From positions 4,994 through 68,993 of the forward strand of contig CAZETW010000004.1 in the NCBI GenBank assembly GCA_964515295.1: a stretch of DNA of 64,000 bases, in the 5' to 3' direction. Shown piece by piece: positions 1 to 64,000 of the stretch; within the stretch, counting starts at the first letter, position 1, and each line of letters starts with the position of its first letter. A model generated the notes under the pieces. It was not told the origin of the DNA. It did not search any database and saw only the letters and a list, made by a program, of their open reading frames with translations. Source of the stretch: an uncultured bacterium (GTDB taxonomy: Bacteria; Zhuqueibacterota; QNDG01; CAYUAG01). Both the position numbers and the translations under genes were made by a program.

Positions 1-1
1 G

Positions 2-304
2 TTGGAAGGCTATGAAGTGTGTGATTATGTGGCAACCGGAAAAGAAGCTATCCAAAAATCTATCGAACAAAATCCCGATCTGATCTTGATGGATATAAAT
101 TTGCGGGGAGAGATGGACGGCATTACAGCCATGGAAAATATCCGCCGGCAGCAGAAAATTCCTGTCATTTTTATGACCGGATATTCAGGGTTGGAATATA
201 GTGTGAGAGCCGAAAAATTGCAACCACTGGCTTATTTCAAAAAACCGATCGAAGTGGAATTGATCACCCCTGTTATTCGGGAATATTTTAAGGATAATCT
301 TTGA
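2..304 (+). CDS. Response regulator receiver (CheY-like) domain protein, C-terminal part; truncated at window start
   Basis: REC-domain motifs (DLILMD acidic pocket with phospho-acceptor Asp, conserved T and K further on); ORF runs off the 5' edge. Confidence 0.6.
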   Translation: MEGYEVCDYVATGKEAIQKSIEQNPDLILMDINLRGEMDGITAMENIRRQQKIPVIFMTGYSGLEYSVRAEKLQPLAYFKKPIEVELITPVIREYFKDNL

Positions 305-473
305 GATTAGAAGTGAAATGGGAATGAGATATTCCCCAATAATCATAAGTTTGTTCTTTGCCTTGCGCTGTGTTAATTTTTTCAGTCAACCTCATAGAAA
401 AATAAATCTCACACAGAGAAACAAAGGTATAAAGAAAAAGATAAAGGATACAACAAAAATAGATAATATATTA

Positions 474-1856
474 TCATTTCCCTATACAAAACTCCGAGAA
501 AATATAATCCAAAATATCATCAGTTGTTTTTTTGCCAGAGATTTCGCCTAAGGAATCCAACGCCTGCCTGAGATCAAAGGCAATAAATTCCTGAGACATT
601 TTGTCATTCATTGCTTTCAGGGCATGATAAATATGCTCTCTGGTCCGGAAAACTGCCTGTTTATGACGTTCACGGGTTAAGAGCAGTTCGCCTTCCATGG
701 GTAAATCACCGGAAATAACGGTTTGTTTCAGATTGTTAATAAGCATATCAATACCCTTTTTCTTTAGAGCTGAAATAAGTAAAACTTCTTCTGTATTCAG
801 CAGTTTTTTTAATTCATCAGCTGAAATTTGTTGTTTGAGATCAGATTTGTTGATAACTCCCAGCAGTTTTTTTTGTTGTTTCTGGATTCTGCTTATTATT
901 TTTTTATCTTCACTGCTCAGTGTTTTACTCCCGTCAACCACTAATAAAACAATATCTGCCTCTTTTAGAGTCCTCTCTGCTCTTCTGACCCCTTCTTTTT
1001 CTATAGGATCCTGAACTTCTCTTAACCCCGCAGTATCGATAATAGTAAAAAGAACTCCTTCAATGTCCAGTACATCTTCAATGGTATCTCTGGTAGTGCC
1101 GGCAATTTCAGTAACAATTGCCCTTTCCTTTTCTACCAGGCAATTAAGAATACTTGATTTACCTACATTGGGGCTGCCGATAATAGCCATCCTCACCCCT
1201 TCCCTGCATAATCTGCCTCTTTCATAACTGTCCAGAAATTTTTTTAATTCAGCATCAATTTTTTTTAGCATTTTCTGCAGATCATTTAGGGAAGTAAAGT
1301 GAATGTCTTCTTCTGCAAAATCGAGTTCTAGTTCGAGAAAAGAACAGGCCTGAACCAGCTGTTGGGAAAAATCTGCTAATTTTTCAGACAGATTGCCTTC
1401 CAGCTGATACAGAGCAACTCTTCTGGAAGCTTCTGTTTTGGCATGAATAAGATCAGCAACTGCTTCAGCCTGAGAGAGGTCCATTTTCCCATTCAAAAAA
1501 CTTCTTTTGGTGAATTCACCCGGCTCTGCTAACCGGGCTTTATGTTTAATGATCAGATCCAGAATCCTTTTGGTCACAAACGGTGAACCGTGACAGCTTA
1601 TTTCTGCAATATCTTCACCTGTATATGAATGAGGAGAAAAAAAGAAGGTGATCATTACTCTATCGATTTTTTCTCCATTATCTGTAATCCATCCCTGATA
1701 TACTCTGCGATTCCGAAATGAAGATACTTTTTTATCAGTATAAAAAATTTTTTTAATTATGGGCTGAGATTCCTGACCGCTGATACGAATTACTGCAATT
1801 GCTCCTTCGCCCTGAGGAGTGGATACAGCTGTTATTGTATTGTTATTACTATTCAC
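474..1856 (-). CDS. mnmE: tRNA modification GTPase MnmE (TrmE)
   Basis: 460 aa; G1 motif GSPNVGKSS, DTAG, NKSD, C-terminal CIGK tetrapeptide; conserved context with yidC. Confidence 0.93.
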   Translation of the reverse strand: MNSNNNTITAVSTPQGEGAIAVIRISGQESQPIIKKIFYTDKKVSSFRNRRVYQGWITDNGEKIDRVMITFFFSPHSYTGEDIAEISCHGSPFVTKRILDLIIKHKARLAEPGEFTKRSFLNGKMDLSQAEAVADLIHAKTEASRRVALYQLEGNLSEKLADFSQQLVQACSFLELELDFAEEDIHFTSLNDLQKMLKKIDAELKKFLDSYERGRLCREGVRMAIIGSPNVGKSSILNCLVEKERAIVTEIAGTTRDTIEDVLDIEGVLFTIIDTAGLREVQDPIEKEGVRRAERTLKEADIVLLVVDGSKTLSSEDKKIISRIQKQQKKLLGVINKSDLKQQISADELKKLLNTEEVLLISALKKKGIDMLINNLKQTVISGDLPMEGELLLTRERHKQAVFRTREHIYHALKAMNDKMSQEFIAFDLRQALDSLGEISGKKTTDDILDYIFSEFCIGK

Positions 1857-1873
1857 CTGTTATTACCGTGTAT

Positions 1874-1909
1874 AAAAAAACCCCGCCAATTATTAATAGG
1901 TAGACGGGG
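1874..1909 (-). terminator. Candidate Rho-independent terminator between yidC and mnmE
   Basis: On minus strand CCCCGTC..GACGGGG imperfect stem followed by T7 run. Confidence 0.4.
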
Positions 1910-1945
1910 TAATACCTTGTACATAATACTTTGTTCATATCTTTT

Positions 1946-3673
1946 TTAGTTCTTGCCCTTATCCGGAGAAGTAACAGAAGTACCGGACGGTTTTTCTTTT
2001 TTGATTATGAGTTCCTGGGCAATAGTAAAGATGTTAAACATTAAATAGTAAAGATTCAGACCAGAAGAGAGATTAAAAAAGATAAATACCAGAAAAATGG
2101 GCATAAAATAAGCCATGGCCTTTTGTTTAGGATCCTGATTGCTCAGTCTTTGCTGTATGATCATGGTGACACCCATCAGTATAGGAAGCAGATTGAATCC
2201 GCCTAAAATCCCGTCCGGAGCTGAAAGGTCAGGAATGAGCCCGCCTAAAAAAGATGCCTGTCTGAGCATTATGGTAGTGCGGAATAGGTTAAATAATGCA
2301 AACAGGACCGGCATCTGCAAAAGCAGAGGAAGACATCCGCCCATAGGATTTACCCCTTCCTTCTTATACAGTTTCATAGTTTCCTGGTTTAATTTCTGGG
2401 GGTCATCTTTATATTTTTCTTTTAAAGCTGAAATTTTTGGCTGGAGAGACTGCATGGCCCGCATAGATTTATAGCTTTTTCTGGTCAGCGGAAAGAGAAC
2501 TATTTTTATGAGTATTGCCAGAACAATTATGGCCCATCCATAGTTGTGCACTACTTTATCATGTAAAAATTCCAGGGCATAGTAAAAGCCAATACTGATA
2601 GGTTCAATAATAACCCACCCGAAATTCATCAATTTTTCCATTTCACAATTTAAATTTTTTAACTCCTGATAATCCATGGGCCCCATATAGAGAGTTAATA
2701 TGTTCGACTTGCTTTGTGATCCTTTAAAGGGAATATAGAGTTCAGTCATGAATTTTTTCCATTCATAATACTCACTACCATAGTTGAATTGTTTTATCTC
2801 TTCCCCTTTCAGGCGTGCTCCTGCAGCCGGGTTTTCCTGAGTAATCAGAGACATCAGAAAATACTTATTGCGTACAGCTATCCATTTTGTTGAACCTTCT
2901 TTATAATCGGTATCATCCAGTTTGGTTTTAAGCAGCTCATCTCCCTGCAGAGCGTAGGCCATATAGTATCTGTCTTCTTTTTTCGGCTCTTGTTCTGTAG
3001 GCCGTAATCCGGAATTTAACTGAACAGCATAATCTCTGCCTATATCCTCAAAATTCATGGAATGAAATGTTAACTGCAGTTCTACCTGGTATGTATTAGG
3101 CCTCACTATAAATTCTTTCTCAAACTGCTTATTCTTATCGAGAGTACACATAAATCTGTATCTTTTAGTGGTTCCGGCTGTATCGTATACTACTGTGTAC
3201 TCTTGATTGATTAAATCAATTTTTCTGTTTTGTGGTATTACAAAAAGATTACCTCCAGCATCTTCAGGGATCAGTTCAACCAAAATACTATCCTGTTTTT
3301 TCCCCTTTTCTCCGGAATAGTAATCTTTAAGTTTCCAGCTGATTATTGTACCCCCTCCCCGGGTGGAGAGTACACCTCTGAAGAGTGAATTCTCAATCAC
3401 CACACTGTCAGCTTTTGTATCTGAGGATGCAGGTGGAGTAACGGGAATACTCTTTTTATTCTGAATATCTTCAGATTCAGTTTTATAGGAAAAGGGATCA
3501 CTCTCTTGTTTTATTTGTTCAACAGTCTCCGGTTCAGCCTGTTGTTCTGCAGTTGCCTTTTCTGACTGATCAGGTGTTTTCTCAGTATTATAGCCAATTT
3601 TTTTCATATACACCGGCCATAAAATAAATATGATTAGTATTAAAACAATTGCTAAAATTGATTTTTTATCCAT
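1946..3673 (-). CDS. yidC: Membrane protein insertase YidC
   Basis: 575 aa; N-terminal TM, large periplasmic domain, C-terminal 5-TM Oxa1/YidC core; rpmH-rnpA-yidD-yidC-mnmE synteny. Confidence 0.92.
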   Translation of the reverse strand: MDKKSILAIVLILIIFILWPVYMKKIGYNTEKTPDQSEKATAEQQAEPETVEQIKQESDPFSYKTESEDIQNKKSIPVTPPASSDTKADSVVIENSLFRGVLSTRGGGTIISWKLKDYYSGEKGKKQDSILVELIPEDAGGNLFVIPQNRKIDLINQEYTVVYDTAGTTKRYRFMCTLDKNKQFEKEFIVRPNTYQVELQLTFHSMNFEDIGRDYAVQLNSGLRPTEQEPKKEDRYYMAYALQGDELLKTKLDDTDYKEGSTKWIAVRNKYFLMSLITQENPAAGARLKGEEIKQFNYGSEYYEWKKFMTELYIPFKGSQSKSNILTLYMGPMDYQELKNLNCEMEKLMNFGWVIIEPISIGFYYALEFLHDKVVHNYGWAIIVLAILIKIVLFPLTRKSYKSMRAMQSLQPKISALKEKYKDDPQKLNQETMKLYKKEGVNPMGGCLPLLLQMPVLFALFNLFRTTIMLRQASFLGGLIPDLSAPDGILGGFNLLPILMGVTMIIQQRLSNQDPKQKAMAYFMPIFLVFIFFNLSSGLNLYYLMFNIFTIAQELIIKKEKPSGTSVTSPDKGKN

Positions 3674-3689
3674 AATGCATTATCCTTTT

Positions 3690-3905
3690 TTATTTTACTG
3701 GATCATATCCTCCCGGATTAAATGGATGGCATCTTATAATCCGTTTTAGTCCCAGAAATGAGCCTTTGAACAATCCGTATTTCTGCACTGACTGTACAGT
3801 ATATTCAGAACAGGTAGGAAAGAATCGGCAAGTTCGGGGAAATAATGGTGATATTATTTTTTGATATAATCTGATACTATGTATAATTATTTTTTTAATG
3901 ATCAT
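3690..3905 (-). CDS. yidD: Membrane protein insertion efficiency factor YidD
   Basis: 71 aa; conserved CRFxPTCSxY and HPxxxGGxDPV motifs. Confidence 0.9.
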
Positions 3906-4252
3906 TTCTGCTTTTTTAAAAAATTTTGAAAATCATTATAAATATGCTGATATCCTGCAGAGGATGTTAAATTTTTAGCATATAATACTACATGCAGATC
4001 TTTTATATTCTGCCGGTTTTTTCTGTATGTCTCTCTCATTAATCGTTTAATTCGATTTCTGGTCACAGCGTTACCCACTTTTTTGGGAACTAAAAATCCT
4101 GCTTTTTTTTCTTTTGCTTCTAAGATAAAAATATTTATATACTTTCCTTCCCATTGTCTGCCCTGGGTAAGAATTGTTTTAAATTCACTGTTTTTTTTAA
4201 TAATTTCATTTTTCGGCAAACGTTGATCAATATATGATGATTTCTTACCCAT
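3902..4252 (-). CDS. rnpA: Ribonuclease P protein component
   Basis: 116 aa basic protein, KKxGNAVxRNRIKR motif; overlaps yidD start by 4 nt. Confidence 0.9.
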
Positions 4253-4280
4253 ATCAGTGGGTCAGCAACATTATATACAA

Positions 4281-4427
4281 TTATTTCTCATCACTGACAG
4301 TAAGTTTGGCTCTCCCCTTTGCTCTGCGACGTTTCAGTATTGCGCGTCCGTTTTTCGTTTTCATTCTCTCGCGAAATCCGTGTTTATTCTTACGTTTTCT
4401 ATTACTTGGCTGATACGTTCTTTTCAT
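4281..4427 (-). CDS. rpmH: 50S ribosomal protein L34
   Basis: Manual translation of minus strand: [48 protein letters not shown] (48 aa); below ORF-track size cut-off; canonical position upstream of rnpA. Confidence 0.9.
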
Positions 4428-4492
4428 ATAATTAAACCTCCGTAAATTTTATAGAGACCATAAGATACATAACTTTTTATAATAAAATCAAG

Positions 4493-5572
4493 TTATTTTC
4501 TGATTTTTATTAAATTTAATATTCCGCCTGATCCCATAATCAGGTTACCCATCCAGGCTGCTATAAATGGATTTAGTTCTCCTTCTTCCCCCATAGTCTG
4601 CCCTATTCTCACCAGACCGAAATAAATAAAACAAATTGCCAGGCTGATACCAAAACCAACCACCAGGCTTTTTTTCCGTCTGTTGTAAACAAAAGGAATA
4701 CTGAATATAATAATTATAACATTACTCAGGGGGTAGGAAAATCGTATATGCAGCTGTGTATGCCATTTATGCACTTCTCCTCCGGATTTTTTAACTCTGT
4801 CTACAAACCAGAGGAGTTCATTAATACTCATTTGTTCCGGATCAATTTGGGACAGGTACAGTTGGTGGGGTGTGAAATTCAGTTTAATTATTCGTTTACT
4901 GGTGATTGGTTCTGCTTCTTCATGATTTTCTTCAAATTTTCGTTCATATCCATTATATATTATCCAGTTTTCTCCATCCCATTTCATCAGACGGGAATCA
5001 ATTTTTGATACCAGTGTACCTTTTAAATATTGTTCAATTTTTATATTATAGGCTATCTGTCTGTCAAAATTATAACTTTCAATAGAAACAATTTTATTGG
5101 GTGGATCCTGCATAATAACATCACGAATAATTTTTTTACTGCCGGATCCTCTTTTAGTTAGATAATCATTTTTGATATTATCAATTTGTCTGTTGGTGTG
5201 AACGGCAACTGTCTCTGCAAGTAAAAATGAACCGATACTCAGCAATAACCCAATGATTAACAGAATACACATGATACGGTAGAAGCTGTATCCAAGTGCT
5301 TTAAGGGCTACAATCTCATTATGTCTGGCCATGAGACCAATGGAAAAAACCGTGGTCATAAGGGTGGCTACAGGAAGAATAATTATTATAATATAAGGAA
5401 CGAAGTAGATATAATAAATAGTTGTAATATTCCAAGGTACATTATTATCAATGAAACTGTCCAGATTTTCTATCATATCCACTATAATAAATATGACGAT
5501 TATCCCCAGCAGACACAGGGAGAAAATTGACATAAATCTTTTAAATATATAACGCGGAAGAATCGGGATCAT
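4493..5572 (-). CDS. lptG: LPS export ABC transporter permease, LptF/LptG (YjgP/YjgQ) family
   Basis: 359 aa, 6-TM permease fold with periplasmic insert; paired with a second paralog immediately upstream. Confidence 0.8.
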   Translation of the reverse strand: MIPILPRYIFKRFMSIFSLCLLGIIVIFIIVDMIENLDSFIDNNVPWNITTIYYIYFVPYIIIIILPVATLMTTVFSIGLMARHNEIVALKALGYSFYRIMCILLIIGLLLSIGSFLLAETVAVHTNRQIDNIKNDYLTKRGSGSKKIIRDVIMQDPPNKIVSIESYNFDRQIAYNIKIEQYLKGTLVSKIDSRLMKWDGENWIIYNGYERKFEENHEEAEPITSKRIIKLNFTPHQLYLSQIDPEQMSINELLWFVDRVKKSGGEVHKWHTQLHIRFSYPLSNVIIIIFSIPFVYNRRKKSLVVGFGISLAICFIYFGLVRIGQTMGEEGELNPFIAAWMGNLIMGSGGILNLIKIRK

Positions 5573-6942
5573 TACTTGCTCCTGGTAAAAAAATATTTCA
5601 GTTTATCAGTAAGTACATTCCATCGGATAACGGTTACTTCCCGGACAGTATGTATTATTAAATAAACACCTCCCCCTCCAACTACAATATTGGGAAGCCA
5701 CATAGCTAACACAGGATCCATTAATCCTCTGTCAGCAAGTTGTTCTCCGCCGATTAAAAAAGACCAGTAAATGAGAAAAAATACCATGCTGATACCTCCC
5801 CCTACAGCCATTCCTCCCTGTCTGGCCATAATGCCCACCGGAGCTCCGATAAGCACAAATACAATACAGGCAATCGGTATGGAGTATTTTTTGTGTATTT
5901 CAACCAGAACAGCAGCAATGGAAGTATTTATTCCCTTGATTCCCTTGATTTGTGAATGAATGCTTTGTGTAATTTTTTCTAATTTTTTTAAGGTTACTGT
6001 ACGGGAAGTAGTATCACCTGCTGAGGAAAGTTCAGAATGCACCTCCTGCTCAGACCAAAATTGTTTCGGGAAAAATTCCTGAATCATCATCTGTGCCTGT
6101 TTGATGATTATATCTTGTTTTTTGTTAATAGAACTAACATGACGTTTAATATCTTCTTTTAGCATGGGGTTGGTTTTTTCTCTCAATCCTCTTCTCTTGG
6201 AACTGCTTCTCTTTAAAACCATATTGGAAACAGGAATATAAATTTTATGTTTATTAAATTTTAAACGTCTGTAATTTTCAAGATTTGTTTTTTGAACCTC
6301 ATGAACTTCTCCATTTTCAAGAGAAAATACCAAGGTGCTATATTCATCTGAATAATATAATTTTCCTGATTCGGCAAATATAGTTTTATTAAATCTCGGA
6401 TCACTGCTGTCGTTAATGATTATCCCATAAAGTACATCGGTTTCATTATCAATTGAATGCACTAACAGATTATAATTTTCAATATCATCAAAAAAAACAT
6501 TAGGTTCCAGAGTTAAAGTAGGTTTTTTTTTGGATATATCAGAATAAAGTGTACTTAAATGATGATTTGATTCGGGATAAACATAATTATTAAACTGTAT
6601 CATGCCGGCAGCTATTATAACCGATACAATTATTACAGGAGAAATAAGACTGTAAAGATGTACTCCGCTTGCTTTCAAAGCTGTGATTTCATTTTCAGAA
6701 GATAGTCTTCCGAATACCATGAGCGTTGCAATCAGTACAGCCATAGGTATAGCTAAGGCAATTATCCAGGCAAGTTGGTAGACGAAGAATTCGATAATAA
6801 CTTTTATGGGAAGCCCTTTACCGAGTAGTCTGCCCAGGTCTCTGAATAAAATGTTTAATATAAACAGAAATACAATGGTCCCTATACCAAAAATAAATGG
6901 ATTGATATGTTCTTTCAAAATATATTTTGTAATTATCCGCAT
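5572..6942 (-). CDS. lptF: LPS export ABC transporter permease, LptF/LptG (YjgP/YjgQ) family
   Basis: 456 aa, N-terminal 3 TM, large periplasmic domain, C-terminal 3 TM; 1-nt overlap with downstream paralog. Confidence 0.8.
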   Translation of the reverse strand: MRIITKYILKEHINPFIFGIGTIVFLFILNILFRDLGRLLGKGLPIKVIIEFFVYQLAWIIALAIPMAVLIATLMVFGRLSSENEITALKASGVHLYSLISPVIIVSVIIAAGMIQFNNYVYPESNHHLSTLYSDISKKKPTLTLEPNVFFDDIENYNLLVHSIDNETDVLYGIIINDSSDPRFNKTIFAESGKLYYSDEYSTLVFSLENGEVHEVQKTNLENYRRLKFNKHKIYIPVSNMVLKRSSSKRRGLREKTNPMLKEDIKRHVSSINKKQDIIIKQAQMMIQEFFPKQFWSEQEVHSELSSAGDTTSRTVTLKKLEKITQSIHSQIKGIKGINTSIAAVLVEIHKKYSIPIACIVFVLIGAPVGIMARQGGMAVGGGISMVFFLIYWSFLIGGEQLADRGLMDPVLAMWLPNIVVGGGGVYLIIHTVREVTVIRWNVLTDKLKYFFTRSK

Positions 6943-7089
6943 AGTTTACCTATATATATTTTAAGATTATAATATAACAAACTAAAAAGAATTTTGCAAA
7001 CTAAATTATCTAAAAATTTCTTGCTTAAACCGAATATTTTTCTTATATTAAAAAAAATAAAATTTTATGAAGGGAGGTATCAAGAATTT

Positions 7090-7290
7090 ATGCCTGCAGT
7101 GAAGGTCAGAAATAATGAATCATTTGAAAAAGCTTTAAAAAGATTTACCAAACAGTGTGAAAAAGCAGGGTTAATGTCTGATATCAGGAAACATCAGTAT
7201 TATGAAAAACCAAGTCAAAAAAGAAAGCGTAAAGAAGCAGCAGCACGAAGAAAGCAGAGAAAACTCCAAAAAATATTCGGTGAACAATAA
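7090..7290 (+). CDS. rpsU: 30S ribosomal protein S21
   Basis: [28 protein letters not shown]... typical S21; GGGAGG SD 8 nt upstream of this ATG; the longer ORF from 6994 is rejected. Confidence 0.9.
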
Positions 7291-7299
7291 TGTGCTATA

Positions 7300-7761
7300 A
7301 TGCAGAAGGATACAATCATGAGTTTATCTGATACTGTATCAGAAAAAATCAAACAGGCCATGAAGTCTAAAGACAGGGTTGCTGTAGAAGCATACAGGAG
7401 TATAAAGTCTCAATTACAGAATAAAGCAATCGAACAAGGTCGAGAGCTTACAGAACAAGATGAAATTATGGTTTTATCCAAAGAGGTAAAGAAAAGAAAA
7501 GAATCTCTGGAATATTTTAAGGAACAGAAGCGAGATGATCTGGTTGCCCAGGAAGAAAAAGAGTTAAAAATAATAGAATCTTTTTTACCTGAACCCCTTT
7601 CCCGGGAAGAACTTGGAAATATAGTTGATAAAGTGATCAATGAAACCGAAGCAGAATCCATGAGGGATATGGGTAAAGTCATGGGAGCTGTGATGCCTCA
7701 AGTGAAGGGCAGGATTGAGGGGAAAACGGTTCAAGATATTGTAAAAGAAAAGTTGAGCTGA
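7300..7761 (+). CDS. yqeY: GatB/YqeY domain protein
   Basis: 153 aa, YqeY-like helical domain; follows rpsU as in many bacteria; true start may be the ATG at 7318. Confidence 0.8.
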   Translation: MQKDTIMSLSDTVSEKIKQAMKSKDRVAVEAYRSIKSQLQNKAIEQGRELTEQDEIMVLSKEVKKRKESLEYFKEQKRDDLVAQEEKELKIIESFLPEPLSREELGNIVDKVINETEAESMRDMGKVMGAVMPQVKGRIEGKTVQDIVKEKLS

Positions 7762-7835
7762 TCATATTGATTATTTTATGGAAATATTATTCAATACCCT
7801 GTGTTTTATAAAACATGGGGTTTTTTTATATATTT

Positions 7836-8480
7836 ATGAATACTTTTGATATAATTATTCTATTGATACTGGGTTTTTTTTGTATTAAAGGATTATTCAA
7901 GGGGATGGTGCTGGAAGTCTTTACTTTTATAGGGCTTTTAGCAGGATATTTAATCTCATTACGAATTAAAAGTAATGTGGCAGTTTTTATACAGCAATGG
8001 ATACACTTGCCGGATATTATGATCAATACAGTCTCTTTTTTATTGATTTTTGTATTAATAATTATAATTTTCAGAATTATTGCCGTAAGAATCCGGGAGT
8101 TCTTTAAGTGGACATTTTTAGGATGGATCGATAGAGGCGGTGGATTTTTAATAGGACTGCTGAAAGGAGGCCTTATTGCCAGTCTGGTAGTTCTTCTGAT
8201 ATCCATTATTCCATTTTCTGAAAGGGTAAAAAAAGAACAGGAAACTTCTTTTTTGTTTCTGCCTGTCCGTGCTATTGCTCCTGCAGTTTTCAATCTTATA
8301 AAAAAAGCCTATCCCAAAACAGAAGATTTTTATATTGAAGTAAAGCAGGGGCTTACTGCTGAATCTCAAAAGGCTGTGGATAATATTGTGTCGGAAGGAG
8401 TTAAATCTTTAGAGAAAAAAGCTCAGAAAAAAATATCCCAGGAATTAGATAAACAGAAAGAAGAGAAAATTTTTGAATAA
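7836..8480 (+). CDS. cvpA: CvpA family membrane protein (colicin V production protein-like)
   Basis: N-terminus MNTFDIIILLILGFF typical of CvpA, 4 TM; the ORF is open from 7815, but the CvpA consensus starts at this ATG. Confidence 0.75.
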   Translation: MNTFDIIILLILGFFCIKGLFKGMVLEVFTFIGLLAGYLISLRIKSNVAVFIQQWIHLPDIMINTVSFLLIFVLIIIIFRIIAVRIREFFKWTFLGWIDRGGGFLIGLLKGGLIASLVVLLISIIPFSERVKKEQETSFLFLPVRAIAPAVFNLIKKAYPKTEDFYIEVKQGLTAESQKAVDNIVSEGVKSLEKKAQKKISQELDKQKEEKIFE

Positions 8481-10841
8481 ATGAATAAATCATTAGATCT
8501 TAAGACTCTTGAATTTAATATAATCGTGGATTATGTTGTTCAGAATACAGTATCCAGGGAAGGAAAAGAAAAAATCAAGTCTTTTTTTTCATATAAAAAA
8601 AAGAAACATCTGCAAATCGAACTGAATCGGATTACAGAAATGGTGAATGTGCTTAACTATGATGATCCTTTTCCTCTGGAGGGATATGGTGATTTAACCC
8701 TGCATTTAGAGAGAGCGGAAATTGAAGGAAGTTATATTAATCCTGAGGGATTGTTTATTCTATCTCAGTTTTTAAAGATAGTTGAGAAATTAAAAAAATA
8801 TATTACTCAAAGAAAGCAAAAATATCCCTTATTAAAAGAGATTACAAGTGATTTTAACTCTCTGGCATCACTTCAGAATGAGATAAAAAAGATTATAGAT
8901 CCGCATGGAAACATAAAGCCGAAAGCTTCGGATAAATTATATTCTCTTCATCAGACAATAGAAAAAAATAAGGTTACCATTCGTAAAAAACTGGAGTCTA
9001 CATTAAAAACGTATATTTCAAAAGGGTATGCACGGGACAGCAATCTGGTAATTCGTCAGGGACGGCTTGCTCTGCCGATAATTGATACGTACCGCAGCGC
9101 AGTCAAAGGTATTGTGTTAGATCAGTCAGCCAGCGGGTCTACAGTTTTTGTTGAACCTATTGATATAATAGAGCTGAATAATCAGGTACATAAACTGGAA
9201 TCAGAAAAGCAAAGAGAGATTGAAAGGATATTAAAGAAGATCACTGATGTGGTAAGAGAACATATAACATCTATACATGATAATATTGAGGATTTCGGAG
9301 AACTGGATAAAGTCTATGCCAAAGCACAGTTTTCCATAGAGCTTGATTGTTTACCAGCTGAAATAAACTCTCAGGGCAAACTTAAGCTAAAAAACAGCCG
9401 TCATCCTTTACTGCTGCTGCGTGATTCTGAAGAAGATGTTGTCCCTTTATCCATTACAATGGATGATACTGTCAGAACTGTGATTATTACCGGGCCAAAT
9501 GCGGGGGGTAAGACAGTAGCGTTAAAAACTGTAGGGCTGCTTTCTCTTATGCATAATTGCGGATTTCATATACCTGCAGAGGAAGGATCTGCAATTCCGC
9601 TTTTCTCAGGTATTTTTGCTGATATCGGAGACCGTCAGTCAATTCAGCATGATCTTTCTACTTTTTCCTCACATGTTGAACGGCTGAACAGTATACTGGG
9701 GAAAAGCAATGCTGATAGTCTGGTGCTGCTGGATGAAATCGGCGCTTCAACAGATCCTGCCGAAGGAGCTGCCCTGGCAGAGGTAATTTTAGAATACCTG
9801 ACAGCATTAAAGTGTATGACTATTGCAACCACTCATATGGGAGCTTTGAAAGTTTTTGCAAATCAGCATGAACATATTGAAAATGCATCTATGCTTTTTG
9901 ACAGTAACAAACTCTCTCCTTCTTATAAATTTCAAATGGGGCTGCCCGGCTCATCCTATGCTTTTGAGATTGCTGGAAAGTATGGAATGAATGCTAATAT
10001 ACTCAACAAAGCAAGAAAACGGGTAGGTAAACAAAGGGATAAGCTGGATACCCTGATATTACAGCTTGAAAATGAGATACAGAAGTCTTCCCGGTTGTCT
10101 AAAGAAGCTGAAATTAAACATTCCAAACTAAAAGGACTTATTCATTTGTATCAGGAACGGTTGAATAAAATAAAAAAAGAAGGGAAAGAAGAGAAAAAGA
10201 AGATAATTGAACAGGCAGAGTTTTTTTTAAAGAATGCTAATATTGAAATTGAAAATATTGTACGGGAGATAAAAGAAAAACAGGCTGCAAAATCATCGAT
10301 TAAAAAAGCTAAAAAAATCCTGGAGCAAAAAAAACAAAAGATCGGGGAATTACAGGATACACATACATCGGATAAAAAAAAGGCCTTGCAAAAAGGTGAC
10401 AGGGCTTACTGGCATGGGCATACAGGGAAAGGGGAGATAATATCAGATCCGGACACCACAGGAAGAGTTTTAGTTGACTGGAATGGAGTAAGACTCAGAG
10501 TTCCTCAAAATGAGCTGCAGTTATCACCGGAATTTGATCAGGAAGATACTGAAAAACCAGAGTTCTCTGTACACTTTGATGTTGATATTTCAGATACAAT
10601 CAGGGATGAAATTGATCTGAGGGGTATGCGGGCAGAAGATGCGGTTGCAGCAGTAGATAAATATTTAAGTGATGCAGTTATGTCTGGTTTGCATTTGGTT
10701 CGTATTATCCATGGAAAGGGAACAGGTGTGTTGCGGCAGGTGATAGGAAGGCATCTAAAAGATCATAATCTGGTAAAAGATTTTCGGCTGGGCCGCTGGA
10801 ATGAAGGCGATACAGGCGTAACTATTGTAGAGATAAAATGA
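8481..10841 (+). CDS. mutS2: Endonuclease MutS2 (MutS domain V + C-terminal Smr domain)
   Basis: 786 aa; Walker A GPNAGGKT, ABC signature, C-terminal Smr (LVRIIHGKGTG). Confidence 0.92.
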   Translation: MNKSLDLKTLEFNIIVDYVVQNTVSREGKEKIKSFFSYKKKKHLQIELNRITEMVNVLNYDDPFPLEGYGDLTLHLERAEIEGSYINPEGLFILSQFLKIVEKLKKYITQRKQKYPLLKEITSDFNSLASLQNEIKKIIDPHGNIKPKASDKLYSLHQTIEKNKVTIRKKLESTLKTYISKGYARDSNLVIRQGRLALPIIDTYRSAVKGIVLDQSASGSTVFVEPIDIIELNNQVHKLESEKQREIERILKKITDVVREHITSIHDNIEDFGELDKVYAKAQFSIELDCLPAEINSQGKLKLKNSRHPLLLLRDSEEDVVPLSITMDDTVRTVIITGPNAGGKTVALKTVGLLSLMHNCGFHIPAEEGSAIPLFSGIFADIGDRQSIQHDLSTFSSHVERLNSILGKSNADSLVLLDEIGASTDPAEGAALAEVILEYLTALKCMTIATTHMGALKVFANQHEHIENASMLFDSNKLSPSYKFQMGLPGSSYAFEIAGKYGMNANILNKARKRVGKQRDKLDTLILQLENEIQKSSRLSKEAEIKHSKLKGLIHLYQERLNKIKKEGKEEKKKIIEQAEFFLKNANIEIENIVREIKEKQAAKSSIKKAKKILEQKKQKIGELQDTHTSDKKKALQKGDRAYWHGHTGKGEIISDPDTTGRVLVDWNGVRLRVPQNELQLSPEFDQEDTEKPEFSVHFDVDISDTIRDEIDLRGMRAEDAVAAVDKYLSDAVMSGLHLVRIIHGKGTGVLRQVIGRHLKDHNLVKDFRLGRWNEGDTGVTIVEIK

Positions 10842-12643
10842 AAGTTTCTGAAGAAAAGATACAGCAGATCAGGGACAGTGCGGATATTGCTGAGATCGTC
10901 TCTGATTATGTAACTCTTAAGAAAAAAGGTAAATCCCTGATGGGACTTTGTCCTTTTCATCAGGAAAAGACACCCTCATTCAGCGTAGATTCGGGAAAAG
11001 GGTTGTATCATTGTTTTGGATGTGGAGTGGGGGGGGATGTTTTTAATTTTATCATGGAAATAGAGAATATCACCTTTCCGGAAGCAGTAAGAGTTCTGGC
11101 TGAAAAATACGGAATACCTTTACCTCAGTCTCAGATGGATGAAACCTCCTCTTATGAAACAGAGATCCTCTATTATACAAACAACACAGCTAAGGATTTT
11201 TTTATTTCCTGTCTTTTTCAAACCCAGGCCGGAGCAAAAGCCCTCAACTACATTAAACAAAGAGGATTTACCTCTGAAACCATAAAAAAGTTTAATATCG
11301 GATATGCACCAAACAGGTGGGATGGTCTCATCCTCATGGCCAAGAGATCTAATCTTCCTCTCCAGCATCTGGAAAAGGCTGGTTTAATTATTAAACGGAA
11401 AGATAGAGAAGGGTACTATGATCGGTTCAGAGGAAGAATAATTTTTCCCATTTCAAACAGGACCGGAAAGGTAATAGGTTTTGGGGGCAGGATAATAAAA
11501 GAGGGGAAACATCAACCTAAGTACATCAACTCACCGGAAACGTTGATTTATAAAAAAGGAGCTCAGTTGTACGGTCTGGATATTGCTAAGGACGGAATCA
11601 GAAAAAAAGACAAAATACTGCTGGTGGAAGGATACACTGATGTTATGCGCCTTCATCAGAATGAATTTGATAATGCTGTATCGACCCTGGGAACCGCTTT
11701 GACTGAAAAGCAGGCTCAGATACTGGCCCGGTATTCCAAGAATGTCACCTTACTTTTTGATGGTGATTCGGCCGGATTAAAGGCTGCCTTAAGAGGAGTG
11801 GATATATTGTTTAAAACCGGATTAAAAGTTACTATAGCGCTGCTTCCCAAGGGGATAGATCCTGATTCTTTTCTACTCGAAAAAAGTCAAAAATTAATGA
11901 ATGAATATATTGAATCCGCTAAATCATTTGTAGATTTCCATTTACAGCAGTTACAAATCAGGGACAGCCTAAATTCACCTCAGACAAAAGCAGAGACAGC
12001 CAAGAAACTTTTAGATACTGTCAGACATATCAGAGACCCTTTGGAAAGAAATTTTTATATAAAGGATATTTCTGAGAAGTTCGGAATTGATGAAAAATTT
12101 TTACATAATTTGCAGTTCAAAAAAAATGACAGAAACGATAAAAACAGTTATAATACGGGGAAACAACATCCTGAAAATGCTGAGGATATTCTGCTGATTT
12201 TTCTTCTGGAGAATTTTATCAAATGGTCGAAGGTAATATTTGATTTTATAGATGAAGAGGATATTACATCAAATTCTATTTTATTGACAATTTATAAAGA
12301 CTACTCTCAGCATAAAATAAGAGATGAAAATGATATCATGGACAGATTTACTGAAAGGCCTGAAATAAAATCTTATCTTACTGCTCTTGTGGCCAGGAGA
12401 AAGGATACTGTTACCAAAGATGAAGATTATAATAATTTATGCGCAGATTGTATAATTACAATAAAAAAAAGAAATATAAAAAATCGCATTAAAAGATGTC
12501 AGGAACAAATACGCAAGGATCAGAAGTACAATAAAGATGTCAGTCAGTTGCAAAATGAATATTTCAAGTTAAAAAAAGAACTGGTTGGTTTTACCAAAGA
12601 AATGAAAGAAGCAGCGTTAAAAAAAATTGAAAAAAACAGTTGA
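10838..12643 (+). CDS. dnaG: DNA primase DnaG
   Basis: 601 aa; CHC2 zinc finger (CPFHQEKTPSF...CFGCG), TOPRIM motifs (EGYTDV, DGDSAG). Confidence 0.93.
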   Translation: MKVSEEKIQQIRDSADIAEIVSDYVTLKKKGKSLMGLCPFHQEKTPSFSVDSGKGLYHCFGCGVGGDVFNFIMEIENITFPEAVRVLAEKYGIPLPQSQMDETSSYETEILYYTNNTAKDFFISCLFQTQAGAKALNYIKQRGFTSETIKKFNIGYAPNRWDGLILMAKRSNLPLQHLEKAGLIIKRKDREGYYDRFRGRIIFPISNRTGKVIGFGGRIIKEGKHQPKYINSPETLIYKKGAQLYGLDIAKDGIRKKDKILLVEGYTDVMRLHQNEFDNAVSTLGTALTEKQAQILARYSKNVTLLFDGDSAGLKAALRGVDILFKTGLKVTIALLPKGIDPDSFLLEKSQKLMNEYIESAKSFVDFHLQQLQIRDSLNSPQTKAETAKKLLDTVRHIRDPLERNFYIKDISEKFGIDEKFLHNLQFKKNDRNDKNSYNTGKQHPENAEDILLIFLLENFIKWSKVIFDFIDEEDITSNSILLTIYKDYSQHKIRDENDIMDRFTERPEIKSYLTALVARRKDTVTKDEDYNNLCADCIITIKKRNIKNRIKRCQEQIRKDQKYNKDVSQLQNEYFKLKKELVGFTKEMKEAALKKIEKNS

Positions 12644-12668
12644 AAAAGTAAAAAGATTTTATTATAAT
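12642..12668 (+). promoter_or_regulatory. Candidate sigma70-like promoter for tRNA-Met (TTGAAA-15 nt-TATAAT)
   Basis: Hexamers read directly; spacer slightly short, so weak call. Confidence 0.3.
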
Positions 12669-12687
12669 TATAGCTTGGGAAAAAAGA

Positions 12688-12761
12688 GGGCCCATAGCTC
12701 AGTTGGTTAGAGCAACGGACTCATAATCCGTCGGTCGAAGGTTCGAGTCCTTCTGGGCCCA
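12688..12761 (+). tRNA. tRNA with anticodon CAU (elongator Met or lysidine-modified Ile2; 1:72 is a G-C pair so not an initiator)
   Basis: Hand-folded cloverleaf: 7-bp acceptor GGGCCCA/TGGGCCC, anticodon loop CTCATAA, T-arm GGTTCGAGTCC; no encoded CCA. Confidence 0.85.
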
Positions 12762-12854
12762 CATGAGATAAGAATTTCGATAAGGAGGAATATACATTAA
12801 CGGGGTCGGAAAAAAAATACAAACAGAAATTGGTATAAAGCGCAACATATATAA

Positions 12855-12885
12855 AGTGCACCTTATAAGGGGGCACTTTTTTTTA
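12855..12885 (+). terminator. Rho-independent terminator after tRNA-Met
   Basis: AGTGCACC-TTATAA-GGGGGCACT stem-loop followed by T8 run. Confidence 0.6.
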
Positions 12886-12921
12886 TTTTAGAGCAAATAT
12901 AACACGATACAGGAGGCATTT

Positions 12922-13647
12922 TTGCAAGAATTAATAGAATATTTAAAAGAACTTCAGAGTATCGATTCAGAACTACAATTTATCGGGGATTTACGAGGTA
13001 ATCTTCCACATCAGGTTGATATGTTACATAATGAGCTTAACCAAGCAAAGGATATATATACCAATAAAAAAAAGCAATTGGAACAGACAAAAAAAGAAAT
13101 CAGATTAACGCAACTGACTATCGAAGATCTTAAAAAGAAGAAAGAAAAGTATCAGGCTCAATTGTTTGAAGTTACCAATAATAGAGAGTACGACGCAGTT
13201 ACTTCAGAAATTGACAGTGTTGATAATACTATTAGTGATAATGAAGACAAAGTGATTATGTTAATGGAACAGGAAGAACAACTTACTGCTGAACTTGATA
13301 AGGATAAGGAGCAGGTAGATAAATTGCAACAAAATTTAGAAAAAAAAGAAACCGAGTTAGAGAAAAAAAATGCAAAAACTGAAAAAGAGGAATTAACACT
13401 TAAAGATAAAAAGGATAAGCTGATTTCCAGGATTGATCAACGGTATTTATCCATGTATGAACGTATCAGAAAGGCTAAGAATGGATTGGCTGTAGTTCCT
13501 ATCCAGAATGGAGCATGTGGCGGTTGTTCCAAAAGGCTTCCGACTCAGAAGGTATTAGAAATTCGTTCTAAGAAAGGAATGTATGTTTGTGAAGTGTGCG
13601 GTCGAATAATTGTTTCGGATGGTGCTGCATCTTTGAGAAAGAAATGA
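12922..13647 (+). CDS. Zinc-ribbon domain protein (coiled-coil N-terminus, C-terminal C4 zinc ribbon; DUF164-like)
   Basis: 241 aa; TTG start 5 nt after AGGAGG; long K/E-rich coiled coil then CGGCSKRLP...CEVCGR zinc ribbon. Confidence 0.7.
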   Translation: MQELIEYLKELQSIDSELQFIGDLRGNLPHQVDMLHNELNQAKDIYTNKKKQLEQTKKEIRLTQLTIEDLKKKKEKYQAQLFEVTNNREYDAVTSEIDSVDNTISDNEDKVIMLMEQEEQLTAELDKDKEQVDKLQQNLEKKETELEKKNAKTEKEELTLKDKKDKLISRIDQRYLSMYERIRKAKNGLAVVPIQNGACGGCSKRLPTQKVLEIRSKKGMYVCEVCGRIIVSDGAASLRKK

Positions 13648-14066
13648 AACTTTTTTGCTATATTGATGGTTCCTGTATAGGGAACCCAGGTGATGCCGGA
13701 TTTGGGATTATTGTTAAAGATGAAACTGATACTATTCTTGAGATGTATGGAAATTATATCGGGGAGGCTACTAATAATATTGCTGAATATCAGGCATTAA
13801 TTTCCTGTTTAGAGTTGATTGAAAAATATAATATGGACACAGTGGTTATATATTCAGACAGTCAGCTGGTGGTTAATCAAATCAAGGGATTATATAAAGT
13901 AAAAAAAGAACATTTAAAGAAATTATTTGATAAAGTGCAGAATATTATGTATGATGTTTCTTATAAGATAGATATTATTCATATTCCGAGAGAAAAAAAC
14001 AAGGAAGCAGATAAACTGGCCAGAATGGCCATAAAATTAAAAACAAAAGTTACTGAATTTGAGTAA
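13644..14066 (+). CDS. rnhA: Ribonuclease HI
   Basis: MKLFCYIDGSCIGNPGDAGFG... catalytic DEDD residues (D..E..D..D) present; ATGA overlap with upstream stop. Confidence 0.85.
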   Translation: MKLFCYIDGSCIGNPGDAGFGIIVKDETDTILEMYGNYIGEATNNIAEYQALISCLELIEKYNMDTVVIYSDSQLVVNQIKGLYKVKKEHLKKLFDKVQNIMYDVSYKIDIIHIPREKNKEADKLARMAIKLKTKVTEFE

Positions 14067-14073
14067 TGAAACA

Positions 14074-14476
14074 GGGCAGAACAGGTGATCGCGGGGTTGT
14101 GATTTAATAAACTATAACCCTGAGGAAAGTCCGGACTCCACAGGACAGGATGCTCCATGAACAGGAGGCATTCCTCATAAGGAATGACGGAAAGTGCCAC
14201 AGAAAAAAAACCGCTCAATATTACTGTCTCAGTTGTATTGAGTAAGGGTGAAAAGGCGAGGTAAAAGCTCACCGGTTCTGCGGTGACGCAGAACGACATG
14301 GTAAACCCCATCCGGAGCAAGGCCAAATAGATGAGAAAATTTATTACGAAATGGTCCGTTTCGTCTGACTCATGGGTAGGCCGCAGCGAGGATGTCTGCT
14401 AACAGACATCTTCCATAAGATAAATGATCACCATTTCCTCTATGAGGAAAACAGAATCCGGCTTATCGTTCTGCCC
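14074..14476 (+). ncRNA. rnpB: RNase P RNA, bacterial type A (rnpB)
   Basis: Conserved blocks GAGGAAAGTCCGGACTCCACAGG, GAAAGTGCCACAG, GGTAAACCCCATCCGGAGCAAGGCCAAATAG, ACAGAATCCGGCTTA; P1 pairing GGGCAGAAC/GTTCTGCCC at the ends. Confidence 0.88.
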
Positions 14477-14501
14477 CAGTAATTTTGAGGTCTTTAATAA
14501 A

Positions 14502-16193
14502 ATGAAATGGAATATCAAAAAAGCAACCAACAGGAAAGAGGTAAGATATCTTGTCTCCGAATTTGGCATACCCTCTATTATAGCAAACATTTTATTCGAT
14601 CGTAACATTAATGATAAAGAAAAAATTAGATCATTTTTTAAAGGTCACTGGAGTGATTCCTATGATCCCTTTCTTTTAAAAGATATGGATAAAGCAGTTA
14701 CAAGAGTAATAAAAGCAATTAAGGAAAAAGAAAAGATTCTAATTTACGGAGATTATGATGTTGACGGGATTACTTCTGTAAGTTCATTGAAGTTATTTCT
14801 CGATCGATTAGGGGGGGATGTACATTATTATATACCTGACCGACTTAAGGATGGATATGGATTGTCTGATTCAGGAATCAGTAAAGTAGCAGAACAAAAT
14901 GCCACTTTACTTATTACAGTTGACTGCGGCGTTAAAGCTGTCCAGGAAATTAATAGAGCCAGGGATAAAGGCATTGACACCATCATATGCGATCATCATG
15001 AGCCAGGTGCTGTTCTTCCCCGGGCAACGGCAATTTTGAATCCAAAACAAAAAGAATGCAGGTATCCTTTTAAAGAACTGGCTGGTGTAGGGGTGGCTTT
15101 TAAACTCATACAGGGAGTGAATAAATATTTAAATCTGGAATACGAGAAAAGCAAACAATATCTGGATTTAGTGGCACTGGGGACAGCTGCGGATATTGTG
15201 CCTCTTGTTGATGAAAACAGACTTTTTGTTAAAGAGGGACTGAAGAGTATTACTCGGGCTGAAAGAGTTGGTGTCCGGTCTTTGATGGAAATTGCAGGAT
15301 TAACGGGGAGAAGGATCAGTACAGGACAGATTGTTTTTGTTCTAGCTCCGCGTTTAAATGCTGCAGGAAGAGTAGGAAGTGCAGAGAGAGGTGTGAGGTT
15401 ACTCACTACTGAAAATCAGCAGCAGGCGGCAGACCTGGCGCAGATCCTTGAATCGGAAAACAAATTAAGAAAAGATATTGATGAAAAAACTTTTAATGAA
15501 GCACTTGAAATGCTGGAATCAATATATGATGTCCAGGAAGACAGGATAGTAGTGCTGGCAAAAGAAGGATGGCATCCGGGGGTGATAGGTATTGTAGCAT
15601 CCCGTATATCTGAAGAAATAAACCGGCCTGTGGTAATGATCTCTGTTGAGGATTCCGTTGGTAAAGGTTCAGCAAGAAGCATTAGACAATTTGATATGTA
15701 CTCAGCTCTTAGCTTATGTAAGAAAAATTTAATTCAATTTGGCGGACATAAATATGCTGCTGGTTTGACAATAGATGAGTTAAAAATCGATGATTTTCGT
15801 GAACAATTAAAGACGATATCACTGGATATGATTTCAAAGGATGATTTGGTTAAAACCGTTAATATTGATATGGAAATATCGTTATCAGATATTGATGATA
15901 CATTGGTCAAGTATCTTAAACTTTTTGAACCTTACGGACCCAAAAATATGCGTCCTGTTTTTATGTCCCGGAATCTTCAGGTCATAGGAACTCCCCGTAT
16001 AGTCGGCAGGAATCATCTCAAATTTAAAGTACGAGATAAAAATAGAATATTTGATGCCATTGGTTTTAATCTGGGTGATTTGATTTACCGGCTCAGTCCC
16101 GGAGAAAATAATCTTGATATGGTATATATAATAGAAGAGAATCACTGGAATGGAAGGACGCAGACTCAACTCAGGGTTAAAGATATTAAATAA
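14502..16193 (+). CDS. recJ: Single-stranded-DNA-specific exonuclease RecJ
   Basis: DHH motifs (IYGDYDVDGITS, DHH), DHHA1, C-terminal OB fold; start moved to MKWNIKK to clear rnpB. Confidence 0.9.
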   Translation: MKWNIKKATNRKEVRYLVSEFGIPSIIANILFDRNINDKEKIRSFFKGHWSDSYDPFLLKDMDKAVTRVIKAIKEKEKILIYGDYDVDGITSVSSLKLFLDRLGGDVHYYIPDRLKDGYGLSDSGISKVAEQNATLLITVDCGVKAVQEINRARDKGIDTIICDHHEPGAVLPRATAILNPKQKECRYPFKELAGVGVAFKLIQGVNKYLNLEYEKSKQYLDLVALGTAADIVPLVDENRLFVKEGLKSITRAERVGVRSLMEIAGLTGRRISTGQIVFVLAPRLNAAGRVGSAERGVRLLTTENQQQAADLAQILESENKLRKDIDEKTFNEALEMLESIYDVQEDRIVVLAKEGWHPGVIGIVASRISEEINRPVVMISVEDSVGKGSARSIRQFDMYSALSLCKKNLIQFGGHKYAAGLTIDELKIDDFREQLKTISLDMISKDDLVKTVNIDMEISLSDIDDTLVKYLKLFEPYGPKNMRPVFMSRNLQVIGTPRIVGRNHLKFKVRDKNRIFDAIGFNLGDLIYRLSPGENNLDMVYIIEENHWNGRTQTQLRVKDIK

Positions 16194-16245
16194 AGAGCAT
16201 AGATATAAAACTTAAAAAATTGATTTCTTTTGGAGGTGTGCATTT

Positions 16246-17166
16246 ATGGTTTTTAATGAAGAAGCTAAAATATGGAAAAACGGGAAATTTATTAACTGGA
16301 AGGATGCAACTATCCATTTAGCATCACATGTTGTTCATTATGGAACCAGTGTATTCGAAGGGACACGTTGCTACAATACCAGAAATGGCCCTGCTATTTT
16401 CAGATTATCTGATCATAATCAACGGCTTTTAAATTCTGCAAAAATTTACCGAATGAAAATTCCATATACAGTTGAAGATCTTAATAAAGCCTGTAAGGAG
16501 CTGCTCAGGATAAATAAATTTTCTGCAGCCTATATAAGACCGCTTATCTATAGAGGATATAATTCCCTTGGAGTCGATCCGTCTGCATGCCCCATAGAGA
16601 CTGCAATATTGAGCTGGGAGTGGGGTAAATATCTGGGAGAAGATGCACTTGAAAAAGGAGTGGATGTAAGAATTTCTTCCTGGAACCGGCTCTCCCCCAA
16701 TACCATGCCTTCATTAAGCAAATGCGGTGCTAATTATATGAATGCGCAATTAATTAAAATGGAAGCTCTGGAAGACGGGTATATTGAAGGTATTGGCTTA
16801 AGTGCAAAAGGAACGCTTTCTGAAGGAAGCGGCGAAAATGTATTTGTATTGTATAAGAATAAATTATATACACCGCCTGTTGAAGATTCAATTTTACCGG
16901 GAATCACCAGGGATTCTGTGATCATTATCGCTCAGGAGCACGGTATTGAAGTATTAGAAAAGTCTATTCCAAGAGAGATGGTTTATATTGCAGAAGAAGT
17001 ATTTTTTACCGGTACTGCTGCAGAAATCACCCCTATTCGTTCAGTAGACAGAATAGAGATCGGTAAGGGCTCCCGGGGACCTGTCACTGAATCTATACAA
17101 AAAGAATTTTTTGGAATATTGAGCGGTGAACGTAAAGATACATATAACTGGCTTGATTATGTATAA
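16246..17166 (+). CDS. ilvE: Branched-chain amino acid aminotransferase (class IV)
   Basis: 306 aa; N-terminal WKNGKFINWKDATIHLASHVVHYGTSVFEG, PLP-lysine region; typical IlvE length. Confidence 0.9.
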   Translation: MVFNEEAKIWKNGKFINWKDATIHLASHVVHYGTSVFEGTRCYNTRNGPAIFRLSDHNQRLLNSAKIYRMKIPYTVEDLNKACKELLRINKFSAAYIRPLIYRGYNSLGVDPSACPIETAILSWEWGKYLGEDALEKGVDVRISSWNRLSPNTMPSLSKCGANYMNAQLIKMEALEDGYIEGIGLSAKGTLSEGSGENVFVLYKNKLYTPPVEDSILPGITRDSVIIIAQEHGIEVLEKSIPREMVYIAEEVFFTGTAAEITPIRSVDRIEIGKGSRGPVTESIQKEFFGILSGERKDTYNWLDYV

Positions 17167-17181
17167 AAATTTTGATAACAT

Positions 17182-17619
17182 ATGAAAAAAAGAAGACGGG
17201 CCAGAGAATTTGCTCTGCAGACATTGTATGCTCATGAGCTTACTGGAAATGATCTAAAAACACTTCTTGTACAATTAAAAAACAGAACAACTCAGGAAGA
17301 AGTCTATGAGTTTGCTTCCAGTCTGGTGAGAAAAGTGTTGGAAAAAAATGATTTTCTTGATAAACATGTAGCCCTGAGTGTTAAAAACTGGGAATACAAC
17401 CGAATTGCTATAATTGATAAAATTATTTTAAAGATGGCGTTATGTGAACTGCTTTTTTTCGAAGAAATTCCGCCCCGAGTTTCCATTAATGAGGCCATTG
17501 ACCTGGCTAAAATTTTCAGTACACAGAAAAGCGGGAAATTTGTTAATGGAATCATTGATAATCTTTATAAAAAGTTTACAGTGGAGGGGAAAATAAAAAA
17601 GAAAGCAAATGACTGGTGA
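17182..17619 (+). CDS. nusB: Transcription antitermination factor NusB
   Basis: 145 aa; RRxAREFALQxLYAHE N-terminus. Confidence 0.88.
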   Translation: MKKRRRAREFALQTLYAHELTGNDLKTLLVQLKNRTTQEEVYEFASSLVRKVLEKNDFLDKHVALSVKNWEYNRIAIIDKIILKMALCELLFFEEIPPRVSINEAIDLAKIFSTQKSGKFVNGIIDNLYKKFTVEGKIKKKANDW

Positions 17620-17723
17620 ACAAAACTCAATAATAAAAGTATAAAAAAAGAGAGTTTTATTTATAATGATATTATTTTAATTGTAAAGTATACTTTTTAG
17701 TATGAAATAGTACGGAGAAATAT

Positions 17724-20700
17724 ATGTTAAATTTATTAATGGAAAAAATTTTTGGTAATAAACATGAAAAGGAAATTAATAAAATTCAGCCTTTAGTTGA
17801 AGAAACCAACAGTATCTATGCTACACTTCATGAACTTTCCGATGAGGAATTACAAAGCAAGACTGAGGAATTTAAGGAAGTCATTCATAATAAAGTCAAA
17901 AATATTCAGAAACAAACAGATGATTTAAAACAGGAACTGAAGAGTTCTCATGATGATCAAGAGATTGATATCGAAGAAATACGAAAACAGATCTCAGACC
18001 TGGAAGAGGAAGAAAAAGAAATCACAGAAGGAGTACTCCTGGAAATTTTACCGGAAGCTTTTGCAGTGGTTAAAGAGACGTGCCGTCGTCTTGTGGGTAA
18101 GTCCTGGAAAGTAGTGGGAGTAGAAACCAGCTGGAATATGATTCCTTTTGATGTACAGCTTATAGGAGCTATTGTTTTACATCAGGGTAAAATTGCTGAA
18201 ATGGCCACCGGAGAGGGGAAGACACTGGTTGCGACCATGCCCCTGTATCTGAATGCTCTGGTCGGAAAAGGAGCTCATCTGGTAACAGTTAATGATTACC
18301 TGGCCCAGAGAGATTGTGAATGGATGGGGAGAATATTTGAATCTTTAGGACTCAGTGTTTCTTACATTAAAAACGATATGCCAACCAGCGAGCGTAAAAA
18401 GGCATATCAGGCAGATATTACTTATGGTACAAATAATGAATTTGGTTTTGACTATCTCCGGGATAACATGGCTCGTTCTACTGAAGATATGGTACAAAGG
18501 GGGCATCATTACGCTATTATTGATGAGGTTGATTCTGTATTAATTGATGAAGCCAGAACACCGCTCATTATCTCCGGACCGGTTCCCGAATCTCATAATC
18601 AGTTTAATGAGATGAAACCTTTGGTTTCCGAGTTGGTTCGTCAGCAGATTCATCTGATAAACAGACTTGTGAAAGAGGGAAAAGAACTCCTCGAAAATCA
18701 AGAAGATGAAGGAGCGGAATATGAAGCAGGGAAGAAACTACTGAAAGCTCGGCGGGGAGCACCTAAAAATAAAAGATTAACTAAACTGCTGGGTGAGAGT
18801 GGTATACAGAGACTCATTAGAGGAGTGGAAGCAGACTATATGCGGGATAAAAAACTTCACCTTCTTGATGAGGAACTCTATTATGTGATTGATGAAAAAA
18901 ATAATACTATAGATCTTACTGATAAAGGAAGGGAAGCAATTTCTCCCAATAATCCGGAGATGTTTGTTCTTCCGGATATTGCAACTGAATTGACAGAAAT
19001 CGATGAAGATGATTCTCTTTCTTCCCAGGATAAGCAGAAAAAAAGAGAAAAGGTACAGACTGAATTCAGTAATATAAGCGAAAAATTACACAATATAAGT
19101 CAGCTGCTTAAAGCTTTTTCTTTGTTTGAAAAGGATGTTGAATATGTGGTTACTGATGATGGGAAAGTTATGATAGTGGATGAATTTACCGGACGGCTGA
19201 TGCCGGGAAGAAGATTTTCTGATGGACTGCATCAGGCACTGGAGGCAAAAGAAAATGTAAAAGTAGAGAGAGAAACTCAGACTCATGCCACGATAACGCT
19301 GCAGAATTTTTTCCGCCTTTACACCAAACTTGCAGGCATGACAGGAACAGCTGAAACAGAAGCTGATGAATTTGAAGAAATCTACAAACTAAAGGTAGTG
19401 GTTATTCCTACTAATGAACCGGTGAGAAGAGAAGATCACGAAGATATGATATTCAAGAGCAAGCGGGAAAAATTTAAAGCTATTATTCAGGAAATAGAAG
19501 ATTATCATAATGCCGGTCTGCCTGTTCTGGTAGGAACTGTTTCTGTAGAAGTCTCTGAAACACTTTCCCGGATGTTAAAACGGAAAAATATCCGTCACTC
19601 GGTGTTAAATGCAAAGCATCATGCTAAAGAAGCAGAAATAGTGACCAAAGCAGGTGAACCGGGAATGGTAACCATTGCTACCAATATGGCAGGAAGAGGA
19701 ACGGATATAAAACTCGGAGCAGGGGTAATCCGCTATACTGAAGAAGGATATGATCTGTTTGCAGAAGATATTGAAGCATTACTAAACAGAAAAGCAAAAA
19801 TACTGGTTCATGAAATACCTGATTCTTTAATTGATACATTCACTACCATTATTTCGGAAAGGAACGGCAATTTTAAGGTAGTGGAATCTGAAGATCAAAA
19901 AAGAAGTCTGATTACCGATATCGACACCTGGGGTGATCATAATGTGATATGTATTCTAAAATCTAAAGGCAATCCCAGGGATAAGAAAATCAGCAGTGAA
20001 GGAATTACTCATGTTAAAGTAAGAGATTATGCAGAAGGGGGGCTTCATATTATCGGGACTGAACGCCATGATGCGCGCCGGATTGACAGGCAGCTCCGGG
20101 GAAGAAGCGGCCGACAGGGTGATCCCGGTTCTTCACGGTTTTACTTATCACTTGAAGATGATTTAATGAGACTTTTTGCTCCAGATAAAATTATAGGAGT
20201 AATGGACAGGCTCGGACTGGAGGAAGGTGAGGTGATCACTCATTCTATGATCACAAAATCCATAGAAAGAGCTCAGAAAAGAGTGGAAATGAGAAATTTT
20301 GAGATCAGAAGACATTTGCTTGAATATGATGATGTTATGAACAAGCAAAGAGAAATAATATATCAAAGACGTAAAAGAGCTCTGGAAGGAGAAAATCTCA
20401 GGGATAATATTTATATTTTTATTGAGGATTTTATTGATGAACAGGTGGAAATTTTTACAGATAAGGATTACAGTGAGAATTGGGACTGGCAGGGTTTGAG
20501 TAATGTTTTGCTTAAATCAATACTGCTTCCCCTGCCCCTTACACAGAAAGAAAAAGAGGAAATTTCCAAGGAAGAGCTCAAAGATCGTCTTATAGATGCA
20601 GCTATTGATAATTATAAGAGAAAATGTAACAATCTCGGAGATGAAGTAATGGGGCAATTGGAGAAAATTGCCACCCTCCATACGATTGATGAAAAATGGA

Positions 20701-21101
20701 AAGAGCATTTATATGAAATGGATCAGTTAAAAGAAGGTATTAATTGGAGGGCTTATGGTCAGAAAGATCCGTTGATAGAATATAAACATGAAGGATTCAG
20801 GGCATTTAAAGAAATGCTGGAATCAATAAATGATGAAATTCTCGAAATAGTTTTCAAGGCAAATATTGAAGTTGAACATGATCTCAGAGAACAGCAGCAG
20901 AGAGCTGCATCTATAGACATGTCAACCAGGCATGCAGAAACTGTCGGTATGGGATTTGCTGGTCAATCAGAAGAACAGCAGCAGGGCGGCAATGTACGTG
21001 CAGGTAAAAAACAGCCGGTAAACGTAGGGAAAAAAGTGGGTAGAAATGACCCATGTCCCTGCGGAAGCGGTAAAAAATATAAACATTGTTGTGGAAGATA
21101 G
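17724..21101 (+). CDS. secA: Preprotein translocase ATPase SecA (long form with insertion and C-terminal zinc-binding tail)
   Basis: 1125 aa; Walker A MATGEGKT, DEAD-like IIDEVDSVLIDEARTPLIISG, C-terminal CPCGSGKKYKHCCG. Confidence 0.95.
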   Translation: MLNLLMEKIFGNKHEKEINKIQPLVEETNSIYATLHELSDEELQSKTEEFKEVIHNKVKNIQKQTDDLKQELKSSHDDQEIDIEEIRKQISDLEEEEKEITEGVLLEILPEAFAVVKETCRRLVGKSWKVVGVETSWNMIPFDVQLIGAIVLHQGKIAEMATGEGKTLVATMPLYLNALVGKGAHLVTVNDYLAQRDCEWMGRIFESLGLSVSYIKNDMPTSERKKAYQADITYGTNNEFGFDYLRDNMARSTEDMVQRGHHYAIIDEVDSVLIDEARTPLIISGPVPESHNQFNEMKPLVSELVRQQIHLINRLVKEGKELLENQEDEGAEYEAGKKLLKARRGAPKNKRLTKLLGESGIQRLIRGVEADYMRDKKLHLLDEELYYVIDEKNNTIDLTDKGREAISPNNPEMFVLPDIATELTEIDEDDSLSSQDKQKKREKVQTEFSNISEKLHNISQLLKAFSLFEKDVEYVVTDDGKVMIVDEFTGRLMPGRRFSDGLHQALEAKENVKVERETQTHATITLQNFFRLYTKLAGMTGTAETEADEFEEIYKLKVVVIPTNEPVRREDHEDMIFKSKREKFKAIIQEIEDYHNAGLPVLVGTVSVEVSETLSRMLKRKNIRHSVLNAKHHAKEAEIVTKAGEPGMVTIATNMAGRGTDIKLGAGVIRYTEEGYDLFAEDIEALLNRKAKILVHEIPDSLIDTFTTIISERNGNFKVVESEDQKRSLITDIDTWGDHNVICILKSKGNPRDKKISSEGITHVKVRDYAEGGLHIIGTERHDARRIDRQLRGRSGRQGDPGSSRFYLSLEDDLMRLFAPDKIIGVMDRLGLEEGEVITHSMITKSIERAQKRVEMRNFEIRRHLLEYDDVMNKQREIIYQRRKRALEGENLRDNIYIFIEDFIDEQVEIFTDKDYSENWDWQGLSNVLLKSILLPLPLTQKEKEEISKEELKDRLIDAAIDNYKRKCNNLGDEVMGQLEKIATLHTIDEKWKEHLYEMDQLKEGINWRAYGQKDPLIEYKHEGFRAFKEMLESINDEILEIVFKANIEVEHDLREQQQRAASIDMSTRHAETVGMGFAGQSEEQQQGGNVRAGKKQPVNVGKKVGRNDPCPCGSGKKYKHCCGR

Positions 21102-21134
21102 TGTTGAATATATTAAAGTTTAGGAGCGTAACTG

Positions 21135-23345
21135 ATGTCAAAATCGCTGGTTATTGTTGAATCTGATGCAAAATCCAAGACCATAAATAAATTTCTTGGT
21201 AATGACTATAATGTCAAGGCCTCTGTAGGTCATATTAAAAATCTTCCCAAAAATCGTCTTGGGGTGGATATAGAGAACAATTTTTCACCGGAATGGATCA
21301 CTATAAGGGGTAAAGGTAAGATACTTAGCATGCTGAAAAAGGCGGCTTCATCTTCTGACAAAGTATATATTGCAACTGATCCTGACAGAGAAGGAGAAGC
21401 AATTGCTTATCATTTACTGAATGAAATAAAAAAATTCAATACTAATATATACCGGGTTCTTTTTTATGAGATAACAGATAAAGCTGTCAAGGAAGCAATA
21501 AAGAATCCTAAAACTGTAGATCAAAGCAAGGTTGAAGCACAAAAAGCAAGACGGGTACTGGATAGATTAGTCGGGTATAAGATCAGCCCCTTTCTGTGGA
21601 AAACCATTTTCCGGGGACTCTCTGCAGGCAGAGTGCAGTCCGCAGCTCTTCGAATTATCTGTCAGAGAGAAGAAGAAATTATCAGTTTCAGACCGGAAGA
21701 GTACTGGTCTATAGAAGCTGTTTTCAAAACAAAAAGAGATGATATATTCAGGTCCAAACTTATTAAGATTGATGATAAAGAGGTGAATATTCCGGATGAA
21801 AAAACTGCCCGAAAACATACGGATGAGATAAAAAATCAGGAATTTTTTATCACCAATATCAAGAAAACTCAGGTTACCAGAAAACCCTATCCTCCTTATA
21901 CTACCAGTACTTTTCAGCAGGATGCAGCTGTTCGCTGTAAAATGAGTACAAAAAAGATAATGAGAATAGCTCAGCAGCTTTATGAAGGGATTGATTTACC
22001 CGGGGGGAGAACAGGCTTGATTACCTATATGCGAACCGACTCTACCCGGCTATCCTCTGCAGCAGTAGGAGAAACCAGAGAATTTATTGCTAATAATTAT
22101 GGAACTGAATATGTCCCTGAAAAACCTGTCTATTACAAGACCAAAAAAAATGTTCAGGATGCACATGAGGCAATTCGTCCCACATCCATAAAAAGAACTC
22201 CTCAGAGTGTAGCGGCTCATTTAACTTCAGATCAGTTGCAAATCTATACCCTTATCTGGCAGCGTTTTATTGCCTGCCAGATGCGTCCGGCAAAACTATT
22301 ACGTACAATTATAGATATTAACGGAGGACCCTATCAGTTCAGAACCACTGGGTCAATTATTAAATTTAAGGGATTTATGCAGATTTATAATATAGCCAAA
22401 GAAAAAGATTCAGACATTCATCTTCCGGAAGGATTAAAAAAACAGGAATCCCTTTTTCTGGAAAAACTAGATCCTCAGCAGCATTTCACCAAACCGCCCC
22501 CGCGATATACAGAAAGCAGTCTGGTGAAAAAATTAGACAATCTGGGTATCGGACGGCCTTCTACCTATGCTATAACCATCTCAAATCTCCTGAGCAGAAA
22601 ATATGTTAACAAAGAGAGAAGAACTCTTTTTGCTACGGAGCTGGGAATGAATGTTAATCGTATACTGGTTTCTCAGTTTCCTGATATATTTGATATAAAT
22701 TTTACAGCCTATATGGAACAGGAACTTGATCAAATTGAATCAGGAAGTAAGAATCATATAAATGTTTTAAAAGATTTTTATCAGCCCTTTTCTCAATCAC
22801 TGGAAAGAGCGTTATCCAAACAGGAGGATATAAAACAATCACTGCAGGAAAAAATTGATGAGAAATGTCCGGAATGCGGCAGAGAGCTTATTGTAAAATG
22901 GGGCAGGAATGGTAAGTTTATCGGGTGTACTGGATATCCGGAATGTACCTACACACGGCCTCTGGAAGAAGAAGAAACTAAAACTGATGAAGTGTGTGAG
23001 AAATGCGGCGCACCTATGCAAATAAAAGTGGGTAAATTCGGCAGATTTTTAGCTTGTTCAAACTATCCGGAATGTAAGTTCACCAAACCTTATTCTCTGG
23101 GAATTCCCTGTCCGGAAAGAAATTGTGAAGGTGAGATTGTGGAGCGGAAAACCAGACGGGGCAAAGTGTTTTACGGCTGCTCCAGTTATCCCAAATGCAA
23201 ATTTGCCTTATGGAATAAACCGGTTGCACAGGAATGCCCGAAATGCGGATATCCTTTATTAGAGCTCAGACATACAAAATCAAAAGGATCATTCAAGCAA
23301 TGTCCCAACTGTAAACATAGTGTTAAAAAAGAGGATAAAAGCTAA
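21135..23345 (+). CDS. topA: DNA topoisomerase I
   Basis: 736 aa; TOPRIM N-terminus (VIVESDAKSKTI, DPDREGE), active-site Tyr region, four C-terminal C4 zinc ribbons. Confidence 0.93.
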   Translation: MSKSLVIVESDAKSKTINKFLGNDYNVKASVGHIKNLPKNRLGVDIENNFSPEWITIRGKGKILSMLKKAASSSDKVYIATDPDREGEAIAYHLLNEIKKFNTNIYRVLFYEITDKAVKEAIKNPKTVDQSKVEAQKARRVLDRLVGYKISPFLWKTIFRGLSAGRVQSAALRIICQREEEIISFRPEEYWSIEAVFKTKRDDIFRSKLIKIDDKEVNIPDEKTARKHTDEIKNQEFFITNIKKTQVTRKPYPPYTTSTFQQDAAVRCKMSTKKIMRIAQQLYEGIDLPGGRTGLITYMRTDSTRLSSAAVGETREFIANNYGTEYVPEKPVYYKTKKNVQDAHEAIRPTSIKRTPQSVAAHLTSDQLQIYTLIWQRFIACQMRPAKLLRTIIDINGGPYQFRTTGSIIKFKGFMQIYNIAKEKDSDIHLPEGLKKQESLFLEKLDPQQHFTKPPPRYTESSLVKKLDNLGIGRPSTYAITISNLLSRKYVNKERRTLFATELGMNVNRILVSQFPDIFDINFTAYMEQELDQIESGSKNHINVLKDFYQPFSQSLERALSKQEDIKQSLQEKIDEKCPECGRELIVKWGRNGKFIGCTGYPECTYTRPLEEEETKTDEVCEKCGAPMQIKVGKFGRFLACSNYPECKFTKPYSLGIPCPERNCEGEIVERKTRRGKVFYGCSSYPKCKFALWNKPVAQECPKCGYPLLELRHTKSKGSFKQCPNCKHSVKKEDKS

Positions 23346-23350
23346 GATCC

Positions 23351-24268
23351 ATGAGCAAAATATATCAGTACATCAATAATTTTTTACAATATCTTTCTTC
23401 ACATAAACAATATTCACAGCACACCATAGATGCATATAAGAGAGATGTGTTACAGTTTTTTGAATTTTTTAATCTGAATGAATCAGCCAAGCACAAAAAA
23501 ATCAATCAAATAACCAAACAGGATGTCAGAGATTTTATTAGCAGTTTAATTCGTTACGGCATGAGCAAAAAAAGTGCTGAAAGAAAGATTGCTGCTTTAA
23601 AAAGTTATTTTTCTTATTTAAATAAAGAAAATGTGATCCAGAAAAATCCTGTTTCAGGTATTCCTCTACCCAAAAAGGAAAAAGTACTGCCTCAGTTTTT
23701 GCAGGAACATGAAATAAGTAAGATCTTTAACAAAATTGATACAAAAACCCCTTCGGGATTACGGGACCGGGCGATTATTGAATTTTTTTACAGCACCGGT
23801 ATACGGCTTTCTGAACTTTCCGGATTGAATATACATGATATTGATTTACATGCCGGGACAGTTCGAGTATTGGGAAAAGGAGCCAAACAAAGAATAGTAC
23901 CGATCGGGAAATGTGCATCCCGGGCAATAAGAGAATATCTTTCAAAAAAAGAAGAACTTTTTAAGGTGAGAGATGAAAAGGCAGTATTCCTGAATCGATA
24001 TGGAAATCGATTGTCTAACCGGGGCATTCAGTTACGGGTCACCAAATGGCTTACCATGGTTTCTGAAAAAAAAGGATTAAGTCCCCATATTCTCCGTCAT
24101 TCTTTTGCAACTCATTTACTTGACAGAGGAGCGGATCTGCAAGCTGTCAAAGAACTTTTAGGACACAGTAGTTTGTCAACTACCCAGCTGTATACTCATT
24201 TATCAACTTTTAGGCTGAAGAAAATATATGAACAGGCTCATCCCAGAGCAGAGAAGATAGTTAAATAA
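23351..24268 (+). CDS. Tyrosine site-specific recombinase XerC/XerD family
   Basis: 305 aa; catalytic R...HxxR...Y residues (RHSFATHLL, LGHSSLSTTQLYTHL). Confidence 0.85.
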   Translation: MSKIYQYINNFLQYLSSHKQYSQHTIDAYKRDVLQFFEFFNLNESAKHKKINQITKQDVRDFISSLIRYGMSKKSAERKIAALKSYFSYLNKENVIQKNPVSGIPLPKKEKVLPQFLQEHEISKIFNKIDTKTPSGLRDRAIIEFFYSTGIRLSELSGLNIHDIDLHAGTVRVLGKGAKQRIVPIGKCASRAIREYLSKKEELFKVRDEKAVFLNRYGNRLSNRGIQLRVTKWLTMVSEKKGLSPHILRHSFATHLLDRGADLQAVKELLGHSSLSTTQLYTHLSTFRLKKIYEQAHPRAEKIVK

Positions 24269-24300
24269 TATATGTTTAACATCAAAAAAAGGAGGCCTAT

Positions 24301-24633
24301 ATGCAAGTTAAAGTGACTGCCAGACATTTTAAATTATCAGATGAACTGAAAGAATATGCTGAAAATGAGACACTGAAATTAAAAAAATATTATGATGGTA
24401 TAATTGATGGTGAAGTAATTTTAGATTGGGAAAATAAAGATCGTATCGCAGAGATAAATCTCTCTGTAAATAATAAGATTTTGTCAGTGCATAAAAGGTC
24501 AGATGATATGACGAAATCAATAAATGCTTGCATAAATAAATTAAAGAGAAGATTAAAAAAATACAAAGACAGACGTCATAATTTTGAACATGAAAAAGTA
24601 AACATTCATTTAGAAAATGAGGTGGATAAATAA
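24301..24633 (+). CDS. hpf: Ribosome hibernation promoting factor (HPF/RaiA, short form)
   Basis: 110 aa; MQVKVTARHFKLSDELKEYAE typical sigma54-modulation/YfiA fold. Confidence 0.85.
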   Translation: MQVKVTARHFKLSDELKEYAENETLKLKKYYDGIIDGEVILDWENKDRIAEINLSVNNKILSVHKRSDDMTKSINACINKLKRRLKKYKDRRHNFEHEKVNIHLENEVDK

Positions 24634-24683
24634 ATAAATCCAAACTGACAGTTAAAAAATTACTGGAAGAAACAAAACAATTA

Positions 24684-25607
24684 TTGCATTTTAAACTATT
24701 AACTCAGGATGCAGATCTGGAACGGATCATTACTGAAGAATATCTTCACCGGCCCGGAATTGCTTTAACAGGTTTTGTAGACATCTTCACCTATAAGCGA
24801 ATACAAATTTTTGGTAATACTGAACTGGCTTATCTGAAAAGCCTGGATATAAATCAAAGGAAGAAGATATTAAAAAAAATATTTTCTTTTGATATTCCCT
24901 GTGCTATAGTGACCAATGAAAAGAAAACTGTTCCGGAATTAATCCAGCTGGCAAACAGCAGGACAATACCTGTATTAAGTACGGCTCTATCTACTATTCA
25001 GATTTTTGATAACCTTGGATATTATCTGGAAGAAAAATTCGCTCCTGTCACTACTGTGCACGGATGTCTGGTTGATATATACGGAATTGGTATCTTGATA
25101 ACAGGAAGAAGCGGGATTGGAAAGAGTGAACTTGCTCTGGATCTGGTCACCAGGGGACATCGGTTTATATGTGATGATGTGGTGACTATTACCCGAATGT
25201 CAGGTAATATTTTATTAGGGAGAGGTAATGAGAAATTAAAGTACAATATGGAGATCAGGGGACTGGGCATAATCAATATACGATCGATATTTGGAATAAA
25301 AGCAATAAGAAGAAGCAAAAGAATTGAAGTAGAACTTAAACTGGTTGACTGGGAGAAATCTCAAAAATACGAACGTCTTGGAATTGATGAGGAATCCACT
25401 GAAATACTCGGATTAAAAATACCAATAATTCATCTTCCTATATTTCCAGGGAAAAGTATATCCACTATTGCAGAGGTGATCGCTTTAAATGAATTGTGCA
25501 GACTTGATGGACAGTATAATGCTCAGGAATTCAGTGATGAGATCACTCGCTATATGAAAAATGACATCGATTCTCTCAGAAAGTATATAGGCCCTGATTT
25601 TGAGTAA
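24684..25607 (+). CDS. hprK: HPr kinase/phosphorylase
   Basis: P-loop GRSGIGKSELALDLV, signature RGxGIINI; homology to HprK N-terminus continues upstream of the TTG at 24684, so the true start is probably earlier. Confidence 0.85.
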   Translation: MHFKLLTQDADLERIITEEYLHRPGIALTGFVDIFTYKRIQIFGNTELAYLKSLDINQRKKILKKIFSFDIPCAIVTNEKKTVPELIQLANSRTIPVLSTALSTIQIFDNLGYYLEEKFAPVTTVHGCLVDIYGIGILITGRSGIGKSELALDLVTRGHRFICDDVVTITRMSGNILLGRGNEKLKYNMEIRGLGIINIRSIFGIKAIRRSKRIEVELKLVDWEKSQKYERLGIDEESTEILGLKIPIIHLPIFPGKSISTIAEVIALNELCRLDGQYNAQEFSDEITRYMKNDIDSLRKYIGPDFE

Positions 25608-25622
25608 AATAAAGGAAAAAAT

Positions 25623-26483
25623 ATGTTTTCTGAAGGTAAAACAGAAATCTATATAGGTATTGTTGTATTTATAGCTATTCTTTTATTAACCTTTGGTATC
25701 ATATGGGGTAAAAGATTACCTATTTTTACTAAATATAAAGTATATAATGCTGTCTTTAATAATGCTCAGGGAGTGGAAAAAGGAGATCCGGTGATGGTTC
25801 ACGGGATCAAAAAAGGTGAGATTACAGATATAATACTTCTTAAAAATAAGGTAATGATTGAATTTCGCCTTAAAAAGGATGTGCTTGTATTTTCAGATGC
25901 TCAGGTATATTTAGAGATTGAAGAACTTATTGGAGGAAAACAGTTATCCCTTTACCCGGGCAAGAGTAATTTACCTTTAGAAGAGGATGAAACACTTATT
26001 GGTGAAAACAAGGGGGATATCAGAGTTTTCATGGCAAAAAGTATAGTGATTATGGAACAGGTTGATTCTTTATTGAGCAGAGTGAATAATATTGTCACAA
26101 AAAACAAACTCAAACATTTAATCGATAACCTGGAAGATGTTTCTTTACAGACTAAAGAATTACTGGTGGATAACAGAAAAAATATACATTCAGCTATATC
26201 AACACTTAATTTGCTGTCTAAAAAATTTCAAACTGATTCTACCCTAAATAATATAAACACTGCTCTTGATAATCTTACTAATACTGTTGTAGTATTGGAT
26301 ACAACCATTACATTATTACATCCTGTAATAGAGCGTTTAAAAAATGAAGAGAGCACCTTTGGAAAAATGACAGGTGAAAATAAACTTTATGAGCAGCTGG
26401 TGAATACTGCAAATAGTCTGGATTCACTGGTTAAGGATATTAAAAAGAATCCCCGAAAATATTTACACTTTTCCTTGTTTTAA
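25623..26483 (+). CDS. MCE/MlaD family protein
   Basis: 286 aa; N-terminal TM, MCE domain (VYNAVFNNAQGVEKGDPVMVHGIKKGEI), coiled-coil C-terminus. Confidence 0.75.
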   Translation: MFSEGKTEIYIGIVVFIAILLLTFGIIWGKRLPIFTKYKVYNAVFNNAQGVEKGDPVMVHGIKKGEITDIILLKNKVMIEFRLKKDVLVFSDAQVYLEIEELIGGKQLSLYPGKSNLPLEEDETLIGENKGDIRVFMAKSIVIMEQVDSLLSRVNNIVTKNKLKHLIDNLEDVSLQTKELLVDNRKNIHSAISTLNLLSKKFQTDSTLNNINTALDNLTNTVVVLDTTITLLHPVIERLKNEESTFGKMTGENKLYEQLVNTANSLDSLVKDIKKNPRKYLHFSLF

Positions 26484-26529
26484 TCCAGAAAATTATTGAT
26501 AATAAAAAATTATCTGGTTACATTGAATC

Positions 26530-26928
26530 ATGCTGAAAGAATTAACAGTAAAAACTTCTACAAGAACAGAACTTATTCTTGTAGACCGGAAAGTTACCGG
26601 AGCTGTAAAAGAAAGCGGAGTTTCAGAGGGTATTTGTGTTTTATGGGTGCCGCATACAACAGCTGCAGTTACCATAAATGAAAATGCAGATCCGGATGTG
26701 GTACGGGATATTCTCTATGAAACTGAGAAGATAGTCCCTTTTCAGAATGGGTATCACCACAGTGAAGGTAATTCTGCAGCTCATATTAAATCCAGTCTTT
26801 TCAATCCTTTTCTCAGTTTAATTATTAAAAATTCTGAACTTATTCTGGGAACCTGGCAGTCAATATATTTCTGTGAGTTTGACGGGCCGAGAACACGCAG
26901 GCTTCTGGTCAAGATAATGGGGGATTGA
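26530..26928 (+). CDS. yjbQ: YjbQ family protein (UPF0047; secondary thiamine-phosphate synthase-like)
   Basis: 132 aa; conserved LWVPHTTAAVTINENADPDV and HSEGNSAAHIKSSL blocks. Confidence 0.8.
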   Translation: MLKELTVKTSTRTELILVDRKVTGAVKESGVSEGICVLWVPHTTAAVTINENADPDVVRDILYETEKIVPFQNGYHHSEGNSAAHIKSSLFNPFLSLIIKNSELILGTWQSIYFCEFDGPRTRRLLVKIMGD

Positions 26929-27933
26929 GTGACTCTCTCCCGGCTTGGGGAATTTGGTATTATAGAACGTATTAAGAACGTTCAGATAAATCAGTCGTCC
27001 GATGTACACATCAGTATCGGAGATGATGCTGCGGTTTACAAAACCAATTCCCGAAAATGGTCAGTAATCACCACTGATGCCCTGGTTGAAGAAGTGCATT
27101 TTGATCTTTCCTATACTCCGGTTCATTCAATCGGATGGAAGTTAATGGCGATAAATATCAGTGATATTGCTGCCATGGGGGCAGTCCCCAGAAATGCAGT
27201 GGTATCTTTAGCCTTGACTAATAGCTGGTCCCCTGAACATGTTGATCAGTTAGTCCGGGGCATCACAGACTGCTGTAAACAGTACAGTTGTGATCTGATC
27301 GGAGGAGATACGGTCAGCTCTGTGAGTAAGGTTTTTCTTGCAGCCACAGTAACCGGAGAAGTAGAACCGACGTGTTGTATACAACGCAGCGGAGCTGAAA
27401 CCGGAGATCTTATATGTGTTACAGGAGTTCTGGGTAGAGCAAAAGCAGGGTTAGATATTCTTTCTTCATCCCGGGGGAAAAGCAGAGGTGAGGAAGCAGT
27501 TAATCATTTTTTATATCCTGAACCCAGAGTAAGAGAAGCTCGGATACTGGCAAAAGAGGTGGGTATTAATGCTATGATTGATATAAGTGATGGATTGGCT
27601 TCCGAGATACACCACATCTGTTCAAGCAGCGGAAAAGGATGTATACTATACGGAAATAAGATTCCTGCTGCAAAAGAGTTGGAGTTACTGTATAACAGAA
27701 AGAAAAAACTTTTGTTTTTCTATGCGTTGCAGAGCGGTGAGGAGTATGAACTGCTGTTTACCATATCTGAAAAAAATTTTGAAAAATTAAAGAAAAAGAA
27801 CATTTTTAAAAATAATTTTATCAGTGTAATCGGAAAAATAATTGATAAAGAGGATGGATTACAACTCCTCTACGATAATAAAAAAATATCTTTACCAACC
27901 AAGGGATGGGATCATTTTAAAGAAAATGATTAA
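26929..27933 (+). CDS. thiL: Thiamine-monophosphate kinase
   Basis: 334 aa; AIR-synthase-like fold with ISIGDDAAV and DISDGLASE motifs; GTG start abutting yjbQ stop. Confidence 0.85.
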   Translation: MTLSRLGEFGIIERIKNVQINQSSDVHISIGDDAAVYKTNSRKWSVITTDALVEEVHFDLSYTPVHSIGWKLMAINISDIAAMGAVPRNAVVSLALTNSWSPEHVDQLVRGITDCCKQYSCDLIGGDTVSSVSKVFLAATVTGEVEPTCCIQRSGAETGDLICVTGVLGRAKAGLDILSSSRGKSRGEEAVNHFLYPEPRVREARILAKEVGINAMIDISDGLASEIHHICSSSGKGCILYGNKIPAAKELELLYNRKKKLLFFYALQSGEEYELLFTISEKNFEKLKKKNIFKNNFISVIGKIIDKEDGLQLLYDNKKISLPTKGWDHFKEND

Positions 27934-28669
27934 GGTAAAAAATGTTCAGCCGTATAATGGTCTGGCACAGGTTTATGATACGGTTATGGATCATGTTGAT
28001 TATACTGGATGGGCTGATTATATATCCATGATATTCCAAAAATATGGCGATCCGGTTTGTGATGTAGTGGATTGCGGATGCGGGACGGGCAGTCTTATGC
28101 AAAAATTGGGAAAGCTGGGATATTTTGTAGCTGGTTTTGATTGTACTTTAAATATGGTAATAAGAGCAAAATTGAAATCCCATGGAATTCTGTGGCAGGG
28201 TGATCTGAAATCATTGGCATTAAAAAAGCAATGGGATGCAGTGCTCTGTATGTACGATACCATCCAGTATTTAAATGAATATGAGATAAAGACATACATA
28301 CATCAAGTACAGAATATCCTGCATGCTGGCGGATTATTTATTTTTGATATAGCCACTAAAAACAACATCAAAAAATACTGGTTCGATTTTTCCAATAAAG
28401 AAAAAATCAATGGATGGGAGATAAAAAGAAAAAGCTGGTTCGACGAACAAAAAGAACAGCTGCATACCAGCTTTCAATGCATAGATGAGTCTTTACATAT
28501 ACAAACCCGGGAAAATCATATACAATATATTTATGATAAGGAAAAATATAAAAATCTTGTAACCGGTGATGTATGGCAATACATTGGTTGTTTTAATGAG
28601 TTTACATTCAAACCTGCTCATCATGACTCGGAACGGGTGCATTTTGTTTTTATGAAGGAGGGATTGTGA
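27926..28669 (+). CDS. Class I SAM-dependent methyltransferase
   Basis: Motif I VVDCGCGTGSL; start placed at MIKVKNVQ, overlapping thiL stop by 8 nt; the ORF track's 27842 start is rejected. Confidence 0.7.
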   Translation: MIKVKNVQPYNGLAQVYDTVMDHVDYTGWADYISMIFQKYGDPVCDVVDCGCGTGSLMQKLGKLGYFVAGFDCTLNMVIRAKLKSHGILWQGDLKSLALKKQWDAVLCMYDTIQYLNEYEIKTYIHQVQNILHAGGLFIFDIATKNNIKKYWFDFSNKEKINGWEIKRKSWFDEQKEQLHTSFQCIDESLHIQTRENHIQYIYDKEKYKNLVTGDVWQYIGCFNEFTFKPAHHDSERVHFVFMKEGL

Positions 28670-29316
28670 TTGAGTTAAAAGAAGTATGTTATTCAGTAAA
28701 AGGTGAATTGATTTTAGAGGATATAAATTTAAGAGTGGAAGCTGGAGATTTTGTCAGTATTGTTGGCCCCAGCGGAGCCGGTAAAAGTACACTTCTTAAT
28801 CTTATACATATGAAAATTTTCCCGGTAAGCGGCCATCTCAGAGTCATAGATTGTAATGTCTCTACTTTACGTTCCAAAGAAATTCCTTTATTGAGAAGAA
28901 AAGTTGGTATGGTATATCAGGATTTCAAACTTCTTGATGACAGAGATGTTTATGAGAATATTGCCTTTGCATTGTGGGCTACAGGAGTGAAGAGAAATAC
29001 CATAAAAAGAAAGGCATTATATGTTTTGGCTGAAGTGGGATTAAGCCATAAACGATATTCAATGGTAACAGAACTGTCCGGTGGTGAACAGCAGAGAGTA
29101 TCAATTGCCCGAGCCCTGGTCAATGAGCCCTATATTCTTTTAGCTGATGAGCCTACCGGAAATCTTGATCCGGAAACCAGCAGTGAGATAATTGATCTTT
29201 TAAAGAGAATAAACCTGAAAGGAACTGCTGTAATTATGGCTACACATAAATCTGACATAGTAGAGGATCTGCCTGGCAGGATACACAGAATTGATCAGGG
29301 GAGGATTATTGAATGA
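28666..29316 (+). CDS. ftsE: Cell division ATP-binding protein FtsE
   Basis: 216 aa; Walker A GPSGAGKST, signature LSGGEQQRVSIARAL, Walker B LLADEPTGNLD. Confidence 0.9.
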   Translation: MIELKEVCYSVKGELILEDINLRVEAGDFVSIVGPSGAGKSTLLNLIHMKIFPVSGHLRVIDCNVSTLRSKEIPLLRRKVGMVYQDFKLLDDRDVYENIAFALWATGVKRNTIKRKALYVLAEVGLSHKRYSMVTELSGGEQQRVSIARALVNEPYILLADEPTGNLDPETSSEIIDLLKRINLKGTAVIMATHKSDIVEDLPGRIHRIDQGRIIE

Positions 29317-30173
29317 GTTTACATATTTTCTATACAATCAGGGAAGCATTCAAGGGACTGAGCAGGCACAGGTTTTCTTCAGTCATGACCTTGATATCCA
29401 TTACAATAAGCCTTACCATACTGGGCGGTTATCTGGTCATAACCTATAATCTTAAAAGAGGTGTTGAACTTTTTAAGGAAAGACTGGGAGTGGAGGTTTT
29501 TATTGATAACAGTTTACATTCAGAAGAAATCCGACAATTGCAGACACAAATAACCAGCCTCAGAGAAGTTGAAAGAGCGGTTTTTATATCCAAAGAACAG
29601 GCAATGCAGGAGTTTAAAGCAGAGTTTGATCAGGATGTAGTGGAGATCATCGGAGAGAATCCTTTACCGGCTTCAATACGGGTTGAATTGGCAGAACCCT
29701 ACAGAACTGCATCAGAGGTGGAAAAACTTGAGACCAGGATGTTGTCTTTTCGCGGAGTAACAGATGTTACTTACCATGGAGAGATATTTAAAATTGTACA
29801 TAGATACAGTCGGATCGGAATGATAATCTTTATTGGACTTTTTTTGGTTATCCTTTTTGCTTCAGTTTTGCTTATAACCAACACATTGCGTCTGACTATT
29901 CTGTCCCAAAAAAGATTAATATCTATAATGAAGCTGGTTGGAGCCACCAAAGGATTTATACGCCGGCCCTATCTTATACAGGGAGTATTCCATGGATTGA
30001 CAGCCGGGATTATAGCCTGTAGTATTATTCTGTTAATAATGAGACTGGCTAATACTTTTTACGGAGATATACTTGTCATTCCTTTATGGCTGCTTCTAAT
30101 TCCTGTTTTTGCAGGTTTTTTCCTGGGCATCCTGGGCAGTTATATTGGAGTAAAAAAATTTTTAAACACTTAA
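29313..30173 (+). CDS. ftsX: Cell division permease FtsX
   Basis: 286 aa, 4 TM with periplasmic loop; overlaps ftsE by 4 nt. Confidence 0.88.
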   Translation: MSLHIFYTIREAFKGLSRHRFSSVMTLISITISLTILGGYLVITYNLKRGVELFKERLGVEVFIDNSLHSEEIRQLQTQITSLREVERAVFISKEQAMQEFKAEFDQDVVEIIGENPLPASIRVELAEPYRTASEVEKLETRMLSFRGVTDVTYHGEIFKIVHRYSRIGMIIFIGLFLVILFASVLLITNTLRLTILSQKRLISIMKLVGATKGFIRRPYLIQGVFHGLTAGIIACSIILLIMRLANTFYGDILVIPLWLLLIPVFAGFFLGILGSYIGVKKFLNT

Positions 30174-30177
30174 TAGT

Positions 30178-32370
30178 ATGAAGTATCCACACTTAAATAA
30201 AGCGGTGAAAATGAAAAAATATAAAAAGAAGATAATTGATTTTTTTGATAAACATGCAAAAGAAATTTTCAAAAGAAGAACTTTGGCCAAACGTCTGCAT
30301 ATTCCTAATAAACATTATCAGGATTTTAAGCGATTGCTGGATGCATTAGTTGATCAGGGAATTATTCAGCGGCATAAAGGTCATCGGTACGGAAAAATGA
30401 GACGTGATAATATTGTCAGCGGCACTTTGGAGGTTAAAACTGAAGGGTTTGGATTTTTAAAGAGAGATGACGGGGGCGAAGATATATTCATCAGTCAGCG
30501 CAATATGGGGCCGGCTCTGCATAAGGACAGAGTACAGGTAAATTTATGGGCAGTACCCAAACATAAAGGAAAACTCTGTGAAGGAAGAGTACTTAAGGTA
30601 TTAGAACGATATCATAAACGAATTGTGGGCACCTTTACAGAAGGAGAAAAATTGCACTATGTTATTCCTGATGATTTAAAAATCAGTAATGATATTCTTA
30701 TAACTGAAGATAACAGGGCACAGGCCAAACCCGGACAGAAAGTTGTGGTGAAGCTTGAACCTAAAAAAGACACCAGAGAGCCCTTACAAGGCAGAATTGT
30801 TGCCATACTTGGCTATCCTGAAGATAAAGGCGTCGATATAGATTCTATCATATATGATATGGGGATCCGTTTCTCCTTTCCGGATTCGGTAAAAAAAGAA
30901 GCTGAGAAAATAACCGGAGAAATTTCAGAAGCAGAGTATGAGGAGCGTCTGGATTTACGGGGAAAACTGATATTTACCATAGATCCTGATGATGCCGAAG
31001 ATTTTGATGATGCAGTCTCTCTGGAGAGACTGGATAACGGCAATTTTTTATTAGGTGTTCACATAGCAGATGTAAGTCATTGGGTGCAGGTAAACTCCGA
31101 CATCGATCAGGAGGCTCTGGAAAGAGGGAACAGTGTATATCTGGTCGACAGGGTAATCCCCATGCTGCCGGAACAGATTTCCAATCATGTTTGCAGTTTA
31201 CGGCAGGGAGAAGACAGCCTTTGTTACAGTGTTTTAATGGAAGTAAATTCCAATGGAGAAGTGATTGATTATGATTTTAAAGAAAGTATAATAAACAGCA
31301 GATTCAGGTTTTCCTATAAAGAAGTGCAGAATATACTGGATGAACTCCATAAGAAGAATAACGAAACTGTTCAGAAAAACGGAACTGACTATTCAGATAT
31401 TTTAAAGAAAACTATTAATGATATGTATAACTTGAATATGACCTTAAAAGATAAATGGCGCCAGTATGGATTAATAGATTTTACCACCCTGGAACCTGAT
31501 GTGATGCTGGATGCTAATGGAAAACCGTATGATATAAAAGCCCGGGATTCTCTTGAAAGCAATGAAATTATTGAAAGTTTCATGCTTCTGGCCAACAGAA
31601 CTGTAGCTGAGCATATTAAAAAAATCAGAGAAACCCGGGAAGGTAAATTTCCTTTTGTGTATCGTATTCATGAGAAGCCGGACAGGGAAAAAATAACAGA
31701 ACTGAGAAGGTTTGTTGAGGTTTTGGGGTATGAATTTAATGTGGGTAATAGAGTGAAATCGAAAAATTTTCAGCGTCTTATCCAGCAGGTTAAAGGAACC
31801 GATCATGAATATCTGGTAGAAAACATTGCTCTCAGGAGTATGATGAGGGCCAAATATTCCAAAGCCAACCCGGGGCATTTTGGTCTGGGATTTACTCACT
31901 ATACTCATTTTACTTCCCCTATAAGGCGGTTTGCAGATCTTACTGTACACAGGCTGTTAAAATGTTACGGCAGTGATGTTGATGCTCCTCCTGCCCTTCC
32001 TGCTTCTCTTTCTGAAATTTGTAAAATTACCACAGAGTGCGAAATAACTGCGGAAGCTGCAGAAAGAGAATCCATCAAGGCCAAACAGGTGCAGTTCATG
32101 GCCAATAAAATAGGACAGGAGTTTTCCGGAATAATTTCCGGTATTGTTCCCTTTGGATTATTTGTAGAAATTCCGGAATATCTTATTGACGGGCTGATTG
32201 CCATCCGAGATCTGCATGATGATTACTATGTGCATGATGAGGAGCATTACTGTTTGATCGGAGAAAAACGGGGCAGAACTTTCCGTATCGGTGATCCGGT
32301 CAGGGTCAGACTGAAAAGAGTTTTGCTGCAGATGCGGAAGATTGATTTTGATATTGTGTATGAGGAGTGA
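30178..32370 (+). CDS. rnr: Ribonuclease R
   Basis: 730 aa; N-terminal HTH/cold-shock, RNB catalytic domain (DPDDAEDFDDAVS, VYLVDRVIPMLPE), C-terminal S1. Confidence 0.9.
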   Translation: MKYPHLNKAVKMKKYKKKIIDFFDKHAKEIFKRRTLAKRLHIPNKHYQDFKRLLDALVDQGIIQRHKGHRYGKMRRDNIVSGTLEVKTEGFGFLKRDDGGEDIFISQRNMGPALHKDRVQVNLWAVPKHKGKLCEGRVLKVLERYHKRIVGTFTEGEKLHYVIPDDLKISNDILITEDNRAQAKPGQKVVVKLEPKKDTREPLQGRIVAILGYPEDKGVDIDSIIYDMGIRFSFPDSVKKEAEKITGEISEAEYEERLDLRGKLIFTIDPDDAEDFDDAVSLERLDNGNFLLGVHIADVSHWVQVNSDIDQEALERGNSVYLVDRVIPMLPEQISNHVCSLRQGEDSLCYSVLMEVNSNGEVIDYDFKESIINSRFRFSYKEVQNILDELHKKNNETVQKNGTDYSDILKKTINDMYNLNMTLKDKWRQYGLIDFTTLEPDVMLDANGKPYDIKARDSLESNEIIESFMLLANRTVAEHIKKIRETREGKFPFVYRIHEKPDREKITELRRFVEVLGYEFNVGNRVKSKNFQRLIQQVKGTDHEYLVENIALRSMMRAKYSKANPGHFGLGFTHYTHFTSPIRRFADLTVHRLLKCYGSDVDAPPALPASLSEICKITTECEITAEAAERESIKAKQVQFMANKIGQEFSGIISGIVPFGLFVEIPEYLIDGLIAIRDLHDDYYVHDEEHYCLIGEKRGRTFRIGDPVRVRLKRVLLQMRKIDFDIVYEE

Positions 32371-32374
32371 GTAT

Positions 32375-32600
32375 CGTGTAATATGTGGGAAGGCTGGGAG
32401 GAGAAAAAAAGGAGGATGGATGAGACCCCAACAAGGTATGAAGCCACAAAGAGTAAATTAAATAACAAATTATTTAATATTGACCAGTGTATCGTGGTAT
32501 GGGAGTGTCGGAGAAAGAAAATGGAGATGGGTTGTTTTTAAATCCCAAATCCCAAGCATCAAACAAAAAATAATAACCAAATTCCAAATATCAATGGCCA
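32375..32600 (+). repeat. Interspersed/tandem non-coding repeat family, copy A (two sub-copies)
   Basis: GTATCGTG..TGGGAG..GGAGAAAGAAAA..GGAG occurs twice about 115 bp apart; core GGGTTGTTTTTAAATCCCAAATCCCAAGCATCAAAC matches copy B at 36208. Confidence 0.6.
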
Positions 32601-32923
32601 AACTGATCAGCTTACAAACCTGTTCAAAAATTTAAAGCCATGGATGCACCCCGTTGGATAAACGTGTTTCAAAATATAAAACTTGCAACTGCTTAAAACA
32701 TCCTACGGGGTGAACACGGATCAAACACGGAATAATATTATTGTTATCCGTGAGAATACGTGTTAATCCGTGACTGATAAATTTATCATTAATAATTGTT
32801 TATTGTTTTTGTTCTTTTGTCCGATTCCAATATCGTTACTTTTACATTAGTATTTCCTCGGACATCCGGGTGTGGCCATTTTTACATAGTCTCAATGGCT
32901 GGGAATAAAGTGATTACAAATCA

Positions 32924-32956
32924 CAAAAAAATGCCGAAGGTGGGGGCACCTTCGGC
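32924..32956 (-). terminator. Rho-independent terminator of the M16 peptidase gene
   Basis: 10-bp perfect stem GCCGAAGGTG/CACCTTCGGC with GGGG loop, followed on minus strand by T7 run. Confidence 0.8.
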
Positions 32957-33015
32957 ATTAACAGTTTCTTAGCAATGATCTTTTATCGTAATAAGAAAAT
33001 GTATCACATTACTGG

Positions 33016-36006
33016 CTACTTCTCCAGCTTAATGATTTCTCCGAACAGATCTTTTTGCGCTTTTATTATTTCTTCATTTCCATATACACAATAAATATTC
33101 TGTTTCAGTATGTCCTGAACAAAGGACTTCATATTCTGTATATCTTCAGGTGTGGTTTTTAGGACATTATCACGTTCTGTTTGAATATCTTTTCTGGTTA
33201 CGTTTTCCAGATACCAGGAAACAGCCTGATCTCCTTCTCCTGAAGGTGTTAATGGTCTGTCCATGTTGGAGATGGTGCCGATTATGAATCGTGTCATAAG
33301 GTCTTTTTCCGGTTTAAAATTCTGTAGAAATTCAGGTGTATTTTTAAAGTTTTCCAGAGTTTCCTTGAGATTCGGGTCACGATAAGAGCCGAAAAATACC
33401 TGACCGGTAGGAGCAAAGTTGCTGAAACCGCCATATGCTCCCCCTATAACCCTGATCTGTTTATGCAGCCATTCCCGGGAAAGAATTTGATTCAACACTC
33501 TGATTTTACCGTTCCAATCATATCCCAGATCTTTAAAATCATATCCCTGCAGAACATACTGAACTTTCGAGGCAGTTGCTATACCTTCATTGTTCTTTTT
33601 AAAAGAAAAATCCCAGCTGTATTTTTGCAGATCATCCTGAGATAAGGATTGTGCAAATGTTTCAGTTTCTTTTTTGAATGCAGAAAAATCATCTTTATCA
33701 CAGGTTACTGCCACAATGAGATTATTTTTATTAAACAAAGTGGTTGTGGCTTTTTCCATATTACTGATGATTTCATCTGCTTTCTGATCATAATTATCAA
33801 CTAAATCAGTGATAAACCAATAGTATTCCAGTCCTCTGGTGAGTTCATTGAACATTCCCTGATTGGAATAATAGGATGTAAGTCTGGTAAGAGCATATCC
33901 CATCCCGTTTCCTTTTACACTGGCATCCAGTCTGGATTGATGTCTGGTTAACACTGTTTTTAATCGATCCTTGTCATTAAACACAGAACGGTTCAGAATT
34001 TCATTGGTTAATTCAAAAAGTTTATTCACTTTAGCATTCATCGCTTTGGATGAAATTATAAGTGTGGATATCATTTGCTCATCACTTCTGTTTTTAAGAT
34101 AAGTATTCAGATAAGTGTTAAATCCGCCGGTATGGATATTCAGGGCGTTATCCAGATCGCCATAGGAATATTTTTCTGTATTCAGGCTTCCAAGCACTTC
34201 GGTTAATAGAGCAGCATAGGGTATCATTTCCTGGGAAAGCACCCGGGTATCAAAAAGAAATTTGATATAGACAATATCGTTGGTAAAGGCATCATAATAT
34301 AAAACAGGGGTATCTCCGAGCTTTTTTTCTGAAACCTTATACCAGGATGCCTTTGGGTTGATATCGTTTATTTCCAATCTGGGTATGGTAGCAAGTGCTT
34401 CAGGTGAATCTTCTCTTTCCTGAAATTCAATTAATTTCTGCGTATTTTTTATCAATTGTTCTTTTTCTTTCCGGGAAAGACTGTTCTTATACGCGGTTAG
34501 TTCGGTTTTAATTTGTTCATTTATCTTGCTCTCCAGTCCTGGTTTTGGTTTTAAGGTGAATAACAGGGAGTGAGAATTATTCAGCATATGTTCTTCAATA
34601 ATTGCTCCCAGCAGTCTTGTTTCCAGTGCAGTTTTTACTATTTCCAGTGGTTCTTCCCACTCAAGACTCAGGAACGGATCGCCGGTATAAAGCCATCCTT
34701 TACTTGCGTTAAAAAGATATACCAATCCTTTATGGGGAGTGTTGCCTTCCCGGAGGCGGAATTCCATTCTGTTGATAATACCTTCTATGGTTTCTTTATC
34801 CAGGCCTTTTTCTGCTGTCTCTTTCAGTGTTTTCATAACAGTTGATTTAAACTTATCTGTATCAGAAGGATCAGCATTCTGCACCCTGATCTGGAATACA
34901 TTCTGTTTCTGTTCACTGCTGTAGGCTCTGACTTCACGGCCTATTCCGGCTTTCTGCAGAGCCAGACGGACAGGAGCTGATTCATGATTTACCAGAGCTT
35001 CACTTAATATATCCAGAGCCATACATAAATCCCGGTCTCTGCCTTCTCCGATCACCCAGCTTAACGATAAATATGTCTGGTTATCGGTTCTGCTGCCTAC
35101 AGGTACAGGATAGTAACCAGATGCCTCTTTCATCTGTTTAAAAGGTTTCTGAAATGTTATAGAAGCAATATCATCTGACTTCTCATACTGGGACAGGTAT
35201 TTTTCATCAATAAAAGAAAGTTCCTTATCCAGATCAGCATTTCCGTAAAGAAATATATAACTGTTGGAAGGATGGTAGTATTTCCGGTGAAAATCAAGAA
35301 ATTGTTCATAGGTCAGTTCCGGAATAGCTGGCGGATAACCGCCGGAGGACTTACCATAACAGTTATCAGGAAACAGGATTTTATCTATCTGAAAGCCCAG
35401 CTCTCTGGTGGCGCTGGAAAAAGCACCTTTCATTTCATTGTATACCACTCCTCTGTATTCAACCGGTAGGTCCATATCTTTTAATTCATAATGCCAGCCT
35501 TCCTGTTTAAAAATGCGGGGGTCATCATAGATGCGCGGTTTTAATACAGCATCCAGATAAACGTGCATAAGATTGAAAAAGTCTTTATCATTCATGCTCG
35601 CCACCGGATACATGGTAAAATCACTCCCGGTCATAGCATTGAGAAATGTATTCAGTGATCCCTTGGTCAGTACATCAAAAGGGCTTTTGACCGGAAAATT
35701 TTCAGAACCGTTTAATACAGAATGTTCCATAATGTGAGGGGTTCCGCAGTCGGTTTCAGGTGTGGTTTTGAAAGCGATACAGAATGTTTTGTTGGGGTCG
35801 TCCGCTGCGATTTTGAGCAGCCGGGCTCCGCTTTTTACATGTTCGAAATAGTAACAGTCAGCATTCACTTCTTTTACAAAACGTTTTTCAATCAGTTTAA
35901 ATCCATGATAGGTCGAGTCTGTTTTGTACTTGTCGGTCTGACAGGAAAAAAATGAGAAAATAACAACAAGAATGAGCAGATGAGTAATGATTTTTTTGAT
36001 TTTCAT
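33016..36006 (-). CDS. M16 family zinc metallopeptidase (insulinase/pitrilysin-like), predicted lipoprotein
   Basis: 996 aa; lipobox signal (IFSFFSC), inverted zinc motif HIMEH, two M16 halves. Confidence 0.85.
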   Translation of the reverse strand: MKIKKIITHLLILVVIFSFFSCQTDKYKTDSTYHGFKLIEKRFVKEVNADCYYFEHVKSGARLLKIAADDPNKTFCIAFKTTPETDCGTPHIMEHSVLNGSENFPVKSPFDVLTKGSLNTFLNAMTGSDFTMYPVASMNDKDFFNLMHVYLDAVLKPRIYDDPRIFKQEGWHYELKDMDLPVEYRGVVYNEMKGAFSSATRELGFQIDKILFPDNCYGKSSGGYPPAIPELTYEQFLDFHRKYYHPSNSYIFLYGNADLDKELSFIDEKYLSQYEKSDDIASITFQKPFKQMKEASGYYPVPVGSRTDNQTYLSLSWVIGEGRDRDLCMALDILSEALVNHESAPVRLALQKAGIGREVRAYSSEQKQNVFQIRVQNADPSDTDKFKSTVMKTLKETAEKGLDKETIEGIINRMEFRLREGNTPHKGLVYLFNASKGWLYTGDPFLSLEWEEPLEIVKTALETRLLGAIIEEHMLNNSHSLLFTLKPKPGLESKINEQIKTELTAYKNSLSRKEKEQLIKNTQKLIEFQEREDSPEALATIPRLEINDINPKASWYKVSEKKLGDTPVLYYDAFTNDIVYIKFLFDTRVLSQEMIPYAALLTEVLGSLNTEKYSYGDLDNALNIHTGGFNTYLNTYLKNRSDEQMISTLIISSKAMNAKVNKLFELTNEILNRSVFNDKDRLKTVLTRHQSRLDASVKGNGMGYALTRLTSYYSNQGMFNELTRGLEYYWFITDLVDNYDQKADEIISNMEKATTTLFNKNNLIVAVTCDKDDFSAFKKETETFAQSLSQDDLQKYSWDFSFKKNNEGIATASKVQYVLQGYDFKDLGYDWNGKIRVLNQILSREWLHKQIRVIGGAYGGFSNFAPTGQVFFGSYRDPNLKETLENFKNTPEFLQNFKPEKDLMTRFIIGTISNMDRPLTPSGEGDQAVSWYLENVTRKDIQTERDNVLKTTPEDIQNMKSFVQDILKQNIYCVYGNEEIIKAQKDLFGEIIKLEK

Positions 36007-36195
36007 GATTACCTCCTTTAGTGATTGATTTTTTTACTAAAAATTTATATACAAACATATAAGATATATAATGTACGTAAATGAAATGTTTTTGTTGCAT
36101 TTTTATAAAACTTGATTTATAAATAAATTGTCAAGTAATCAGGACTAATTAACATTACGCTCATTCTCCTCTTGAGGGGGAACCATCGGCGTAAC

Positions 36196-36280
36196 CCGGG
36201 AAAGAAAAGGGGTGTCTTGAAACCCCGAATCCCAGGCACCAAATCTAACTAAACCCCAAATAAAAAATACCAAACAACAA
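36196..36280 (+). repeat. Interspersed non-coding repeat family, copy B
   Basis: GGGAAAGAAAAGGGGTGTCTTGAAACCCCGAATCCCAGGCACCAAAT is about 80% identical to copy A core, same orientation. Confidence 0.6.
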
Positions 36281-36551
36281 TTGTACAAAAATCTATATAT
36301 AAATATATTAAAAATCCTTTGGATACAGGATTATGGACTGCATTATTCGGATTTGCATTGTTTACCGGATCATTATATAATCTCATTATTGCAGCAGAAT
36401 TTGTTCTGGTAATGATACCTCATATATGGCTGGAAAACAGGCCAATTCAGCTATCAAAAAAGCAGTGAGCTCATTATGGCAGACTTTGCACATGAGTATG
36501 TGCATAGAACAATACAGATCAATTGAATTTCATAAAAAAATTAAAAAAATC

Positions 36552-36580
36552 TTGACTTTCTTAATTATTTTTGTAAATTA
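36552..36580 (+). promoter_or_regulatory. Candidate sigma70 promoter for tRNA-Asn (TTGACT-16 nt-TAAATT)
   Basis: Near-consensus -35 TTGACT read directly, about 40 nt upstream of tRNA. Confidence 0.4.
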
Positions 36581-36595
36581 TTATCTCTGTATAAA

Positions 36596-36667
36596 TCCGG
36601 AGTAGCTCAATGGTAGAGCGGGTGGCTGTTAACCACTAGGTTGGGGGTTCAAGTCCCTCCTCCGGAG
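36596..36667 (+). tRNA. tRNA-Asn (anticodon GUU)
   Basis: Hand-folded cloverleaf: acceptor TCCGGAG/CTCCGGA, anticodon loop CTGTTAA, T-arm GGGGGTTCAAGTCCCTC. Confidence 0.85.
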
Positions 36668-36671
36668 CTTT

Positions 36672-36700
36672 AAGGCTGGTATGAAATTACCAGCCTTTTT
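36672..36700 (+). terminator. Rho-independent terminator after tRNA-Asn
   Basis: AAGGCTGGTA-tgaaat-TACCAGCCTT perfect 10-bp stem followed by TTTTTG. Confidence 0.8.
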
Positions 36701-36790
36701 GCATTATCTCACATAAAAAAATTTTTTCTATAGATTTTTCATAGTGTTTTTTGTATTTTAATTAATGAAATAAATAATAAGGAACAATGT

Positions 36791-38611
36791 ATGGTACTAG
36801 AAAAGTCAGGTAAATCATTCGTATTATTAATAATTCTTTTTGCATGCATCCCATCATTCCTTGAGGCACAGTCATTGGATCAACAGTTAAATATAGCAAG
36901 AAAACTGGAAAATCAAGGACGTATTCAGAGTGCTCTGGAACTGATGGAAACACTATATAAGAATCATCCTGAAAATATAGCTGTTTTCTCACGATATGCC
37001 AGTGTGCTGATGAAATCCCGTCATTACACTAAGCTTCTTTCTCTTATAAATGAAAAAGAAGAAAGAGGAAGGATTGATTTTGATAACAGCATATTGAAAG
37101 CAAGAGTCTTTTATCGTCAGGGCAGATACGACCAGGCAATGCAAACCTGGAATTCTATTTTAAGGGGATATCCGCAAAACAGAATTATGTATTATAAAGT
37201 TGCCTCCAGTATGATCAATGAACGACTATTAGAAGAGGCATTACAGGTTTACCTGGAGGGGAGAAAAACGTTGAATGACAATGATCTTTTCAGTTTAAAT
37301 ATTGTAAATGTTTATGAGGCCTTGTTAGAATTTGAAAAAGCAACCAAAGAGCTGTTACAATATTTAGAACATAATCCCAAACGATATGCTGTTGTGGAAG
37401 CAAAATTACACCGGTTTAAAGGTTCCGATCAGATTGTATCCACAGTTTCTGCTCTCCTTAAAAAAGCAATAAAAAAAAAGTCTCACAATAAACAATTGAA
37501 AGAATTATTGGTGAAATATTATATTGGAGCAGAATACTTTCAGGAGGGATGGGATGCAGCCCGAAAATTTTTTCCTTCTGATGAACAGGATAATGAAAAT
37601 ATACTGTTTTTATTTGCTGAACATGCTTATAAAGCAGGTTCATCCAGGATGGCGGAAAAGGCGTACAGAAAAATTTTACAGACTGATTCAATTTTTATTC
37701 CGGTTGGAAAAGTTTATTTTGGTCTGGCTCAGACCCTGGAAGTTCAGAAAAAATATGAAAAATCAATTCATTATTATGATCTGGCCTATAAAAATTTGAA
37801 AAATTTTTCCGCTGTTTTACAGTCAAGGTTGCAAAAGGCTCGTATTTTAAAAGACGCACTGAATGAGTTTGAAAAGGCAGAAAAAATGTACAGGACACTG
37901 ATCAATCAGCCTCTTAATCCACAGCAGCTGTATAATTGTTATTTTTCTTTGGGAGAATGTCTGATTGCTCAGGGAAAAATTAGCGAAGCTGAAAAAATTT
38001 ATTTAAAAACAGCTGATGAATTTTCTGAAGAAAAGAATACATACTGGATAAAAGCAATTGTATCATTGGGCAGGATGTTTTATTTCAAAGGAGAATTTGA
38101 TACATCACTAACCTATCTCAATCAGCTTTCCAGTACTGATATTAATGAGGAATATCTCAATGAAGAATCCCTGAATGACGGATTGGAATTAAGAATGCTG
38201 ATCAAACAAAATCTCAGAAATTCAGAGAAACCGTTAAGGCTTCTGGCACGGGCTGAATATCATGAGGAAAGGAAAGGATATGAAAAGGCCGTTGCGGTTC
38301 TTGATACTCTTATTGAAGGCTGTTCTGACAGTACTATGATCCGATACGGTTTATTTAAAAAAGGAACAGTTCTTATACGGTTACAGCAATATAAAGCAAG
38401 TATAAATGTTTTTAACGAATTTATAGAAAAATATCCTGCGGATCAATTGACTGATCAAGCTCTGGAAAGAACGGGCTGGGCATACCAAAAAGTCGGGAAT
38501 CCTGAAATAGCAGCTGCATACTATGAAAATCTTCTTACCAATTTCCCCCACAGCTTACTAAAGGAGGAGGTAAGAATGAGAATACGCAGTATAGAAGAAG
38601 AGGAAAAGTAA
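36791..38611 (+). CDS. Tetratricopeptide-repeat protein with signal peptide
   Basis: 606 aa; N-terminal signal, multiple TPR-like helical repeats. Confidence 0.7.
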   Translation: MVLEKSGKSFVLLIILFACIPSFLEAQSLDQQLNIARKLENQGRIQSALELMETLYKNHPENIAVFSRYASVLMKSRHYTKLLSLINEKEERGRIDFDNSILKARVFYRQGRYDQAMQTWNSILRGYPQNRIMYYKVASSMINERLLEEALQVYLEGRKTLNDNDLFSLNIVNVYEALLEFEKATKELLQYLEHNPKRYAVVEAKLHRFKGSDQIVSTVSALLKKAIKKKSHNKQLKELLVKYYIGAEYFQEGWDAARKFFPSDEQDNENILFLFAEHAYKAGSSRMAEKAYRKILQTDSIFIPVGKVYFGLAQTLEVQKKYEKSIHYYDLAYKNLKNFSAVLQSRLQKARILKDALNEFEKAEKMYRTLINQPLNPQQLYNCYFSLGECLIAQGKISEAEKIYLKTADEFSEEKNTYWIKAIVSLGRMFYFKGEFDTSLTYLNQLSSTDINEEYLNEESLNDGLELRMLIKQNLRNSEKPLRLLARAEYHEERKGYEKAVAVLDTLIEGCSDSTMIRYGLFKKGTVLIRLQQYKASINVFNEFIEKYPADQLTDQALERTGWAYQKVGNPEIAAAYYENLLTNFPHSLLKEEVRMRIRSIEEEEK

Positions 38612-39873
38612 TGATAAAAAATAAAATTAGTGTTATCATTTTATTGATAATTTGTTCGTCTCTGCGGGCTGAAAGTATTCTTATTCCCATGGATCTGGAA
38701 CAGAATAATCACCTTAAAGCGTATGGAGCTGCTTACTGGACTCTAAAACAGGGTATAGATGTACGCTGGCTTCTGAATTACAGGGGCGGTTCTTTTCTCA
38801 TAGAGTCGGTAGAAACTGTAAAACGCAGATGCAGCATACTTGGCGTTTCATTTGAAATCATTTCCGGATCTGCAGTTACTTCTATCCTGCATACAATTGA
38901 AAATAACAATATGGAGGTAATTCTTCTGGAAAAGGCGCCCTCTATTGCTGTATATGTACCGCCCAATCATGTGCCCTGGGATGATGCTGTTACGTTATCT
39001 CTCACCTATGCTGAAATACCTTATGATAAAGTCTGGGATCAGGAAATTCTGGAGGGGAATCTATCACAGTATGACTGGCTTCATCTTCACCATGAAGATT
39101 TTACAGGTCAGTATGGTAAATTTTATGGATCATATCGGAATGCACCATGGTATATACAACAGCAGCAGCTGTATGAAAAAGAGGCCAAACGACTTGGATT
39201 TTCCAAAGTATCCGAACTAAAACTTTCTGTGGCTTTGAATATTAAAGAGTATATCCGTAAAGGAGGTTTTCTTTTTGCTATGTGTTCTGCAACAGATTCT
39301 TATGATATTGCTCTGGCAGCTCAGAATACGGATATCTGCGATGTGGTTTTTGACGGAGATCCTCTGGATCCTCATTATAAAGATAAACTGGATTTTACCC
39401 AGTGTCTTGCCTTTGAAAACTTTGAGCTTATCACTCAGCCGACAATCTATGAATATTCAAATGTTGATACAACCCCCCTGGACCAGACTGCAGTACAGAC
39501 CGGAAAAGATGATTATTTTACTCTTTTTGAATTTTCTGCCAAATATGATCCTGTACCGACAATGTTAACTCAGAATCATGTTTCAGTTATTCATAATTTT
39601 ATGGGACAGACTACTGCCTATAATAAAAATGTTATTAAAAAAGAGGTGGTGATAATAGCAGAAAAAAAAGGGGCTAATGAAGTTAAATATATCCATGGAA
39701 ATCATGGAAAAGGTACTTTTACTTTTCTGGGAGGACATGATCCGGAGGATTACAGACACTTTGTAGGTGATCCGCCTACTGATCTTAATCTTCATAAAAA
39801 TTCTCCGGGATATAGATTGATCTTAAATAATATATTATTTCCGGCAGCGAAAAAGAAAAAACTGAAAACATAA
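38611..39873 (+). CDS. Secreted hypothetical protein (possible class I glutamine-amidotransferase-like/ThuA-like fold)
   Basis: 420 aa; signal peptide; GGFLFAMCSATDSYD motif resembles a nucleophile-elbow Cys; translationally coupled to upstream TPR gene (stop/start overlap). Confidence 0.45.
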   Translation: MIKNKISVIILLIICSSLRAESILIPMDLEQNNHLKAYGAAYWTLKQGIDVRWLLNYRGGSFLIESVETVKRRCSILGVSFEIISGSAVTSILHTIENNNMEVILLEKAPSIAVYVPPNHVPWDDAVTLSLTYAEIPYDKVWDQEILEGNLSQYDWLHLHHEDFTGQYGKFYGSYRNAPWYIQQQQLYEKEAKRLGFSKVSELKLSVALNIKEYIRKGGFLFAMCSATDSYDIALAAQNTDICDVVFDGDPLDPHYKDKLDFTQCLAFENFELITQPTIYEYSNVDTTPLDQTAVQTGKDDYFTLFEFSAKYDPVPTMLTQNHVSVIHNFMGQTTAYNKNVIKKEVVIIAEKKGANEVKYIHGNHGKGTFTFLGGHDPEDYRHFVGDPPTDLNLHKNSPGYRLILNNILFPAAKKKKLKT

Positions 39874-39911
39874 TTAGGAACATTTTAGATAAATGCTGGT
39901 GATGTGATTTT

Positions 39912-41294
39912 ATGTCAGATAAAAAATTAGATGAAATATATAAGCGGCTTTTCCGTATTGGGGCTGCAATTGAGAAAACAGGAGGAAACACACTGCACAG
40001 CGGGAACCTTTCTCTGCGCGATCCTGATGATCCGGATATATTTTATATTACGGCCAGTGGTTCACAATGCGGAGCTTTGAACCCTGCTGATATTGTTCAG
40101 CTTAGATTTTCCCGGAGGAGCAGCAATGATAACCGTGCGTCTACTGAAACTCCAACTCACAGAAAGGTACTTAATATAAAAGGAGTCAAGGCAGTAGTAC
40201 ACGCACATTGTTTTAACAGTACACTTATATCTTTTGATACTGGAGAGCAGCAGCTTTTTCTGCAGTATCTGGGTAAAGACCGAAAAGGAAGAGATGAATT
40301 TCTGTTCCTGCCTGTAGATCTTTATGGTTCTTTTTGCATTGGGAAAGTGCCAGTGAACAGTTACATTGAACCGGTAGGATCTGCAGAAATGGAGGAGAGA
40401 ATCCCTCACTATCTGGCTGAGAATACATGTACCATTGTTCAGACACATGGTCCCTTTATTAGGGAAGATTCGCCTGAGAAGGCATTTCATTTTCTCTCAA
40501 TACTGGACATTAGTGCAGAGATGGTACTCTGTCTCAGGCGCCGGGGTATAGATGTAATTAAGATCCAAAAAATATTAAAGTTTAAAGGCAGGGCAACATT
40601 TTTCCCCGTACAGCCTCATCGATTTCAGGATATTGACTTTACCTGCTGTGATATTAAAGAAAAGCCAGTTATTCAGGATTTCAAGCAAAGACTTATATAT
40701 AATTTTAATCATCGACTGAGCGGTTTTGCAACCGGGTCCATGAGTCTGAAAGTATCGGATACTGACATGATATACTGTCCTCTGTCTGCTCTTCCTGAAG
40801 GATTCAGTATTCCTTTGCTTAAAAAATCCATAAAGTCTGATTCAGAAGAAAATTTTGATCTAAGGATACATAAAATGATCTATCAGAATACTGATCAGAC
40901 CAGCTGCATGATTACAATCAGTCCCCGGGCAGTAGCTGAAGGAATGGCAGTTCTAGCTGAAAAATATGGTATAGAGGTCCTGTGCGGTAATGGAGCTATG
41001 ATCTCTTACACGAACAGAGGACATCCTGTAATTACTGCTGTTGATGCAGAAGCCAGGTACTGCAGTCCTGAACTGGGAGTGGTTGATATAACGCAGCTTT
41101 CTGATCTGAGGTCTGATAATCCTATTCTGGACATGCTGAGAGAGTATAAGGGGTGTTGTGTAGTGGCAAACTATGGTGTTATTTCTACCAGCCGGAACGG
41201 TCTGGAACAGGCTGCCTGTAAAGCTTTTTTGGCGGAGCGTATAGCTGGTTTCAGACAGGAAGCAGGGATCACAATCAGATCAATACAGCTGTAA
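39912..41294 (+). CDS. Tandem class II aldolase/adducin-fold protein (N-terminal domain intact, C-terminal domain degenerate)
   Basis: 460 aa; domain 1 has SGNLSLR, Glu-His (STETPTHR), VVHAHC and VQTHG metal-ligand motifs; domain 2 keeps the fold signature (GSMSLKV, ANYGVI) but lacks the His ligands. Confidence 0.6.
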   Translation: MSDKKLDEIYKRLFRIGAAIEKTGGNTLHSGNLSLRDPDDPDIFYITASGSQCGALNPADIVQLRFSRRSSNDNRASTETPTHRKVLNIKGVKAVVHAHCFNSTLISFDTGEQQLFLQYLGKDRKGRDEFLFLPVDLYGSFCIGKVPVNSYIEPVGSAEMEERIPHYLAENTCTIVQTHGPFIREDSPEKAFHFLSILDISAEMVLCLRRRGIDVIKIQKILKFKGRATFFPVQPHRFQDIDFTCCDIKEKPVIQDFKQRLIYNFNHRLSGFATGSMSLKVSDTDMIYCPLSALPEGFSIPLLKKSIKSDSEENFDLRIHKMIYQNTDQTSCMITISPRAVAEGMAVLAEKYGIEVLCGNGAMISYTNRGHPVITAVDAEARYCSPELGVVDITQLSDLRSDNPILDMLREYKGCCVVANYGVISTSRNGLEQAACKAFLAERIAGFRQEAGITIRSIQL

Positions 41295-41351
41295 ATTTAC
41301 ATTCATGTATTGATGTTATGTAATTCAAAGAACTTAAAGGAGGTAACAGAT

Positions 41352-41909
41352 ATGACTGATTTTAAGAAAATTCCAATCGACTCTGCTCACAGATTAATAA
41401 ATCATGGCCCCACTGTTCTAATTTCTACCAGGGATCAAGAAGGGAATTACAACCTTGCCCCCATAGCCTGGAACACACCGGCAGGAAAGAATCCCCCTAC
41501 ATTTCTGACAGTCATAGGGAAAAGCCATAAAACCAATGAAAACATAATAGAAACCAATGAATTTATAGTTTGTATACCTCATAAAAAGCAGACAGAAATG
41601 CTTCTCAAAACAGGTAAAATTTCCGGTTATGAAGTGAATAAATTTAATGAATTTAATATTGATACAATCAGGGCTGATAGGGTAGGAGCTCTGGTACCGG
41701 TTGACTGCATAGGCTACAGTGAATGTACGGTGCGAAAGGTGGTGAAGTTAGAAAAAGTAAATATATTTATTGCTTCAGTTATACAAGCCTGGGCACAAAA
41801 GGATGTTTTTACCGACAGATTATTAGTTGAAAAAGAGGCGGCAAAAACAATACATCATTTGGGTGGGCATCTATTTTCTGTTCCGGATTCAGATATTGTT
41901 AATCTGTAA
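41352..41909 (+). CDS. Flavin reductase-like (FMN-binding split-barrel) protein
   Basis: AGGAGG SD 9 nt upstream of this ATG; LINHGPTVLISTRDQEGNYNLAPIAW typical flavin reductase domain. Confidence 0.7.
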   Translation: MTDFKKIPIDSAHRLINHGPTVLISTRDQEGNYNLAPIAWNTPAGKNPPTFLTVIGKSHKTNENIIETNEFIVCIPHKKQTEMLLKTGKISGYEVNKFNEFNIDTIRADRVGALVPVDCIGYSECTVRKVVKLEKVNIFIASVIQAWAQKDVFTDRLLVEKEAAKTIHHLGGHLFSVPDSDIVNL

Positions 41910-41924
41910 ATGTAGTGACTTATA

Positions 41925-42332
41925 TTAAAATTGAAGGTCCATAGCCCAGGTGGGGCAGGCAGTAATACATAATTCACAGGCCAGACATTGCGTGTCATCA
42001 AATTCAATTTTTCTGTTTACAGGATTTACTTTTAAGGCATCAGTAGGGCATACTCCCACACATAAACCGCAATGGGTGCACCTTTTTTTATCACGTACAA
42101 CATCTTTTTGAAGCGGCTTAATACTGAGTCCCAGTTTTTTCAGATAATCAAGACCGGATTTATAATCATTATTATTACCTTTTATCTCAAGAACAAGCAC
42201 TCCTTCTTCCTTTGGAGTTATAGCTGCTTTTAAAATATTAAATTCCAGATTATAATCTTTTACCAGCTGACATGCTATGGGCTGATCAACTAATGTTGGC
42301 GGAAATTTTACAACTATGCGTTTTGTAATCAT
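41925..42332 (-). CDS. NIL-domain ferredoxin with two [4Fe-4S] clusters
   Basis: 135 aa; N-terminal NIL domain, C-terminal CTHCGLCVGVCP and CLACELCITACP cluster motifs. Confidence 0.8.
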   Translation of the reverse strand: MITKRIVVKFPPTLVDQPIACQLVKDYNLEFNILKAAITPKEEGVLVLEIKGNNNDYKSGLDYLKKLGLSIKPLQKDVVRDKKRCTHCGLCVGVCPTDALKVNPVNRKIEFDDTQCLACELCITACPTWAMDLQF

Positions 42333-42381
42333 TAAGAACCCTTTTATATTTTTATAAATAAATCTGTAAATATAATTTCAT

Positions 42382-43551
42382 TTACTCTTTTTCTGAACCA
42401 GGAATGTAAGCAACCGGATTGGTTAACAAAAACTCTCCCTTTTTTATCCATTCTTTTAAGGATTCGGCGATTTCCACTGCTTTAGGATAGCTTGATAACG
42501 ATGCTGTTTTTATTCTTTTTTTATTTATTGTTATTTCTCCTGATTTTAGTTCTGCGTATGATACTGTTCCCAAAATTTTGTTTTTCCCCTGTGGATAATC
42601 ACTCCCGTAGTCCACAACCGGTGCGTAGATATCTTCATCTCTGACTGCTGTATACCTGGCCATTTGTTCGTTAATTATTGGTATGGGAATACCGATGCTC
42701 ACCATTAAGGTTGCTCCGTATCCTGACATGGACAGTCCCACAAGCCAGGAAGGTTTCATTTTCTTTAAATTACCGATGACTGCCAAAGTACCTGCCGGAA
42801 CCCGTGGGACCTGGCTTTTTGTCCTGGGTACATCGGGTTTATGCTGGGTCCCGGGCCATGCAATGTAACCTCGGTCACCTCCCAGGAAAATTTTGGTTCC
42901 GATCCCTATAGTCTGATATAGGGGATCATTCAGCAGGGGAGAGAGCTGTCCTGCTGAACAATAGGTAGCATTATTCATATTCGGTTTCAGCATACCCATA
43001 TATGTATAAATATTCTTGTCTGTACGGTTTACTGCCACGTTATAATTCTGATATGCATTCCTGGGATTAAATAACACAGCATCATTGACATTTTTAATAT
43101 TAATAATTGTTTCATATTTTCTCCCGGGATAGCAGTCAGTTCCATAAGAGTATGCACGGAGTTCTATATCTTTACCTGAAACAAAATCTTCAATAACATG
43201 TCCGCCGCCATATCTGAACTCACCGGGATGTATTTTATTTTTCGGATCATCTTCAGTAAGCTGAGAACAGCCGAGTAAAATGTCTGCTGCAGCAAATCCG
43301 GTATAAGCAGGAACATTATTCAGATAGCAAATTCCTCCGCCCAGTTTAATTTTTGGTTTTGACTGTGCAATGTTAAAATAAGCTCCACTGGAACACATGG
43401 GTCCGAATGTACCTGTAGTAACAACATCCACCTCCTCTGCTGCTGCCTTTGTACCGTTTTCCTTTACAATAGAAATCATTTCCTCAGCAGTAACAACAAC
43501 AGCTTCTTTTTTTTTGATTTTCTGGTTGATTTCTGCAATAGTCTTTGCCAT
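42382..43551 (-). CDS. DUF39 family protein (L-aspartate-semialdehyde sulfurtransferase-like; homocysteine biosynthesis), lacking CBS domains
   Basis: 389 aa; DUF39 family recalled from sequence features; paired with NIL-ferredoxin as in methanogen MA1821/MA1822. Confidence 0.6.
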   Translation of the reverse strand: MAKTIAEINQKIKKKEAVVVTAEEMISIVKENGTKAAAEEVDVVTTGTFGPMCSSGAYFNIAQSKPKIKLGGGICYLNNVPAYTGFAAADILLGCSQLTEDDPKNKIHPGEFRYGGGHVIEDFVSGKDIELRAYSYGTDCYPGRKYETIINIKNVNDAVLFNPRNAYQNYNVAVNRTDKNIYTYMGMLKPNMNNATYCSAGQLSPLLNDPLYQTIGIGTKIFLGGDRGYIAWPGTQHKPDVPRTKSQVPRVPAGTLAVIGNLKKMKPSWLVGLSMSGYGATLMVSIGIPIPIINEQMARYTAVRDEDIYAPVVDYGSDYPQGKNKILGTVSYAELKSGEITINKKRIKTASLSSYPKAVEIAESLKEWIKKGEFLLTNPVAYIPGSEKE

Positions 43552-43725
43552 GTGTTTTTCCTTTTTTAATTATACAGTCTTTGTTTCATGTATACTTGAG
43601 ATTAGTAAATTGCATAAAAATTAACTAATTAAAAATTAATTGTCAAGTGTTTAATCTTTTTGTAAATTAAAAATTCTGATAATAATAAAAAAAGAGGTTG
43701 TTTCAGTTAATTATTTATGATCCGA

Positions 43726-46700
43726 CTATAGAACCTGTTTACGCAGAGTCTGCTGCATTCTTTTAATTCTTTCAAACAGGTCTCTTCTTTCCGGTGTTCG
43801 TTTTAATACTTCATTCCATTGAAAAACAGCCTTTTTATATTCCCCCCTGTTTGCATAAATTACTCCCAGATTTTCAGCAACTGTAAGATTATCAGGCTGT
43901 ACACGACGGACTTTATCATAGTAATATTCTGATTTATCTAAATTACCGATCTTGAAATAAGCATCTCCAAGATAATGCAGGGCATTTAAATTTGTGGGAT
44001 CTTCATTCAGAACTTTTTTAATCGCAATGATAGCTTTTTCATATGATCCCTGTTTATAAAACCATTTTCCGGATTTTAAAAAGCGCTGAATCCTTTTTTC
44101 TCTGATCCTTTTTTCTTCTTCCGGGTTTGGTTTTTTTTCTTCAGGTACTCTTTTTCTTTTTTGGACATCCAGGCCTTCTGACATCTTAAGAAAACTGGTT
44201 TCTTCCTCCTCTTGTTTATCTTTACCATATTCAATGTCTTCATGTTGTTCTTCATCCAGCAATTCATCTGCTGTAAAAGAAGCTATCTCTTCTTCTACAT
44301 CCTGTTCGTCAAAGACATCAGAGTAATATATATCTTTATGATCAAGTGTTTCTTCAATTTCCTCAAGTTCATCAATTTCTTCTTCACTTTCTTGCGGAAT
44401 TTCTTTTACAATATCCTGTTTTTGTTCTTCTTTTTCTTCAAGAGATTCAGCCGGCGCTTCCTCTTCTGATTCAGGAGTGATAATGTCTTCATCTTCAGAA
44501 CTGCCTATAAAATCATTTAAAATATGATCGGTTTTTTCGTGTATTTCACTTTCATGTTCAGAAATAACTTCTTCAGGTTCTTCAGAGATAACCTCTTCGA
44601 AATCTTTTTCTTCTTCTTTGATTACTTTTCTGTCTTCATCCTCAACGTCAACAGACTGCTCAACGATTGTAGGTTTATTAACAATTTTTCCGTCCAAGGT
44701 AACAAAAGGAGTACCTGGTTTCTTTAGAGCTTTGCGTCCGCCTTTTTCAATAAAAGCCAAACGTAATTCTTTGGTATTTAATTTGCTTTTTACTAATTCA
44801 TCGTAAATTCTTTTTTCATCAATTTCTACATTATCATATTTATCACTCTTTAATTCCTCACTAATTCTTTTTGCTCCATAATCAGGATTATTTTTAATAA
44901 TGTCGATAATTTTGGCTCTGTCTTCAATGCTTATATGTTTATCTTCAATTTTTGTAATTTTCCTTCCGTCATATAATCCTTCTTTTCCCTTTTTATTGTA
45001 TTTCTTTCTGTATTTATAATATGTTGAGGTAGAAACATTTTCCCTTTTACATGCTTCTTTAACACTTAATCCTTTTTTATCAACTAATTTCATCAACCGT
45101 AATCTGTGATTAAATAATACATCCTCAGCTTTCAATTTTTCTCTTATAGCCACCAGGGTAATATCATCAGTTTGCGCAAAACCTTCGGAAAAGATGATTA
45201 TTTCATCTCTGATCTTATTTACAAATGGTTCTACATTTAAGTCTCCATATTCTCTTATGACCGAAAGAAACCGTTCATCACCAAAGCGTTCTCTGTTGTG
45301 ATTCATGGCTTCGGTAATACCATCAGTATAGACGATCAGCGAATCTTCGGGTCTTAAATGCAGAGTGTCAGATTCAATTGTTTTATTAAACAGAGAATCA
45401 TCGGGCAGTTTAATTCCTATGGGAAATCCTTTCGGATTCAGGTAGTAACTTTTTTTGGTAGATCCTCTATAGAGAATCATGGGATTATGTCCGGCACTGG
45501 CGTAATTTATAGATCTTTTCTTGGAATCAAGAATTACATAAAATATAGTAACAAACATTCCGCGTTTCATATCTTTCATGACAAAACTGTTTACTTTAGC
45601 CAGTACATCAGCAGCATTTTTATTGCCGCGCGCTTCAGTACGAAGTGCTGTTCGGATCATGGTCATTACCAGGGAACCAGGAACTCCTTTACCTGAAACG
45701 TCTGCAACCACAATACCCAGAGTATCATTATCTACCTCCACAAAATCAAAGTAATCTCCGCCCACTTCTTTTGCTGCTTCATAGTATGTAGATATCTCAT
45801 ATCCTTCAATATCCGGAAAAGAAGCCGGGAGCAGTGTTTGCTGTATATCCTGGGCAACCTGTACTTCTTTTTGCAGTCTTTCCTGTTCTGCTAAATGTTC
45901 CTGAGTTTCACGAAATTTTTCTGTAATATCATTAAAAGCTTGAGCTATTTCGCCCACTTCATCTGAATTATCGAATTCCATCACATCTTCTGCTTCTCCC
46001 CGTCCCAAAGCTTTAACCCAGTGAGATAATTTTTTAAAAGGACTCATAGTAGTATATACAAGTACAAAAACTCCTATGCAGCCGCTTACTAATATAACCA
46101 AAGATCTCCAGAAAATACTTTTTCTCTTTTGTGCAACGTTACCGTCAACAAAGCTTTTATTCAACATGATATGGACTGAGCCTAAAATATACCTGTTATC
46201 ATCAATTTCAAATTCAGCGGGTTTATTTATGTCATATACACTGCCCACACCAGCATAGTCATATACATATAAACTATCAGATTTTTTTCTGTATTTTCGT
46301 GGGAGTGAAAATGGTTTTAACAGGTTCTCCATATTCACTGCACCCTGAATACTGCCAGTGCTGTCTACAATAATTATTTCTGAAACCAGTGGAGTATGAT
46401 TATGCTGTAATTCAGCTGAAATTCTTGCTAATTCCCAGGTTTCTTCATTAGCAAGAAATTCGGCGGAATTCTGCACTACAGTTGAAGCCAGTTTTTGTCC
46501 TTCTTCAAGATAGGTGTTAAATACTTTTTTCCCTTGATAAATATAATTCCAGATCGAGAATATTAGTATTAAAAAGGTTAATATACCAGAGGCAATCAAC
46601 GAATATCGGGTTTTCATGGAAAAGCTCAACTCTGGTATGGAAAATTTTTTGGAAACATCTAATTCACGAATTTTTGTCAGACGTAATTCATTTCCCTCTA

Positions 46701-47082
46701 CTGTTTTTCTATAGTCGATCTCATCAATGACCTTGCGCATTATAAATATTCCCAAACCGCCTTTTTTTCCGATATTCACATATCTGTCAAGGTCAGGATT
46801 TTTTACTTTTCTGGGATCAAAAGTTTTCCCCTGATCAATGAGAGAAACAGTAACATTCTGTTCTCTTATTATCATCCTGACTGTTATAAAACCTTCCCAG
46901 TCACGATAAGCATGACGGATTATATTTGTACCTGCTTCATCTATGGCCATTTTAAAGGCATTGATGATGTTTTCACTGACACCATATTTTCTGCCTACTT
47001 TGGTGATAAAATCACGCATTTCGCCCAGATTTCCAATATCAGCGGGTACTTTTAATTCTTTTTTCTTTACTTTTTTAAACAT
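43726..47082 (-). CDS. Multidomain signalling protein: RsbW-like GHKL serine kinase + 2 TM with extracytoplasmic sensor + HAMP + PP2C (RsbU/SpoIIE) phosphatase + transposase-type HTH + acidic tract + C-terminal TPRs
   Basis: 1118 aa; DEAGTNIIRHAY and GGLGIFIMRKVIDEI (HATPase_c_2); two TM helices; GDYFDF...TDGITEA...DDITLVAIR (PP2C-SIG); LSVKEACKRENVSTSTYYKYRKKY and PDYGAKRISEEL (IS481/IS3 OrfA-like HTH); E/D-rich region; 3 TPRs. Confidence 0.8.
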   Translation of the reverse strand: MFKKVKKKELKVPADIGNLGEMRDFITKVGRKYGVSENIINAFKMAIDEAGTNIIRHAYRDWEGFITVRMIIREQNVTVSLIDQGKTFDPRKVKNPDLDRYVNIGKKGGLGIFIMRKVIDEIDYRKTVEGNELRLTKIRELDVSKKFSIPELSFSMKTRYSLIASGILTFLILIFSIWNYIYQGKKVFNTYLEEGQKLASTVVQNSAEFLANEETWELARISAELQHNHTPLVSEIIIVDSTGSIQGAVNMENLLKPFSLPRKYRKKSDSLYVYDYAGVGSVYDINKPAEFEIDDNRYILGSVHIMLNKSFVDGNVAQKRKSIFWRSLVILVSGCIGVFVLVYTTMSPFKKLSHWVKALGRGEAEDVMEFDNSDEVGEIAQAFNDITEKFRETQEHLAEQERLQKEVQVAQDIQQTLLPASFPDIEGYEISTYYEAAKEVGGDYFDFVEVDNDTLGIVVADVSGKGVPGSLVMTMIRTALRTEARGNKNAADVLAKVNSFVMKDMKRGMFVTIFYVILDSKKRSINYASAGHNPMILYRGSTKKSYYLNPKGFPIGIKLPDDSLFNKTIESDTLHLRPEDSLIVYTDGITEAMNHNRERFGDERFLSVIREYGDLNVEPFVNKIRDEIIIFSEGFAQTDDITLVAIREKLKAEDVLFNHRLRLMKLVDKKGLSVKEACKRENVSTSTYYKYRKKYNKKGKEGLYDGRKITKIEDKHISIEDRAKIIDIIKNNPDYGAKRISEELKSDKYDNVEIDEKRIYDELVKSKLNTKELRLAFIEKGGRKALKKPGTPFVTLDGKIVNKPTIVEQSVDVEDEDRKVIKEEEKDFEEVISEEPEEVISEHESEIHEKTDHILNDFIGSSEDEDIITPESEEEAPAESLEEKEEQKQDIVKEIPQESEEEIDELEEIEETLDHKDIYYSDVFDEQDVEEEIASFTADELLDEEQHEDIEYGKDKQEEEETSFLKMSEGLDVQKRKRVPEEKKPNPEEEKRIREKRIQRFLKSGKWFYKQGSYEKAIIAIKKVLNEDPTNLNALHYLGDAYFKIGNLDKSEYYYDKVRRVQPDNLTVAENLGVIYANRGEYKKAVFQWNEVLKRTPERRDLFERIKRMQQTLRKQVL

Positions 47083-47097
47083 AAAATTTATTTATAA

Positions 47098-49008
47098 TTA
47101 TTTATTTTTACGGAATGATTTAATTTTGTTTTTCGCTCCTTCAATTGCCTTTAATAATTTAATATTATATGGATCCAATTGCAAGGCTTCTTCCCATCGC
47201 TCTAAAGCTTTTTTATAATGACCCTGTCTGTAAAGAATAATACCCTGATTAAACATTGTTCGTACTTCTTCTGTCATTTCCTGAGTTGCACCTTTAGCAT
47301 GGGCAAGAGCAGTTCTGTAGTAATTTTTTGCCTCACCGTGATCGGGCTGAATGTCCAGGGCTTTCCTGAAATATTGTACAGCAGAAGTGTAATTTTCTTC
47401 ATCAAAATATTCTTTACCTTTCTGGAAATTAGTGGCGAAATCTATACTCTTATTAAGACTATTAATCTGGTTTACGACTCTTCTATAAATTCTTTCATTA
47501 TCCCGGGATTGTTGCTTGGCCTGATTCAGTATATCATATGCTCTGGATACTTCTCCCTGGTTTATTAATTTTTGTGCTCTAGTAAGTGATATATTGATCT
47601 GGTTTACTAAATTATCCTCAGCATTTTTTATGTATTTTTTCAGTTTGGTATTCTGGGGATCTCTTTCCAGGCCTTCTTCCCATTTTTCTATTGCTTCACG
47701 ATAATTTCTATTTTCCAGCGCTTCAATACCTTCAGTTAATTTTTTATGAACAAATGTGCTGTCTTTTCTGTTACTTACTTTTACTCTCTCCTTTTCAAGA
47801 AGCTGATTTTGCTCTCTTTCTTCGGCTAAACGCTGTCTTTCTATTGCTTCCTGTAATAATTCTTGTGCTTTTTTGTTGTCTTCATCTATTTTAAGTATTT
47901 TTGAAAATTCAACTCTGGCATTATAGAAATCACCTTTTTCAAGATAAGATCTACCGTTTTGAAGACTTTCATTGATTTCTCTTAATCTTTCAGCCTGTAC
48001 TCTCTCATTAAACCTTCTTTGTATCTCTAAACGTCGTTTTTCTTCTAAAAGTTCCTTTTGTTCCTCAATAGTCTTTCCAAAATATAATTTCAAGGAAAAC
48101 AGATTACTAACAGGGAAATATTTTGCATCTCCTATAGATTTAATACCATAATCAATTTGCAGATTTTTAAAAAGCAGCCCCACACCTGCGGTTAACTGTT
48201 CTTTCTCATATCCTCCTCGTATAAAGACCATGTTGCCTAATCCCACCTCCATTCCGAAATGATATTCATTTTCTTTGAATTCAGAATGATCAATATCAGC
48301 CATTAGTAATAAATAGTATTTATTGCTGAAAGTGAATATTTTTGCCATTCCGGCTTTAATTTTATAGGGAAGTATATCCTGCTCAGTGTCCATTTTTAAA
48401 CTCGGTTGTAAGAGATTATACATAGTACATCCGAAATGAAGATCATTTAATATGTTTCTGCTGGTTATCCCATAGTGAATTCCGGCATCCAGACCAAATC
48501 CGTTAGCAGAATACTCTCCTAACTCATCTCTGTAAGCATTACCGTTTATACCTACTGAAAACCCTTTAAAGAGTGTAAGGGCATATGATAGGGTTAATTT
48601 AGCTTTCCAGAAGTTAAATGTTCCTCTGTCAACGGGAATATTATTTACATCGTCATAAAAATTTATATCATCAACCCCAAATCGTGCTATTCCAAAACCG
48701 AATGTTCCAATATTTAAAGTCGGATGAATATATCCGATTTGATGATACTGTACTCCTTCAAATAAAGTAAAGAGAGAGAACCCAAGCTGTTTTTGCTGTA
48801 CTACATTCATGCCAGCCGGATTCCAGGCAAAGGCATAGGCATCATTTGGATATGCTGCTGCAGCGTTCCCCATACTTAATTGCTTTGCTCCGGAACCAAT
48901 TCGCAAAAACAAAGATTCTGCTCCTGCATTACCTTGTTTCTGTTGAGCAAAACATGTACCGGCTATTATAAAAATTATTAGAAAAAATTTTATAATTTTA
49001 CTGTTCAT
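47098..49008 (-). CDS. Outer-membrane FadL/PorV-like beta-barrel fused to C-terminal TPR/coiled-coil domain
   Basis: 636 aa; signal peptide; N-terminal motif GSGAKQLSMGNAAAAYPNDAYAFAWNPAGM characteristic of FadL/PorV superfamily; alternating-hydrophobic beta strands; C-terminal half helical TPR-like. Confidence 0.6.
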   Translation of the reverse strand: MNSKIIKFFLIIFIIAGTCFAQQKQGNAGAESLFLRIGSGAKQLSMGNAAAAYPNDAYAFAWNPAGMNVVQQKQLGFSLFTLFEGVQYHQIGYIHPTLNIGTFGFGIARFGVDDINFYDDVNNIPVDRGTFNFWKAKLTLSYALTLFKGFSVGINGNAYRDELGEYSANGFGLDAGIHYGITSRNILNDLHFGCTMYNLLQPSLKMDTEQDILPYKIKAGMAKIFTFSNKYYLLLMADIDHSEFKENEYHFGMEVGLGNMVFIRGGYEKEQLTAGVGLLFKNLQIDYGIKSIGDAKYFPVSNLFSLKLYFGKTIEEQKELLEEKRRLEIQRRFNERVQAERLREINESLQNGRSYLEKGDFYNARVEFSKILKIDEDNKKAQELLQEAIERQRLAEEREQNQLLEKERVKVSNRKDSTFVHKKLTEGIEALENRNYREAIEKWEEGLERDPQNTKLKKYIKNAEDNLVNQINISLTRAQKLINQGEVSRAYDILNQAKQQSRDNERIYRRVVNQINSLNKSIDFATNFQKGKEYFDEENYTSAVQYFRKALDIQPDHGEAKNYYRTALAHAKGATQEMTEEVRTMFNQGIILYRQGHYKKALERWEEALQLDPYNIKLLKAIEGAKNKIKSFRKNK

Positions 49009-52000
49009 CTATTTTACCACAGCAATTTTTGTTTTTACTATATTGTCGTCTGTATCCATAACCAATATATATACACCGTTAAGTACTGTGTTTCCATTAT
49101 CATTGGTGCCGTTCCATTCAACCTGATTACTCCCCCTTGAATGAAGTCCTTTTCTTCCTTCCGGATCAGTACTGCTGAAAGATTCTGACCAGACTAATTC
49201 TCCGATTAAATTATAAATGCTGAAATTTACATTTGTATCCTTGTCTAAATAGTAAACAATGGTTGTAGTTTTTTTACCCGGTGAACCGAATGGATTGGGA
49301 AAATTCAGTAGATATGCTTTATCGTCTGTTCCCACATCTTCACTTGATATCACCTGTTTTTGCCAGTTGCTCTTTAACTCAAATCTATCTCCTGAAGGAG
49401 ATAACACCGGCAGTGAAACATAAGGGACATACTCATCAACAGCTGTAATATAGGTGCTGTCAGGCATTTCCAGCATAAAATTCACTGTCTTTTCTGTTGT
49501 ATGCATGTCTGCAAGGAGAGCGATTTTCAGTGTATCCTGAGTCTTAATCGGGTTCATATGATCAATTAAAATGTTAACCGGATTTTCGGCAGGTATTTGT
49601 GATGAAGACAGTGTAGCCAGACAGCTGTCTTTATTATAATAATATCTTCCATTCTTCTTTATTAATTTGCATAGTTTGATTTTCTTATAAATAGAAGAAG
49701 GATTTAATGGCTGGTGAGAAAAGTCTAGAAGATTAAATTTTATTTTTGTCAGTAATACTCCATTCGCACCTGCTTCACCTCTGTTGATCATTTCAAATCC
49801 TGTTAGCCAGACATTATTTTGCCCGCTTATTACTTGACTTGAAATAGAATCCGGCTGGTCTAATTCTGTAACGGAAAGCCAGGTTCCCACTGTTGTTACC
49901 CCGATATCTGCACTTACTTTACTTGCATATGCTTCTTCAGATGTATTCTGATCCCAGGGAATTTTTGAAATATAAGCTGAGATAGTGGCAGTTTCGCCTG
50001 TGGAGTAGGGAGGTGCTTTAATCATCCAGTTTGTTTTTTCCTGTGTCGCATAATGAACCGGAGATTCTTTTGTTGTATATCCTTCAGGTAATTGTTCCAG
50101 AGTAATCATAGCAGTACCAAGAGTATCAGCTTCTCCTTTGTTTTCTATCTCTGCATACAGGATAAATTCCTGAGAGGGAGAAACAGATTTGTCATCAATG
50201 TTAAGGTTCAATGCCAGATCAGCTTTTTTTACAGTTTGTATCTCAATACCTTTCTGTTCTGCAGATATTATTACATCCTCTTGCTGAAGTGCATCGTAGC
50301 CGGATGCATTTACATAAATAGTTCTTTTATCTGTTGCTCCTTTGGGCGCTCTGATTTGCCAGGTTACTTCATTTGATATCACTTTTTTATCCAGGTTATC
50401 CGAGGTGGTATATCCGGTTGGCAATGTTATGGAGGCAGTGATATCCCTTACATAATTCCAGGTCAGACTTGCTCTTACTACAAAATACTGATCGGATGAT
50501 ACTTTTTGATTAACTGCTCCGGGCGGTGAGGCTATACCCAATGAACTGGTAAGAAAACTTTTATGAGTTATTACAGATATTTTTTCTGTCTTTTTTTCAA
50601 TTTTTGCAACTTGTCCGGTGTTTCTGGCTAAAGGAGGTTTATACAGAGTAACATTTATTGTTTGCCAGTCTGTGGCAATATTGGGCGATTTGATTTCCCA
50701 GGTTGCAGGTGAATTAAGAGTAATGGAATTATTAACTGATCCGCTGAGTGTATAGGGAGAAGGAAGAGTTATTCTTATTTTTCCGGTAGTATCAATAGCA
50801 CCAGATCCATGATTTTCCAGATGTGCGGTGAGGATAAAAACCTGGTTGGTTGTAAATTCTCCTATGGGATTGCTTAATTTCAGTTTTATTGAGAGGTCTG
50901 CCGGTTTCTGAATATAAGCAAAAGCTACAGGATCTAAAGCCGGACCAACAGGTACCTCTGAATCATCCTTTTTGGCACTTGTTATAGAAGCAGTAAATTG
51001 TTCTCCGGAAATATTTTCCACTGCTGATGCGGTAAGGTAAAATATTACAGAATCTCTTTGGGATGGTGACAGAGAAAGTATGGTTAAATCTGAATTTTCT
51101 ATATTTGATATTTCGCTTTCCAAATGAACATTAATATTCTTGACTGCATGACCTAATCCGTTTTCTACTGATACAATAACTTTAAATTCCTGGTTTGTAT
51201 CCAAATACGCATTGCCTCCCTCGGTTGTATTATAAGCATCGATCACAGTTGATACAATTCTAAAGGCCGGATTGGACTGCACTGATATTAAGGCTGATGC
51301 ATTATTCTGTTTTATGTTTCCGGTGTTTTTTTCAACTCCCTGGATATTGGTTTTAACTTCTACCTCTCCGCCGTATAGTCCGGTTAGTTTAACTTTGTAT
51401 ACTAATGTATCCCTTGTTCCGCTTTTCAGGCTGATATTTTTGGTGGTACATTCTGTAATATAATCTGTGAGTTTTAGATCTTCATGCCAGAAACTGATAT
51501 TTGATTTCAGGGTATCTATCTGAATTTCTGCATAATAATCTATAGGGGCCTGACTTTGCCCGTTAGCAAGTACAACTTTAACAAACCAGGGTTCAGTCTG
51601 ACCTCCCATTACTTTATTTGTGGAAGTGATAATTTTTTCAATGGACAGAGTTCCTGGCTGTTGTACATGTACTTTGGTTGTGTCATCAACAGGATTTTTA
51701 CTTGTCAGAGAATCATTCTTATTATCAGTCCATCCGCCGCCGCTTACTGTAAAGATTTCATTGTACAGATAGGTTTGAAAGGCATTACCTGTTACTGTGA
51801 TAACAGAAGTTTCACCGCCCTCAAGAGGATCAACAGGGATACGGGTAGGGAAATTAAACCAGGGATGTTCTGAAGTTAAATGTAATCCGATGTCATGTAA
51901 TCCATCTCCGCCTGTATTGGCTATTTTAATGTTCATGTCAAATTCCTGATTGATATTAACATAGGGTGCATTGGGAGCCATATTTGTAAGTTCGAGAATT

Positions 52001-55000
52001 TTTAATTCCGCTTCTTCTTCAATAATTACTGTTCCCCATCCTGCATTATCAGTGTTGTCAGAAACCTGTAATTCTGTATTTATTTCAGTACCTGAAACAG
52101 AGGCGTTTATTTTACATTCTCCAGTGCTGTTTTCTCCTGTATGAATAACCTGATAGTTCAGACTGTCGATAGTTTCACCTTCAAGAATCCATCCTCCTTT
52201 AGCAAGAGAATCCGGTCGTATTACTGCCCAATTATCTCCAATACTGAAAGAAAGAGAAGTGTTTACAGCAGCCGAAACAGAATCAATCAACACACTGCTT
52301 TCACCCCGGTTACTCAGTACTACTGCTATTGACCAGTTTGTGTCCTGAGCAACTGTTACTTCATTCTGGGAGGTGATGATTTCATTGACAATCAAATCAG
52401 CCGGCGTCTGTACATTAACTGAAGTCCAGGCTTGATCAGTTAATTGTTCACCAGCGATAGTGGAAGTATATAAAAATCCCTGTATGAGTGCTGAGCCTTT
52501 ATCCGCACCGGTACTGTCTATGGTTACAACTAATGTATCTGTAGAATAACCGGATAATATTTTTGTACCACTATTCTTAAATGTATCAGGAATTGATATT
52601 TGATAATCATTTTTCAGTATCCCGTCAGTTTTTATATTTAACCCGATACTGTCAAGAGTAACATTGTTGCTGCTCAGGTTTTCCACAGTCATAATAAGGA
52701 ACCAGTCTTTGTTTTGATTTGCAGTTATATGCTGTACAAGAGTAGAGTAATCATTTTTTACCGGTTTAAAATCCAAAATTCTCAGCCCCGGTGCATTTAT
52801 AACATTAAAACTATTAGAAACTCCACTGGGTGCAGGTTCCTCTGCACCTGTTTCTGTAACTGTAATAACATTACCTGAGTATTGGGTGTTCACTGTAACG
52901 CTTCCATTCCATATACCGTTAACAAAATTCGAACTTTTTTGCGGTTGTATAGTAGCGGAAGAATCAGTGATATCAACAGTACCGGTAAAATTGGATTTGA
53001 CATTATCATTTTCATCATAGGTAGTGATATTTAACGGAAACGGCTGACCTGTTACCTGAGTATTGATCAAGCCTATTTCAAAATAAGACACTTGTCCGGG
53101 AATAACTATAATGGAACCGGTATGAGCTGATATATCAGTTTGTGGTTTATGTGTCTTTATATTGCCGCTTCCCGGTTTACTGGGGATATAGGTGATGTCA
53201 GATTTATTTGAGATGTTAACTGCAGGAGTTAATCCCTGGGAACTCCAATCTACAATTTCAGTTCCTCTGAAGTTTCCATAGCCGTCATATCCTACAGAAT
53301 AAAGATCCAGACTTTCTCCTACACTTAAGGTGTCGTTAATTATTTCTTCTCCTTCATGAATAGGAACATTTTTTATCTTAAGCTGAGACAGAGTTCCTGG
53401 ATTTACTAAAATATCACTCACAACAGAAGAAATATCGTTTACCTGGCCTTTCAGCGCAACTCCGCTTTCTGCTTTTACTAATATCTGATTAGCCTGCCCT
53501 GAACCGTTTATCACCTGAATATCATTGAAAATCGGAGACGACCCATTGGGAGAATTCCCTCCCAGATTATTACAGGTTACAGTAACCATACCTGACCAAT
53601 TATTCTGATATTTATCCTGTGCATCAGTTAGTGTTAAGGGAAATGGTATTCCTGCCGTTTGAATTGAGCCGCAATTCAAGGCAAATGTGTCTATGGAAGC
53701 ATACGTGACCGTAATACTGCTGCTGGTCTTACTTATTTCTCCATCAGTAACAGTTACGGTTTGTTGGGGGGAATTATATAAAATAAAAGATGAACCGAAG
53801 AATACTTTTTGTCCGTTATTCCATCCGGTTCCGTTATCAACCGGCAGTGTTGCCGGATATGGTTCTTTATCTGAAGAACTCCAGATAATAATTCCTTCAT
53901 AATCGGTTTTTTTATTTTTATAGCTGTCAAATGCAGTTACCGTAACCCCGTAGGAGAAAGGCTGTCCGGCACGCCTGGTTTCAGGTAATCCTTCTATAGT
54001 AAAATCACCAAGTTCGCCAGGGAGGACCAGGATTGAATGACTGGTTCTGCTTACTGTCCCGTCAATTACTTTGATTGTCTGGGAGGGTGCATTAAATAAA
54101 AGAAAAGAAGAACCACTAAACGTTTTGCTTCCATTTACCCAGCCTGTTCTGTCATCTGTAGGTAATGCTGCAGGGTAAGGAGTGCCGTCAGAAGAATTCC
54201 AGATAACAATTCCGGAATAATTAGTTTTTAAATTATTATATTCATCAAAAGCAGAGACGGTAACATTACTATTGAATTGCTGACCTGCAATAGTACTGGA
54301 TGGAACTCCGCTTAACTCAAATCTGTCAAGATCTGTTGCATATACAGTAATCGGATCTGATGTTTCGATGACGCTCCCGTCCTGAACTGTAACAGTTTGT
54401 TCAGTGGTATTGTAGAGTTTAAATGAAGTTCCCGGAAAAGTCTTTTTTCCCCCACTCCATCCGGTTCCGTCATCTTCCGGAAGATCAGCAGGATATGGAA
54501 TACCGTCACTGGATACCCAGTCCACTGTACCCTGGTAGTCATTTTTGACATTTCCATAAAAATCATAAGCAGTAATTTCAATATCATTGTTAAAAACAGA
54601 ACCTGCTTCAACGCTGCCGGGGATTCCGCTTATCTTAAAACTATCAAGCGCTGCCGGTTCAACTGTTACATTATATGTAGTACTGGTTATAGAGCCATCT
54701 GATACAGAAAGCCATTGAGTACCTGCTGTACATAATTTGAATAGGGCACCACTGAATTTTTTTGATCCGTTATTCCATTCACTGCCGTCATCAGTGGGAA
54801 GTAAGACTTTTTCGTTAGTATCAGATGTATGCCAGGTGACAGTACCGTTATATGTATCTTCAATTTGCCCGTATTGATTATAGGCAGTCACTTCAATACT
54901 GTCAGGGAACTGCTGGCCTGCTTGAACAGTAGCTGGTACATTTGTTAGCTCCAATCTGGCTAAAGTCCCGGCATTTGTTTCAGGTGCTTTTAAAGGGTGA

Positions 55001-55098
55001 TTAACTTGTGCCCCCAACGTTTTATTGACATAAAAATTAAGTGTCACCCCCGAAAGGAATACTGCGGTCAAAAAGATTTTTTTCAAGGATATATTCAT
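49009..55098 (-). CDS. Giant secreted repeat protein with T9SS (Por) C-terminal sorting domain
   Basis: 2029 aa; signal peptide; at least 4.5 tandem ~105-aa repeats near N-terminus; C-terminal ~90 aa NFPNPFGSPG...IYNLIGELV...GVYILVM...KIAVVK matches T9SS CTD. Confidence 0.85.
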   Translation of the reverse strand: MNISLKKIFLTAVFLSGVTLNFYVNKTLGAQVNHPLKAPETNAGTLARLELTNVPATVQAGQQFPDSIEVTAYNQYGQIEDTYNGTVTWHTSDTNEKVLLPTDDGSEWNNGSKKFSGALFKLCTAGTQWLSVSDGSITSTTYNVTVEPAALDSFKISGIPGSVEAGSVFNNDIEITAYDFYGNVKNDYQGTVDWVSSDGIPYPADLPEDDGTGWSGGKKTFPGTSFKLYNTTEQTVTVQDGSVIETSDPITVYATDLDRFELSGVPSSTIAGQQFNSNVTVSAFDEYNNLKTNYSGIVIWNSSDGTPYPAALPTDDRTGWVNGSKTFSGSSFLLFNAPSQTIKVIDGTVSRTSHSILVLPGELGDFTIEGLPETRRAGQPFSYGVTVTAFDSYKNKKTDYEGIIIWSSSDKEPYPATLPVDNGTGWNNGQKVFFGSSFILYNSPQQTVTVTDGEISKTSSSITVTYASIDTFALNCGSIQTAGIPFPLTLTDAQDKYQNNWSGMVTVTCNNLGGNSPNGSSPIFNDIQVINGSGQANQILVKAESGVALKGQVNDISSVVSDILVNPGTLSQLKIKNVPIHEGEEIINDTLSVGESLDLYSVGYDGYGNFRGTEIVDWSSQGLTPAVNISNKSDITYIPSKPGSGNIKTHKPQTDISAHTGSIIVIPGQVSYFEIGLINTQVTGQPFPLNITTYDENDNVKSNFTGTVDITDSSATIQPQKSSNFVNGIWNGSVTVNTQYSGNVITVTETGAEEPAPSGVSNSFNVINAPGLRILDFKPVKNDYSTLVQHITANQNKDWFLIMTVENLSSNNVTLDSIGLNIKTDGILKNDYQISIPDTFKNSGTKILSGYSTDTLVVTIDSTGADKGSALIQGFLYTSTIAGEQLTDQAWTSVNVQTPADLIVNEIITSQNEVTVAQDTNWSIAVVLSNRGESSVLIDSVSAAVNTSLSFSIGDNWAVIRPDSLAKGGWILEGETIDSLNYQVIHTGENSTGECKINASVSGTEINTELQVSDNTDNAGWGTVIIEEEAELKILELTNMAPNAPYVNINQEFDMNIKIANTGGDGLHDIGLHLTSEHPWFNFPTRIPVDPLEGGETSVITVTGNAFQTYLYNEIFTVSGGGWTDNKNDSLTSKNPVDDTTKVHVQQPGTLSIEKIITSTNKVMGGQTEPWFVKVVLANGQSQAPIDYYAEIQIDTLKSNISFWHEDLKLTDYITECTTKNISLKSGTRDTLVYKVKLTGLYGGEVEVKTNIQGVEKNTGNIKQNNASALISVQSNPAFRIVSTVIDAYNTTEGGNAYLDTNQEFKVIVSVENGLGHAVKNINVHLESEISNIENSDLTILSLSPSQRDSVIFYLTASAVENISGEQFTASITSAKKDDSEVPVGPALDPVAFAYIQKPADLSIKLKLSNPIGEFTTNQVFILTAHLENHGSGAIDTTGKIRITLPSPYTLSGSVNNSITLNSPATWEIKSPNIATDWQTINVTLYKPPLARNTGQVAKIEKKTEKISVITHKSFLTSSLGIASPPGAVNQKVSSDQYFVVRASLTWNYVRDITASITLPTGYTTSDNLDKKVISNEVTWQIRAPKGATDKRTIYVNASGYDALQQEDVIISAEQKGIEIQTVKKADLALNLNIDDKSVSPSQEFILYAEIENKGEADTLGTAMITLEQLPEGYTTKESPVHYATQEKTNWMIKAPPYSTGETATISAYISKIPWDQNTSEEAYASKVSADIGVTTVGTWLSVTELDQPDSISSQVISGQNNVWLTGFEMINRGEAGANGVLLTKIKFNLLDFSHQPLNPSSIYKKIKLCKLIKKNGRYYYNKDSCLATLSSSQIPAENPVNILIDHMNPIKTQDTLKIALLADMHTTEKTVNFMLEMPDSTYITAVDEYVPYVSLPVLSPSGDRFELKSNWQKQVISSEDVGTDDKAYLLNFPNPFGSPGKKTTTIVYYLDKDTNVNFSIYNLIGELVWSESFSSTDPEGRKGLHSRGSNQVEWNGTNDNGNTVLNGVYILVMDTDDNIVKTKIAVVK
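53570..54966 (-). repeat. Tandem ~310-bp coding repeats (~105-aa units) inside the giant T9SS cargo gene
   Basis: Protein-level repeats LxxFxIxGxPxxxxAGQxF...VTAxDxYGNxKxxYxGxVxWxSSD...LPxDxGTGWxxGxKxFxGxSFxLxNxxxQTVTVxDG...TSxxITV observed four to five times. Confidence 0.7.
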
Positions 55099-55414
55099 AA
55101 ACTATTTTTTTTCATAGACCTATACTTTACATATTACTCCGTATTATATTTGGCTTTTTTAATACGGGCAAATAATATACCATAATTACAAAATTAATTT
55201 ATAATCTTATAATTCCATAAAAAACAAAAGTTTGTAAAAATGGTGATTTTTAAGTTAATAAAAATATTATTTAAATGGTATTATACTGGATGATTTTCAA
55301 CCACTTACTGAAAAAGGGGAATAGTTAATTTGTTCAGTGAAGTCAGACTTTATTTATATACTATATAAAGAGGGGGATTTTATATAGTGTATTGTTTAAA
55401 AAAATTTATTTTTA

Positions 55415-56401
55415 TTACTTCTCATCAGCAAGTAATGATGTAATAGCTGCAGTGTGTACAATATCGTCTGTACTGCACCCCCGGGATAAATCATTAATCG
55501 GTTTTCTTAATCCCTGAACAACAGGTCCGACAGCCTCGGCTTTTGCAAATCGTTGAACAAGTTTGTATCCGATATTTCCTGCATTCAGGTCAGGGAAAAT
55601 GAGAACATTTGCATTTCCTGCAACCACACTCCCGGGTGCCTTCTTTTTAGCAATCTCAGGTATAACAGCTGTATCAACCTGCAGTTCTCCATCAATTTTT
55701 AATATAGGATTTCGTGATTTTGCAATCTTGGTTGCCTCAACAACTTTATCTGTCAGTTCATGTTTTGAACTTCCATAGGTAGAAAATGACAGCATTGCTA
55801 TAATAGGTTCTGTATCAGTGAGTTTTTCATAGGTTTTCGCGGAAGAAATTGCTATACTTGCCAGTCCTTCAGCATCAGGATCAGGAACTACTGCACTGTC
55901 AGCAAAAATTATCATTCTATTCCATCCGGGAATGATCATAAGAAATGCCCCTGAAACTATAGATACCCCTTCGGCAATACCAACACAATGAAGTGCAGAA
56001 CGTATGACATCCCCGGTAGTATTATTTGATCCGGCAACGCTTCCATGGACCTCATCATTCCGGACCATCATTGCTCCGAAAAAAAGAGGATTGGAAACAA
56101 TATTCTCAGCTTCTTTTTCTGATATTCCTTTATGTTTTCTTAATTCATAATATTCTGAAATATATTTATCCAGATGCGGGGAATTTTGGGGATTTATTAT
56201 TTTTATATCATCAAGATCAATGTTTTCTTTTGATATTTTTTTCGAAATATCATCTTCATTACCGAGAATAGTTACTCTGCAGACTTCTTTTTTCCTGAGT
56301 AGTGCAGCTGCTTTTATAATCCGCTCGTCAAATCCTTCAGGTAACACTATATGATTATTTTTTTGGGAAGCTTTATAAAGAATATCCCTTAAGAATTCCA
56401 T
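55415..56401 (-). CDS. pta: Phosphate acetyltransferase / phosphate butyryltransferase (short Pta/Ptb type)
   Basis: Start at MEFLRD with AAGGAG SD 8 nt upstream (the ORF track's earlier ATG would overlap coaD); 328 aa phosphotransacylase fold. Confidence 0.8.
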   Translation of the reverse strand: MEFLRDILYKASQKNNHIVLPEGFDERIIKAAALLRKKEVCRVTILGNEDDISKKISKENIDLDDIKIINPQNSPHLDKYISEYYELRKHKGISEKEAENIVSNPLFFGAMMVRNDEVHGSVAGSNNTTGDVIRSALHCVGIAEGVSIVSGAFLMIIPGWNRMIIFADSAVVPDPDAEGLASIAISSAKTYEKLTDTEPIIAMLSFSTYGSSKHELTDKVVEATKIAKSRNPILKIDGELQVDTAVIPEIAKKKAPGSVVAGNANVLIFPDLNAGNIGYKLVQRFAKAEAVGPVVQGLRKPINDLSRGCSTDDIVHTAAITSLLADEK

Positions 56402-56420
56402 GAATATCGTCTCCTTTCGG

Positions 56421-56900
56421 TTAATAATCAAATTTATTTTTTATAGCCTCAGTAACATTTGGTGGTAAAAAAAGATGTACATCCCCTTTCATTGCCGCTA
56501 CTTCTTTGGCAATAGAGGAATTTATATAAATATATTCTTCATTTGGCATTAAATATACGGTTTCAAGTGAAGGTTTAAGTTTTCTGTTCATTAAAGCCAT
56601 TTGAAATTCATATTCAAAATCCGATACTGCTCTTAATCCTCTGATAATTGCATGTGCACCTTTGTCTTCAGCATATTCCACTAATAGGCCACTGAATGAT
56701 TCAACAGTTACGTTATCAATATTCTTGATTGCTCCGGTAATTAAATCCTTACGTTCTTGCAGGGAAAAGAGGGGTGTTTTCTTTATATTAGTGGAAACAG
56801 CAATAATAACATGATCAAAAAGTTGACCGGCGCGTTTAATAATGTCTAAATGCCCTTTGGTGATAGGATCAAATGTGCCGGGATAAATTGCGGTTTTCAT
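56421..56900 (-). CDS. coaD: Phosphopantetheine adenylyltransferase
   Basis: 159 aa; MKTAIYPGTFDPITKGHLDII (T/HxGH nucleotidyltransferase motif). Confidence 0.92.
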   Translation of the reverse strand: MKTAIYPGTFDPITKGHLDIIKRAGQLFDHVIIAVSTNIKKTPLFSLQERKDLITGAIKNIDNVTVESFSGLLVEYAEDKGAHAIIRGLRAVSDFEYEFQMALMNRKLKPSLETVYLMPNEEYIYINSSIAKEVAAMKGDVHLFLPPNVTEAIKNKFDY

Positions 56901-56902
56901 GG

Positions 56903-57472
56903 TTAAATTCCTTCATTATCTATGATTGGACTGTAAATTGATATGACATTAATTCCAAAAGTTCTTTGCTTAATCATTTTTATTGTATGACTATCTTTAT
57001 CATTATCTTTTTTACCATGTTTTAGTATAAGTAATCCATTATCCTTTAACAGTTTGTATCTATCTATATAATTTACAATTTTTTCTCTTAGATTGTGTTT
57101 AAAAGGAGGATCGGCAAATATTATATCAAAATCATATCTCTTTTCCCCCAGTCTGATTAATTGGGTAAAGACATTTCCCTTTATTATCAATCCCTTACGG
57201 CTAAAATTACATAATTGTATGTTTTTTTTTATTATATTTATACTATATTGTGATCTGTCAATAAAATTTGCTCTAAAAGCACCGCGGCTAAGTGCTTCAA
57301 TACCCAGAGCTCCGCTTCCGGCAAAAAGATCAAGAACAACGGCATTTTCAATTTTATATTGTAGATAAGAGAAGATAAATTCTTTGACTATTCCTGTAGT
57401 AGGTCTGAATTTATGTCCAGAAGGACCATATAATTTTCTTCCCTTAGCTTGACCTCCTATAATTCTAATCAC
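56903..57472 (-). CDS. rsmD: 16S rRNA (guanine966-N2)-methyltransferase RsmD
   Basis: 189 aa; DLFAGSGALGIEALSRGA and FADPPF motifs. Confidence 0.88.
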   Translation of the reverse strand: MIRIIGGQAKGRKLYGPSGHKFRPTTGIVKEFIFSYLQYKIENAVVLDLFAGSGALGIEALSRGAFRANFIDRSQYSINIIKKNIQLCNFSRKGLIIKGNVFTQLIRLGEKRYDFDIIFADPPFKHNLREKIVNYIDRYKLLKDNGLLILKHGKKDNDKDSHTIKMIKQRTFGINVISIYSPIIDNEGI

Positions 57473-57499
57473 TACAATGTACCGTATATAAAATTTATA

Positions 57500-58777
57500 T
57501 TAAGATCTTAAGGTTAAATCTATCACAAACTTAATAGTTTCACCTTTGAAGTCTTTAACATTTACAGGGGTAATAATCATTTTGTCTACACTATATTTAC
57601 CACTGTTTCTCAATAATATGGTTAGATATGTTATTAAGTTATTACTATTCCCTTCAACATTAATACGTACCGGAATGGTAGTTTCACCGGATTGTGTATT
57701 TGCTGGAAAGGTCTTACTATCTTTAAATACTAAAGAATTATTTTGTGCTGTTCTTTGCAACCATTGTTGTAATAATTGAGCTGAATTAAAATTTTTAGCT
57801 GAAACGGGCTGACTTATTACCGAACCAGGTAATTCTCCGGAAATTACTCCCCAGTATCGCATCTCTCCATTAGTCCTAAAGCCATCTTCCGGAGATGTCT
57901 CATATTTTCCGGTATTGAAAATTGTTTTAATTTTCTCTGCCATTTCACCAGAAACATTAGGCTGTAATGAGGCATATCCGGCTCTGAAGTATTTATCTTT
58001 AATATCGATAATGATAGTACCAAGACAGTTGTTCTGAGAAAAATAGTTGATCAGAGAACCTGTGTTTTTTGCTAATTCAGTAGTTTGTATTGCTGTGCCA
58101 GGAGCACTTACTTTTTCTGTTGTTTCACCTGGTTTGACGGGTTGTTTTTCTGAATCAGGAGCAGTTACTCCGGTACTGGATGTAGTGTCTTTTTTCCCTG
58201 CAGCTAATTGCTTACGTTGCTGTTCAATCAATTCCTCAATATCAGGTTTTTCCGGAATATTATTTTGTATATCCCTGAGAGCTTCAACTTTTGGTTTATA
58301 CACAAATTGATATCCCAGCGCAACTATCACTACAATCCCCAATAGTATTAACAGAAATGGAGAGACACCTTTTTTCTTTACTTCACCATAGGTATAATCT
58401 TCATCTTTACTATCTTTAGCAGGTCCTTCCAAGTCAGGAATTTCTTCTTCGTTGTCTAACTCGTCATCTAAAAATTCTTCATCATCTAAAGAAGATACAT
58501 CGTCCAATTCACTGTCAATATCTTTATCAATATCAGATCCGGTGTCTTCGTCTAATCCGTCTTCAAATTCATCGTCTAAATCCAAATCCATATTTTGATT
58601 TTTATTGAAATCTCCACCAAGTTTTTCCTCATCGTTAAAACTTAATTTCTCATCAAAATCACCACCTAAATCCTCTTTGTCTTCTTGAGAATCATCCCTT
58701 GCATTTTTTTCTTTTTTTCCTTTTTCCTCTTCCTTTTCCTCTTCATCATCATCTTTAAAAAGATTAATGTCTACCAT
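57500..58777 (-). CDS. PilN-like inner-membrane protein with long acidic cytoplasmic insertion
   Basis: 425 aa; N-terminal MVDINLF resembles the PilN INLLP PilM-binding motif; ~130-aa D/E-rich tract; single TM; ~270-aa periplasmic domain. Confidence 0.45.
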   Translation of the reverse strand: MVDINLFKDDDEEEKEEEKGKKEKNARDDSQEDKEDLGGDFDEKLSFNDEEKLGGDFNKNQNMDLDLDDEFEDGLDEDTGSDIDKDIDSELDDVSSLDDEEFLDDELDNEEEIPDLEGPAKDSKDEDYTYGEVKKKGVSPFLLILLGIVVIVALGYQFVYKPKVEALRDIQNNIPEKPDIEELIEQQRKQLAAGKKDTTSSTGVTAPDSEKQPVKPGETTEKVSAPGTAIQTTELAKNTGSLINYFSQNNCLGTIIIDIKDKYFRAGYASLQPNVSGEMAEKIKTIFNTGKYETSPEDGFRTNGEMRYWGVISGELPGSVISQPVSAKNFNSAQLLQQWLQRTAQNNSLVFKDSKTFPANTQSGETTIPVRINVEGNSNNLITYLTILLRNSGKYSVDKMIITPVNVKDFKGETIKFVIDLTLRS

Positions 58778-58837
58778 GATATAATTCCTCCCTTAAATTC
58801 TCAATAATGTAACCCCTCTTCCTCATTCCTAAAAATT

Positions 58838-59788
58838 TTATTTGAATTGTTTTAATGCTACCCCGATAGATGATGTAAATTTTTCAGGATTTTCTCTGAA
58901 TTTTTCATTATTTGAAATTGATTGTGAAATTGCAATTTTAGAAAATGGATTCAGTATTTCAATGGGCACTTGTATATTTTTAGTCAGTTGATTCTGGAAA
59001 TCATAAATTAAATCACGTCCGGTTAAATAAATTTTTTCAAAATCTTCAATTTTATTGACTATTTTATGACCAAAAATTAATCTTTTTAATTCTTTTAATA
59101 ATAAATCGCTTATTTCTGAAACACTTACTATGGTTGAATTATCTTTATTTTTTAATGAAATATTATATGATAAATAGAATTCTTCATCCTTAATAAAAAT
59201 AATACAAATATATTCTCTTTGTAAATCAATTAAAATATTGATCCCTTCACTTAGTTGGTAATTTTCAACTAATGAGCGGATATTTGAAAAAACATCAACG
59301 TCTATATCCTTTAAAATCATGCCGGTCTTATGTATGAGTTTTCTGATCATAGACAAAAATTTTTTTCTAAGTAAGACAACAACATATAAAGGATTACCAG
59401 AAAATGTCTGGAACGGCAACCGCTGATAATCAACAATATAGTCATCTAAAGAAGAAATAACAAACTGTTGTGATTCCCAATAGAGTTGCTGTTGTATAAA
59501 ATTTTTATCAAGACCAAGGGCAATAGGGATTCGTTTGATCAAAACACAACCGCTATATATTGAAACACCTACTTCTTTACCAGCTCCTAAATCTTTATAC
59601 AGATCTTTTAAAATAACACTCTGCGTGTCCAGAAAATTATTTTGAGACATCATTGTTTCCATATCAAAAGATTGTAATAGATGTTTGGAAACAAGATTCT
59701 GGACACTCTTATTTTTCATCAAAACAAGGCACATTTGATCTGGGTATATAGATAACCCAATATAAGGATTTTCAGAGTGCTTTTTCAC
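58838..59788 (-). CDS. PilM-like actin-fold protein (type IV pilus/competence assembly)
   Basis: 316 aa; N-terminal IGLSIYPDQMCLVLM and C-terminal NPF...SSIGVALKQF resemble PilM termini. Confidence 0.5.
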   Translation of the reverse strand: MKKHSENPYIGLSIYPDQMCLVLMKNKSVQNLVSKHLLQSFDMETMMSQNNFLDTQSVILKDLYKDLGAGKEVGVSIYSGCVLIKRIPIALGLDKNFIQQQLYWESQQFVISSLDDYIVDYQRLPFQTFSGNPLYVVVLLRKKFLSMIRKLIHKTGMILKDIDVDVFSNIRSLVENYQLSEGINILIDLQREYICIIFIKDEEFYLSYNISLKNKDNSTIVSVSEISDLLLKELKRLIFGHKIVNKIEDFEKIYLTGRDLIYDFQNQLTKNIQVPIEILNPFSKIAISQSISNNEKFRENPEKFTSSIGVALKQFK

Positions 59789-59809
59789 TTAAATATTTTT
59801 TTATGACCT

Positions 59810-61558
59810 CTATTCGTCCCAACTTTTTGAGCCAACATCTGCTTTACCGTGATTTCTTATTTTACGTCCACCGAATACTTTTTCTATAAAAGGAACAGTA
59901 ATTTTTTTATATGTGGTGTCGTTATTTACCGGATCAATAATCATAATTTTTTTAACTTCTTCAGTGTCGACTATGGGACATTTGATCTCGAATTCCGGTG
60001 GAGAAACAGTATCATTATAGCTTACTAAATATTTTTCTTTAGCTACAGGGCAAATATCGACTGATTTTAACAGAGTTCCACTGAATAAAGGAACAATCCC
60101 TAAATCGTATAATATGGAATTTGTTTTTGATTCAGTATTAACTATGATATTCCACAGCTCTTTGTTATTAGGAAGATCAAGGTTATTTACAATTTCAGCA
60201 GTTTTGTCTTTTCCTAATATTTTCATCCATTTAACAGAGGCATCAAGTTTTTTCAGAGCAGTATTTTTCTGCTCTAATTTTTCTTTTTCTTTTTCCCACA
60301 ATACATCTTGTTCCTGTCTCCACATCAGATCTTTAATTTCATACCAAAATTCTTCTTCATTCTTTTCTTGTTCAGTAATCCATTCCTGATAGGCTTCATC
60401 TTCCCAGGTTAATCTTCTGTCACTGAGAAACAGATCCTTTTTAACATCCTGAACATAATTTTTATTATGATCCAACCATTTCTCATATTCTTTTTCTTTC
60501 AGGCTGTCGACAATGGTGTTCCAAAGAGAATCTTTCTGGGCTTCAAAAGTTTCCTGTAAAGAATCCGGAACAGTTGCAAGTTTGTTCTCCAGCCATTCTT
60601 TTTTTCTTTCCAATGTCCACCTTTTGTCCAGAATTCTCTTCCACACTTCAGAATTTTCTTCTAACCATTGTTGACCTTCTTTTTTCCAGAGTTTATCGCG
60701 GACTTCTTTCCATTTTAATTCTTTCCTGTTACTCCACAATACCCTTTTTTGCTCATCAATAATGGAATCTTTTTTTGCCTGGGAGAGTGTGTCAAGCTTT
60801 TCTGACCATTGAGGTCTCTTAACTGTTTCCCAGGTATCACGATCTCTACCTTCTTCCCCGCCCCAGATATCTTTGCTTAATGCAAAGTTTACAGAATTTG
60901 CCAGTTCTTCATAAAAATATGGTCTATAGTGATCCCAATAGCGTGTATCTTCCAGATCTGTGTTTCTTCTGAATTCCCGTACGGTATATCTTCGCATATA
61001 GGTTGAGGTAGCCTGATCTTCAAGGATATCCTGTACGTTTTTTCTGGGTAATAAAGTGTTCCATGCCACTGCATTATCAATCACTTCTTTACTTTTTACA
61101 GAATCAGGGCTGGTTATATATTGTTTTAAGCCTTCAACAAGTTTATATCGTAATGAATCCCAATGAGAAAGATTTGATACCGGCTCTCCATTTTCTAACT
61201 TCGTTAATATCAGATTACTCAGGTCCTCCGGAAGATTTTTCTGCATTACAAGAGTTTTCAGTTTATCTTTTTGTATCACTTTATCCCAATATAATACAGA
61301 ATCCAATCTTGCCAGAGCAGTACTATCTTCCACAACATTATTAATTAATTTGGGGATGCTGTCAGAATAAGTACGATAATTATTATAATACTGATATTGG
61401 TAATTCTGAAGTGCATCCATGCGCGCCCTGCATATCTGCTGTAAATTTTCCTGCTTTTCCCAAATATTTTTTGGATAAAGAATTGCCCAAAGAAGAACGA
61501 TTATTAATACTACAATGATCACTTCTAAAATAAAACTCCCCTTTGAATTTTTAATCAT
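59810..61558 (-). CDS. Prepilin-like protein with tryptophan-periodic K/E-rich repeats
   Basis: 582 aa; class III signal MIKNSKG|SFILEVIIVVLIIVLL with Glu at +5; body contains ~10-residue-period W repeats (WEKQE..., LWSNRKELKWKEVRDKLWKKEGQQWLEENSEVWKRILDKRW...). Confidence 0.55.
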   Translation of the reverse strand: MIKNSKGSFILEVIIVVLIIVLLWAILYPKNIWEKQENLQQICRARMDALQNYQYQYYNNYRTYSDSIPKLINNVVEDSTALARLDSVLYWDKVIQKDKLKTLVMQKNLPEDLSNLILTKLENGEPVSNLSHWDSLRYKLVEGLKQYITSPDSVKSKEVIDNAVAWNTLLPRKNVQDILEDQATSTYMRRYTVREFRRNTDLEDTRYWDHYRPYFYEELANSVNFALSKDIWGGEEGRDRDTWETVKRPQWSEKLDTLSQAKKDSIIDEQKRVLWSNRKELKWKEVRDKLWKKEGQQWLEENSEVWKRILDKRWTLERKKEWLENKLATVPDSLQETFEAQKDSLWNTIVDSLKEKEYEKWLDHNKNYVQDVKKDLFLSDRRLTWEDEAYQEWITEQEKNEEEFWYEIKDLMWRQEQDVLWEKEKEKLEQKNTALKKLDASVKWMKILGKDKTAEIVNNLDLPNNKELWNIIVNTESKTNSILYDLGIVPLFSGTLLKSVDICPVAKEKYLVSYNDTVSPPEFEIKCPIVDTEEVKKIMIIDPVNNDTTYKKITVPFIEKVFGGRKIRNHGKADVGSKSWDE

Positions 61559-61968
61559 CTGTTTTCCTCCATAGTTATATTTGTGTTAATTAGATTTATT
61601 TTTAAAAAAGGTTTTAATTGTTCAATTGTTTTCTCCCCAATTCCTTTAACATTTTTCAGTTCATTTATGGAAGTAAAATATCCTTTTGTTTTTCTGTATT
61701 GTACAATTCTTTCTGCTTTTACAGGACCAATTCCTGGTAATGTTTTAAAATCATCCAGGTTTGCTTTATTTATGTTAACACATGTAACTTGATTATCTTT
61801 TTCTGTGACTGTTTCATCATTAACGGTGACATCATTATTCATTACCAGGGATGGAGTTTCCGGTAATGATTTCCATTTAATTTGAAAAATACGGATACAC
61901 AGTCCAGCTAAAAAAGTTAATAGCAGGAATATGATAAATTTACTTTCTTTAGGAGTAAAACCCAGCAT
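61555..61968 (-). CDS. comEA: ComEA family DNA-binding protein (helix-hairpin-helix)
   Basis: 137 aa; N-terminal TM; INKANLDDFKTLPGIGPVKAERIV and LKNVKGIGEKTIEQL HhH motifs. Confidence 0.85.
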   Translation of the reverse strand: MLGFTPKESKFIIFLLLTFLAGLCIRIFQIKWKSLPETPSLVMNNDVTVNDETVTEKDNQVTCVNINKANLDDFKTLPGIGPVKAERIVQYRKTKGYFTSINELKNVKGIGEKTIEQLKPFLKINLINTNITMEENR

Positions 61969-63068
61969 TACTGCACCTTTGGATATATTTCTTTCATATG
62001 GGAAAGATCCTTAAAAAGTTTTTTTGTCGTTTTGGAAATTTTCTCCGGTGTCCATATAATCACCCTTACCAATTGATCACCTTTGCGTTTTGAATGCAAA
62101 TGTGGAATCCCCTTATTTCGCATCCGTAATATTTTACCTGATTGAGTTCCGGGATCAATATACAGTTTTGCTTTACCATCTAACGTTGGAATTTCCACTT
62201 CATCACCTAAAACAGCCTGAGTTATACTTATATACAGTATATATAGTATATCCTCTCCATGTCTTTCAAAATTTTCATCTTTTTTTTCTTCAAACACTAC
62301 ATGAACATCGCCGGGTGGTCCGCCTTTGGGCCCGACATCACCTTTGCCTCTTATAGTCAAATAATTACCTGGTGAAACCCCTGGTGGAATTTTTACATTT
62401 ATTTTTGTTGTTCCTTTTTTTCTTCCTTCACCTCTGCAGTCAGGACATGGATCGGTAATTATGTTCCCTTCACCTCCACATCGGGGACAGGTTTTAATAT
62501 TGACAAACTGCCCCAGTAAAGATTGACTTACCTGACGTATTTGTCCTGAACCCTTACATTCAGGACAGGTAGAAATTGAATTTTTATCTTTTGCACCTGC
62601 TCCATTACATGTTTCACAGGTTACTTTTCTTTTTATATTTAATTGTTTCTCAGCTCCTTTTGCGATTTCCTGTAAAGAAAGCTGTAGTTTTAACTGTAAA
62701 TCATTGCCTCGTAAAGAGCCTCCTCTTTTTCTCTCTCTTCCAAAGAAATCACCGAATCCTCCCAGTCCGCCGAATCCTTCCATAAAGGTACGTAATGCAT
62801 CAGAAAGATCAAAATCAAAACCGCCGAATCCTGCTCCTGCACCCTTAACACCTGCATGTCCGAATCGGTCATATCTTTCCTTTTTCTGGGGATTACTGAG
62901 AATTTCGTATGCTTCTGCAGCTTCTTTAAATTTTTCTTCAGCATCCTTATTATCCGGATTTTTGTCAGGATGATATTTTATTGCTAATTTACGATAAGCC
63001 TTTTTTATTTCTTCTGTATTTGCATTTCTGCTGACTTCTAAGACTTTGTAATAATCGCGTTTCGTCAT
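61968..63068 (-). CDS. dnaJ: Molecular chaperone DnaJ
   Basis: 366 aa; J domain with HPD, G/F region, four CxxCxGxG repeats. Confidence 0.95.
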
Positions 63069-63088
63069 GTCAATTTCCCCTTAAAGCA

Positions 63089-63619
63089 TTATTTACTCAC
63101 TACGACTTTGGCATGACGTAATACAGTTCCATCTAAGAAATATCCTTTCTGATGTTCTTCCAACACAATATCTGGTTCTACACCCTCCTTTTTTACCTGC
63201 ATTATTGCATCATGAAAATCGACCTCAAAAGGCTCACCCTTAGCATGCATAGGTTCCAGGCCTTGTTCTTCAAGCGTACTTAATAAATTTTTAAAAATCA
63301 ATTCTATTCCTTTGTATAACTCTGCATCCTTGTTTTTTGTGTGTTCGGGATCCAGAGATCTTTCCAAATCATCAATGATCGGCAGTAATTTTTTGATCAG
63401 ATCAGCATTTGCATTCTTAATAATCCGGGTAACCTCTCTTTCAGTGCGTTTTTTATAATTATCGAGATCTGCTCTGGCTCTCAATAGTGTATCTTTTAAA
63501 AATTCATTTTCTTTTTTCAGCTTTTGTAATTCCTCTCTCAGTTCTTTATTCGTCTTAGTTTTACTGCTTTTTGTATCTTTTGTTTTTTCTGTTGTTGTAT
63601 TATTTTTCTTTTTGGCCAT
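63089..63619 (-). CDS. grpE: Nucleotide exchange factor GrpE
   Basis: 176 aa; coiled-coil N-terminus, C-terminal GrpE beta domain. Confidence 0.9.
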   Translation of the reverse strand: MAKKKNNTTTEKTKDTKSSKTKTNKELREELQKLKKENEFLKDTLLRARADLDNYKKRTEREVTRIIKNANADLIKKLLPIIDDLERSLDPEHTKNKDAELYKGIELIFKNLLSTLEEQGLEPMHAKGEPFEVDFHDAIMQVKKEGVEPDIVLEEHQKGYFLDGTVLRHAKVVVSK

Positions 63620-63652
63620 TATGAGTAATCTTTATTTTAAAAATAATTATAT

Positions 63653-64000
63653 CAGCTTAGATAATAATTAATGGTTTCTGTAACACAATCTACTAACGGC
63701 AGAATGGTATCATATCGTAATCTGGTCGGCCCGATTACTCCCAGTGTCCCATAATCTTTACCCCGTTGATAGTTACTCTTAATCACTGTAAAATTTTTTA
63801 ATTTTTCGTTCTCATTTTCAGTTCCGATTGTAATTTCTGTTTTTTCTATTTTTCTGTTAAACAGGGTAATTAATTTTTTCTTATCATCAATTAGATAAAA
63901 GAATTGCCCCAGTAAGTTTGTATCTGAAAATTCCGGTTGATTAATAATATTATATGTACCCCAGGTATGGATATCCAGAGGTTCAGAAAAATTAAATAGA
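63653..64000 (-). CDS. hrcA: Heat-inducible transcription repressor HrcA, C-terminal part (truncated by window end)
   Basis: Manual translation ends ...YQRGKDYGTLGVIGPTRLRYDTILPLVDCVTETINYYLS*, matching HrcA C-terminus (GVIGPTRM.Y); position upstream of grpE. Confidence 0.6.

What the first reader, a model, noticed from the sequence alone, without database searches (positions are those of the whole stretch)
49009..55098. 2029-aa secreted protein with tandem ~105-aa repeats and a T9SS C-terminal sorting domain
The N-terminal quarter contains at least four and a half tandem copies of a ~105-aa unit, about 35-45% identical to each other, at approximately nt 53570-54966. The unit has a conserved core (AGQxF, VTAxDxYGN, WxSSD, LPxDxGTGW, QTVTVxDG) reminiscent of an Ig-like or lectin-like fold of unknown family. 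Further divergent copies occur downstream, and the last ~90 residues match the Por-secretion CTD. The product is likely a large adhesin or surface-layer component. The repeat unit itself may be an undescribed domain.
Basis: seen in the sequence. Interest (0 to 1): 0.55.

Follow-up and report, generated by a model that had tools for sequence, protein, structure and literature searches.

The report
Giant T9SS-tailed modular surface protein
This gene encodes a 2029-residue, about 217 kDa chain of 16 predicted beta-sandwich-type domains that ends in a type IX secretion tail; that is an ordinary kind of protein for its bacterial superphylum, but in at least six phyla it sits just upstream of its own PorV/PorQ-like outer-membrane barrel and an envelope sensor.

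Summary
ORF 49009-55098 (-) encodes a 2029-aa protein with a Sec-type signal peptide. Four tandem ~106-aa repeats are 36-55% identical (BLAST E down to 7e-38), and three diverged copies follow, to aa 769.

Past aa 770 the domains are not further copies. They form three other repeat families, two of them CARDB/NEW3-like, plus one unique domain.

The last 109 aa score 31 bits on TIGR04183 (cut-off 23) when scanned alone. Their model best matches the PorU and PorZ structures.

The added value is context. The next gene, with no gap, is a PorV/PorQ-family barrel fused to TPRs, followed by an RsbW-HAMP-PP2C sensor. This cargo-barrel-sensor module recurs in KSB1, Calditrichota, Zixibacteria, Latescibacteria, Krumholzibacteriota and Ignavibacteriaceae.

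Verdict: a new member of a known kind. The conserved, undescribed gene linkage is of moderate interest.

The parts
49009..55098 (-). Whole ORF, 2029 aa plus stop. The mature protein is about 217 kDa, pI 4.6, with 28% Thr+Ser+Asn, 7 Cys and no internal hydrophobic segment.
55012..55098 (-). N-terminal Sec-type signal peptide, aa 1-29 (MNISLKKIFLTAVFLSGVTLNFYVNKTLGA|Q). The cleavage site was assigned by inspection.
   Evidence: sequence read directly; no predictor was run
53695..54963 (-). Ig1-Ig4 (aa 46-468): four close tandem copies of the ~106-aa Ig-like repeat, carrying the long WxSSD...PYPAxLPxDxGTGW loop.
52792..53694 (-). Ig5-Ig7 (aa 469-769): three diverged copies of the same repeat family, lacking the long loop.
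   Evidence: hhalign probability 93-97% against Ig1
49888..52791 (-). Eight middle domains, M1-M8 (aa 770-1737), of 110-130 aa each, in three families: M1/M2/M4; M3/M5 (CARDB-like); M6/M7/M8 (NEW3/CARDB-like).
   Evidence: hhalign matrix; CARDB above the gathering score in orthologues at the M3 position, and NPCBM_assoc below threshold; no PDB sequence relative for M1/M2/M4
49339..49887 (-). M9 (aa 1738-1920): a unique ~180-aa domain just before the CTD. It is the least conserved domain among orthologues (24% identity) but occurs in 2-4 copies in the Latescibacteria, Krumholzibacteriota and unclassified counterparts (L020-L023, L025, L026).
49012..49338 (-). T9SS type A C-terminal sorting domain (aa 1921-2029), a predicted beta-sandwich and the most conserved domain among orthologues (51% identity).
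   Evidence: TIGR04183 at 31.0 bits against a 23-bit cut-off on the isolated domain; AF2 pLDDT 89; best Foldseek hits PorU 6za2 and PorZ 5m11; the profile hits the PorU CTD
47098..49008 (-). Neighbouring gene whose start codon abuts the stop codon of the big ORF. It encodes 636 aa: signal peptide, PorV/PorQ-family outer-membrane barrel (aa ~25-310), coiled coil and TPR repeats (aa ~350-630).
   Evidence: NF033709 PorV_fam at 116 bits against a 90-bit cut-off; Pfam PorV/UPF0164 below threshold plus TPRs; PGAP names orthologues 'PorV/PorQ family protein'
43726..47082 (-). Third gene of the apparent operon, 15 nt downstream. It encodes 1118 aa: RsbW-like kinase (HATPase_c_2), two hydrophobic segments flanking a ~140-aa loop, then HAMP, a PP2C/SpoIIE phosphatase, HTH and TPR.
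55099..55414 (-). AT-rich 316-nt intergenic region upstream of the big ORF, with one sigma-70-like match (TTGCCC-17-TATAAT, 55171-55143). It is a possible promoter region only.
   Evidence: promoter-like sites in the scanned region are not more frequent than in shuffles

Best explanation
The ORF encodes a giant, non-enzymatic cell-surface protein of a bacterium in the FCB (Fibrobacterota-Chlorobiota-Bacteroidota) superphylum.

Export (inferred). The protein is exported by Sec through an N-terminal signal peptide. It is then carried across the outer membrane by a type IX secretion system that recognises its C-terminal type A sorting domain.

Architecture (shown). The passenger is a string of 16 domains of about 100-180 aa, 15 of them 99-130 aa: seven Big_1/filamin-type Ig domains, eight domains in three further repeat families (two of them CARDB/NEW3-like), and one unique domain. 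There is no catalytic module.

Likely role (inferred). It most likely forms a long fibril or surface-layer element projecting from the outer membrane, with the copy-number-variable Ig1-3 repeats at the far end.

Anchoring (inferred from gene linkage only). A PorV/PorQ-family barrel fused to TPRs is encoded immediately downstream, with no gap. It travels with this particular CTD subtype across at least six phyla. I therefore infer that this barrel is the cognate shuttle or anchor that receives the CTD, much as PorQ holds PorZ and PorP/SprF-like proteins hold type B cargo. I further infer that its TPR domain is periplasmic, and that the adjacent membrane-bound RsbW-HAMP-PP2C sensor (with a STAS partner in most lineages) couples envelope status to expression of the module.
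For: Architecture:
- Signal peptide and domain chain.
- The repeat profile coincides with Pfam Big_1 and Filamin hits in other giant proteins.
- CARDB scores above the gathering threshold in orthologues.

CTD:
- TIGR04183 scores 31 bits against a 23-bit cut-off on the isolated tail, and 8 of 10 related tails pass.
- 14 of 17 orthologues hit TIGR04183 at E<=0.1.
- The best PDB sequence hit is the CTD of PorU.
- The best structural hits are PorU (E 6e-5) and PorZ (E 4e-4).
- The CTD always lies at the extreme C-terminus, in 40 of 40 homologues.

Neighbour:
- PorV_fam scores 116 bits against a 90-bit cut-off.
- Its start codon abuts the stop codon of the big ORF, and no terminator-like site lies in either intergenic gap between the three genes (two lie inside coding sequence on this strand).

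Linkage:
- All 12 distant loci recovered through the CTD pattern carry PorV-TPR followed by the SpoIIE sensor directly downstream.
- All 3 loci sampled from the PorV-TPR side, and 2 of 2 loci sampled through distant homologues of the big protein (one KSB1, one unclassified), have a giant CTD protein directly upstream.
- The CTD is the most conserved domain among orthologues.

Background:
- TIGR04183 is a signature of the FCB superphylum (PMC5317091, PMC4737851).
- Cognate cargo-shuttle gene pairs are established for type B CTDs (PMC12618676), and there is a PorQ-PorZ complex (PMC10947112).
- LptF/LptG genes in the window indicate a diderm envelope with LPS.
Against: - No T9SS translocon or motor gene (SprA/Sov, PorK/L/M/N, PorU) lies in the 64-kb window, and the rest of the genome could not be examined.
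- On the whole protein the CTD score is below the curated cut-off (18.9 against 23), and Pfam Por_Secre_tail does not hit the query.
- In Bacteroidota all type A CTDs are reported to use the general PorV (PMC12618676). A dedicated PorV/Q-like partner for a type A-like tail would therefore be a departure, and here it rests on adjacency alone.
- The PorV-TPR protein could simply be the organism's general PorV.
- PorU and PorZ are among the few CTD-bearing chains in the PDB, so their ranking first says 'T9SS CTD', not 'retained CTD'.
- Nothing measures abundance, localisation or binding, so fibril, S-layer and adhesin roles cannot be separated.
Confidence: 0.6

Rival explanations
1. It is a generic T9SS cargo. 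The CTD is only a cleavable export signal, removed by a PorU-type sortase, and the protein is then linked to LPS or released. On this reading the downstream PorV/PorQ-TPR protein is the organism's general T9SS shuttle, and the two genes are merely co-located.
For: The type A CTD match. In Flavobacterium all type A CTDs use the one PorV (PMC12618676). The PorV-family match is only at family level: PorV_fam passes, but the PorV, PorQ and PorV2 equivalog models all fall far below their cut-offs.
Against: The linkage between this CTD subtype and the barrel-TPR gene holds in every locus examined across at least six phyla. The CTD is more conserved than the passenger domains. The two genes abut with no gap. 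A general shuttle would not be expected to stay glued to one cargo gene over such evolutionary distances.
Confidence: 0.25
2. It is specifically the S-layer or sheath protomer of these bacteria: an abundant, self-assembling lattice protein, analogous to the T9SS-secreted S-layer proteins of Tannerella (recalled from my own knowledge).
Against: There are no expression or abundance data. The copy number of the N-terminal Ig domains varies from 3 to 9 between orthologues, which suits a stalk or adhesin at least as well. The structural hits are generic for Ig-like sandwiches.
Confidence: 0.3
3. It is not a T9SS substrate. On this reading the C-terminal FlgD-Ig-like sandwich is just another structural domain, and the protein reaches or stays in the envelope by another route.
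For: Pfam FlgD_ig (20.6 bits) and FlgD models score about as well as the T9SS models on the whole protein, and all are below their cut-offs. ScpA and complement Ig domains also rank high in the structure search. No T9SS core gene lies in the window.
Against: The isolated tail passes TIGR04183. The N-x-P-N-P-F motif and the strict C-terminal position hold in 40 of 40 homologues. PorU and PorZ give the best sequence and structure hits. A PorV/PorQ-family gene lies next door.
Confidence: 0.08

Closest known systems
T9SS type A CTD cargo proteins of the FCB superphylum (TIGR04183 / Por_Secre_tail), for example large multi-Ig surface proteins of Bacteroidota
   Same: Sec signal peptide, modular beta-sandwich passenger, and a ~100-aa beta-sandwich CTD at the extreme C-terminus with the N-x-PNPF start.
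   Different: The tail is a distinct, tightly conserved subtype (E about 1e-20 between phyla with its own profile, against about 1e-7 to TIGR04183). It is always followed by a PorV/PorQ-family-TPR gene. The host is not a Bacteroidota member.
SprB-SprF and other type B CTD cargo / PorP-SprF shuttle gene pairs of Flavobacterium johnsoniae (PMC12618676, PMC9143113)
   Same: A giant repetitive surface protein is encoded next to a dedicated outer-membrane beta-barrel that would receive its CTD.
   Different: Here the CTD is type A-like rather than type B. The barrel belongs to the PorV/PorQ family rather than PorP/SprF, and it carries a ~300-aa TPR extension. A partner-switching sensor is part of the module. 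No experiment exists.
PorZ-PorQ and PorU-PorV subcomplexes of the Porphyromonas gingivalis attachment complex (PMC10947112, PMC8545088)
   Same: CTD-bearing proteins sit in complex with a PorV/PorQ-family barrel. PorU and PorZ are the best sequence and structure matches of this CTD.
   Different: The passenger has no sortase or PorZ-like beta-propeller domains. Whether its CTD is retained is unknown.
Inverse-autotransporter adhesins (invasin, intimin, FdeC) built of Big_1 domains
   Different: There is no N-terminal beta-barrel or LysM, and no C-type lectin tip. The export route differs. The repeat does not reach the Pfam Big_1 threshold and carries a ~20-residue conserved loop (SSD..PYPA.LP.D.GTGW) between strands.
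CARDB / NEW3 (PF07705, PF10633) multi-domain envelope proteins
   Same: Domains M3/M5 and M6-M8 show the x-N-x-G-x-x-x-A strand pattern. Orthologues pass the CARDB gathering score.
   Different: The query's own domains are below threshold. The M1/M2/M4 and M9 families have no Pfam or PDB sequence match at all.

Membership tests
T9SS type A CTD cargo | N-terminal Sec signal peptide | tested here: met
   Read directly from the translation: a Lys-containing n-region, the hydrophobic core IFLTAVFLSGVTL, and LGA|Q. No signal-peptide predictor was available.
T9SS type A CTD cargo | Extreme C-terminal domain reaching the TIGR04183 cut-off (23 bits) | tested here: met
   The isolated 109-aa tail scores 31.0 bits, E 1.9e-7, over model positions 2-71 of 72. 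The whole-protein score is only 18.9 bits, so automatic annotation would miss it. 8 of 10 related tails pass.
T9SS type A CTD cargo | CTD folds as the beta-sandwich seen in solved T9SS CTDs | tested here: met
   AF2 pLDDT 89 with 8 strands. Best Foldseek hits are PorU 6za2 (E 6e-5, 23% identity) and PorZ 5m11 (E 4e-4). The profile hits the PorU CTD at residues 1060-1142.
T9SS type A CTD cargo | Genome encodes the T9SS core (SprA/Sov, PorK, PorL, PorM, PorN, PorU) | not testable with these tools
   None is among the ORFs of at least 150 aa in the window that were scanned. The literature places TIGR04183 and T9SS in the FCB superphylum (PMC5317091, PMC4737851, PMC11205867).
T9SS type A CTD cargo | A PorV-family shuttle is present | tested here: met
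   The adjacent gene 47098-49008 scores 116 bits on NF033709 PorV_fam against a 90-bit cut-off.
T9SS type A CTD cargo | Secretion depends on T9SS; CTD is cleaved or retained | not testable with these tools
   This needs genetics and proteomics.
Pfam Big_1 (PF02369), for the ~106-aa repeat | Score at or above the gathering threshold (34.9 bits) | tested here: not met
   There is no Big_1 hit on the whole protein at E<=1. Only 2 of 46 repeat units give a faint hit (best E 0.058).
Pfam Big_1 (PF02369), for the ~106-aa repeat | Ig-like fold of the invasin/intimin type | tested here: met
Pfam Big_1 (PF02369), for the ~106-aa repeat | Transitive sequence link to accepted members | tested here: met
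   The repeat profile matches, end to end (iE 1e-15 to 1e-17), the same stretches that give Big_1 scores of 62-135 bits in P0061, P0064 and P0117. In P0060 the matched stretch is a Filamin hit.
Pfam CARDB (PF07705), for middle domains M3/M5 | Score at or above the gathering threshold (22.7 bits) | tested here: inconclusive
   The query itself gives no hit. Orthologues P0004, P0010 and P0015 score 27.5-31.9 bits; the P0004 stretch (aa 1049-1108) corresponds to M3. 9 of 17 orthologues hit at E<=0.1.
PorV/PorQ family (NF033709), for the neighbouring gene | Score at or above the curated cut-off (90 bits) | tested here: met
   116 bits over aa 34-291. The specific PorV, PorQ and PorV2 equivalog models are far below their cut-offs, so membership holds at family level only.
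S-layer protein | High abundance and self-assembly into a lattice | not testable with these tools
   There are only indirect hints from composition and generic structural hits.

The most novel reading that the evidence does not exclude
The giant protein is the cargo of a previously undescribed four-gene module that is ancient and widely conserved in non-Bacteroidota FCB phyla. The module consists of:
1. a giant cargo with a dedicated type A-like CTD subtype;
2. a PorV/PorQ-family barrel fused to a TPR domain that would face the periplasm;
3. a membrane-bound RsbW-HAMP-PP2C sensor;
4. a STAS(-HTH) partner protein.

On this reading the barrel-TPR protein is a cognate anchor or shuttle for this one cargo, and the partner-switching sensor reports assembly of the surface structure back to transcription. 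That would extend the 'cognate shuttle' principle, so far shown only for type B CTDs with PorP/SprF, to type A-like CTDs with PorV/PorQ. It would also link T9SS cargo display to partner-switching signalling.
Probability: 0.3. Interest if true: 0.6.

Novelty: new member of a known kind. Interest (0 to 1): 0.38.

Why it matters
On its own the protein is one more large T9SS-tailed, Ig-rich surface protein of an uncultured FCB bacterium, which is useful for annotation but not surprising. Three points give it some value.

1. The ~106-aa repeat and two of the middle domain types (M1/M2/M4 and M9) escape every curated model. The repeat alone occurs in about 13,800 protein clusters, some with more than 30 copies. 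A new Pfam-style model would annotate a great deal of metagenomic dark matter.

2. The whole-protein TIGR04183 score falls below the cut-off although the isolated tail passes clearly. This shows how giant cargo proteins are missed by routine annotation.

3. The strictly conserved cargo / PorV-PorQ-TPR / partner-switching module is found across KSB1, Calditrichota, Zixibacteria, Latescibacteria, Krumholzibacteriota and Ignavibacteriaceae. It offers a testable handle on how T9SS cargo is sorted and anchored outside Bacteroidota. One host, Caldithrix abyssi, is cultured and carries it.

Tried and rejected
- DNA-level tandem repeats: none found, so the repeats are old protein-level duplications.
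- Pfam and NCBIfam on the whole protein, and Pfam on 46 isolated repeat units: nothing at threshold. There are only faint hits to He_PIG, GldM_2nd, Big_1 and Invasin_D3.
- Repeat profile against PDB sequences: only a chance Fab hit.
- Lectin reading: no lectin appears among the structural neighbours, so it was rejected.
- Profiles of M9 and of M1/M2/M4 against PDB sequences: nothing found.
- T9SS core genes in the window: none found. The rest of the window is housekeeping: MnmE, YidC, LptF/G, MutS2, DnaG, RecJ, SecA, TopA, XerC, HprK, FtsE/X, RNase R, DnaJ, GrpE.
- A second CTD protein in the window: none.
- Promoter and terminator scan: promoter-like sites are not above the shuffle expectation, so it was used only to note that no terminator-like site lies in the intergenic gaps between the three genes.
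- Taxonomic placement: all orthologous MAGs are labelled only 'bacterium' or 'uncultured bacterium', and no cluster member carries a name. The neighbouring genes are most similar to those of Calditrichota (47% against about 30% for other phyla), so the lineage was left as unclassified FCB.
- Literature: five searches found no description of a PorV/PorQ-TPR fusion or of this module.
- Mobile-element or phage origin: not considered further, because the locus is syntenic core chromosome in 15 MAGs.


Full report
**1. Observation**

The minus-strand ORF 49009-55098 exists as described, with 2029 codons and an ATG start.

Cutting the protein into 110-aa windows and comparing them with the whole protein gives a ladder of matches offset by about 106 residues between aa 46 and 505. 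These matches are 36-55% identical, with E-values from 1e-11 to 7e-38.

An HMM built from the four best copies scores each of them at 162-173 bits. After iteration over 17 orthologues, the model recovers copies at aa 46-148, 151-253, 257-360, 363-465, 469-567 and 670-768, plus a weak one at 585-671. Profile-profile comparison ties all seven together.

Tandem Repeats Finder sees nothing at the DNA level. The duplications are therefore old.

**2. Full domain map**

After a Sec-type signal peptide (aa 1-29, ending LGA|Q; read) come seven Ig-type repeats, Ig1-7 (aa 46-769). The rest is not 'further divergent copies'.

An all-against-all hhalign of domain slices taken from the 17-sequence orthologue alignment gives these groups:
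- M1/M2/M4 form one family of about 125 aa (probabilities 99%).
- M3/M5 form a second family (98%).
- M6/M7/M8 form a third (98-100%), weakly related to the second (45-74%).
- M9 (aa 1738-1920) stands alone.
- The last 109 aa form the C-terminal domain (CTD).

None of the middle families relates to the Ig repeat (probability 12% or less).

The query itself hits no Pfam model in this region. Orthologues, however, pass the CARDB gathering score: 27.5-31.9 bits against 22.7, with the P0004 stretch at the position corresponding to M3. They also give sub-threshold NEW3 and Transglut_C hits. Profiles of M1/M2/M4 and of M9 find nothing among PDB sequences.

The mature protein is about 217 kDa and acidic (pI 4.6). 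It contains 28% Thr+Ser+Asn and only 7 Cys, and has no internal hydrophobic segment. No catalytic domain was detected.

**3. What the repeat is**

A 46-sequence alignment of repeat units (A3) gave a very confident AlphaFold model: pLDDT 96.8, with eight strands. A roughly 20-residue conserved loop (SSD..PYPA.LP.D.GTGW) lies between strands and is typical of Ig1-4.

- the Ig domains of GH2 enzymes (about 9)
- filamin repeats (about 9)

No curated sequence model reaches threshold on any of the 46 units, and the profile has no PDB sequence relative.

The same profile nevertheless finds 13,801 cluster representatives at E<=1e-3 in a library of 1.84 billion. Of these, 1,864 are at E<=1e-30. They are mostly giant proteins, with up to 37 matched stretches.

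In three of them (P0061, P0064, P0117) the stretches matched end to end by the profile are exactly the best Pfam Big_1 stretches. Their whole-protein Big_1 scores are 62-135 bits against a cut-off of 34.9. In a fourth (P0060) the matched stretch is a Filamin hit.

The unit is therefore a diverged, currently unmodelled branch of the Big_1/filamin Ig superfamily. It is not a new fold, and nothing points to a lectin.

**4. The C-terminal domain**

Whole-protein scans place TIGR04183 (18.9 bits against 23), FlgD_ig (20.6 against 27) and CHU_C below their cut-offs. Scanned on its own, the 109-aa tail scores 31.0 bits on TIGR04183 (E 1.9e-7, model positions 2-71 of 72). Eight of ten related tails pass as well. 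Of the 17 orthologues, 14 hit the model at E<=0.1.

The tail begins with the invariant N-x-PNPF and ends ...K-I-A-V-V-K. It lies at the extreme C-terminus in all 40 homologues that have it.

A profile of 24 tails has as its best PDB sequence hit the CTD of PorU itself (residues 1060-1142, E 0.005). [quoted passage not shown]

The AlphaFold model of the tail (pLDDT 89) is a beta-sandwich. Its best Foldseek hits are PorU (E 6e-5, 23% identity) and PorZ (E 4e-4).

Published work describes TIGR04183 as a hallmark of the FCB superphylum, including Calditrichota and 'Kryptonia' (PMC5317091, PMC4737851). The T9SS-tail reading is thus supported. The caveat is that the T9SS machinery itself could not be looked for outside the window, and none of it lies within the window.

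**5. Context: the most informative part**

The start codon of the next gene (47098-49008) abuts the stop codon of the big ORF. Its 636-aa product has a signal peptide and an N-terminal half that passes the NCBIfam PorV/PorQ family model (116 bits against 90). It does not pass the specific PorV, PorQ or PorV2 models. Its C-terminal half is coiled coil plus TPR repeats. NCBI's pipeline already names orthologues 'PorV/PorQ family protein'. The TPR-less ~356-aa relatives are from Bacteroidota.

Fifteen nucleotides further on lies an 1118-aa protein. It contains an RsbW-like kinase domain, two hydrophobic segments around a ~140-aa loop, then HAMP, a PP2C (SpoIIE) phosphatase, HTH and TPR. No terminator-like site lies in either intergenic gap between the three genes; the two minus-strand sites fall inside coding sequence.

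**6. Conservation of the module**

Sixteen full-length orthologue clusters (36-90% identity) exist, all metagenomic and unnamed.

In genome contigs the whole neighbourhood is syntenic in about 15 MAGs labelled only 'bacterium'. The order is DnaJ, a 582-aa unknown, PilM, a PilN/O-like gene, RsmD, CoaD, Pta, the big gene, PorV-TPR, then the sensor.

The same search, seeded by a CTD peptide pattern, also pulled in loci from other phyla:
- Zixibacteria (L018, L033)
- Ignavibacteriaceae (L019)
- Latescibacteria (L020)
- Krumholzibacteriota (L021-23)
- two unclassified MAGs (L025, L026)
- Calditrichota, including Caldithrix abyssi (L024, L028, L029)

In all 12 of these loci a large protein ends in this tail subtype and is followed directly by PorV-TPR and the sensor. 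The large protein is 1100-4000 aa where its ORF is complete; it is cut by the contig end in L019 and interrupted in L028. With a profile of this tail, E is about 1e-20.

These large proteins are built from the same parts in different numbers: the Ig repeat, M2-, M3- and M6-type domains, and M9 in up to four copies.

Sampling from other starting points gave the same picture. Two distant homologues of the big protein, one from KSB1 and one unclassified, and three PorV-TPR homologues, all showed the same order. A STAS-domain gene follows the sensor in all five.

That STAS gene is present in most loci but absent next to the sensor in the window and its closest relatives.

Within the orthologue set the CTD is the most conserved domain (51% identity) and M9 the least (24%). 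Ig1-3 come and go, and the total number of Ig copies ranges from 3 to 9.

**7. Mechanism**

Shown:
- the architecture of the protein
- the type of its C-terminal tail
- the family of the neighbouring barrel
- the conserved gene linkage

Inferred:
- The protein is exported by Sec and then carried across the outer membrane by T9SS.
- It forms a long, non-enzymatic beta-sandwich chain on the cell surface.
- Its tail docks on the co-encoded PorV/PorQ-type barrel, by analogy with three known cases: PorZ-PorQ (PMC10947112), PorU-PorV, and the type B cargo-PorP/SprF pairs that are genetically linked in Flavobacterium (PMC12618676).
- The barrel's TPR domain would face the periplasm.
- The partner-switching sensor may couple envelope state to transcription.

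Whether the structure is an S-layer-like coat, a fibril or an adhesin cannot be decided from sequence. The composition and the constant core-genome location lean towards a structural coat. The variable N-terminal copy number fits a stalk or an adhesin.

The main rival is that the barrel-TPR protein is simply the general PorV of these organisms, and that the tail is a cleaved signal.

**8. Comparison and novelty**

As a protein this is a new member of a known kind: a T9SS type A cargo built from Ig and CARDB-type domains. Its repeat is not a member of Pfam Big_1 by score, but it belongs to that superfamily by fold and by transitive sequence links.

The cargo / PorV-PorQ-TPR / partner-switching module was not found in five literature searches. 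If the barrel is a cognate partner, this would be a new variant of T9SS cargo handling outside Bacteroidota.

I rate overall interest at about 0.38. A specialist would find the protein itself ordinary. The conserved linkage is a moderately interesting and testable lead, with the cultured Caldithrix abyssi as a possible model organism.

Noticed in passing
window 47098-49008 (-): A 636-aa PorV/PorQ-family outer-membrane barrel fused to about 300 aa of coiled coil plus TPR repeats. Its start codon abuts the stop codon of the giant ORF. The fusion is conserved (23-81% identity) across KSB1, Calditrichota, Zixibacteria, Latescibacteria, Krumholzibacteriota and Ignavibacteriaceae. The TPR-less relatives are from Bacteroidota.
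   Followed up: yes
window 43726-47082 (-): An 1118-aa fusion of an RsbW-like kinase (HATPase_c_2), two hydrophobic segments with a ~140-aa loop between them, HAMP, a PP2C/SpoIIE phosphatase, HTH, an acidic low-complexity stretch and TPR. It always lies downstream of the PorV-TPR gene. In most other lineages a STAS(-HTH) gene follows it, but that gene is missing here and in the closest relatives (L001, L002).
   Followed up: partly
window 55415-63068 (-) and loci L001-L013, L036, L037: The run DnaJ, a 582-aa unknown, PilM-like, a PilN/O-like gene (weak T2SSM_b hit), RsmD, CoaD and Pta upstream of the giant gene is syntenic. It is fully conserved in the orthologous MAGs. In the two distant loci L036 (KSB1) and L037 (unclassified) the PilM-RsmD-CoaD-Pta part is kept. 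This is unusually deep conservation of gene order.
   Followed up: partly
window 59810-61558 (-): A 582-aa ORF with no Pfam or NCBIfam match, conserved (34-65% identity) next to the PilM-like gene in all syntenic loci.
   Followed up: no
window 55012-55014 and 48940-48942 (codon after the predicted signal-peptidase sites): Both the giant protein (LGA|QVNH) and the PorV-TPR protein (CFA|QQKQ) would expose an N-terminal Gln after cleavage. This is the 'Q-rule' described for Bacteroidetes and seen variably elsewhere in the FCB group (PMC5837995). The cleavage sites were assigned by eye.
   Followed up: no
window 49009-55098 (-), protein level: The Bacteroidota O-glycosylation-type motif D-(S/T)-(A/I/L/V/M/T) occurs 18 times, against 9.3 +/- 2.8 in composition-preserving shuffles. 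Its relevance outside Bacteroidota is unknown.
   Followed up: no
window 49339-49887 and 51280-52791 (-): The M9 domain and the M1/M2/M4 domain family have no Pfam, NCBIfam or PDB sequence match. M9-type domains are themselves repeated two to four times in the Latescibacteria, Krumholzibacteriota and unclassified counterparts (L020-L023, L025, L026). These are candidates for new domain models.
   Followed up: partly
window 14073-14481 (+) and 14424-16193 (+): The bacterial RNase P RNA (259 bits) overlaps the first ~58 nt of the mechanically listed RecJ ORF. The RecJ model only matches from residue 50, so the true RecJ start is probably further downstream.
   Followed up: no
window 36791-38611 (+): A 606-aa TPR protein with weak similarity to PorW/SprE (43.7 bits against a 250-bit cut-off) and to YbgF. 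This is not evidence for a T9SS component.
   Followed up: no
window 4493-6942 (-): LptG and LptF homologues (below the equivalog cut-offs but clearly matched). They indicate an LPS-containing outer membrane in the source organism.
   Followed up: no

What the first reader, a model, noticed from the sequence alone, without database searches (positions are those of the whole stretch)
57500..61968. Type IV pilus/competence-like module (ComEA, pilin-like, PilM-like, PilN-like) inserted in the hrcA-grpE-dnaJ ... rsmD-coaD-pta housekeeping operon
Four consecutive minus-strand genes between dnaJ and rsmD have stop/start overlaps or gaps of at most 50 nt. They encode a HhH DNA-receptor ComEA, a prepilin-signal protein, a PilM-like actin-fold protein and a PilN-like bitopic protein. 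No secretin, PilB/PilT ATPase or PilC platform is in the window. The physical linkage of a DNA-uptake and pilus alignment subcomplex with heat-shock chaperones and CoA/rRNA-modification genes is unusual. It may indicate stress-coupled competence, or a divergent minimal Com-pilus system in this lineage.
Basis: partly seen in the sequence, partly recalled or inferred. Interest (0 to 1): 0.65.

Follow-up and report, generated by a model that had tools for sequence, protein, structure and literature searches.

The report
Conserved ComEA–giant pilin–PilM–PilN/O cassette
Between the heat-shock gene dnaJ and the housekeeping gene rsmD, this uncultured bacterium carries four real genes that look like part of a type IV pilus DNA-uptake machine: a DNA-binding ComEA, an oversized pilin, a PilM and a combined PilN/PilO protein. 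The block is inherited at the same place throughout a little-known candidate phylum and was not recently inserted.

Summary
Four co-oriented, tightly packed genes lie between dnaJ and rsmD.

Gene identities:
- **ComEA:** HhH domain, above the Pfam and TIGR00426 cut-offs.
- **PilM:** PF11104 above its cut-off, plus PDB PilM hits. The ATP-binding loops are degenerate.

The order dnaJ–comEA–pilin–pilM–pilN/O–rsmD–coaD recurs in every one of about 24 related loci, including MAGs of GTDB phylum SM23-31. In more distant relatives the pilin is an ordinary 154 aa. The block is therefore ancestral, not an insertion.

Because it has PilM and PilN/O, it belongs with the T4aP/T2SS lineage, not the Com pilus of single-membrane bacteria. 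The best reading is the inner-membrane part of a DNA-uptake pilus whose motor, platform, peptidase, secretin and ComEC lie elsewhere; I could not test that. Heat-shock coupling remains speculative. I rate it a new variant of a known kind, of moderate interest.

The parts
61555..61968 (-). comEA-type gene (137 aa). It has an N-terminal membrane anchor (about residues 10-28, nt 61885-61941) and a periplasmic HhH2 DNA-binding domain (residues 63-122, nt 61603-61782). Its start overlaps the dnaJ stop (TAATG).
   Evidence: PF12836 HHH_3 at 4.2e-23, 81.7 bits against a cut-off of 27. TIGR00426 ComEA HhH repeat region at 64.4 bits against 53.1. Full-length TIGR01259 at 80.7 bits against 152, so below cut-off. 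The hydrophobic N-terminus is conserved in all relatives.
59810..61558 (-). Giant pilin-like gene (582 aa). Leader MIKNSKG (nt 61538-61558), with predicted cleavage after Gly7. Helix alpha1 spans residues 9-61 in the model (mature residues 8-61 = nt 61376-61537), with Glu+5 and Pro+22. A Trp-rich all-helical insertion covers residues about 68-500 (nt 60059-61357). The C-terminal four-strand sheet carries invariant Cys503 and Cys527 (nt 59813-60058).
58838..59788 (-). pilM-like gene (316 aa, GTG start). It encodes a cytoplasmic actin-fold protein. The phosphate-binding loops look degenerate: 'DIGS' is replaced by 'SIYP', and the phosphate-2 Gly by Gln.
   Evidence: PF11104 at 1.5e-12, 47.6 bits against a cut-off of 27. 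TIGR01175 at 49.6 bits against 133, so below cut-off. Amuc_1101 family at 1.6e-11. The family profile hits M. xanthus PilM (2.4e-24), Thermus PilM (2.3e-14) and P. aeruginosa PilM (about 5e-14), and the printed alignment shows the replaced loop. Family alignment.
57500..58777 (-). PilN/PilO-type bitopic gene (425 aa). Invariant N-terminal peptide MVDINLFK (nt 58754-58777). Disordered acidic cytoplasmic linker, residues 9-135, net charge about -43 (nt 58373-58753). Membrane helix, about residues 140-172 (nt 58262-58360). Two consecutive alpha-beta-beta-alpha-beta-beta units in the periplasm, residues 230-320 (nt 57818-58090) and 330-425 (nt 57503-57790).
61968..63068 (-). dnaJ, the upstream flank. 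It is the last gene of hrcA-grpE-dnaJ, and its stop codon overlaps the comEA start.
   Evidence: DnaJ, DnaJ_C and DnaJ_CXXCXGXG domains. grpE at 63089-63619. hrcA is seen in the twin contig L001.
56903..57472 (-). rsmD, the downstream flank, followed by coaD (56421-56900) and pta (55415-56431). There is no predicted minus-strand terminator anywhere from grpE to pta.
   Evidence: PF03602 at 1.4e-50. PTA_PTB at 1.4e-120. The coaD assignment rests on the CTP_transf_like hit to the syntenic gene in relatives. Terminator scan.

Best explanation
The four genes are a vertically inherited cassette encoding the inner-membrane and periplasmic part of a type IVa-pilus/T2SS-lineage machine specialised for DNA uptake.

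Proposed mechanism (steps marked as shown or inferred):
1. PilM is a cytoplasmic actin-fold protein that has probably lost nucleotide binding. It clamps the invariant N-terminal MVDINLF peptide of the bitopic protein encoded directly downstream. The motif and gene adjacency are shown; the binding is inferred from the known PilM-PilN interaction.
2. That bitopic protein crosses the membrane once. It presents a PilO/GspM-fold periplasmic region built from two ferredoxin-like units. In one chain it may replace the usual PilN-PilO heterodimer, since no separate pilO gene exists in the cassette. The fold is shown; the replacement is inferred.
3. The 582-aa protein is a true pilin homologue with a leader ending in Gly, Glu+5, Pro+22 and a C-terminal sheet with two invariant Cys. 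Its alpha-beta loop has grown from nothing (154-aa relatives) to about 430 residues of Trp-rich helices. It is probably cleaved by a prepilin peptidase and built into a short pilus or pseudopilus. Because of its bulk it probably sits at the tip or is present in low copy number. This step is inferred.
4. The membrane-anchored ComEA binds incoming double-stranded DNA in the periplasm and holds it for a ComEC channel. The domain is shown; the role comes from established ComEA biology.

The extension ATPase, platform protein, prepilin peptidase, secretin and ComEC must be encoded elsewhere in the genome. The position behind dnaJ reflects an old, conserved operon-like block (dnaJ to coaD). It probably gives constitutive or housekeeping-linked co-transcription and not a dedicated heat-shock switch.
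For: **Gene identities**
- ComEA HhH domain above cut-offs.
- PilM above the Pfam cut-off, with PDB PilM hits of 2.4e-24 to about 5e-14.

**PilN-type peptide**
- Invariant MVDINLFK, found in all loci that contain the gene.
- Canonical INLL in distant cassettes.

**Pilin features**
- In 16 of the 17 locus entries with the gene (13 distinct leader sequences), the leader ends in Gly. Glu+5 is present in all 17, and is Gln in 2 of the 18 aligned family members. Pro+22 is invariant in the family alignment.
- Homologous 154-aa and 297-aa pilins sit at the same cassette position.

**Conservation**
- The order J-E-P-M-N-R, with gaps of -56 to +208 nt, holds in every locus that spans it.
- The relatives include three MAGs of GTDB phylum SM23-31 (PMC9040765 supplement).
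- The block survives a rearrangement that moved ftsEX-thiL-yjbQ 33 kb away in the window's lineage.
- The cassette proteins diverge faster (25-43% identity) than the neighbouring DnaJ (60-67%) yet are always retained.

**Literature**
- PilMNO is the hallmark of the T4aP/T2SS/MSH branch (PMC10191384).
- Large modular pilins are widespread and are thought to sit at the tip. Examples are GspK, with an alpha-domain insertion, and ComZ, which binds DNA (PMC8179133).
- T4aP plus ComEA is the standard DNA-uptake complex of double-membrane bacteria (papers listed; otherwise my own knowledge).
Against: - No PilB, PilC, PilD, PilQ, PilT or ComEC is present in the 64-kb window or within 10 kb of the cassette in any relative. 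Whether they exist elsewhere in these genomes could not be tested.
- The ComEA-pil linkage could be plain synteny. The flanking housekeeping genes are just as conserved in position, so adjacency alone is weak functional evidence.
- The pilin misses the curated N-methylation-domain HMMs. Residue +1 is Ser or Asn, not Phe. One relative has Glu at position -1 (L010).
- One lineage (L006) has no pilin gene in the cassette.
- PilM falls below the TIGR01175 cut-off and lacks the DxG loops.
- The first periplasmic unit of the fourth protein has no sequence match to anything. Its ferredoxin-like nature rests only on the AF2 secondary-structure pattern.
- A subunit carrying a 430-residue insertion may not be able to polymerise at all.
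Confidence: 0.55

Rival explanations
1. The pilin, PilM and PilN/O genes serve a type IV filament with a different job, such as adhesion, twitching, or a T2SS-like pseudopilus for secretion. ComEA is merely a syntenic neighbour with an independent role.
For: - The fourth protein's only profile hits are to T2SS GspM families.
- The pilin's best fold match among pilins is the T2SS pseudopilin EpsG, and its best N-terminal HMM hit is GspG.
- The whole neighbourhood is syntenic, so adjacency is weak evidence of shared function.
- In model organisms comEA is not linked to pilMNOPQ (papers listed; my own knowledge).
Against: - comEA stays glued to the pil genes in every lineage seen, including distant ones with a 154-aa pilin and a different downstream context.
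- It also stays in the lineage that lost the pilin.
- comEA and the pilin gene overlap by 4 nt in the window's clade and in L004/L005.
- No T2SS genes (GspC, D, E, F) are nearby.
Confidence: 0.2
2. The module is a stress-coupled competence system. It is transcribed from the HrcA-controlled heat-shock promoter, so DNA uptake is induced by heat or proteotoxic stress.
For: - The dnaJ stop overlaps the comEA start in the window and its close relatives.
- No intrinsic terminator is predicted between grpE and pta in the window, or between hrcA and pta in L002.
- The position after dnaJ is conserved in all lineages.
Against: - No CIRCE operator within 4 mismatches anywhere in the twin contig L001, which covers the region upstream of hrcA.
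- Only degenerate CIRCE-like repeats are found, about 250 nt upstream of hrcA in L009 and L010.
- Other lineages have gaps of 8-60 nt between dnaJ and comEA, which could hold promoters.
- The same putative transcript would also carry rsmD, coaD and pta. This argues for a housekeeping super-operon and not a stress regulon.
- There are no expression data.
Confidence: 0.12
3. The cassette does not build a filament. The 'pilin' is an uncleaved, membrane-anchored, rod-like periplasmic protein. Together with nucleotide-free PilM and the PilN/O protein it forms a static envelope scaffold derived from pilus parts. ComEA may tether DNA or play another envelope role.
For: - The ATP-binding loops of PilM are degenerate.
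- The 430-residue helical insertion, with long 27-42-residue helices and only coiled-coil-like Foldseek matches, looks like an elongated rod and would be awkward in a polymer.
- The N-methylation HMMs are not matched.
- One relative has Glu at position -1.
- No motor, platform or secretin genes are nearby.
Against: - Gly-1, Glu+5 and Pro+22 are conserved across 30-100% identity, and these matter only for processing and polymerisation.
- The ancestral form in sister lineages is an ordinary 154-aa pilin.
- Bulky modular pilins are known to be incorporated into filaments (PMC8179133).
Confidence: 0.13

Closest known systems
T4aP alignment subcomplex PilM-PilN-PilO(-PilP-PilQ) of P. aeruginosa, M. 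xanthus and Thermus thermophilus. In Thermus and Vibrio it works with ComEA in natural transformation.
   Same: - PilM actin-fold protein (PDB profile hits).
- A downstream bitopic partner with an INL(L/F) N-terminal peptide.
- A PilO/PilN ferredoxin-like periplasmic fold.
- A ComEA HhH DNA receptor in the same organism.
   Different: - One gene replaces pilN plus pilO, with two tandem periplasmic units and a 135-residue acidic cytoplasmic linker.
- No pilP or pilQ follows.
- comEA and a pilin gene are fused into the same cassette.
- The PilM nucleotide-binding loops are degenerate.
- The curated equivalog cut-offs TIGR01175 and TIGR01259 are not reached, and PF05137 and PF04350 give no hit.
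Modular or large minor pilins: GspK (alpha-domain inserted in the pilin sheet), Thermus ComZ (DNA-binding module) and S. sanguinis PilB/PilC (PMC8179133).
   Same: A small pilin module carries a bulky extra module. The likely position is at the tip or in low copy number. For ComZ the context is DNA uptake.
   Different: - The extra module here is about 430 residues of Trp-rich helices with roughly 8-residue Trp spacing. It lies between alpha1 and the sheet and is not appended at the C-terminus.
- Only about 20 full-length representatives exist among 1.84 billion proteins.
- It is the only pilin gene in the cassette.
Akkermansia muciniphila Amuc_1098-Amuc_1102 pili-like cluster (PMC5332112).
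   Same: - The PilM-like protein hits the Amuc_1101 family model at 1.6e-11.
- Both are compact, divergent T4P-derived clusters in poorly studied double-membrane phyla.
   Different: - The Akkermansia cluster includes a secretin (Amuc_1098) and has no ComEA.
- Amuc_1101 is about 600 aa.
- The score against the Amuc_1101 model is far below its cut-off (43.8 bits against 650).
- The two belong to different phyla.
Com pilus of single-membrane bacteria (ComGA-ComGG plus ComEA/ComEC).
   Same: ComEA with a membrane anchor is linked to a pilin gene for DNA uptake.
   Different: Com systems lack PilM/N/O (PMC10191384). Here there is no ComGA or ComGB nearby. The organism has two membranes, shown by LptF/G and MlaD.

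Membership tests
ComEA (HhH2 periplasmic DNA receptor) | Tandem helix-hairpin-helix DNA-binding domain above curated cut-offs | tested here: met
   PF12836 at 81.7 bits against 27. TIGR00426 at 64.4 bits against 53.1.
ComEA (HhH2 periplasmic DNA receptor) | N-terminal signal or membrane anchor that places the HhH domain outside the cytoplasm | tested here: met
   A hydrophobic stretch at residues 10-28 is conserved in all relatives. The topology itself is inferred.
ComEA (HhH2 periplasmic DNA receptor) | Full-length comE subfamily model TIGR01259 | tested here: not met
   80.7 bits against a cut-off of 152.35. Only the C-terminal 77 residues align. This is a short ComEA; no Pfam family was reported for its N-terminal half.
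ComEA (HhH2 periplasmic DNA receptor) | Binds dsDNA and is required for uptake | not testable with these tools
   Needs biochemistry or genetics.
Type IV pilin (class III signal peptide) | Short basic leader ending in Gly(-1), Glu at +5, and a hydrophobic alpha1-N of about 20 residues | tested here: met
   MIKNSKG|SFILEVIIVVLIIVLLWAILYP. In 16 of the 17 locus entries with the gene (13 distinct leader sequences), Gly is at -1; L010 has Glu. Glu+5 is present in all 17, and is Gln in 2 of the 18 aligned family members. Pro+22 is invariant in the family alignment.
Type IV pilin (class III signal peptide) | Match to curated prepilin N-terminal cleavage/methylation models (PF07963, TIGR02532) | tested here: not met
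   Neither model is listed at E up to 1-10. Only weak hits to GspG (0.0011), ComGC (0.055) and PilA (0.25). Residue +1 is Ser or Asn, not Phe.
Type IV pilin (class III signal peptide) | Pilin fold: a long alpha1 helix packed on an antiparallel beta-sheet | tested here: inconclusive
   [not shown]
Type IV pilin (class III signal peptide) | Cleaved by a prepilin peptidase and polymerised | not testable with these tools
   No pilD in the window.
PilM | Pfam PilM_2 above the gathering score, and similarity to solved PilM structures | tested here: met
   PF11104 at 47.6 bits against 27. Profile hits to 3jc8 PilM (2.4e-24), 2ych (2.3e-14) and 5eou/5eox (about 5e-14).
PilM | NCBIfam TIGR01175 subfamily cut-off | tested here: not met
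   49.6 bits against 133. This is a divergent member.
PilM | ASKHA phosphate-binding loops (DxG, with Gly in phosphate-2), as in ATP-binding PilM | tested here: not met
   In the HMMER alignment, M. xanthus 'LDIGSTS' pairs with the family's 'lslhpdq'. The window has 'SIYPDQ', and the phosphate-2 Gly is Gln ('DLQREY'). Loss of nucleotide binding is inferred from this.
PilM | A partner encoded downstream with the PilN N-terminal binding peptide | tested here: met
   MVDINLFK is invariant.
PilN | Conserved N-terminal INLLP-type peptide and bitopic topology | tested here: met
   The window's lineage has MVDINLF. L022 has MITINLL and L025 has MPEINLL. There is a single membrane helix. That this motif binds PilM is established knowledge from Thermus and Pseudomonas structures; it was not tested here.
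PilN | Pfam PF05137 (PilN) match | tested here: not met
   No hit in the window protein or in any of the 14 family members at E up to 1.
PilO / GspM | Periplasmic ferredoxin-like domain of the PilO/GspM type | tested here: met
   [not shown]
Complete T4aP / DNA-uptake machine | Extension ATPase PilB, platform PilC, peptidase PilD, secretin PilQ and channel ComEC in the genome | not testable with these tools
   They are absent from the 64-kb window and from the 10 kb on either side of the cassette in all relatives.
Single-membrane-type Com pilus (ComG) | ComGA/ComGB with ComGC-GG pilins and no PilMNO | tested here: not met
   PilM and a PilN/O protein are present, and there is no ComGA or ComGB nearby. 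The organism has two membranes (LptF/G). PMC10191384.

The most novel reading that the evidence does not exclude
The cassette is a previously unrecognised, streamlined DNA-uptake pilus module that characterises candidate phylum SM23-31 and its relatives. In this reading:
- a single-chain PilN-PilO protein replaces the heterodimer;
- PilM works without nucleotide;
- the sole pilin has evolved a giant Trp-rich helical module, with weak HMG-box-like and spectrin-like structural echoes, that captures DNA directly at the pilus tip and hands it to the co-encoded ComEA;
- the whole unit is co-transcribed with the HrcA chaperone operon, so uptake tracks proteotoxic stress.
Probability: 0.1. Interest if true: 0.75.

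Novelty: new variant of a known kind. Interest (0 to 1): 0.5.

Why it matters
**A marker for an unstudied phylum.** The cassette is a clean, phylum-wide genomic marker, and it predicts natural competence in a candidate phylum (SM23-31 and relatives) about which almost nothing functional is known.

**Two structural variants of well-studied parts.**
- A one-gene PilN/PilO protein with tandem periplasmic domains and a long acidic tether.
- A pilin whose alpha-beta loop grew from nothing to about 430 residues of Trp-rich helices.

Related lineages hold the 154-aa, 297-aa and roughly 580-690-aa forms at the same locus. This size series shows stepwise how modular pilins arise. If the helical module binds DNA, it would be a new class of DNA-receptor pilin.

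**What is ordinary.** The component families are all known, and the 'unusual linkage' to chaperone genes is most simply old synteny.

Tried and rejected
- **Recent insertion or mobile element: rejected.** Repeat and tRNA scans around 56.8-62.3 kb found only short AT-rich chance repeats and no nearby tRNA. The only integrase-family gene is 33 kb away next to topA. Synteny is universal in relatives.
- **CIRCE operator search.** None within 3-4 mismatches in L001. Only degenerate sites in L009 and L010.
- **Promoter scan.** Uninformative in this AT-rich DNA: 50 hits against 40 expected.
- **Foldseek of the giant pilin against the PDB.** No hit better than E 0.6, and only coiled-coil noise.
- **Pfam scan of all 18 giant-pilin family members at E up to 10.** Nothing recurrent, and no HMG-box or N_methyl hit.
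- **Internal duplication of the two periplasmic units of the fourth protein.** hhalign finds no similarity. Unit 1 alone has no PDB or Pfam match.
- **Prepilin-like 'G-F-T-x-x-E' at the ComEA N-terminus.** Rejected as a cleavage site. The leader is only 2 residues, and the Gly is replaced or absent in L019, L020, L022 and L023.
- **Literature searches.** MAG accessions gave nothing. No paper describes pili or competence in SM23-31.
- **Could not be done.** A search of the same genomes for pilB, pilC, pilD, pilQ and comEC.

Full report
**Observation.**
The minus strand of 57500-61968 holds four ORFs:
- 61555-61968, 137 aa
- 59810-61558, 582 aa
- 58838-59788, 316 aa, GTG start
- 57500-58777, 425 aa

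Upstream are grpE (63089-63619) and dnaJ (61968-63068). Downstream are rsmD (56903-57472), coaD (56421-56900) and pta (55415-56431).

The junctions are as follows. The dnaJ stop overlaps the comEA start (TAATG). The comEA stop overlaps the pilin start (ATGA). The remaining gaps are 21, 60 and 27 nt. I read a Shine-Dalgarno-like motif before the comEA, pilin and fourth-gene starts; for pilM the nearest is a GAGG about 18 nt upstream.

I scanned 38 ORFs of the window against Pfam, including every ORF of at least 200 aa that is not an antisense shadow. None is a secretin, PilB/PilT ATPase, PilC platform, PilD or ComEC. The rest of the window encodes housekeeping functions, among them MnmE, YidC, LptF/G, MutS2, DnaG, RecJ, SecA, TopA, XerC-like, HprK, MlaD, ThiL, RNase R and a PreP peptidase. 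A motif scan finds no second prepilin-type ORF.

**Gene 1, ComEA.**
- HHH_3 scores 81.7 bits (cut-off 27).
- The ComEA HhH-repeat model TIGR00426 scores 64.4 bits (cut-off 53.1).
- The full-length comE model TIGR01259 is not reached: 80.7 bits against 152.
- A hydrophobic anchor precedes the HhH domain in all relatives.

This is a short, membrane-anchored ComEA.

**Gene 2, a giant pilin.**
The N-terminus is MIKNSKG|SFILEVIIVVLIIVLLWAILYP. It has a short basic leader ending in Gly, Glu at +5 and Pro at +22.

- In 16 of the 17 locus entries that have the gene (13 distinct leader sequences), Gly is at -1. L010 has Glu there.
- Glu+5 is present in all 17. Two of the 18 aligned family members have Gln at that position.
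- Tyr28 and Pro29 are invariant in the family alignment.
- The curated N-methylation HMMs do not match. Only weak GspG, ComGC and PilA N-terminal hits appear.

The AlphaFold2 model was built on an 18-sequence alignment and is confident (pLDDT 84.3, pTM 0.67). It shows:
- a 53-residue N-terminal helix (9-61);
- an all-helical region from 68 to 500 with several 27-42-residue helices;
- a four-strand sheet (511-552) next to two invariant cysteines (C503, C527).

The protein has 26 tryptophans, 16 of them invariant, often spaced 8 residues apart.

The decisive evidence came from a profile search of 1.84 billion representatives. Only about 20 full-length family members exist. The next hits are ordinary pilins of 150-300 aa that match both the N-terminal 90 residues and the C-terminal sheet region. 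Three of these were looked up:
- P0122 (154 aa) lies in ftsX-hrcA-grpE-dnaJ-comEA-pilin-pilM-(301 aa)-rsmD-coaD-pta.
- P0109 (154 aa) lies in pilin-pilM-(334 aa)-rsmD-coaD.
- P0099 (297 aa) follows a comEA.

The 582-aa protein is therefore a pilin whose alpha-beta loop has expanded. It fits the concept of modular pilins (PMC8179133), but the module here is inserted, not appended, and is of unknown fold class.

**Gene 3, PilM.**
- PF11104 scores above the gathering cut-off (47.6 bits against 27).
- TIGR01175 scores below its cut-off (49.6 bits against 133).
- The family profile hits PilM of M. xanthus (2.4e-24), Thermus (2.3e-14) and P. aeruginosa (about 5e-14).

In that alignment the phosphate-1 loop 'DIGS' of PilM is replaced by 'SIYP/SLHP'. 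The phosphate-2 glycine is replaced by Gln. I infer from this that nucleotide binding has been lost.

**Gene 4, a PilN/PilO hybrid.**
The first eight residues, MVDINLFK, are invariant in the family. 'MVDINL' is present in all 19 loci that contain the gene. The distant cassettes have MITINLL and MPEINLL. This is the INLL-type peptide by which PilN binds PilM; that binding is established from Thermus and Pseudomonas structures and is my own knowledge.

After the peptide come, in order:
- a disordered linker with net charge about -43, to residue about 135;
- one membrane helix, at about residues 140-172;
- a confidently modelled periplasmic region (pLDDT above 90) with two consecutive alpha-beta-beta-alpha-beta-beta units.

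Pfam gives T2SSM_b at 22.1 bits against 21.7, on the second unit. T2SSM_b or T2SSM hits occur in 7 of 14 family members. PilN (PF05137) and PilO (PF04350) never match. The first unit has no detectable sequence relative and no similarity to the second.

With no separate pilO gene, a single-chain substitute for the PilN-PilO pair is the most economical reading. This is an inference.

**Distribution and synteny.**
The three families are tiny. In 5.8 billion proteins there are 29 PilM-like clusters, 20 giant-pilin clusters and 14 clusters of the fourth protein. None carries a functional name except two or three labelled 'PilM'.

Every locus recovered that spans the region has dnaJ-comEA-pilin-pilM-pilN/O-rsmD in that order, with gaps of -56 to +208 nt. 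The one exception is L006, where the pilin gene is cleanly missing.

Three relatives (Zod_Metabat.1186.1116 and .1387) are classified as GTDB phylum SM23-31, order QNDG01 (supplement of PMC9040765). The window's DnaJ is 60-67% identical to the DnaJ of the more distant relatives, including these three MAGs, while the cassette proteins are 25-43% identical. They evolve fast yet are always kept.

In the QNDG01 relatives, yjbQ-thiL-methyltransferase-ftsE-ftsX sits directly upstream of hrcA. In the window those genes lie 33 kb away on the other strand (26530-30173). The hrcA-to-pta block thus survives rearrangement of its surroundings.

There are no flanking repeats, no nearby tRNA and no adjacent integrase. 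'Inserted' is therefore not supported; the block is ancestral.

**Regulation.**
No intrinsic terminator is predicted on the coding strand between grpE and pta in the window. In L002 no terminator falls in an intergenic gap; the one plausible candidate sits at the end of pta. Co-transcription with dnaJ is therefore plausible.

No CIRCE operator is found within 4 mismatches in the twin contig L001, which covers the region upstream of hrcA. Only degenerate copies occur, about 250 nt upstream of hrcA in L009 and L010. Stress-coupled competence remains a speculation.

**Interpretation.**
PilMNO is the signature of the T4aP/T2SS/MSH branch and is absent from Com pili of single-membrane bacteria (PMC10191384). 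The organism has two membranes, shown by LptF/G. So this is not a 'minimal Com pilus'.

The best-supported reading (confidence about 0.55) is the inner-membrane alignment part of a T4aP-type DNA-uptake machine plus its periplasmic DNA receptor, with the motor, platform, peptidase, secretin and ComEC encoded elsewhere. The persistent fusion of comEA to the pil genes across distant lineages is the main argument for a shared DNA-uptake function.

The main weaknesses are two. The remaining machine components could not be searched for in the same genomes. And synteny of the whole neighbourhood dilutes the value of adjacency as evidence.

The rivals are:
- a pilus or pseudopilus with another function, with ComEA as a bystander (0.2);
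- a non-filament envelope scaffold (0.13);
- HrcA-coupled competence (0.12), which is a regulatory add-on and not an exclusive alternative.

**Novelty.**
All component families are known. The new elements are the fixed cassette architecture, the one-gene PilN/O protein with tandem periplasmic units and an acidic tether, the apparently nucleotide-free PilM, and above all the Trp-rich 430-residue loop expansion of the pilin. That expansion is documented by 154-, 297- and roughly 580-690-aa forms at the same locus.

I rate it a new variant of a known kind, with interest 0.5.

Noticed in passing
window 49009-55098 (-), and 47098-49008 (-): A 2029-aa protein built of Ig-like repeats, whose C-terminal sequence looked T9SS-sorting-like to me (not tested by profile), followed by a 636-aa TPR protein. 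A 2000-2300-aa counterpart (faint FlgD_ig hit in L006 only), usually preceded by a TPR protein, sits downstream of pta in most relatives that extend that far. It is a conserved neighbour of the cassette block.
   Followed up: no
window 61944-61968 (ComEA residues 1-8): The ComEA N-terminus 'MLGFTPKE' mimics a prepilin G|FTxxE site. However, the leader is only 2 residues, and the Gly is Asp, Cys or absent in L019, L020, L022 and L023. It is probably a general ComEA 'F[TS]xxE' motif and not a peptidase site.
   Followed up: partly
window 58373-58753 (fourth protein, residues 9-135): A disordered cytoplasmic linker with net charge about -43 lies between the PilM-binding peptide and the membrane helix. 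It is about 30 residues long in L022, about 95 in L025 and 80-135 in the SM23-31-type loci. This is a lineage-specific expansion with no known role.
   Followed up: partly
window 60059-60125 (giant pilin, residues about 478-500); L002 9676-10035: An internal segment resembles a second, degenerate pilin N-terminus. In L002, 'KGSSLYQLGIVGLF' compares with the true N-terminus 'KGSIIYEILIVILI'. This hints that the C-terminal sheet module derives from a duplicated or fused pilin.
   Followed up: no
[not shown]
   Followed up: partly
L006 9605-10981; L010 6626-8443: One lineage (P0027/P0028, L006) has comEA directly followed by pilM with no pilin gene. In L010 the pilin has Glu instead of Gly at the predicted cleavage position -1.
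   Followed up: partly
window 58750-59500: GC content drops to 0.23-0.25 over the 3' half of pilM, against 0.31-0.40 in the neighbouring genes.
   Followed up: no
window 26530-30173 (+), compared with L002/L004/L007 at about 1000-4970: The yjbQ-thiL-methyltransferase-ftsE-ftsX block lies directly upstream of hrcA in the SM23-31 QNDG01 relatives. In the window it is 33 kb away on the opposite strand. A Tricorn-like protease precedes hrcA in the twin contig L001 instead.
   Followed up: partly
window 43726-47082 (-): A 1118-aa protein combines an anti-sigma-type HATPase_c_2 kinase domain, HAMP, a SpoIIE/PP2C phosphatase, HTH domains and TPR repeats. This is an unusual all-in-one architecture of partner-switching regulator type.
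   Followed up: no
window 61968-64000 and L001 3517-6217: The heat-shock operon is hrcA-grpE-dnaJ with no dnaK between grpE and dnaJ. No canonical CIRCE element is detectable upstream of hrcA.
   Followed up: partly
L024 4234-6393: A 563-aa member of the same pilin superfamily (P0138) carries a different helical loop expansion. It lies in another context, after an alpha/beta hydrolase and before an ORF that looks PilM-like by eye (not tested). Loop expansion may therefore have happened more than once.
   Followed up: no

What the first reader, a model, noticed from the sequence alone, without database searches (positions are those of the whole stretch)
59810..61558. 582-aa prepilin-like protein with periodic tryptophan repeats
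The N-terminus (MIKNSKG|SFILEVIIVV..., Glu at +5 after the putative cleavage site) looks like a type IV pilin or pseudopilin signal, but the mature part is far larger than ordinary pilins. It is dominated by K/E/R-rich segments in which Trp recurs about every 9-11 residues (for example LWSNRKELKWKEVRDKLWKKEGQQWLEENSEVWKRILDKRWTLERKKEWLENKL, and again WEDEAYQEWITEQEKNEEEFWYEIKDLMWRQEQDVLWEKEKEKL). A Trp-periodic charged repeat on a pilin anchor is not a family I recognise. It could be a nucleic-acid or polysaccharide binding surface, and it sits next to ComEA.
Basis: seen in the sequence. Interest (0 to 1): 0.65.

Follow-up and report, generated by a model that had tools for sequence, protein, structure and literature searches.

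The report
Giant pilin with tryptophan-ladder insert
This gene encodes a real, conserved type IV pilin-like protein from an uncultured bacterium; its small pilin core is split by a roughly 410-residue helical insert with a tryptophan every eight residues, a design that matches no described family or solved structure.

Summary
The 582-aa ORF (59810-61558, minus strand) is real and conserved. About 34 full-length 50%-identity clusters (581-692 aa) exist, all from uncultured bacteria whose nearest named relatives are KSB1 and Calditrichota.

**Trp repeat.** It is highly non-random, but the period is 8 (x6-L-W octads), not 9-11. Every Trp is at least 83% conserved at 31-40% overall identity.

**Pilin reading: supported.**
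- The leader ends K-G, with Glu at +5 and Pro at +22, followed by a 53-residue α1 helix.
- The best PDB and NCBIfam sequence matches are pilins and GspG, aligned in register.

**Architecture.** The Trp-rich part lies inside a ~410-residue all-α insertion in the pilin's αβ-loop. It has no Pfam match and no solved structural analogue.

**Locus.** Orthologs of 124-582 aa with variable inserts occupy the same conserved slot, comEA–X–pilM–pilN/O-like.

The insert is net neutral to acidic, and the tryptophans are probably the hydrophobic core.

**Most likely function.** A modular pseudopilin of a type IV filament or competence-like machine. Cleavage, polymerisation and ligand are untested.

Rating: new variant of a known kind (modular pilins).

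The parts
59810..61558 (-). Whole ORF 'X', 582 aa plus stop: a modular type IV pilin-like protein.
   Evidence: An identical protein, P0001, is present in NCBI/Logan on a 73-kb contig. There are 20 homologs at 31-84% identity and about 34 complete Trp-rich clusters of 581-692 aa.
61538..61558 (-). Residues 1-7, MIKNSKG: a short basic leader ending in Gly, the predicted prepilin-peptidase site after G7.
   Evidence: K/R at -2 in 76 of 85 complete superfamily members selected for Gly at -1; leader usually 7-8 residues. It aligns with the KG|FTLIE of geopilin and PilA.
61376..61537 (-). Residues 8-61: pilin α1 helix. It comprises a hydrophobic α1N with Glu+5 (E12) and Pro+22 (P29), interfacial W33, and invariant C43-R44.
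   Evidence: AF2 helix 9-61, 53 residues. Pro+22 in 85/85; Glu+5 in 32/34 of the subfamily. GspG profile match to residues 7-59, E 0.0011.
61322..61375 (-). Residues 62-79: conserved Y-[ST]-D-[ST]-[IL]-P-x-L helix, the last element of the N-terminal half of the pilin module.
   Evidence: Conserved in short and long orthologs (A3, A4). AF2 helix 68-77.
60791..61321 (-). Residues 80-256: first part of the insert, with short helices. It contains two tandem ~75-aa 'LDSxxxW' modules (about 85-149 and 160-224), each with two conserved Trp 42 residues apart.
   Evidence: hhalign 85-149 vs 160-224, probability 96.6%. W91, W133, W166 and W208 are 94-100% conserved. pLDDT is mostly 88-95.
60224..60790 (-). 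Residues 257-445: Leu-Trp octad region (x6-L-W). It has 15 Trp in the target (17 in the consensus), spread over five long helices: 260-301, 303-329, 332-364, 366-397 and 401-441.
   Evidence: Internal repeats: 275-325 matches 338-388 (94.5%), and 260-312 matches 398-450 (82%). The region is 44% charged with net charge -5.
60077..60223 (-). Residues 446-494: end of the insert. It includes the third 'LDxSVxW…LP' module (about 433-463) and the linker helices back to the pilin core.
   Evidence: hhalign 433-463 vs 80-110, probability 88%. AF2 helices 444-458, 465-474 and 482-486.
59891..60076 (-). Residues 495-556: C-terminal half of the pilin module, a four-stranded antiparallel sheet bracketed by the two invariant Cys-Pro motifs (C503, C527), probably a disulfide.
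   Evidence: AF2 strands 511-515, 522-526, 537-541 and 548-552. C503 and C527 are present together or absent together in the superfamily. Aligns with the β-domain of 124-300-aa orthologs.
59813..59890 (-). Residues 557-582: conserved tail F-G-G-x-x-I-x-N-H-G … [KR]-S-W-[ED], very near the C-terminus.
   Evidence: H570 in 79/85, S579 in 78/85; W580 was the selection criterion for the set and is invariant in A1 and A4. pLDDT is low here, 34-56.
61555..61968 (-). ComEA: N-terminal membrane anchor plus helix-hairpin-helix DNA-binding domain. It is translationally coupled to X through an ATGA overlap.
   Evidence: HHH_3 E 4.2e-23; TIGR00426 above cut-off. Overlap and GGAGG.
58838..59788 (-). PilM-like actin-fold ATPase-like protein, 316 aa, 21 nt downstream of X.
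   Evidence: PF11104 PilM_2, 47.6 bits (cut-off 27), E 1.5e-12; TIGR01175 E 2.7e-13.
57500..58777 (-). PilN/PilO/GspM-like bitopic protein, 425 aa. It has an invariant N-terminal MVDINL[FI]xDD (a PilN-type PilM-binding motif), a ~135-aa polyacidic linker, a TM segment, and a GspM/PilO-like periplasmic domain.
   Evidence: T2SSM_b 22.1 bits (cut-off 21.7); GspM_XpsM E 7e-5. The N-terminal motif is invariant in 4 orthologs.

Best explanation
X is a modular type IV pilin-like protein (a pseudopilin).

Shown:
- Residues 1-79 and about 495-582 together form a small pilin module. It has a short basic leader ending in Gly, Glu+5, Pro+22, a 53-residue α1 helix, a four-stranded sheet with a probable Cys503-Cys527 disulfide, and a conserved NHG…SW tail.
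- About 410 residues are inserted in the αβ-loop, the loop between α1 and the sheet.
- The insert is all-α and is built from two internally repeated units: three ~75-aa 'LDSxxxW' modules, and about 17 Leu-Trp octads on five long helices.
- X is the enlarged ortholog of a 120-180-aa pilin that occupies the same conserved slot, comEA–X–pilM–pilN/O-like–rsmD–coaD, in Kryptonia and in other uncultured bacteria related to KSB1/Calditrichota.

Inferred:
- X is inserted in the inner membrane N-in, cleaved after Gly7 by a prepilin peptidase encoded elsewhere, and then docked through α1 into a short type IV-filament or T2SS-like (pseudo)pilus built on the PilM–PilN/O platform.
- Because of its bulk it is probably present in one or few copies, at the tip or base, and is not the repeating subunit.
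- The Leu-Trp pairs are the hydrophobic core (a 'tryptophan ladder') of a rigid, highly charged helical domain. That domain would act as a presented module or spacer in the periplasm or at the surface.
- Coupling to ComEA makes DNA uptake the most likely process, but the insert does not look like a classical basic DNA-binding surface.
For: Pilin module:
- Leader, Glu+5, Pro+22 and α1 length.
- The best PDB sequence matches are geopilin and PilA, in exact register.
- GspG, ComGC and PilA profiles are the only recurring NCBIfam hits across the family, down to E 1e-9 for minimal members.

Insert position: alignment A4.

Orthology and machine context: the same slot next to PilM_2 and GspM-like genes in the loci. 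The PilN-type MVDINL motif is on the downstream protein.

Repeats and Trp statistics.

Trp as core:
- Only 28% of positions in 257-445 are conserved-hydrophobic, and a third of these are Trp.
- The Trp are at least 89% conserved.
- The region is as conserved as the pilin core, 0.40 against 0.40-0.45.
- pLDDT exceeds 90.

Precedent for bulky pilins being tip-located: ComZ (PMC6561018); PilB, CofB and GspK (10.1101/2021.01.27.428410).
Against: - The +1 residue is Ser or Asn, not Phe or Met. The GFxxxE cleavage/methylation models (TIGR02532, PF07963) do not match the target at E ≤ 1.
- In the wider superfamily the +5 residue is Lys in 28 of 85 members. This is hard to reconcile with canonical filament packing.
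- No prepilin peptidase, assembly ATPase, platform protein PilC or secretin lies in the 64-kb window or in any of the fetched loci.
- All pilin HMM hits are below the curated cut-offs.
- Burial of the tryptophans is inferred from composition, not read from coordinates, which the tools do not expose.
- One locus (L009) lacks ComEA next to X.
Confidence: 0.6

Rival explanations
1. X has a pilin fold but never polymerises. It would be a bitopic inner-membrane protein, cleaved or not, that forms part of the PilM–PilN/O alignment platform. In effect it would replace the missing second PilN/PilO-type partner, and its helical insert would reach across the periplasm as a scaffold or ruler.
For: - Only one PilN/O-like gene accompanies PilM, whereas PilN and PilO are separate partners in classical T4aP (established knowledge).
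- In Kryptonia the locus has X and PilM but no PilN/O gene at all.
- X is always immediately upstream of PilM.
- Lys at +5 in 28/85 and Ser/Asn at +1 are atypical for assembling pilins.
- There is no GFxxxE model match.
- W33 sits just after the TM segment, as in ordinary signal anchors.
Against: - Gly-1, K/R-2 and Pro+22 are conserved as in processed pilins.
- The PilN-type PilM-binding motif is on the downstream protein, not on X.
- In the target's subfamily Glu+5 is kept in 32/34 members.
Confidence: 0.22
2. X is a DNA-receptor pilin, functionally like Thermus ComZ or Neisseria ComP. The Trp/Lys/Arg-rich helical insert, possibly through HMG-box-like three-helix units, would bind incoming DNA and hand it to ComEA.
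For: - comEA is directly upstream in most loci and is translationally coupled here.
- Conserved basic clusters exist, such as K319-K320, R381-R382 and K436-K437.
- ComZ sets a precedent for a large competence pilin (PMC6561018).
Against: - The insert is net acidic or neutral: domain I -4, octad region -5, family range -16 to +11, mature pI 5.5.
- Conserved acidic positions number 26 against 17 conserved basic.
- There is no Pfam HMG_box hit at E ≤ 1.
- Short orthologs lack the insert entirely but keep the ComEA linkage, so the insert is not needed for whatever links X to ComEA.
- One lineage lacks the ComEA adjacency.
Confidence: 0.15
3. The tryptophans are surface-exposed and form a spiral aromatic ladder with about 12 Å rise per Trp. 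This ladder would bind a periodic polymer, such as polysaccharide or peptidoglycan glycan strands, making X a tip adhesin or a cell-wall anchor.
For: - Regular aromatic spacing is typical of carbohydrate-binding surfaces (general knowledge).
- The hydrophobic positions wind all the way round each long helix and do not form one stripe.
- The host encodes a T9SS-type giant surface protein and PorV-like genes, suggesting a polymer-degrading lifestyle.
Against: - If Trp were exposed, only about 18% of the region would be left as conserved hydrophobic core. That is too little for a confidently folded five-helix domain with pLDDT above 90.
- Each Trp is preceded by a conserved Leu or Val, as expected for core positions.
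- There are no CBM or lectin hits.
Confidence: 0.08
4. The ORF or its Trp pattern is a chance or compositional artefact, such as a spurious ORF or a low-complexity K/E-rich region.
For: AT-rich genome (about 33% GC locally) and K/E-rich composition.
Against: - Full-length homologs down to 31% identity keep invariant Trp, Cys and Pro positions.
- Synteny is conserved.
- The AF2 model is confident.
- Statistics.
Confidence: 0.01

Closest known systems
Modular type IV pilins (S. sanguinis PilB/PilC, ETEC CofB; Raynaud et al., 10.1101/2021.01.27.428410)
   Same: A small pilin module with a class III-type N-terminus carries a bulky extra module. Their size argues for a tip location. Many such modules are not in domain databases.
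   Different: In those proteins the module is grafted after the pilin module through a linker. Here about 410 residues are inserted inside it, in the αβ-loop. The module is a novel Trp-octad helical repeat and not a vWA, lectin or β-domain. The pilin module itself is a divergent family with KG[SN]xxxE and a NHG…SW tail, which the GFxxxE models do not detect.
ComZ of Thermus thermophilus (PMC6561018)
   Same: A large competence-associated pilin in which a big domain is incorporated into the pilin framework. It is proposed to be a tip-located DNA receptor. X is likewise linked to a competence gene (comEA).
GspK, the tip pseudopilin of type II secretion, with GspG, GspL and GspM
   Same: GspK has an α-helical domain inserted in a pilin fold. 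The best profile hits of X are to GspG. The downstream partner hits GspM (T2SSM_b), and PilM corresponds to the cytoplasmic domain of GspL (established knowledge).
   Different: The GspK α-domain is inserted in the β-sheet and GspK lacks Glu+5 (10.1101/2021.01.27.428410; own knowledge). X keeps Glu+5, its insert is in the αβ-loop and is about four times larger. No GspK model hit for X. No GspD/E/F nearby.
Small type IV pilins and pseudopilins (Thermus PilA4 6xxd, Shewanella pilin 4d40, EpsG 4lw9, PilE 4noa)
   Different: Only 9-16% identity. Ser/Asn is found at +1 in place of Phe. There are extra invariant residues: Cys43, His570 and a C-terminal Ser-Trp.
Akkermansia Amuc_1098-1102 'pili-like' cluster (PMC5332112)
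   Same: Non-canonical envelope proteins with N-terminal signal sequences are encoded next to a PilM/FtsA-like gene. The PilM-like protein here weakly hits the Amuc_1101 family model (E 1.6e-11, far below cut-off).
Flagellin (an analogy of evolutionary pattern only)
   Same: Conserved N- and C-terminal parts form the structural core, and a central insert varies from almost nothing to hundreds of residues between lineages. Here family members range from 120 to 744 aa.
   Different: Unrelated fold and machinery. Whether X polymerises at all is unknown.

Membership tests
Type IV pilins / pseudopilins (class III signal peptide proteins) | Short, positively charged leader ending in Gly at -1 | tested here: met
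   MIKNSKG; K/R at -2 in 76 of 85 complete superfamily members selected for Gly at -1; leader mostly 7-8 residues.
Type IV pilins / pseudopilins (class III signal peptide proteins) | Glu at +5 of the mature protein | tested here: met
   E12 in the target; Glu in 32/34 and Gln in 2/34 of the Trp-rich subfamily. In the wider superfamily it is Glu in 53, Lys in 28, Gln in 3 and Arg in 1 of 85.
Type IV pilins / pseudopilins (class III signal peptide proteins) | Canonical G|F/M-T-L-I-E cleavage/N-methylation motif detectable by TIGR02532 / PF07963 | tested here: not met
   +1 is Ser (Ser or Asn in 76/85). No N_methyl or IV_pilin_GFxxxE hit for the target at E ≤ 1. Only the minimal member P0137 reaches E 0.14.
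Type IV pilins / pseudopilins (class III signal peptide proteins) | About 20 hydrophobic residues followed by a long (~53-residue) α1 helix with Pro22 | tested here: met
   AF2 helix 9-61 in the target and 10-62 in the 146-aa ortholog. Pro at +22 in 85/85.
Type IV pilins / pseudopilins (class III signal peptide proteins) | α/β-roll fold: α1 packed on an antiparallel β-sheet | tested here: met
   [not shown]
Type IV pilins / pseudopilins (class III signal peptide proteins) | C-terminal stabilising disulfide (D-region) or a metal site | tested here: inconclusive
   C503 and C527 co-occur (both present in about 46, both absent in about 34 of 85), as expected for a disulfide. Distances could not be read from the model.
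Type IV pilins / pseudopilins (class III signal peptide proteins) | Cleavage and N-methylation by a prepilin peptidase (PilD/GspO) | not testable with these tools
   No peptidase gene in the window or fetched loci. Whole genomes could not be searched.
Type IV pilins / pseudopilins (class III signal peptide proteins) | Polymerisation into a filament by a PilB/PilC-type motor | not testable with these tools
   Only PilM and a PilN/O/GspM-like gene are adjacent. No PilB, PilC, PilQ or PilT within 64 kb.
Modular pilins (pilin module plus non-pilin module) | N-terminal pilin module plus an additional structured module not specific to pilus biology | tested here: met
   About 410 extra residues fold as a confident all-α domain. 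The module is absent from 120-180-aa orthologs.
Modular pilins (pilin module plus non-pilin module) | Module appended to the C-terminus of a complete pilin module via a linker | tested here: not met
   The module is inserted between residues ~80 and ~495, inside the pilin module.
GspK-type tip pseudopilin | α-domain inserted in the β-sheet, and absence of Glu+5 | tested here: not met
   The insert is in the αβ-loop. Glu+5 is present. No T2SS_GspK hit for the target.
DNA-receptor pilins (ComP, ComZ) | Electropositive DNA-binding surface, or demonstrated DNA binding | tested here: inconclusive
   Net charge of the insert is -4/-5, with 26 conserved acidic against 17 conserved basic positions. 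The surface electrostatics of the model could not be computed, and binding was not tested.
PilN / PilO / GspM alignment-complex proteins | N-terminal INLLP-type PilM-binding peptide and a periplasmic ferredoxin-like domain | tested here: not met
   [not shown]
HMG-box DNA-binding domain | L-shaped three-helix fold, basic character, Pfam HMG_box signature | tested here: inconclusive
   [not shown]

The most novel reading that the evidence does not exclude
X and its orthologs (120-744 aa) may be the single, principal filament subunit of an undescribed branch of type IV-filament machines (ComEA–X–PilM–PilN/O) in Kryptonia, KSB1/Calditrichota-like and related uncultured bacteria.

As in flagellin, the conserved N- and C-terminal parts would build the filament core. 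The αβ-loop, which faces outward in pilus filaments, would carry a lineage-specific outer domain. In this lineage that domain is a new fold: a helical bundle whose core is a ladder of Leu-Trp pairs with a 4.0-residue hydrophobic period. Such a thick, sheathed (pseudo)pilus could not pass a classical secretin, so the envelope architecture for DNA uptake or surface display would have to be different.
Probability: 0.12. Interest if true: 0.8.

Novelty: new variant of a known kind. Interest (0 to 1): 0.55.

Why it matters
**An undescribed pilin family.** The work defines a divergent pilin family (KG[SN]xxxE … CR … CP…CP … NHG…SW) that current Pfam and NCBIfam pilin models miss. It marks a conserved comEA–pilin–pilM–pilN/O locus in several uncultured lineages, with Kryptonia the only named one. 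Annotation pipelines call all of these proteins 'hypothetical'.

**A new route to pilin diversification.** The αβ-loop of a pilin can accept inserts from 0 to more than 500 residues. This differs from the C-terminal grafting described for modular pilins.

**A link to competence.** If the connection to ComEA is functional, the locus offers a handle on natural competence in phyla where nothing is known about DNA uptake.

Tried and rejected
- **Domain libraries.** Pfam and NCBIfam scans of the target and of 20 family members gave no hit above a curated cut-off, only sub-threshold GspG, PilA and ComGC.
- **Foldseek.** The full model against PDB found nothing (best E 0.6). The afdb50 library was unavailable.
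- **The search for related loci.** It failed with the alignment because no stretch was conserved enough. With the single protein it gave only two 'MAG: bacterium' loci.
- **Cys3-His zinc-site idea** (C43, C503, C527, H570). I dropped it because C503/C527 covary as one pair, and C43/H570 stay present without them in 23 of 85 members. A disulfide plus a separate C43–H570 contact fits better. This remains untested.
- **X as the PilN-type partner of PilM.** I rejected this because the invariant MVDINL motif is on the downstream protein and no PilN/O fold appears.
- **Canonical coiled coil for the Trp region.** I rejected this because the hydrophobic period is 3.95-4.0, not 3.5, and the hydrophobic positions wind round each helix.
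- **Basic DNA-binding surface.** Charge counts do not support it.
- **Literature searches.** Searches on Trp-rich pilins, Kryptonia pili and Bacteroidota competence pseudopili found no description of this family.
- **Taxonomy.** The SecA search placed the organism only as 'bacterium', with KSB1 and Calditrichaeota as the nearest named groups.
- **Other type IV pilus genes.** None was found in the 64-kb window.
Full report
**Observation**

It starts MIKNSKG|SFILEVIIVV. Its ATG overlaps the TGA of the upstream comEA gene in an ATGA, and a GGAGG lies 8-12 nt upstream.

It has 26 Trp (4.5%), against 0.80% in the 41 other ORFs of the window (P = 4e-12).

The spacing is not 9-11. In residues 257-445 the Trp-Trp gaps are 8,8,7,8,8,8,24,15,24,8,12,8,8,23. 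Eight gaps of exactly 8 were never reached in 100,000 random placements. Written in rows of eight, the family consensus is x6-L-W, with only two hydrophobic positions per octad. Hydrophobicity periodicity peaks at 3.95 and about 8.

**The protein is real and conserved**

- A word-indexed search found 20 homologs of 538-630 aa, mostly 580-630 aa, at 31-84% identity.
- An exhaustive profile search of 1.84 billion representatives found 196 hits, about 20 of them full-length clusters of 581-692 aa.
- In an 18-sequence alignment, 18 Trp are invariant and 4 more are at least 90% conserved, together with C43, C503-P504, C527-P528-I529, H570-G571 and P29. Of the 26 Trp of the target, all but W24 are at least 83% conserved.
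- The octad region is as conserved between distant clades (0.40 identity) as the N- and C-terminal parts (0.45 and 0.40).
- All members are annotated 'hypothetical' and come from MAGs labelled only 'bacterium'.
- SecA of the same contig places the organism nearest to candidate division KSB1 and Calditrichaeota among named groups.
- LptF/G genes, a giant protein with a T9SS-type C-terminal domain, and a weak sub-threshold PorV-like match show a diderm of the FCB type.

**A wider family with a variable middle**

More than 100 further hits of the profile search match only residues ~3-90 and the C-terminal tail. These proteins are 120-744 aa long and share a common signature:

- M-x(3-10)-[KR]-G-[SN]-x3-[EK], followed by a hydrophobic stretch ending in Pro;
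- C-R;
- Y-[ST]-D-[ST];
- C-P … C-P;
- N-H-G;
- [KR]-S-W-[ED] within a few residues of the C-terminus.

Only the target's subfamily is Trp-rich (3.9-5.1% against 0.3-2.6%).

Aligning the target with members of 124-298 aa shows that residues 1-79 and ~495-582 are the shared core, and that ~410 residues are inserted between them.

These proteins are orthologs, not paralogs. Members of 124, 146, 177, 266, 298, 581, 582 and 615 aa all sit in the same slot: hrcA–grpE–dnaJ–comEA–X–pilM–(pilN/O-like)–rsmD–coaD–pta. A 500-aa member has one extra gene between comEA and X. A 563-aa member with a different, Trp-poor insert keeps X, a 313-aa protein, a 360-aa protein, rsmD and coaD, but not comEA.

**What the core is**

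In 85 complete members selected for Gly at -1 and the C-terminal Trp, K/R is at -2 in 76, Pro is at +22 in 85, and +5 is Glu in 53, Lys in 28, Gln in 3 and Arg in 1. In the Trp-rich subfamily Glu+5 is found in 32 of 34.

The PDB sequence search puts geopilin and two PilA pilins on top, aligned in register from the KG| site to residue ~64. These matches are weak (E 0.034-0.45) but consistent.

NCBIfam gives GspG (E 0.0011), ComGC and Myxococcus PilA for the target. It gives the same families down to E 1e-9 for minimal members. None reaches a curated cut-off.

The AF2 model of the target (pLDDT 84.3, pTM 0.67) has these elements:

- a 53-residue helix, 9-61;
- a helical region;
- five long helices: 260-301, 303-329, 332-364, 366-397 and 401-441;
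- a four-stranded sheet, 511-552.

The core is therefore a pilin fold, and the insert sits in the αβ-loop. C503 and C527 appear and disappear together across the family, as a disulfide would.

**What the insert is**

Profile-profile self-comparison shows two kinds of internal repeat:

- A ~75-aa 'LDSxxxW … LP' module. Residues 85-149 match 160-224 at 96.6% probability, and a third copy at 433-463 matches 80-110 at 88%.
- The octad helices. Residues 275-325 match 338-388 at 94.5%, and 260-312 match 398-450 at 82%.

Some homologs carry one extra ~37-aa unit.

The octad region is 44% charged, with net charge -5 (family range -16 to +11). The mature protein has pI 5.5. Conserved acidic positions (26) outnumber conserved basic ones (17).

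Only 52 of 189 positions are conserved-hydrophobic, and 17 of these are Trp and 18 Leu. My inference is that the Leu-Trp pairs are the core of the domain and not a ligand-binding surface.

The 4.0-residue hydrophobic period, with hydrophobic positions winding round each helix, is not that of a canonical coiled coil.

**Neighbours**

- The 316-aa downstream protein is PilM (PF11104, 47.6 bits against a cut-off of 27).
- The next protein, of 425 aa, has an N-terminal MVDINL[FI]xDD that is invariant in four orthologs. This is the PilN-type motif that binds PilM (established knowledge). It is followed by a ~135-aa polyacidic stretch, a TM segment and a GspM/PilO-like domain.
- No prepilin peptidase, assembly ATPase, PilC or secretin is present in the 64-kb window or in the fetched loci.
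- No minus-strand terminator-like site lies between 55000 and 64000, and the genes overlap or are closely spaced. The block grpE–dnaJ–comEA–X–pilM–pilN/O–rsmD–coaD–pta is therefore probably one operon. This is inference.

**Interpretation**

The best-supported reading is a modular type IV pilin-like protein of a type IV-filament or T2SS-like machine. It would be anchored and assembled through α1, and it carries a rigid, charged helical domain with a tryptophan-ladder core.

By analogy with ComZ (PMC6561018) and with PilB, CofB and GspK (10.1101/2021.01.27.428410), its bulk suggests one or few copies at a filament tip or base. The conserved, here translationally coupled, comEA makes DNA uptake the most likely process.

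The following remain inferred: cleavage after Gly7, polymerisation, location, and any ligand.

Points against a canonical pilin are Ser/Asn at +1, the lack of a GFxxxE model hit, and Lys at +5 in a third of the wider family. These keep alive the rival that X is a non-polymerising, membrane-anchored part of the PilM–PilN/O platform. The Kryptonia locus, which has X and PilM but no PilN/O gene, points the same way.

**Novelty**

Modular pilins are known and widespread. What is new here:

- the pilin family itself, which is not captured by existing models;
- the insertion site, the αβ-loop, with inserts from 0 to more than 500 residues at an orthologous locus;
- the Leu-Trp octad domain, which has no sequence or solved structural relative.

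I rate it a new variant of a known kind, of moderate to good interest.

Noticed in passing
window 57500-58777 (-): The PilN/O/GspM-like protein has an invariant N-terminal MVDINL[FI]xDD, then a ~135-residue polyacidic (D/E-rich) cytoplasmic stretch before its TM segment. This is far longer than the ~20-residue N-terminus of classical PilN. The length of the stretch varies between orthologs (290-425 aa proteins).
   Followed up: partly
window 61555-61558 and 61562-61571 (-): The comEA stop and the X start overlap in an ATGA, with a GGAGG Shine-Dalgarno inside the end of comEA. dnaJ and comEA also abut (61968). This suggests translational coupling of a heat-shock operon with competence and pilus-like genes.
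   Followed up: partly
superfamily alignment; target residues C43, H570, 568-580: Cys43 on α1 and His570 in the tail are lost together in several members (P0099, P0103, P0113, P0142, P0111), independently of the C503/C527 pair. In many homologs the tail reads N-H-G-x-I-D-x-D-G-K-x-S-W, which resembles a DxDxDG-type calcium loop, as in GspG pseudopilins. A possible metal site joining the tail to α1 was not tested.
   Followed up: partly
superfamily, +5 position: Outside the Trp-rich subfamily, Lys replaces the otherwise near-universal pilin Glu at +5 in 28 of 51 complete members. I know of no assembling pilin with Lys5.
   Followed up: no
L007 8001-9320 (Candidatus Thermokryptus/Kryptonia contig): In Kryptonia the locus is comEA–X(146 aa)–pilM–rsmD, with no PilN/O-like gene. 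PilM there has no obvious membrane partner at the locus other than X.
   Followed up: no
[not shown]
   Followed up: partly
alignment A1 columns 328-364 (P0016-P0019): Four homologs carry an extra ~37-residue unit (…LPDSLxxSFxxxxDSLW…W…) next to the equivalent unit of the target. This shows recent gain or loss of repeat units.
   Followed up: no
window 49009-55098 (-): A 2029-aa protein with many Ig-like repeats and a T9SS-type C-terminal sorting domain (the ortholog hits FlgD_ig in L003). It is conserved downstream of the same block in related loci, after a TPR protein.
   Followed up: no
window 43726-47082 (-): A 1118-aa fusion of HATPase_c_2 (anti-sigma kinase-like), HAMP, SpoIIE phosphatase, HTH and TPR domains. 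This is an unusual all-in-one partner-switching-type regulator.
   Followed up: no
window 14073-14481 (+) and 14424-16193 (+): RNase P RNA (259 bits) overlaps the first 58 nt of the mechanically listed RecJ ORF. The real RecJ start is probably further downstream, since its DHH domain starts at residue 104.
   Followed up: no
window 38611-39873 (+): A 420-aa ORF, directly after a 606-aa TPR protein, has no Pfam match at E ≤ 1e-5.
   Followed up: no
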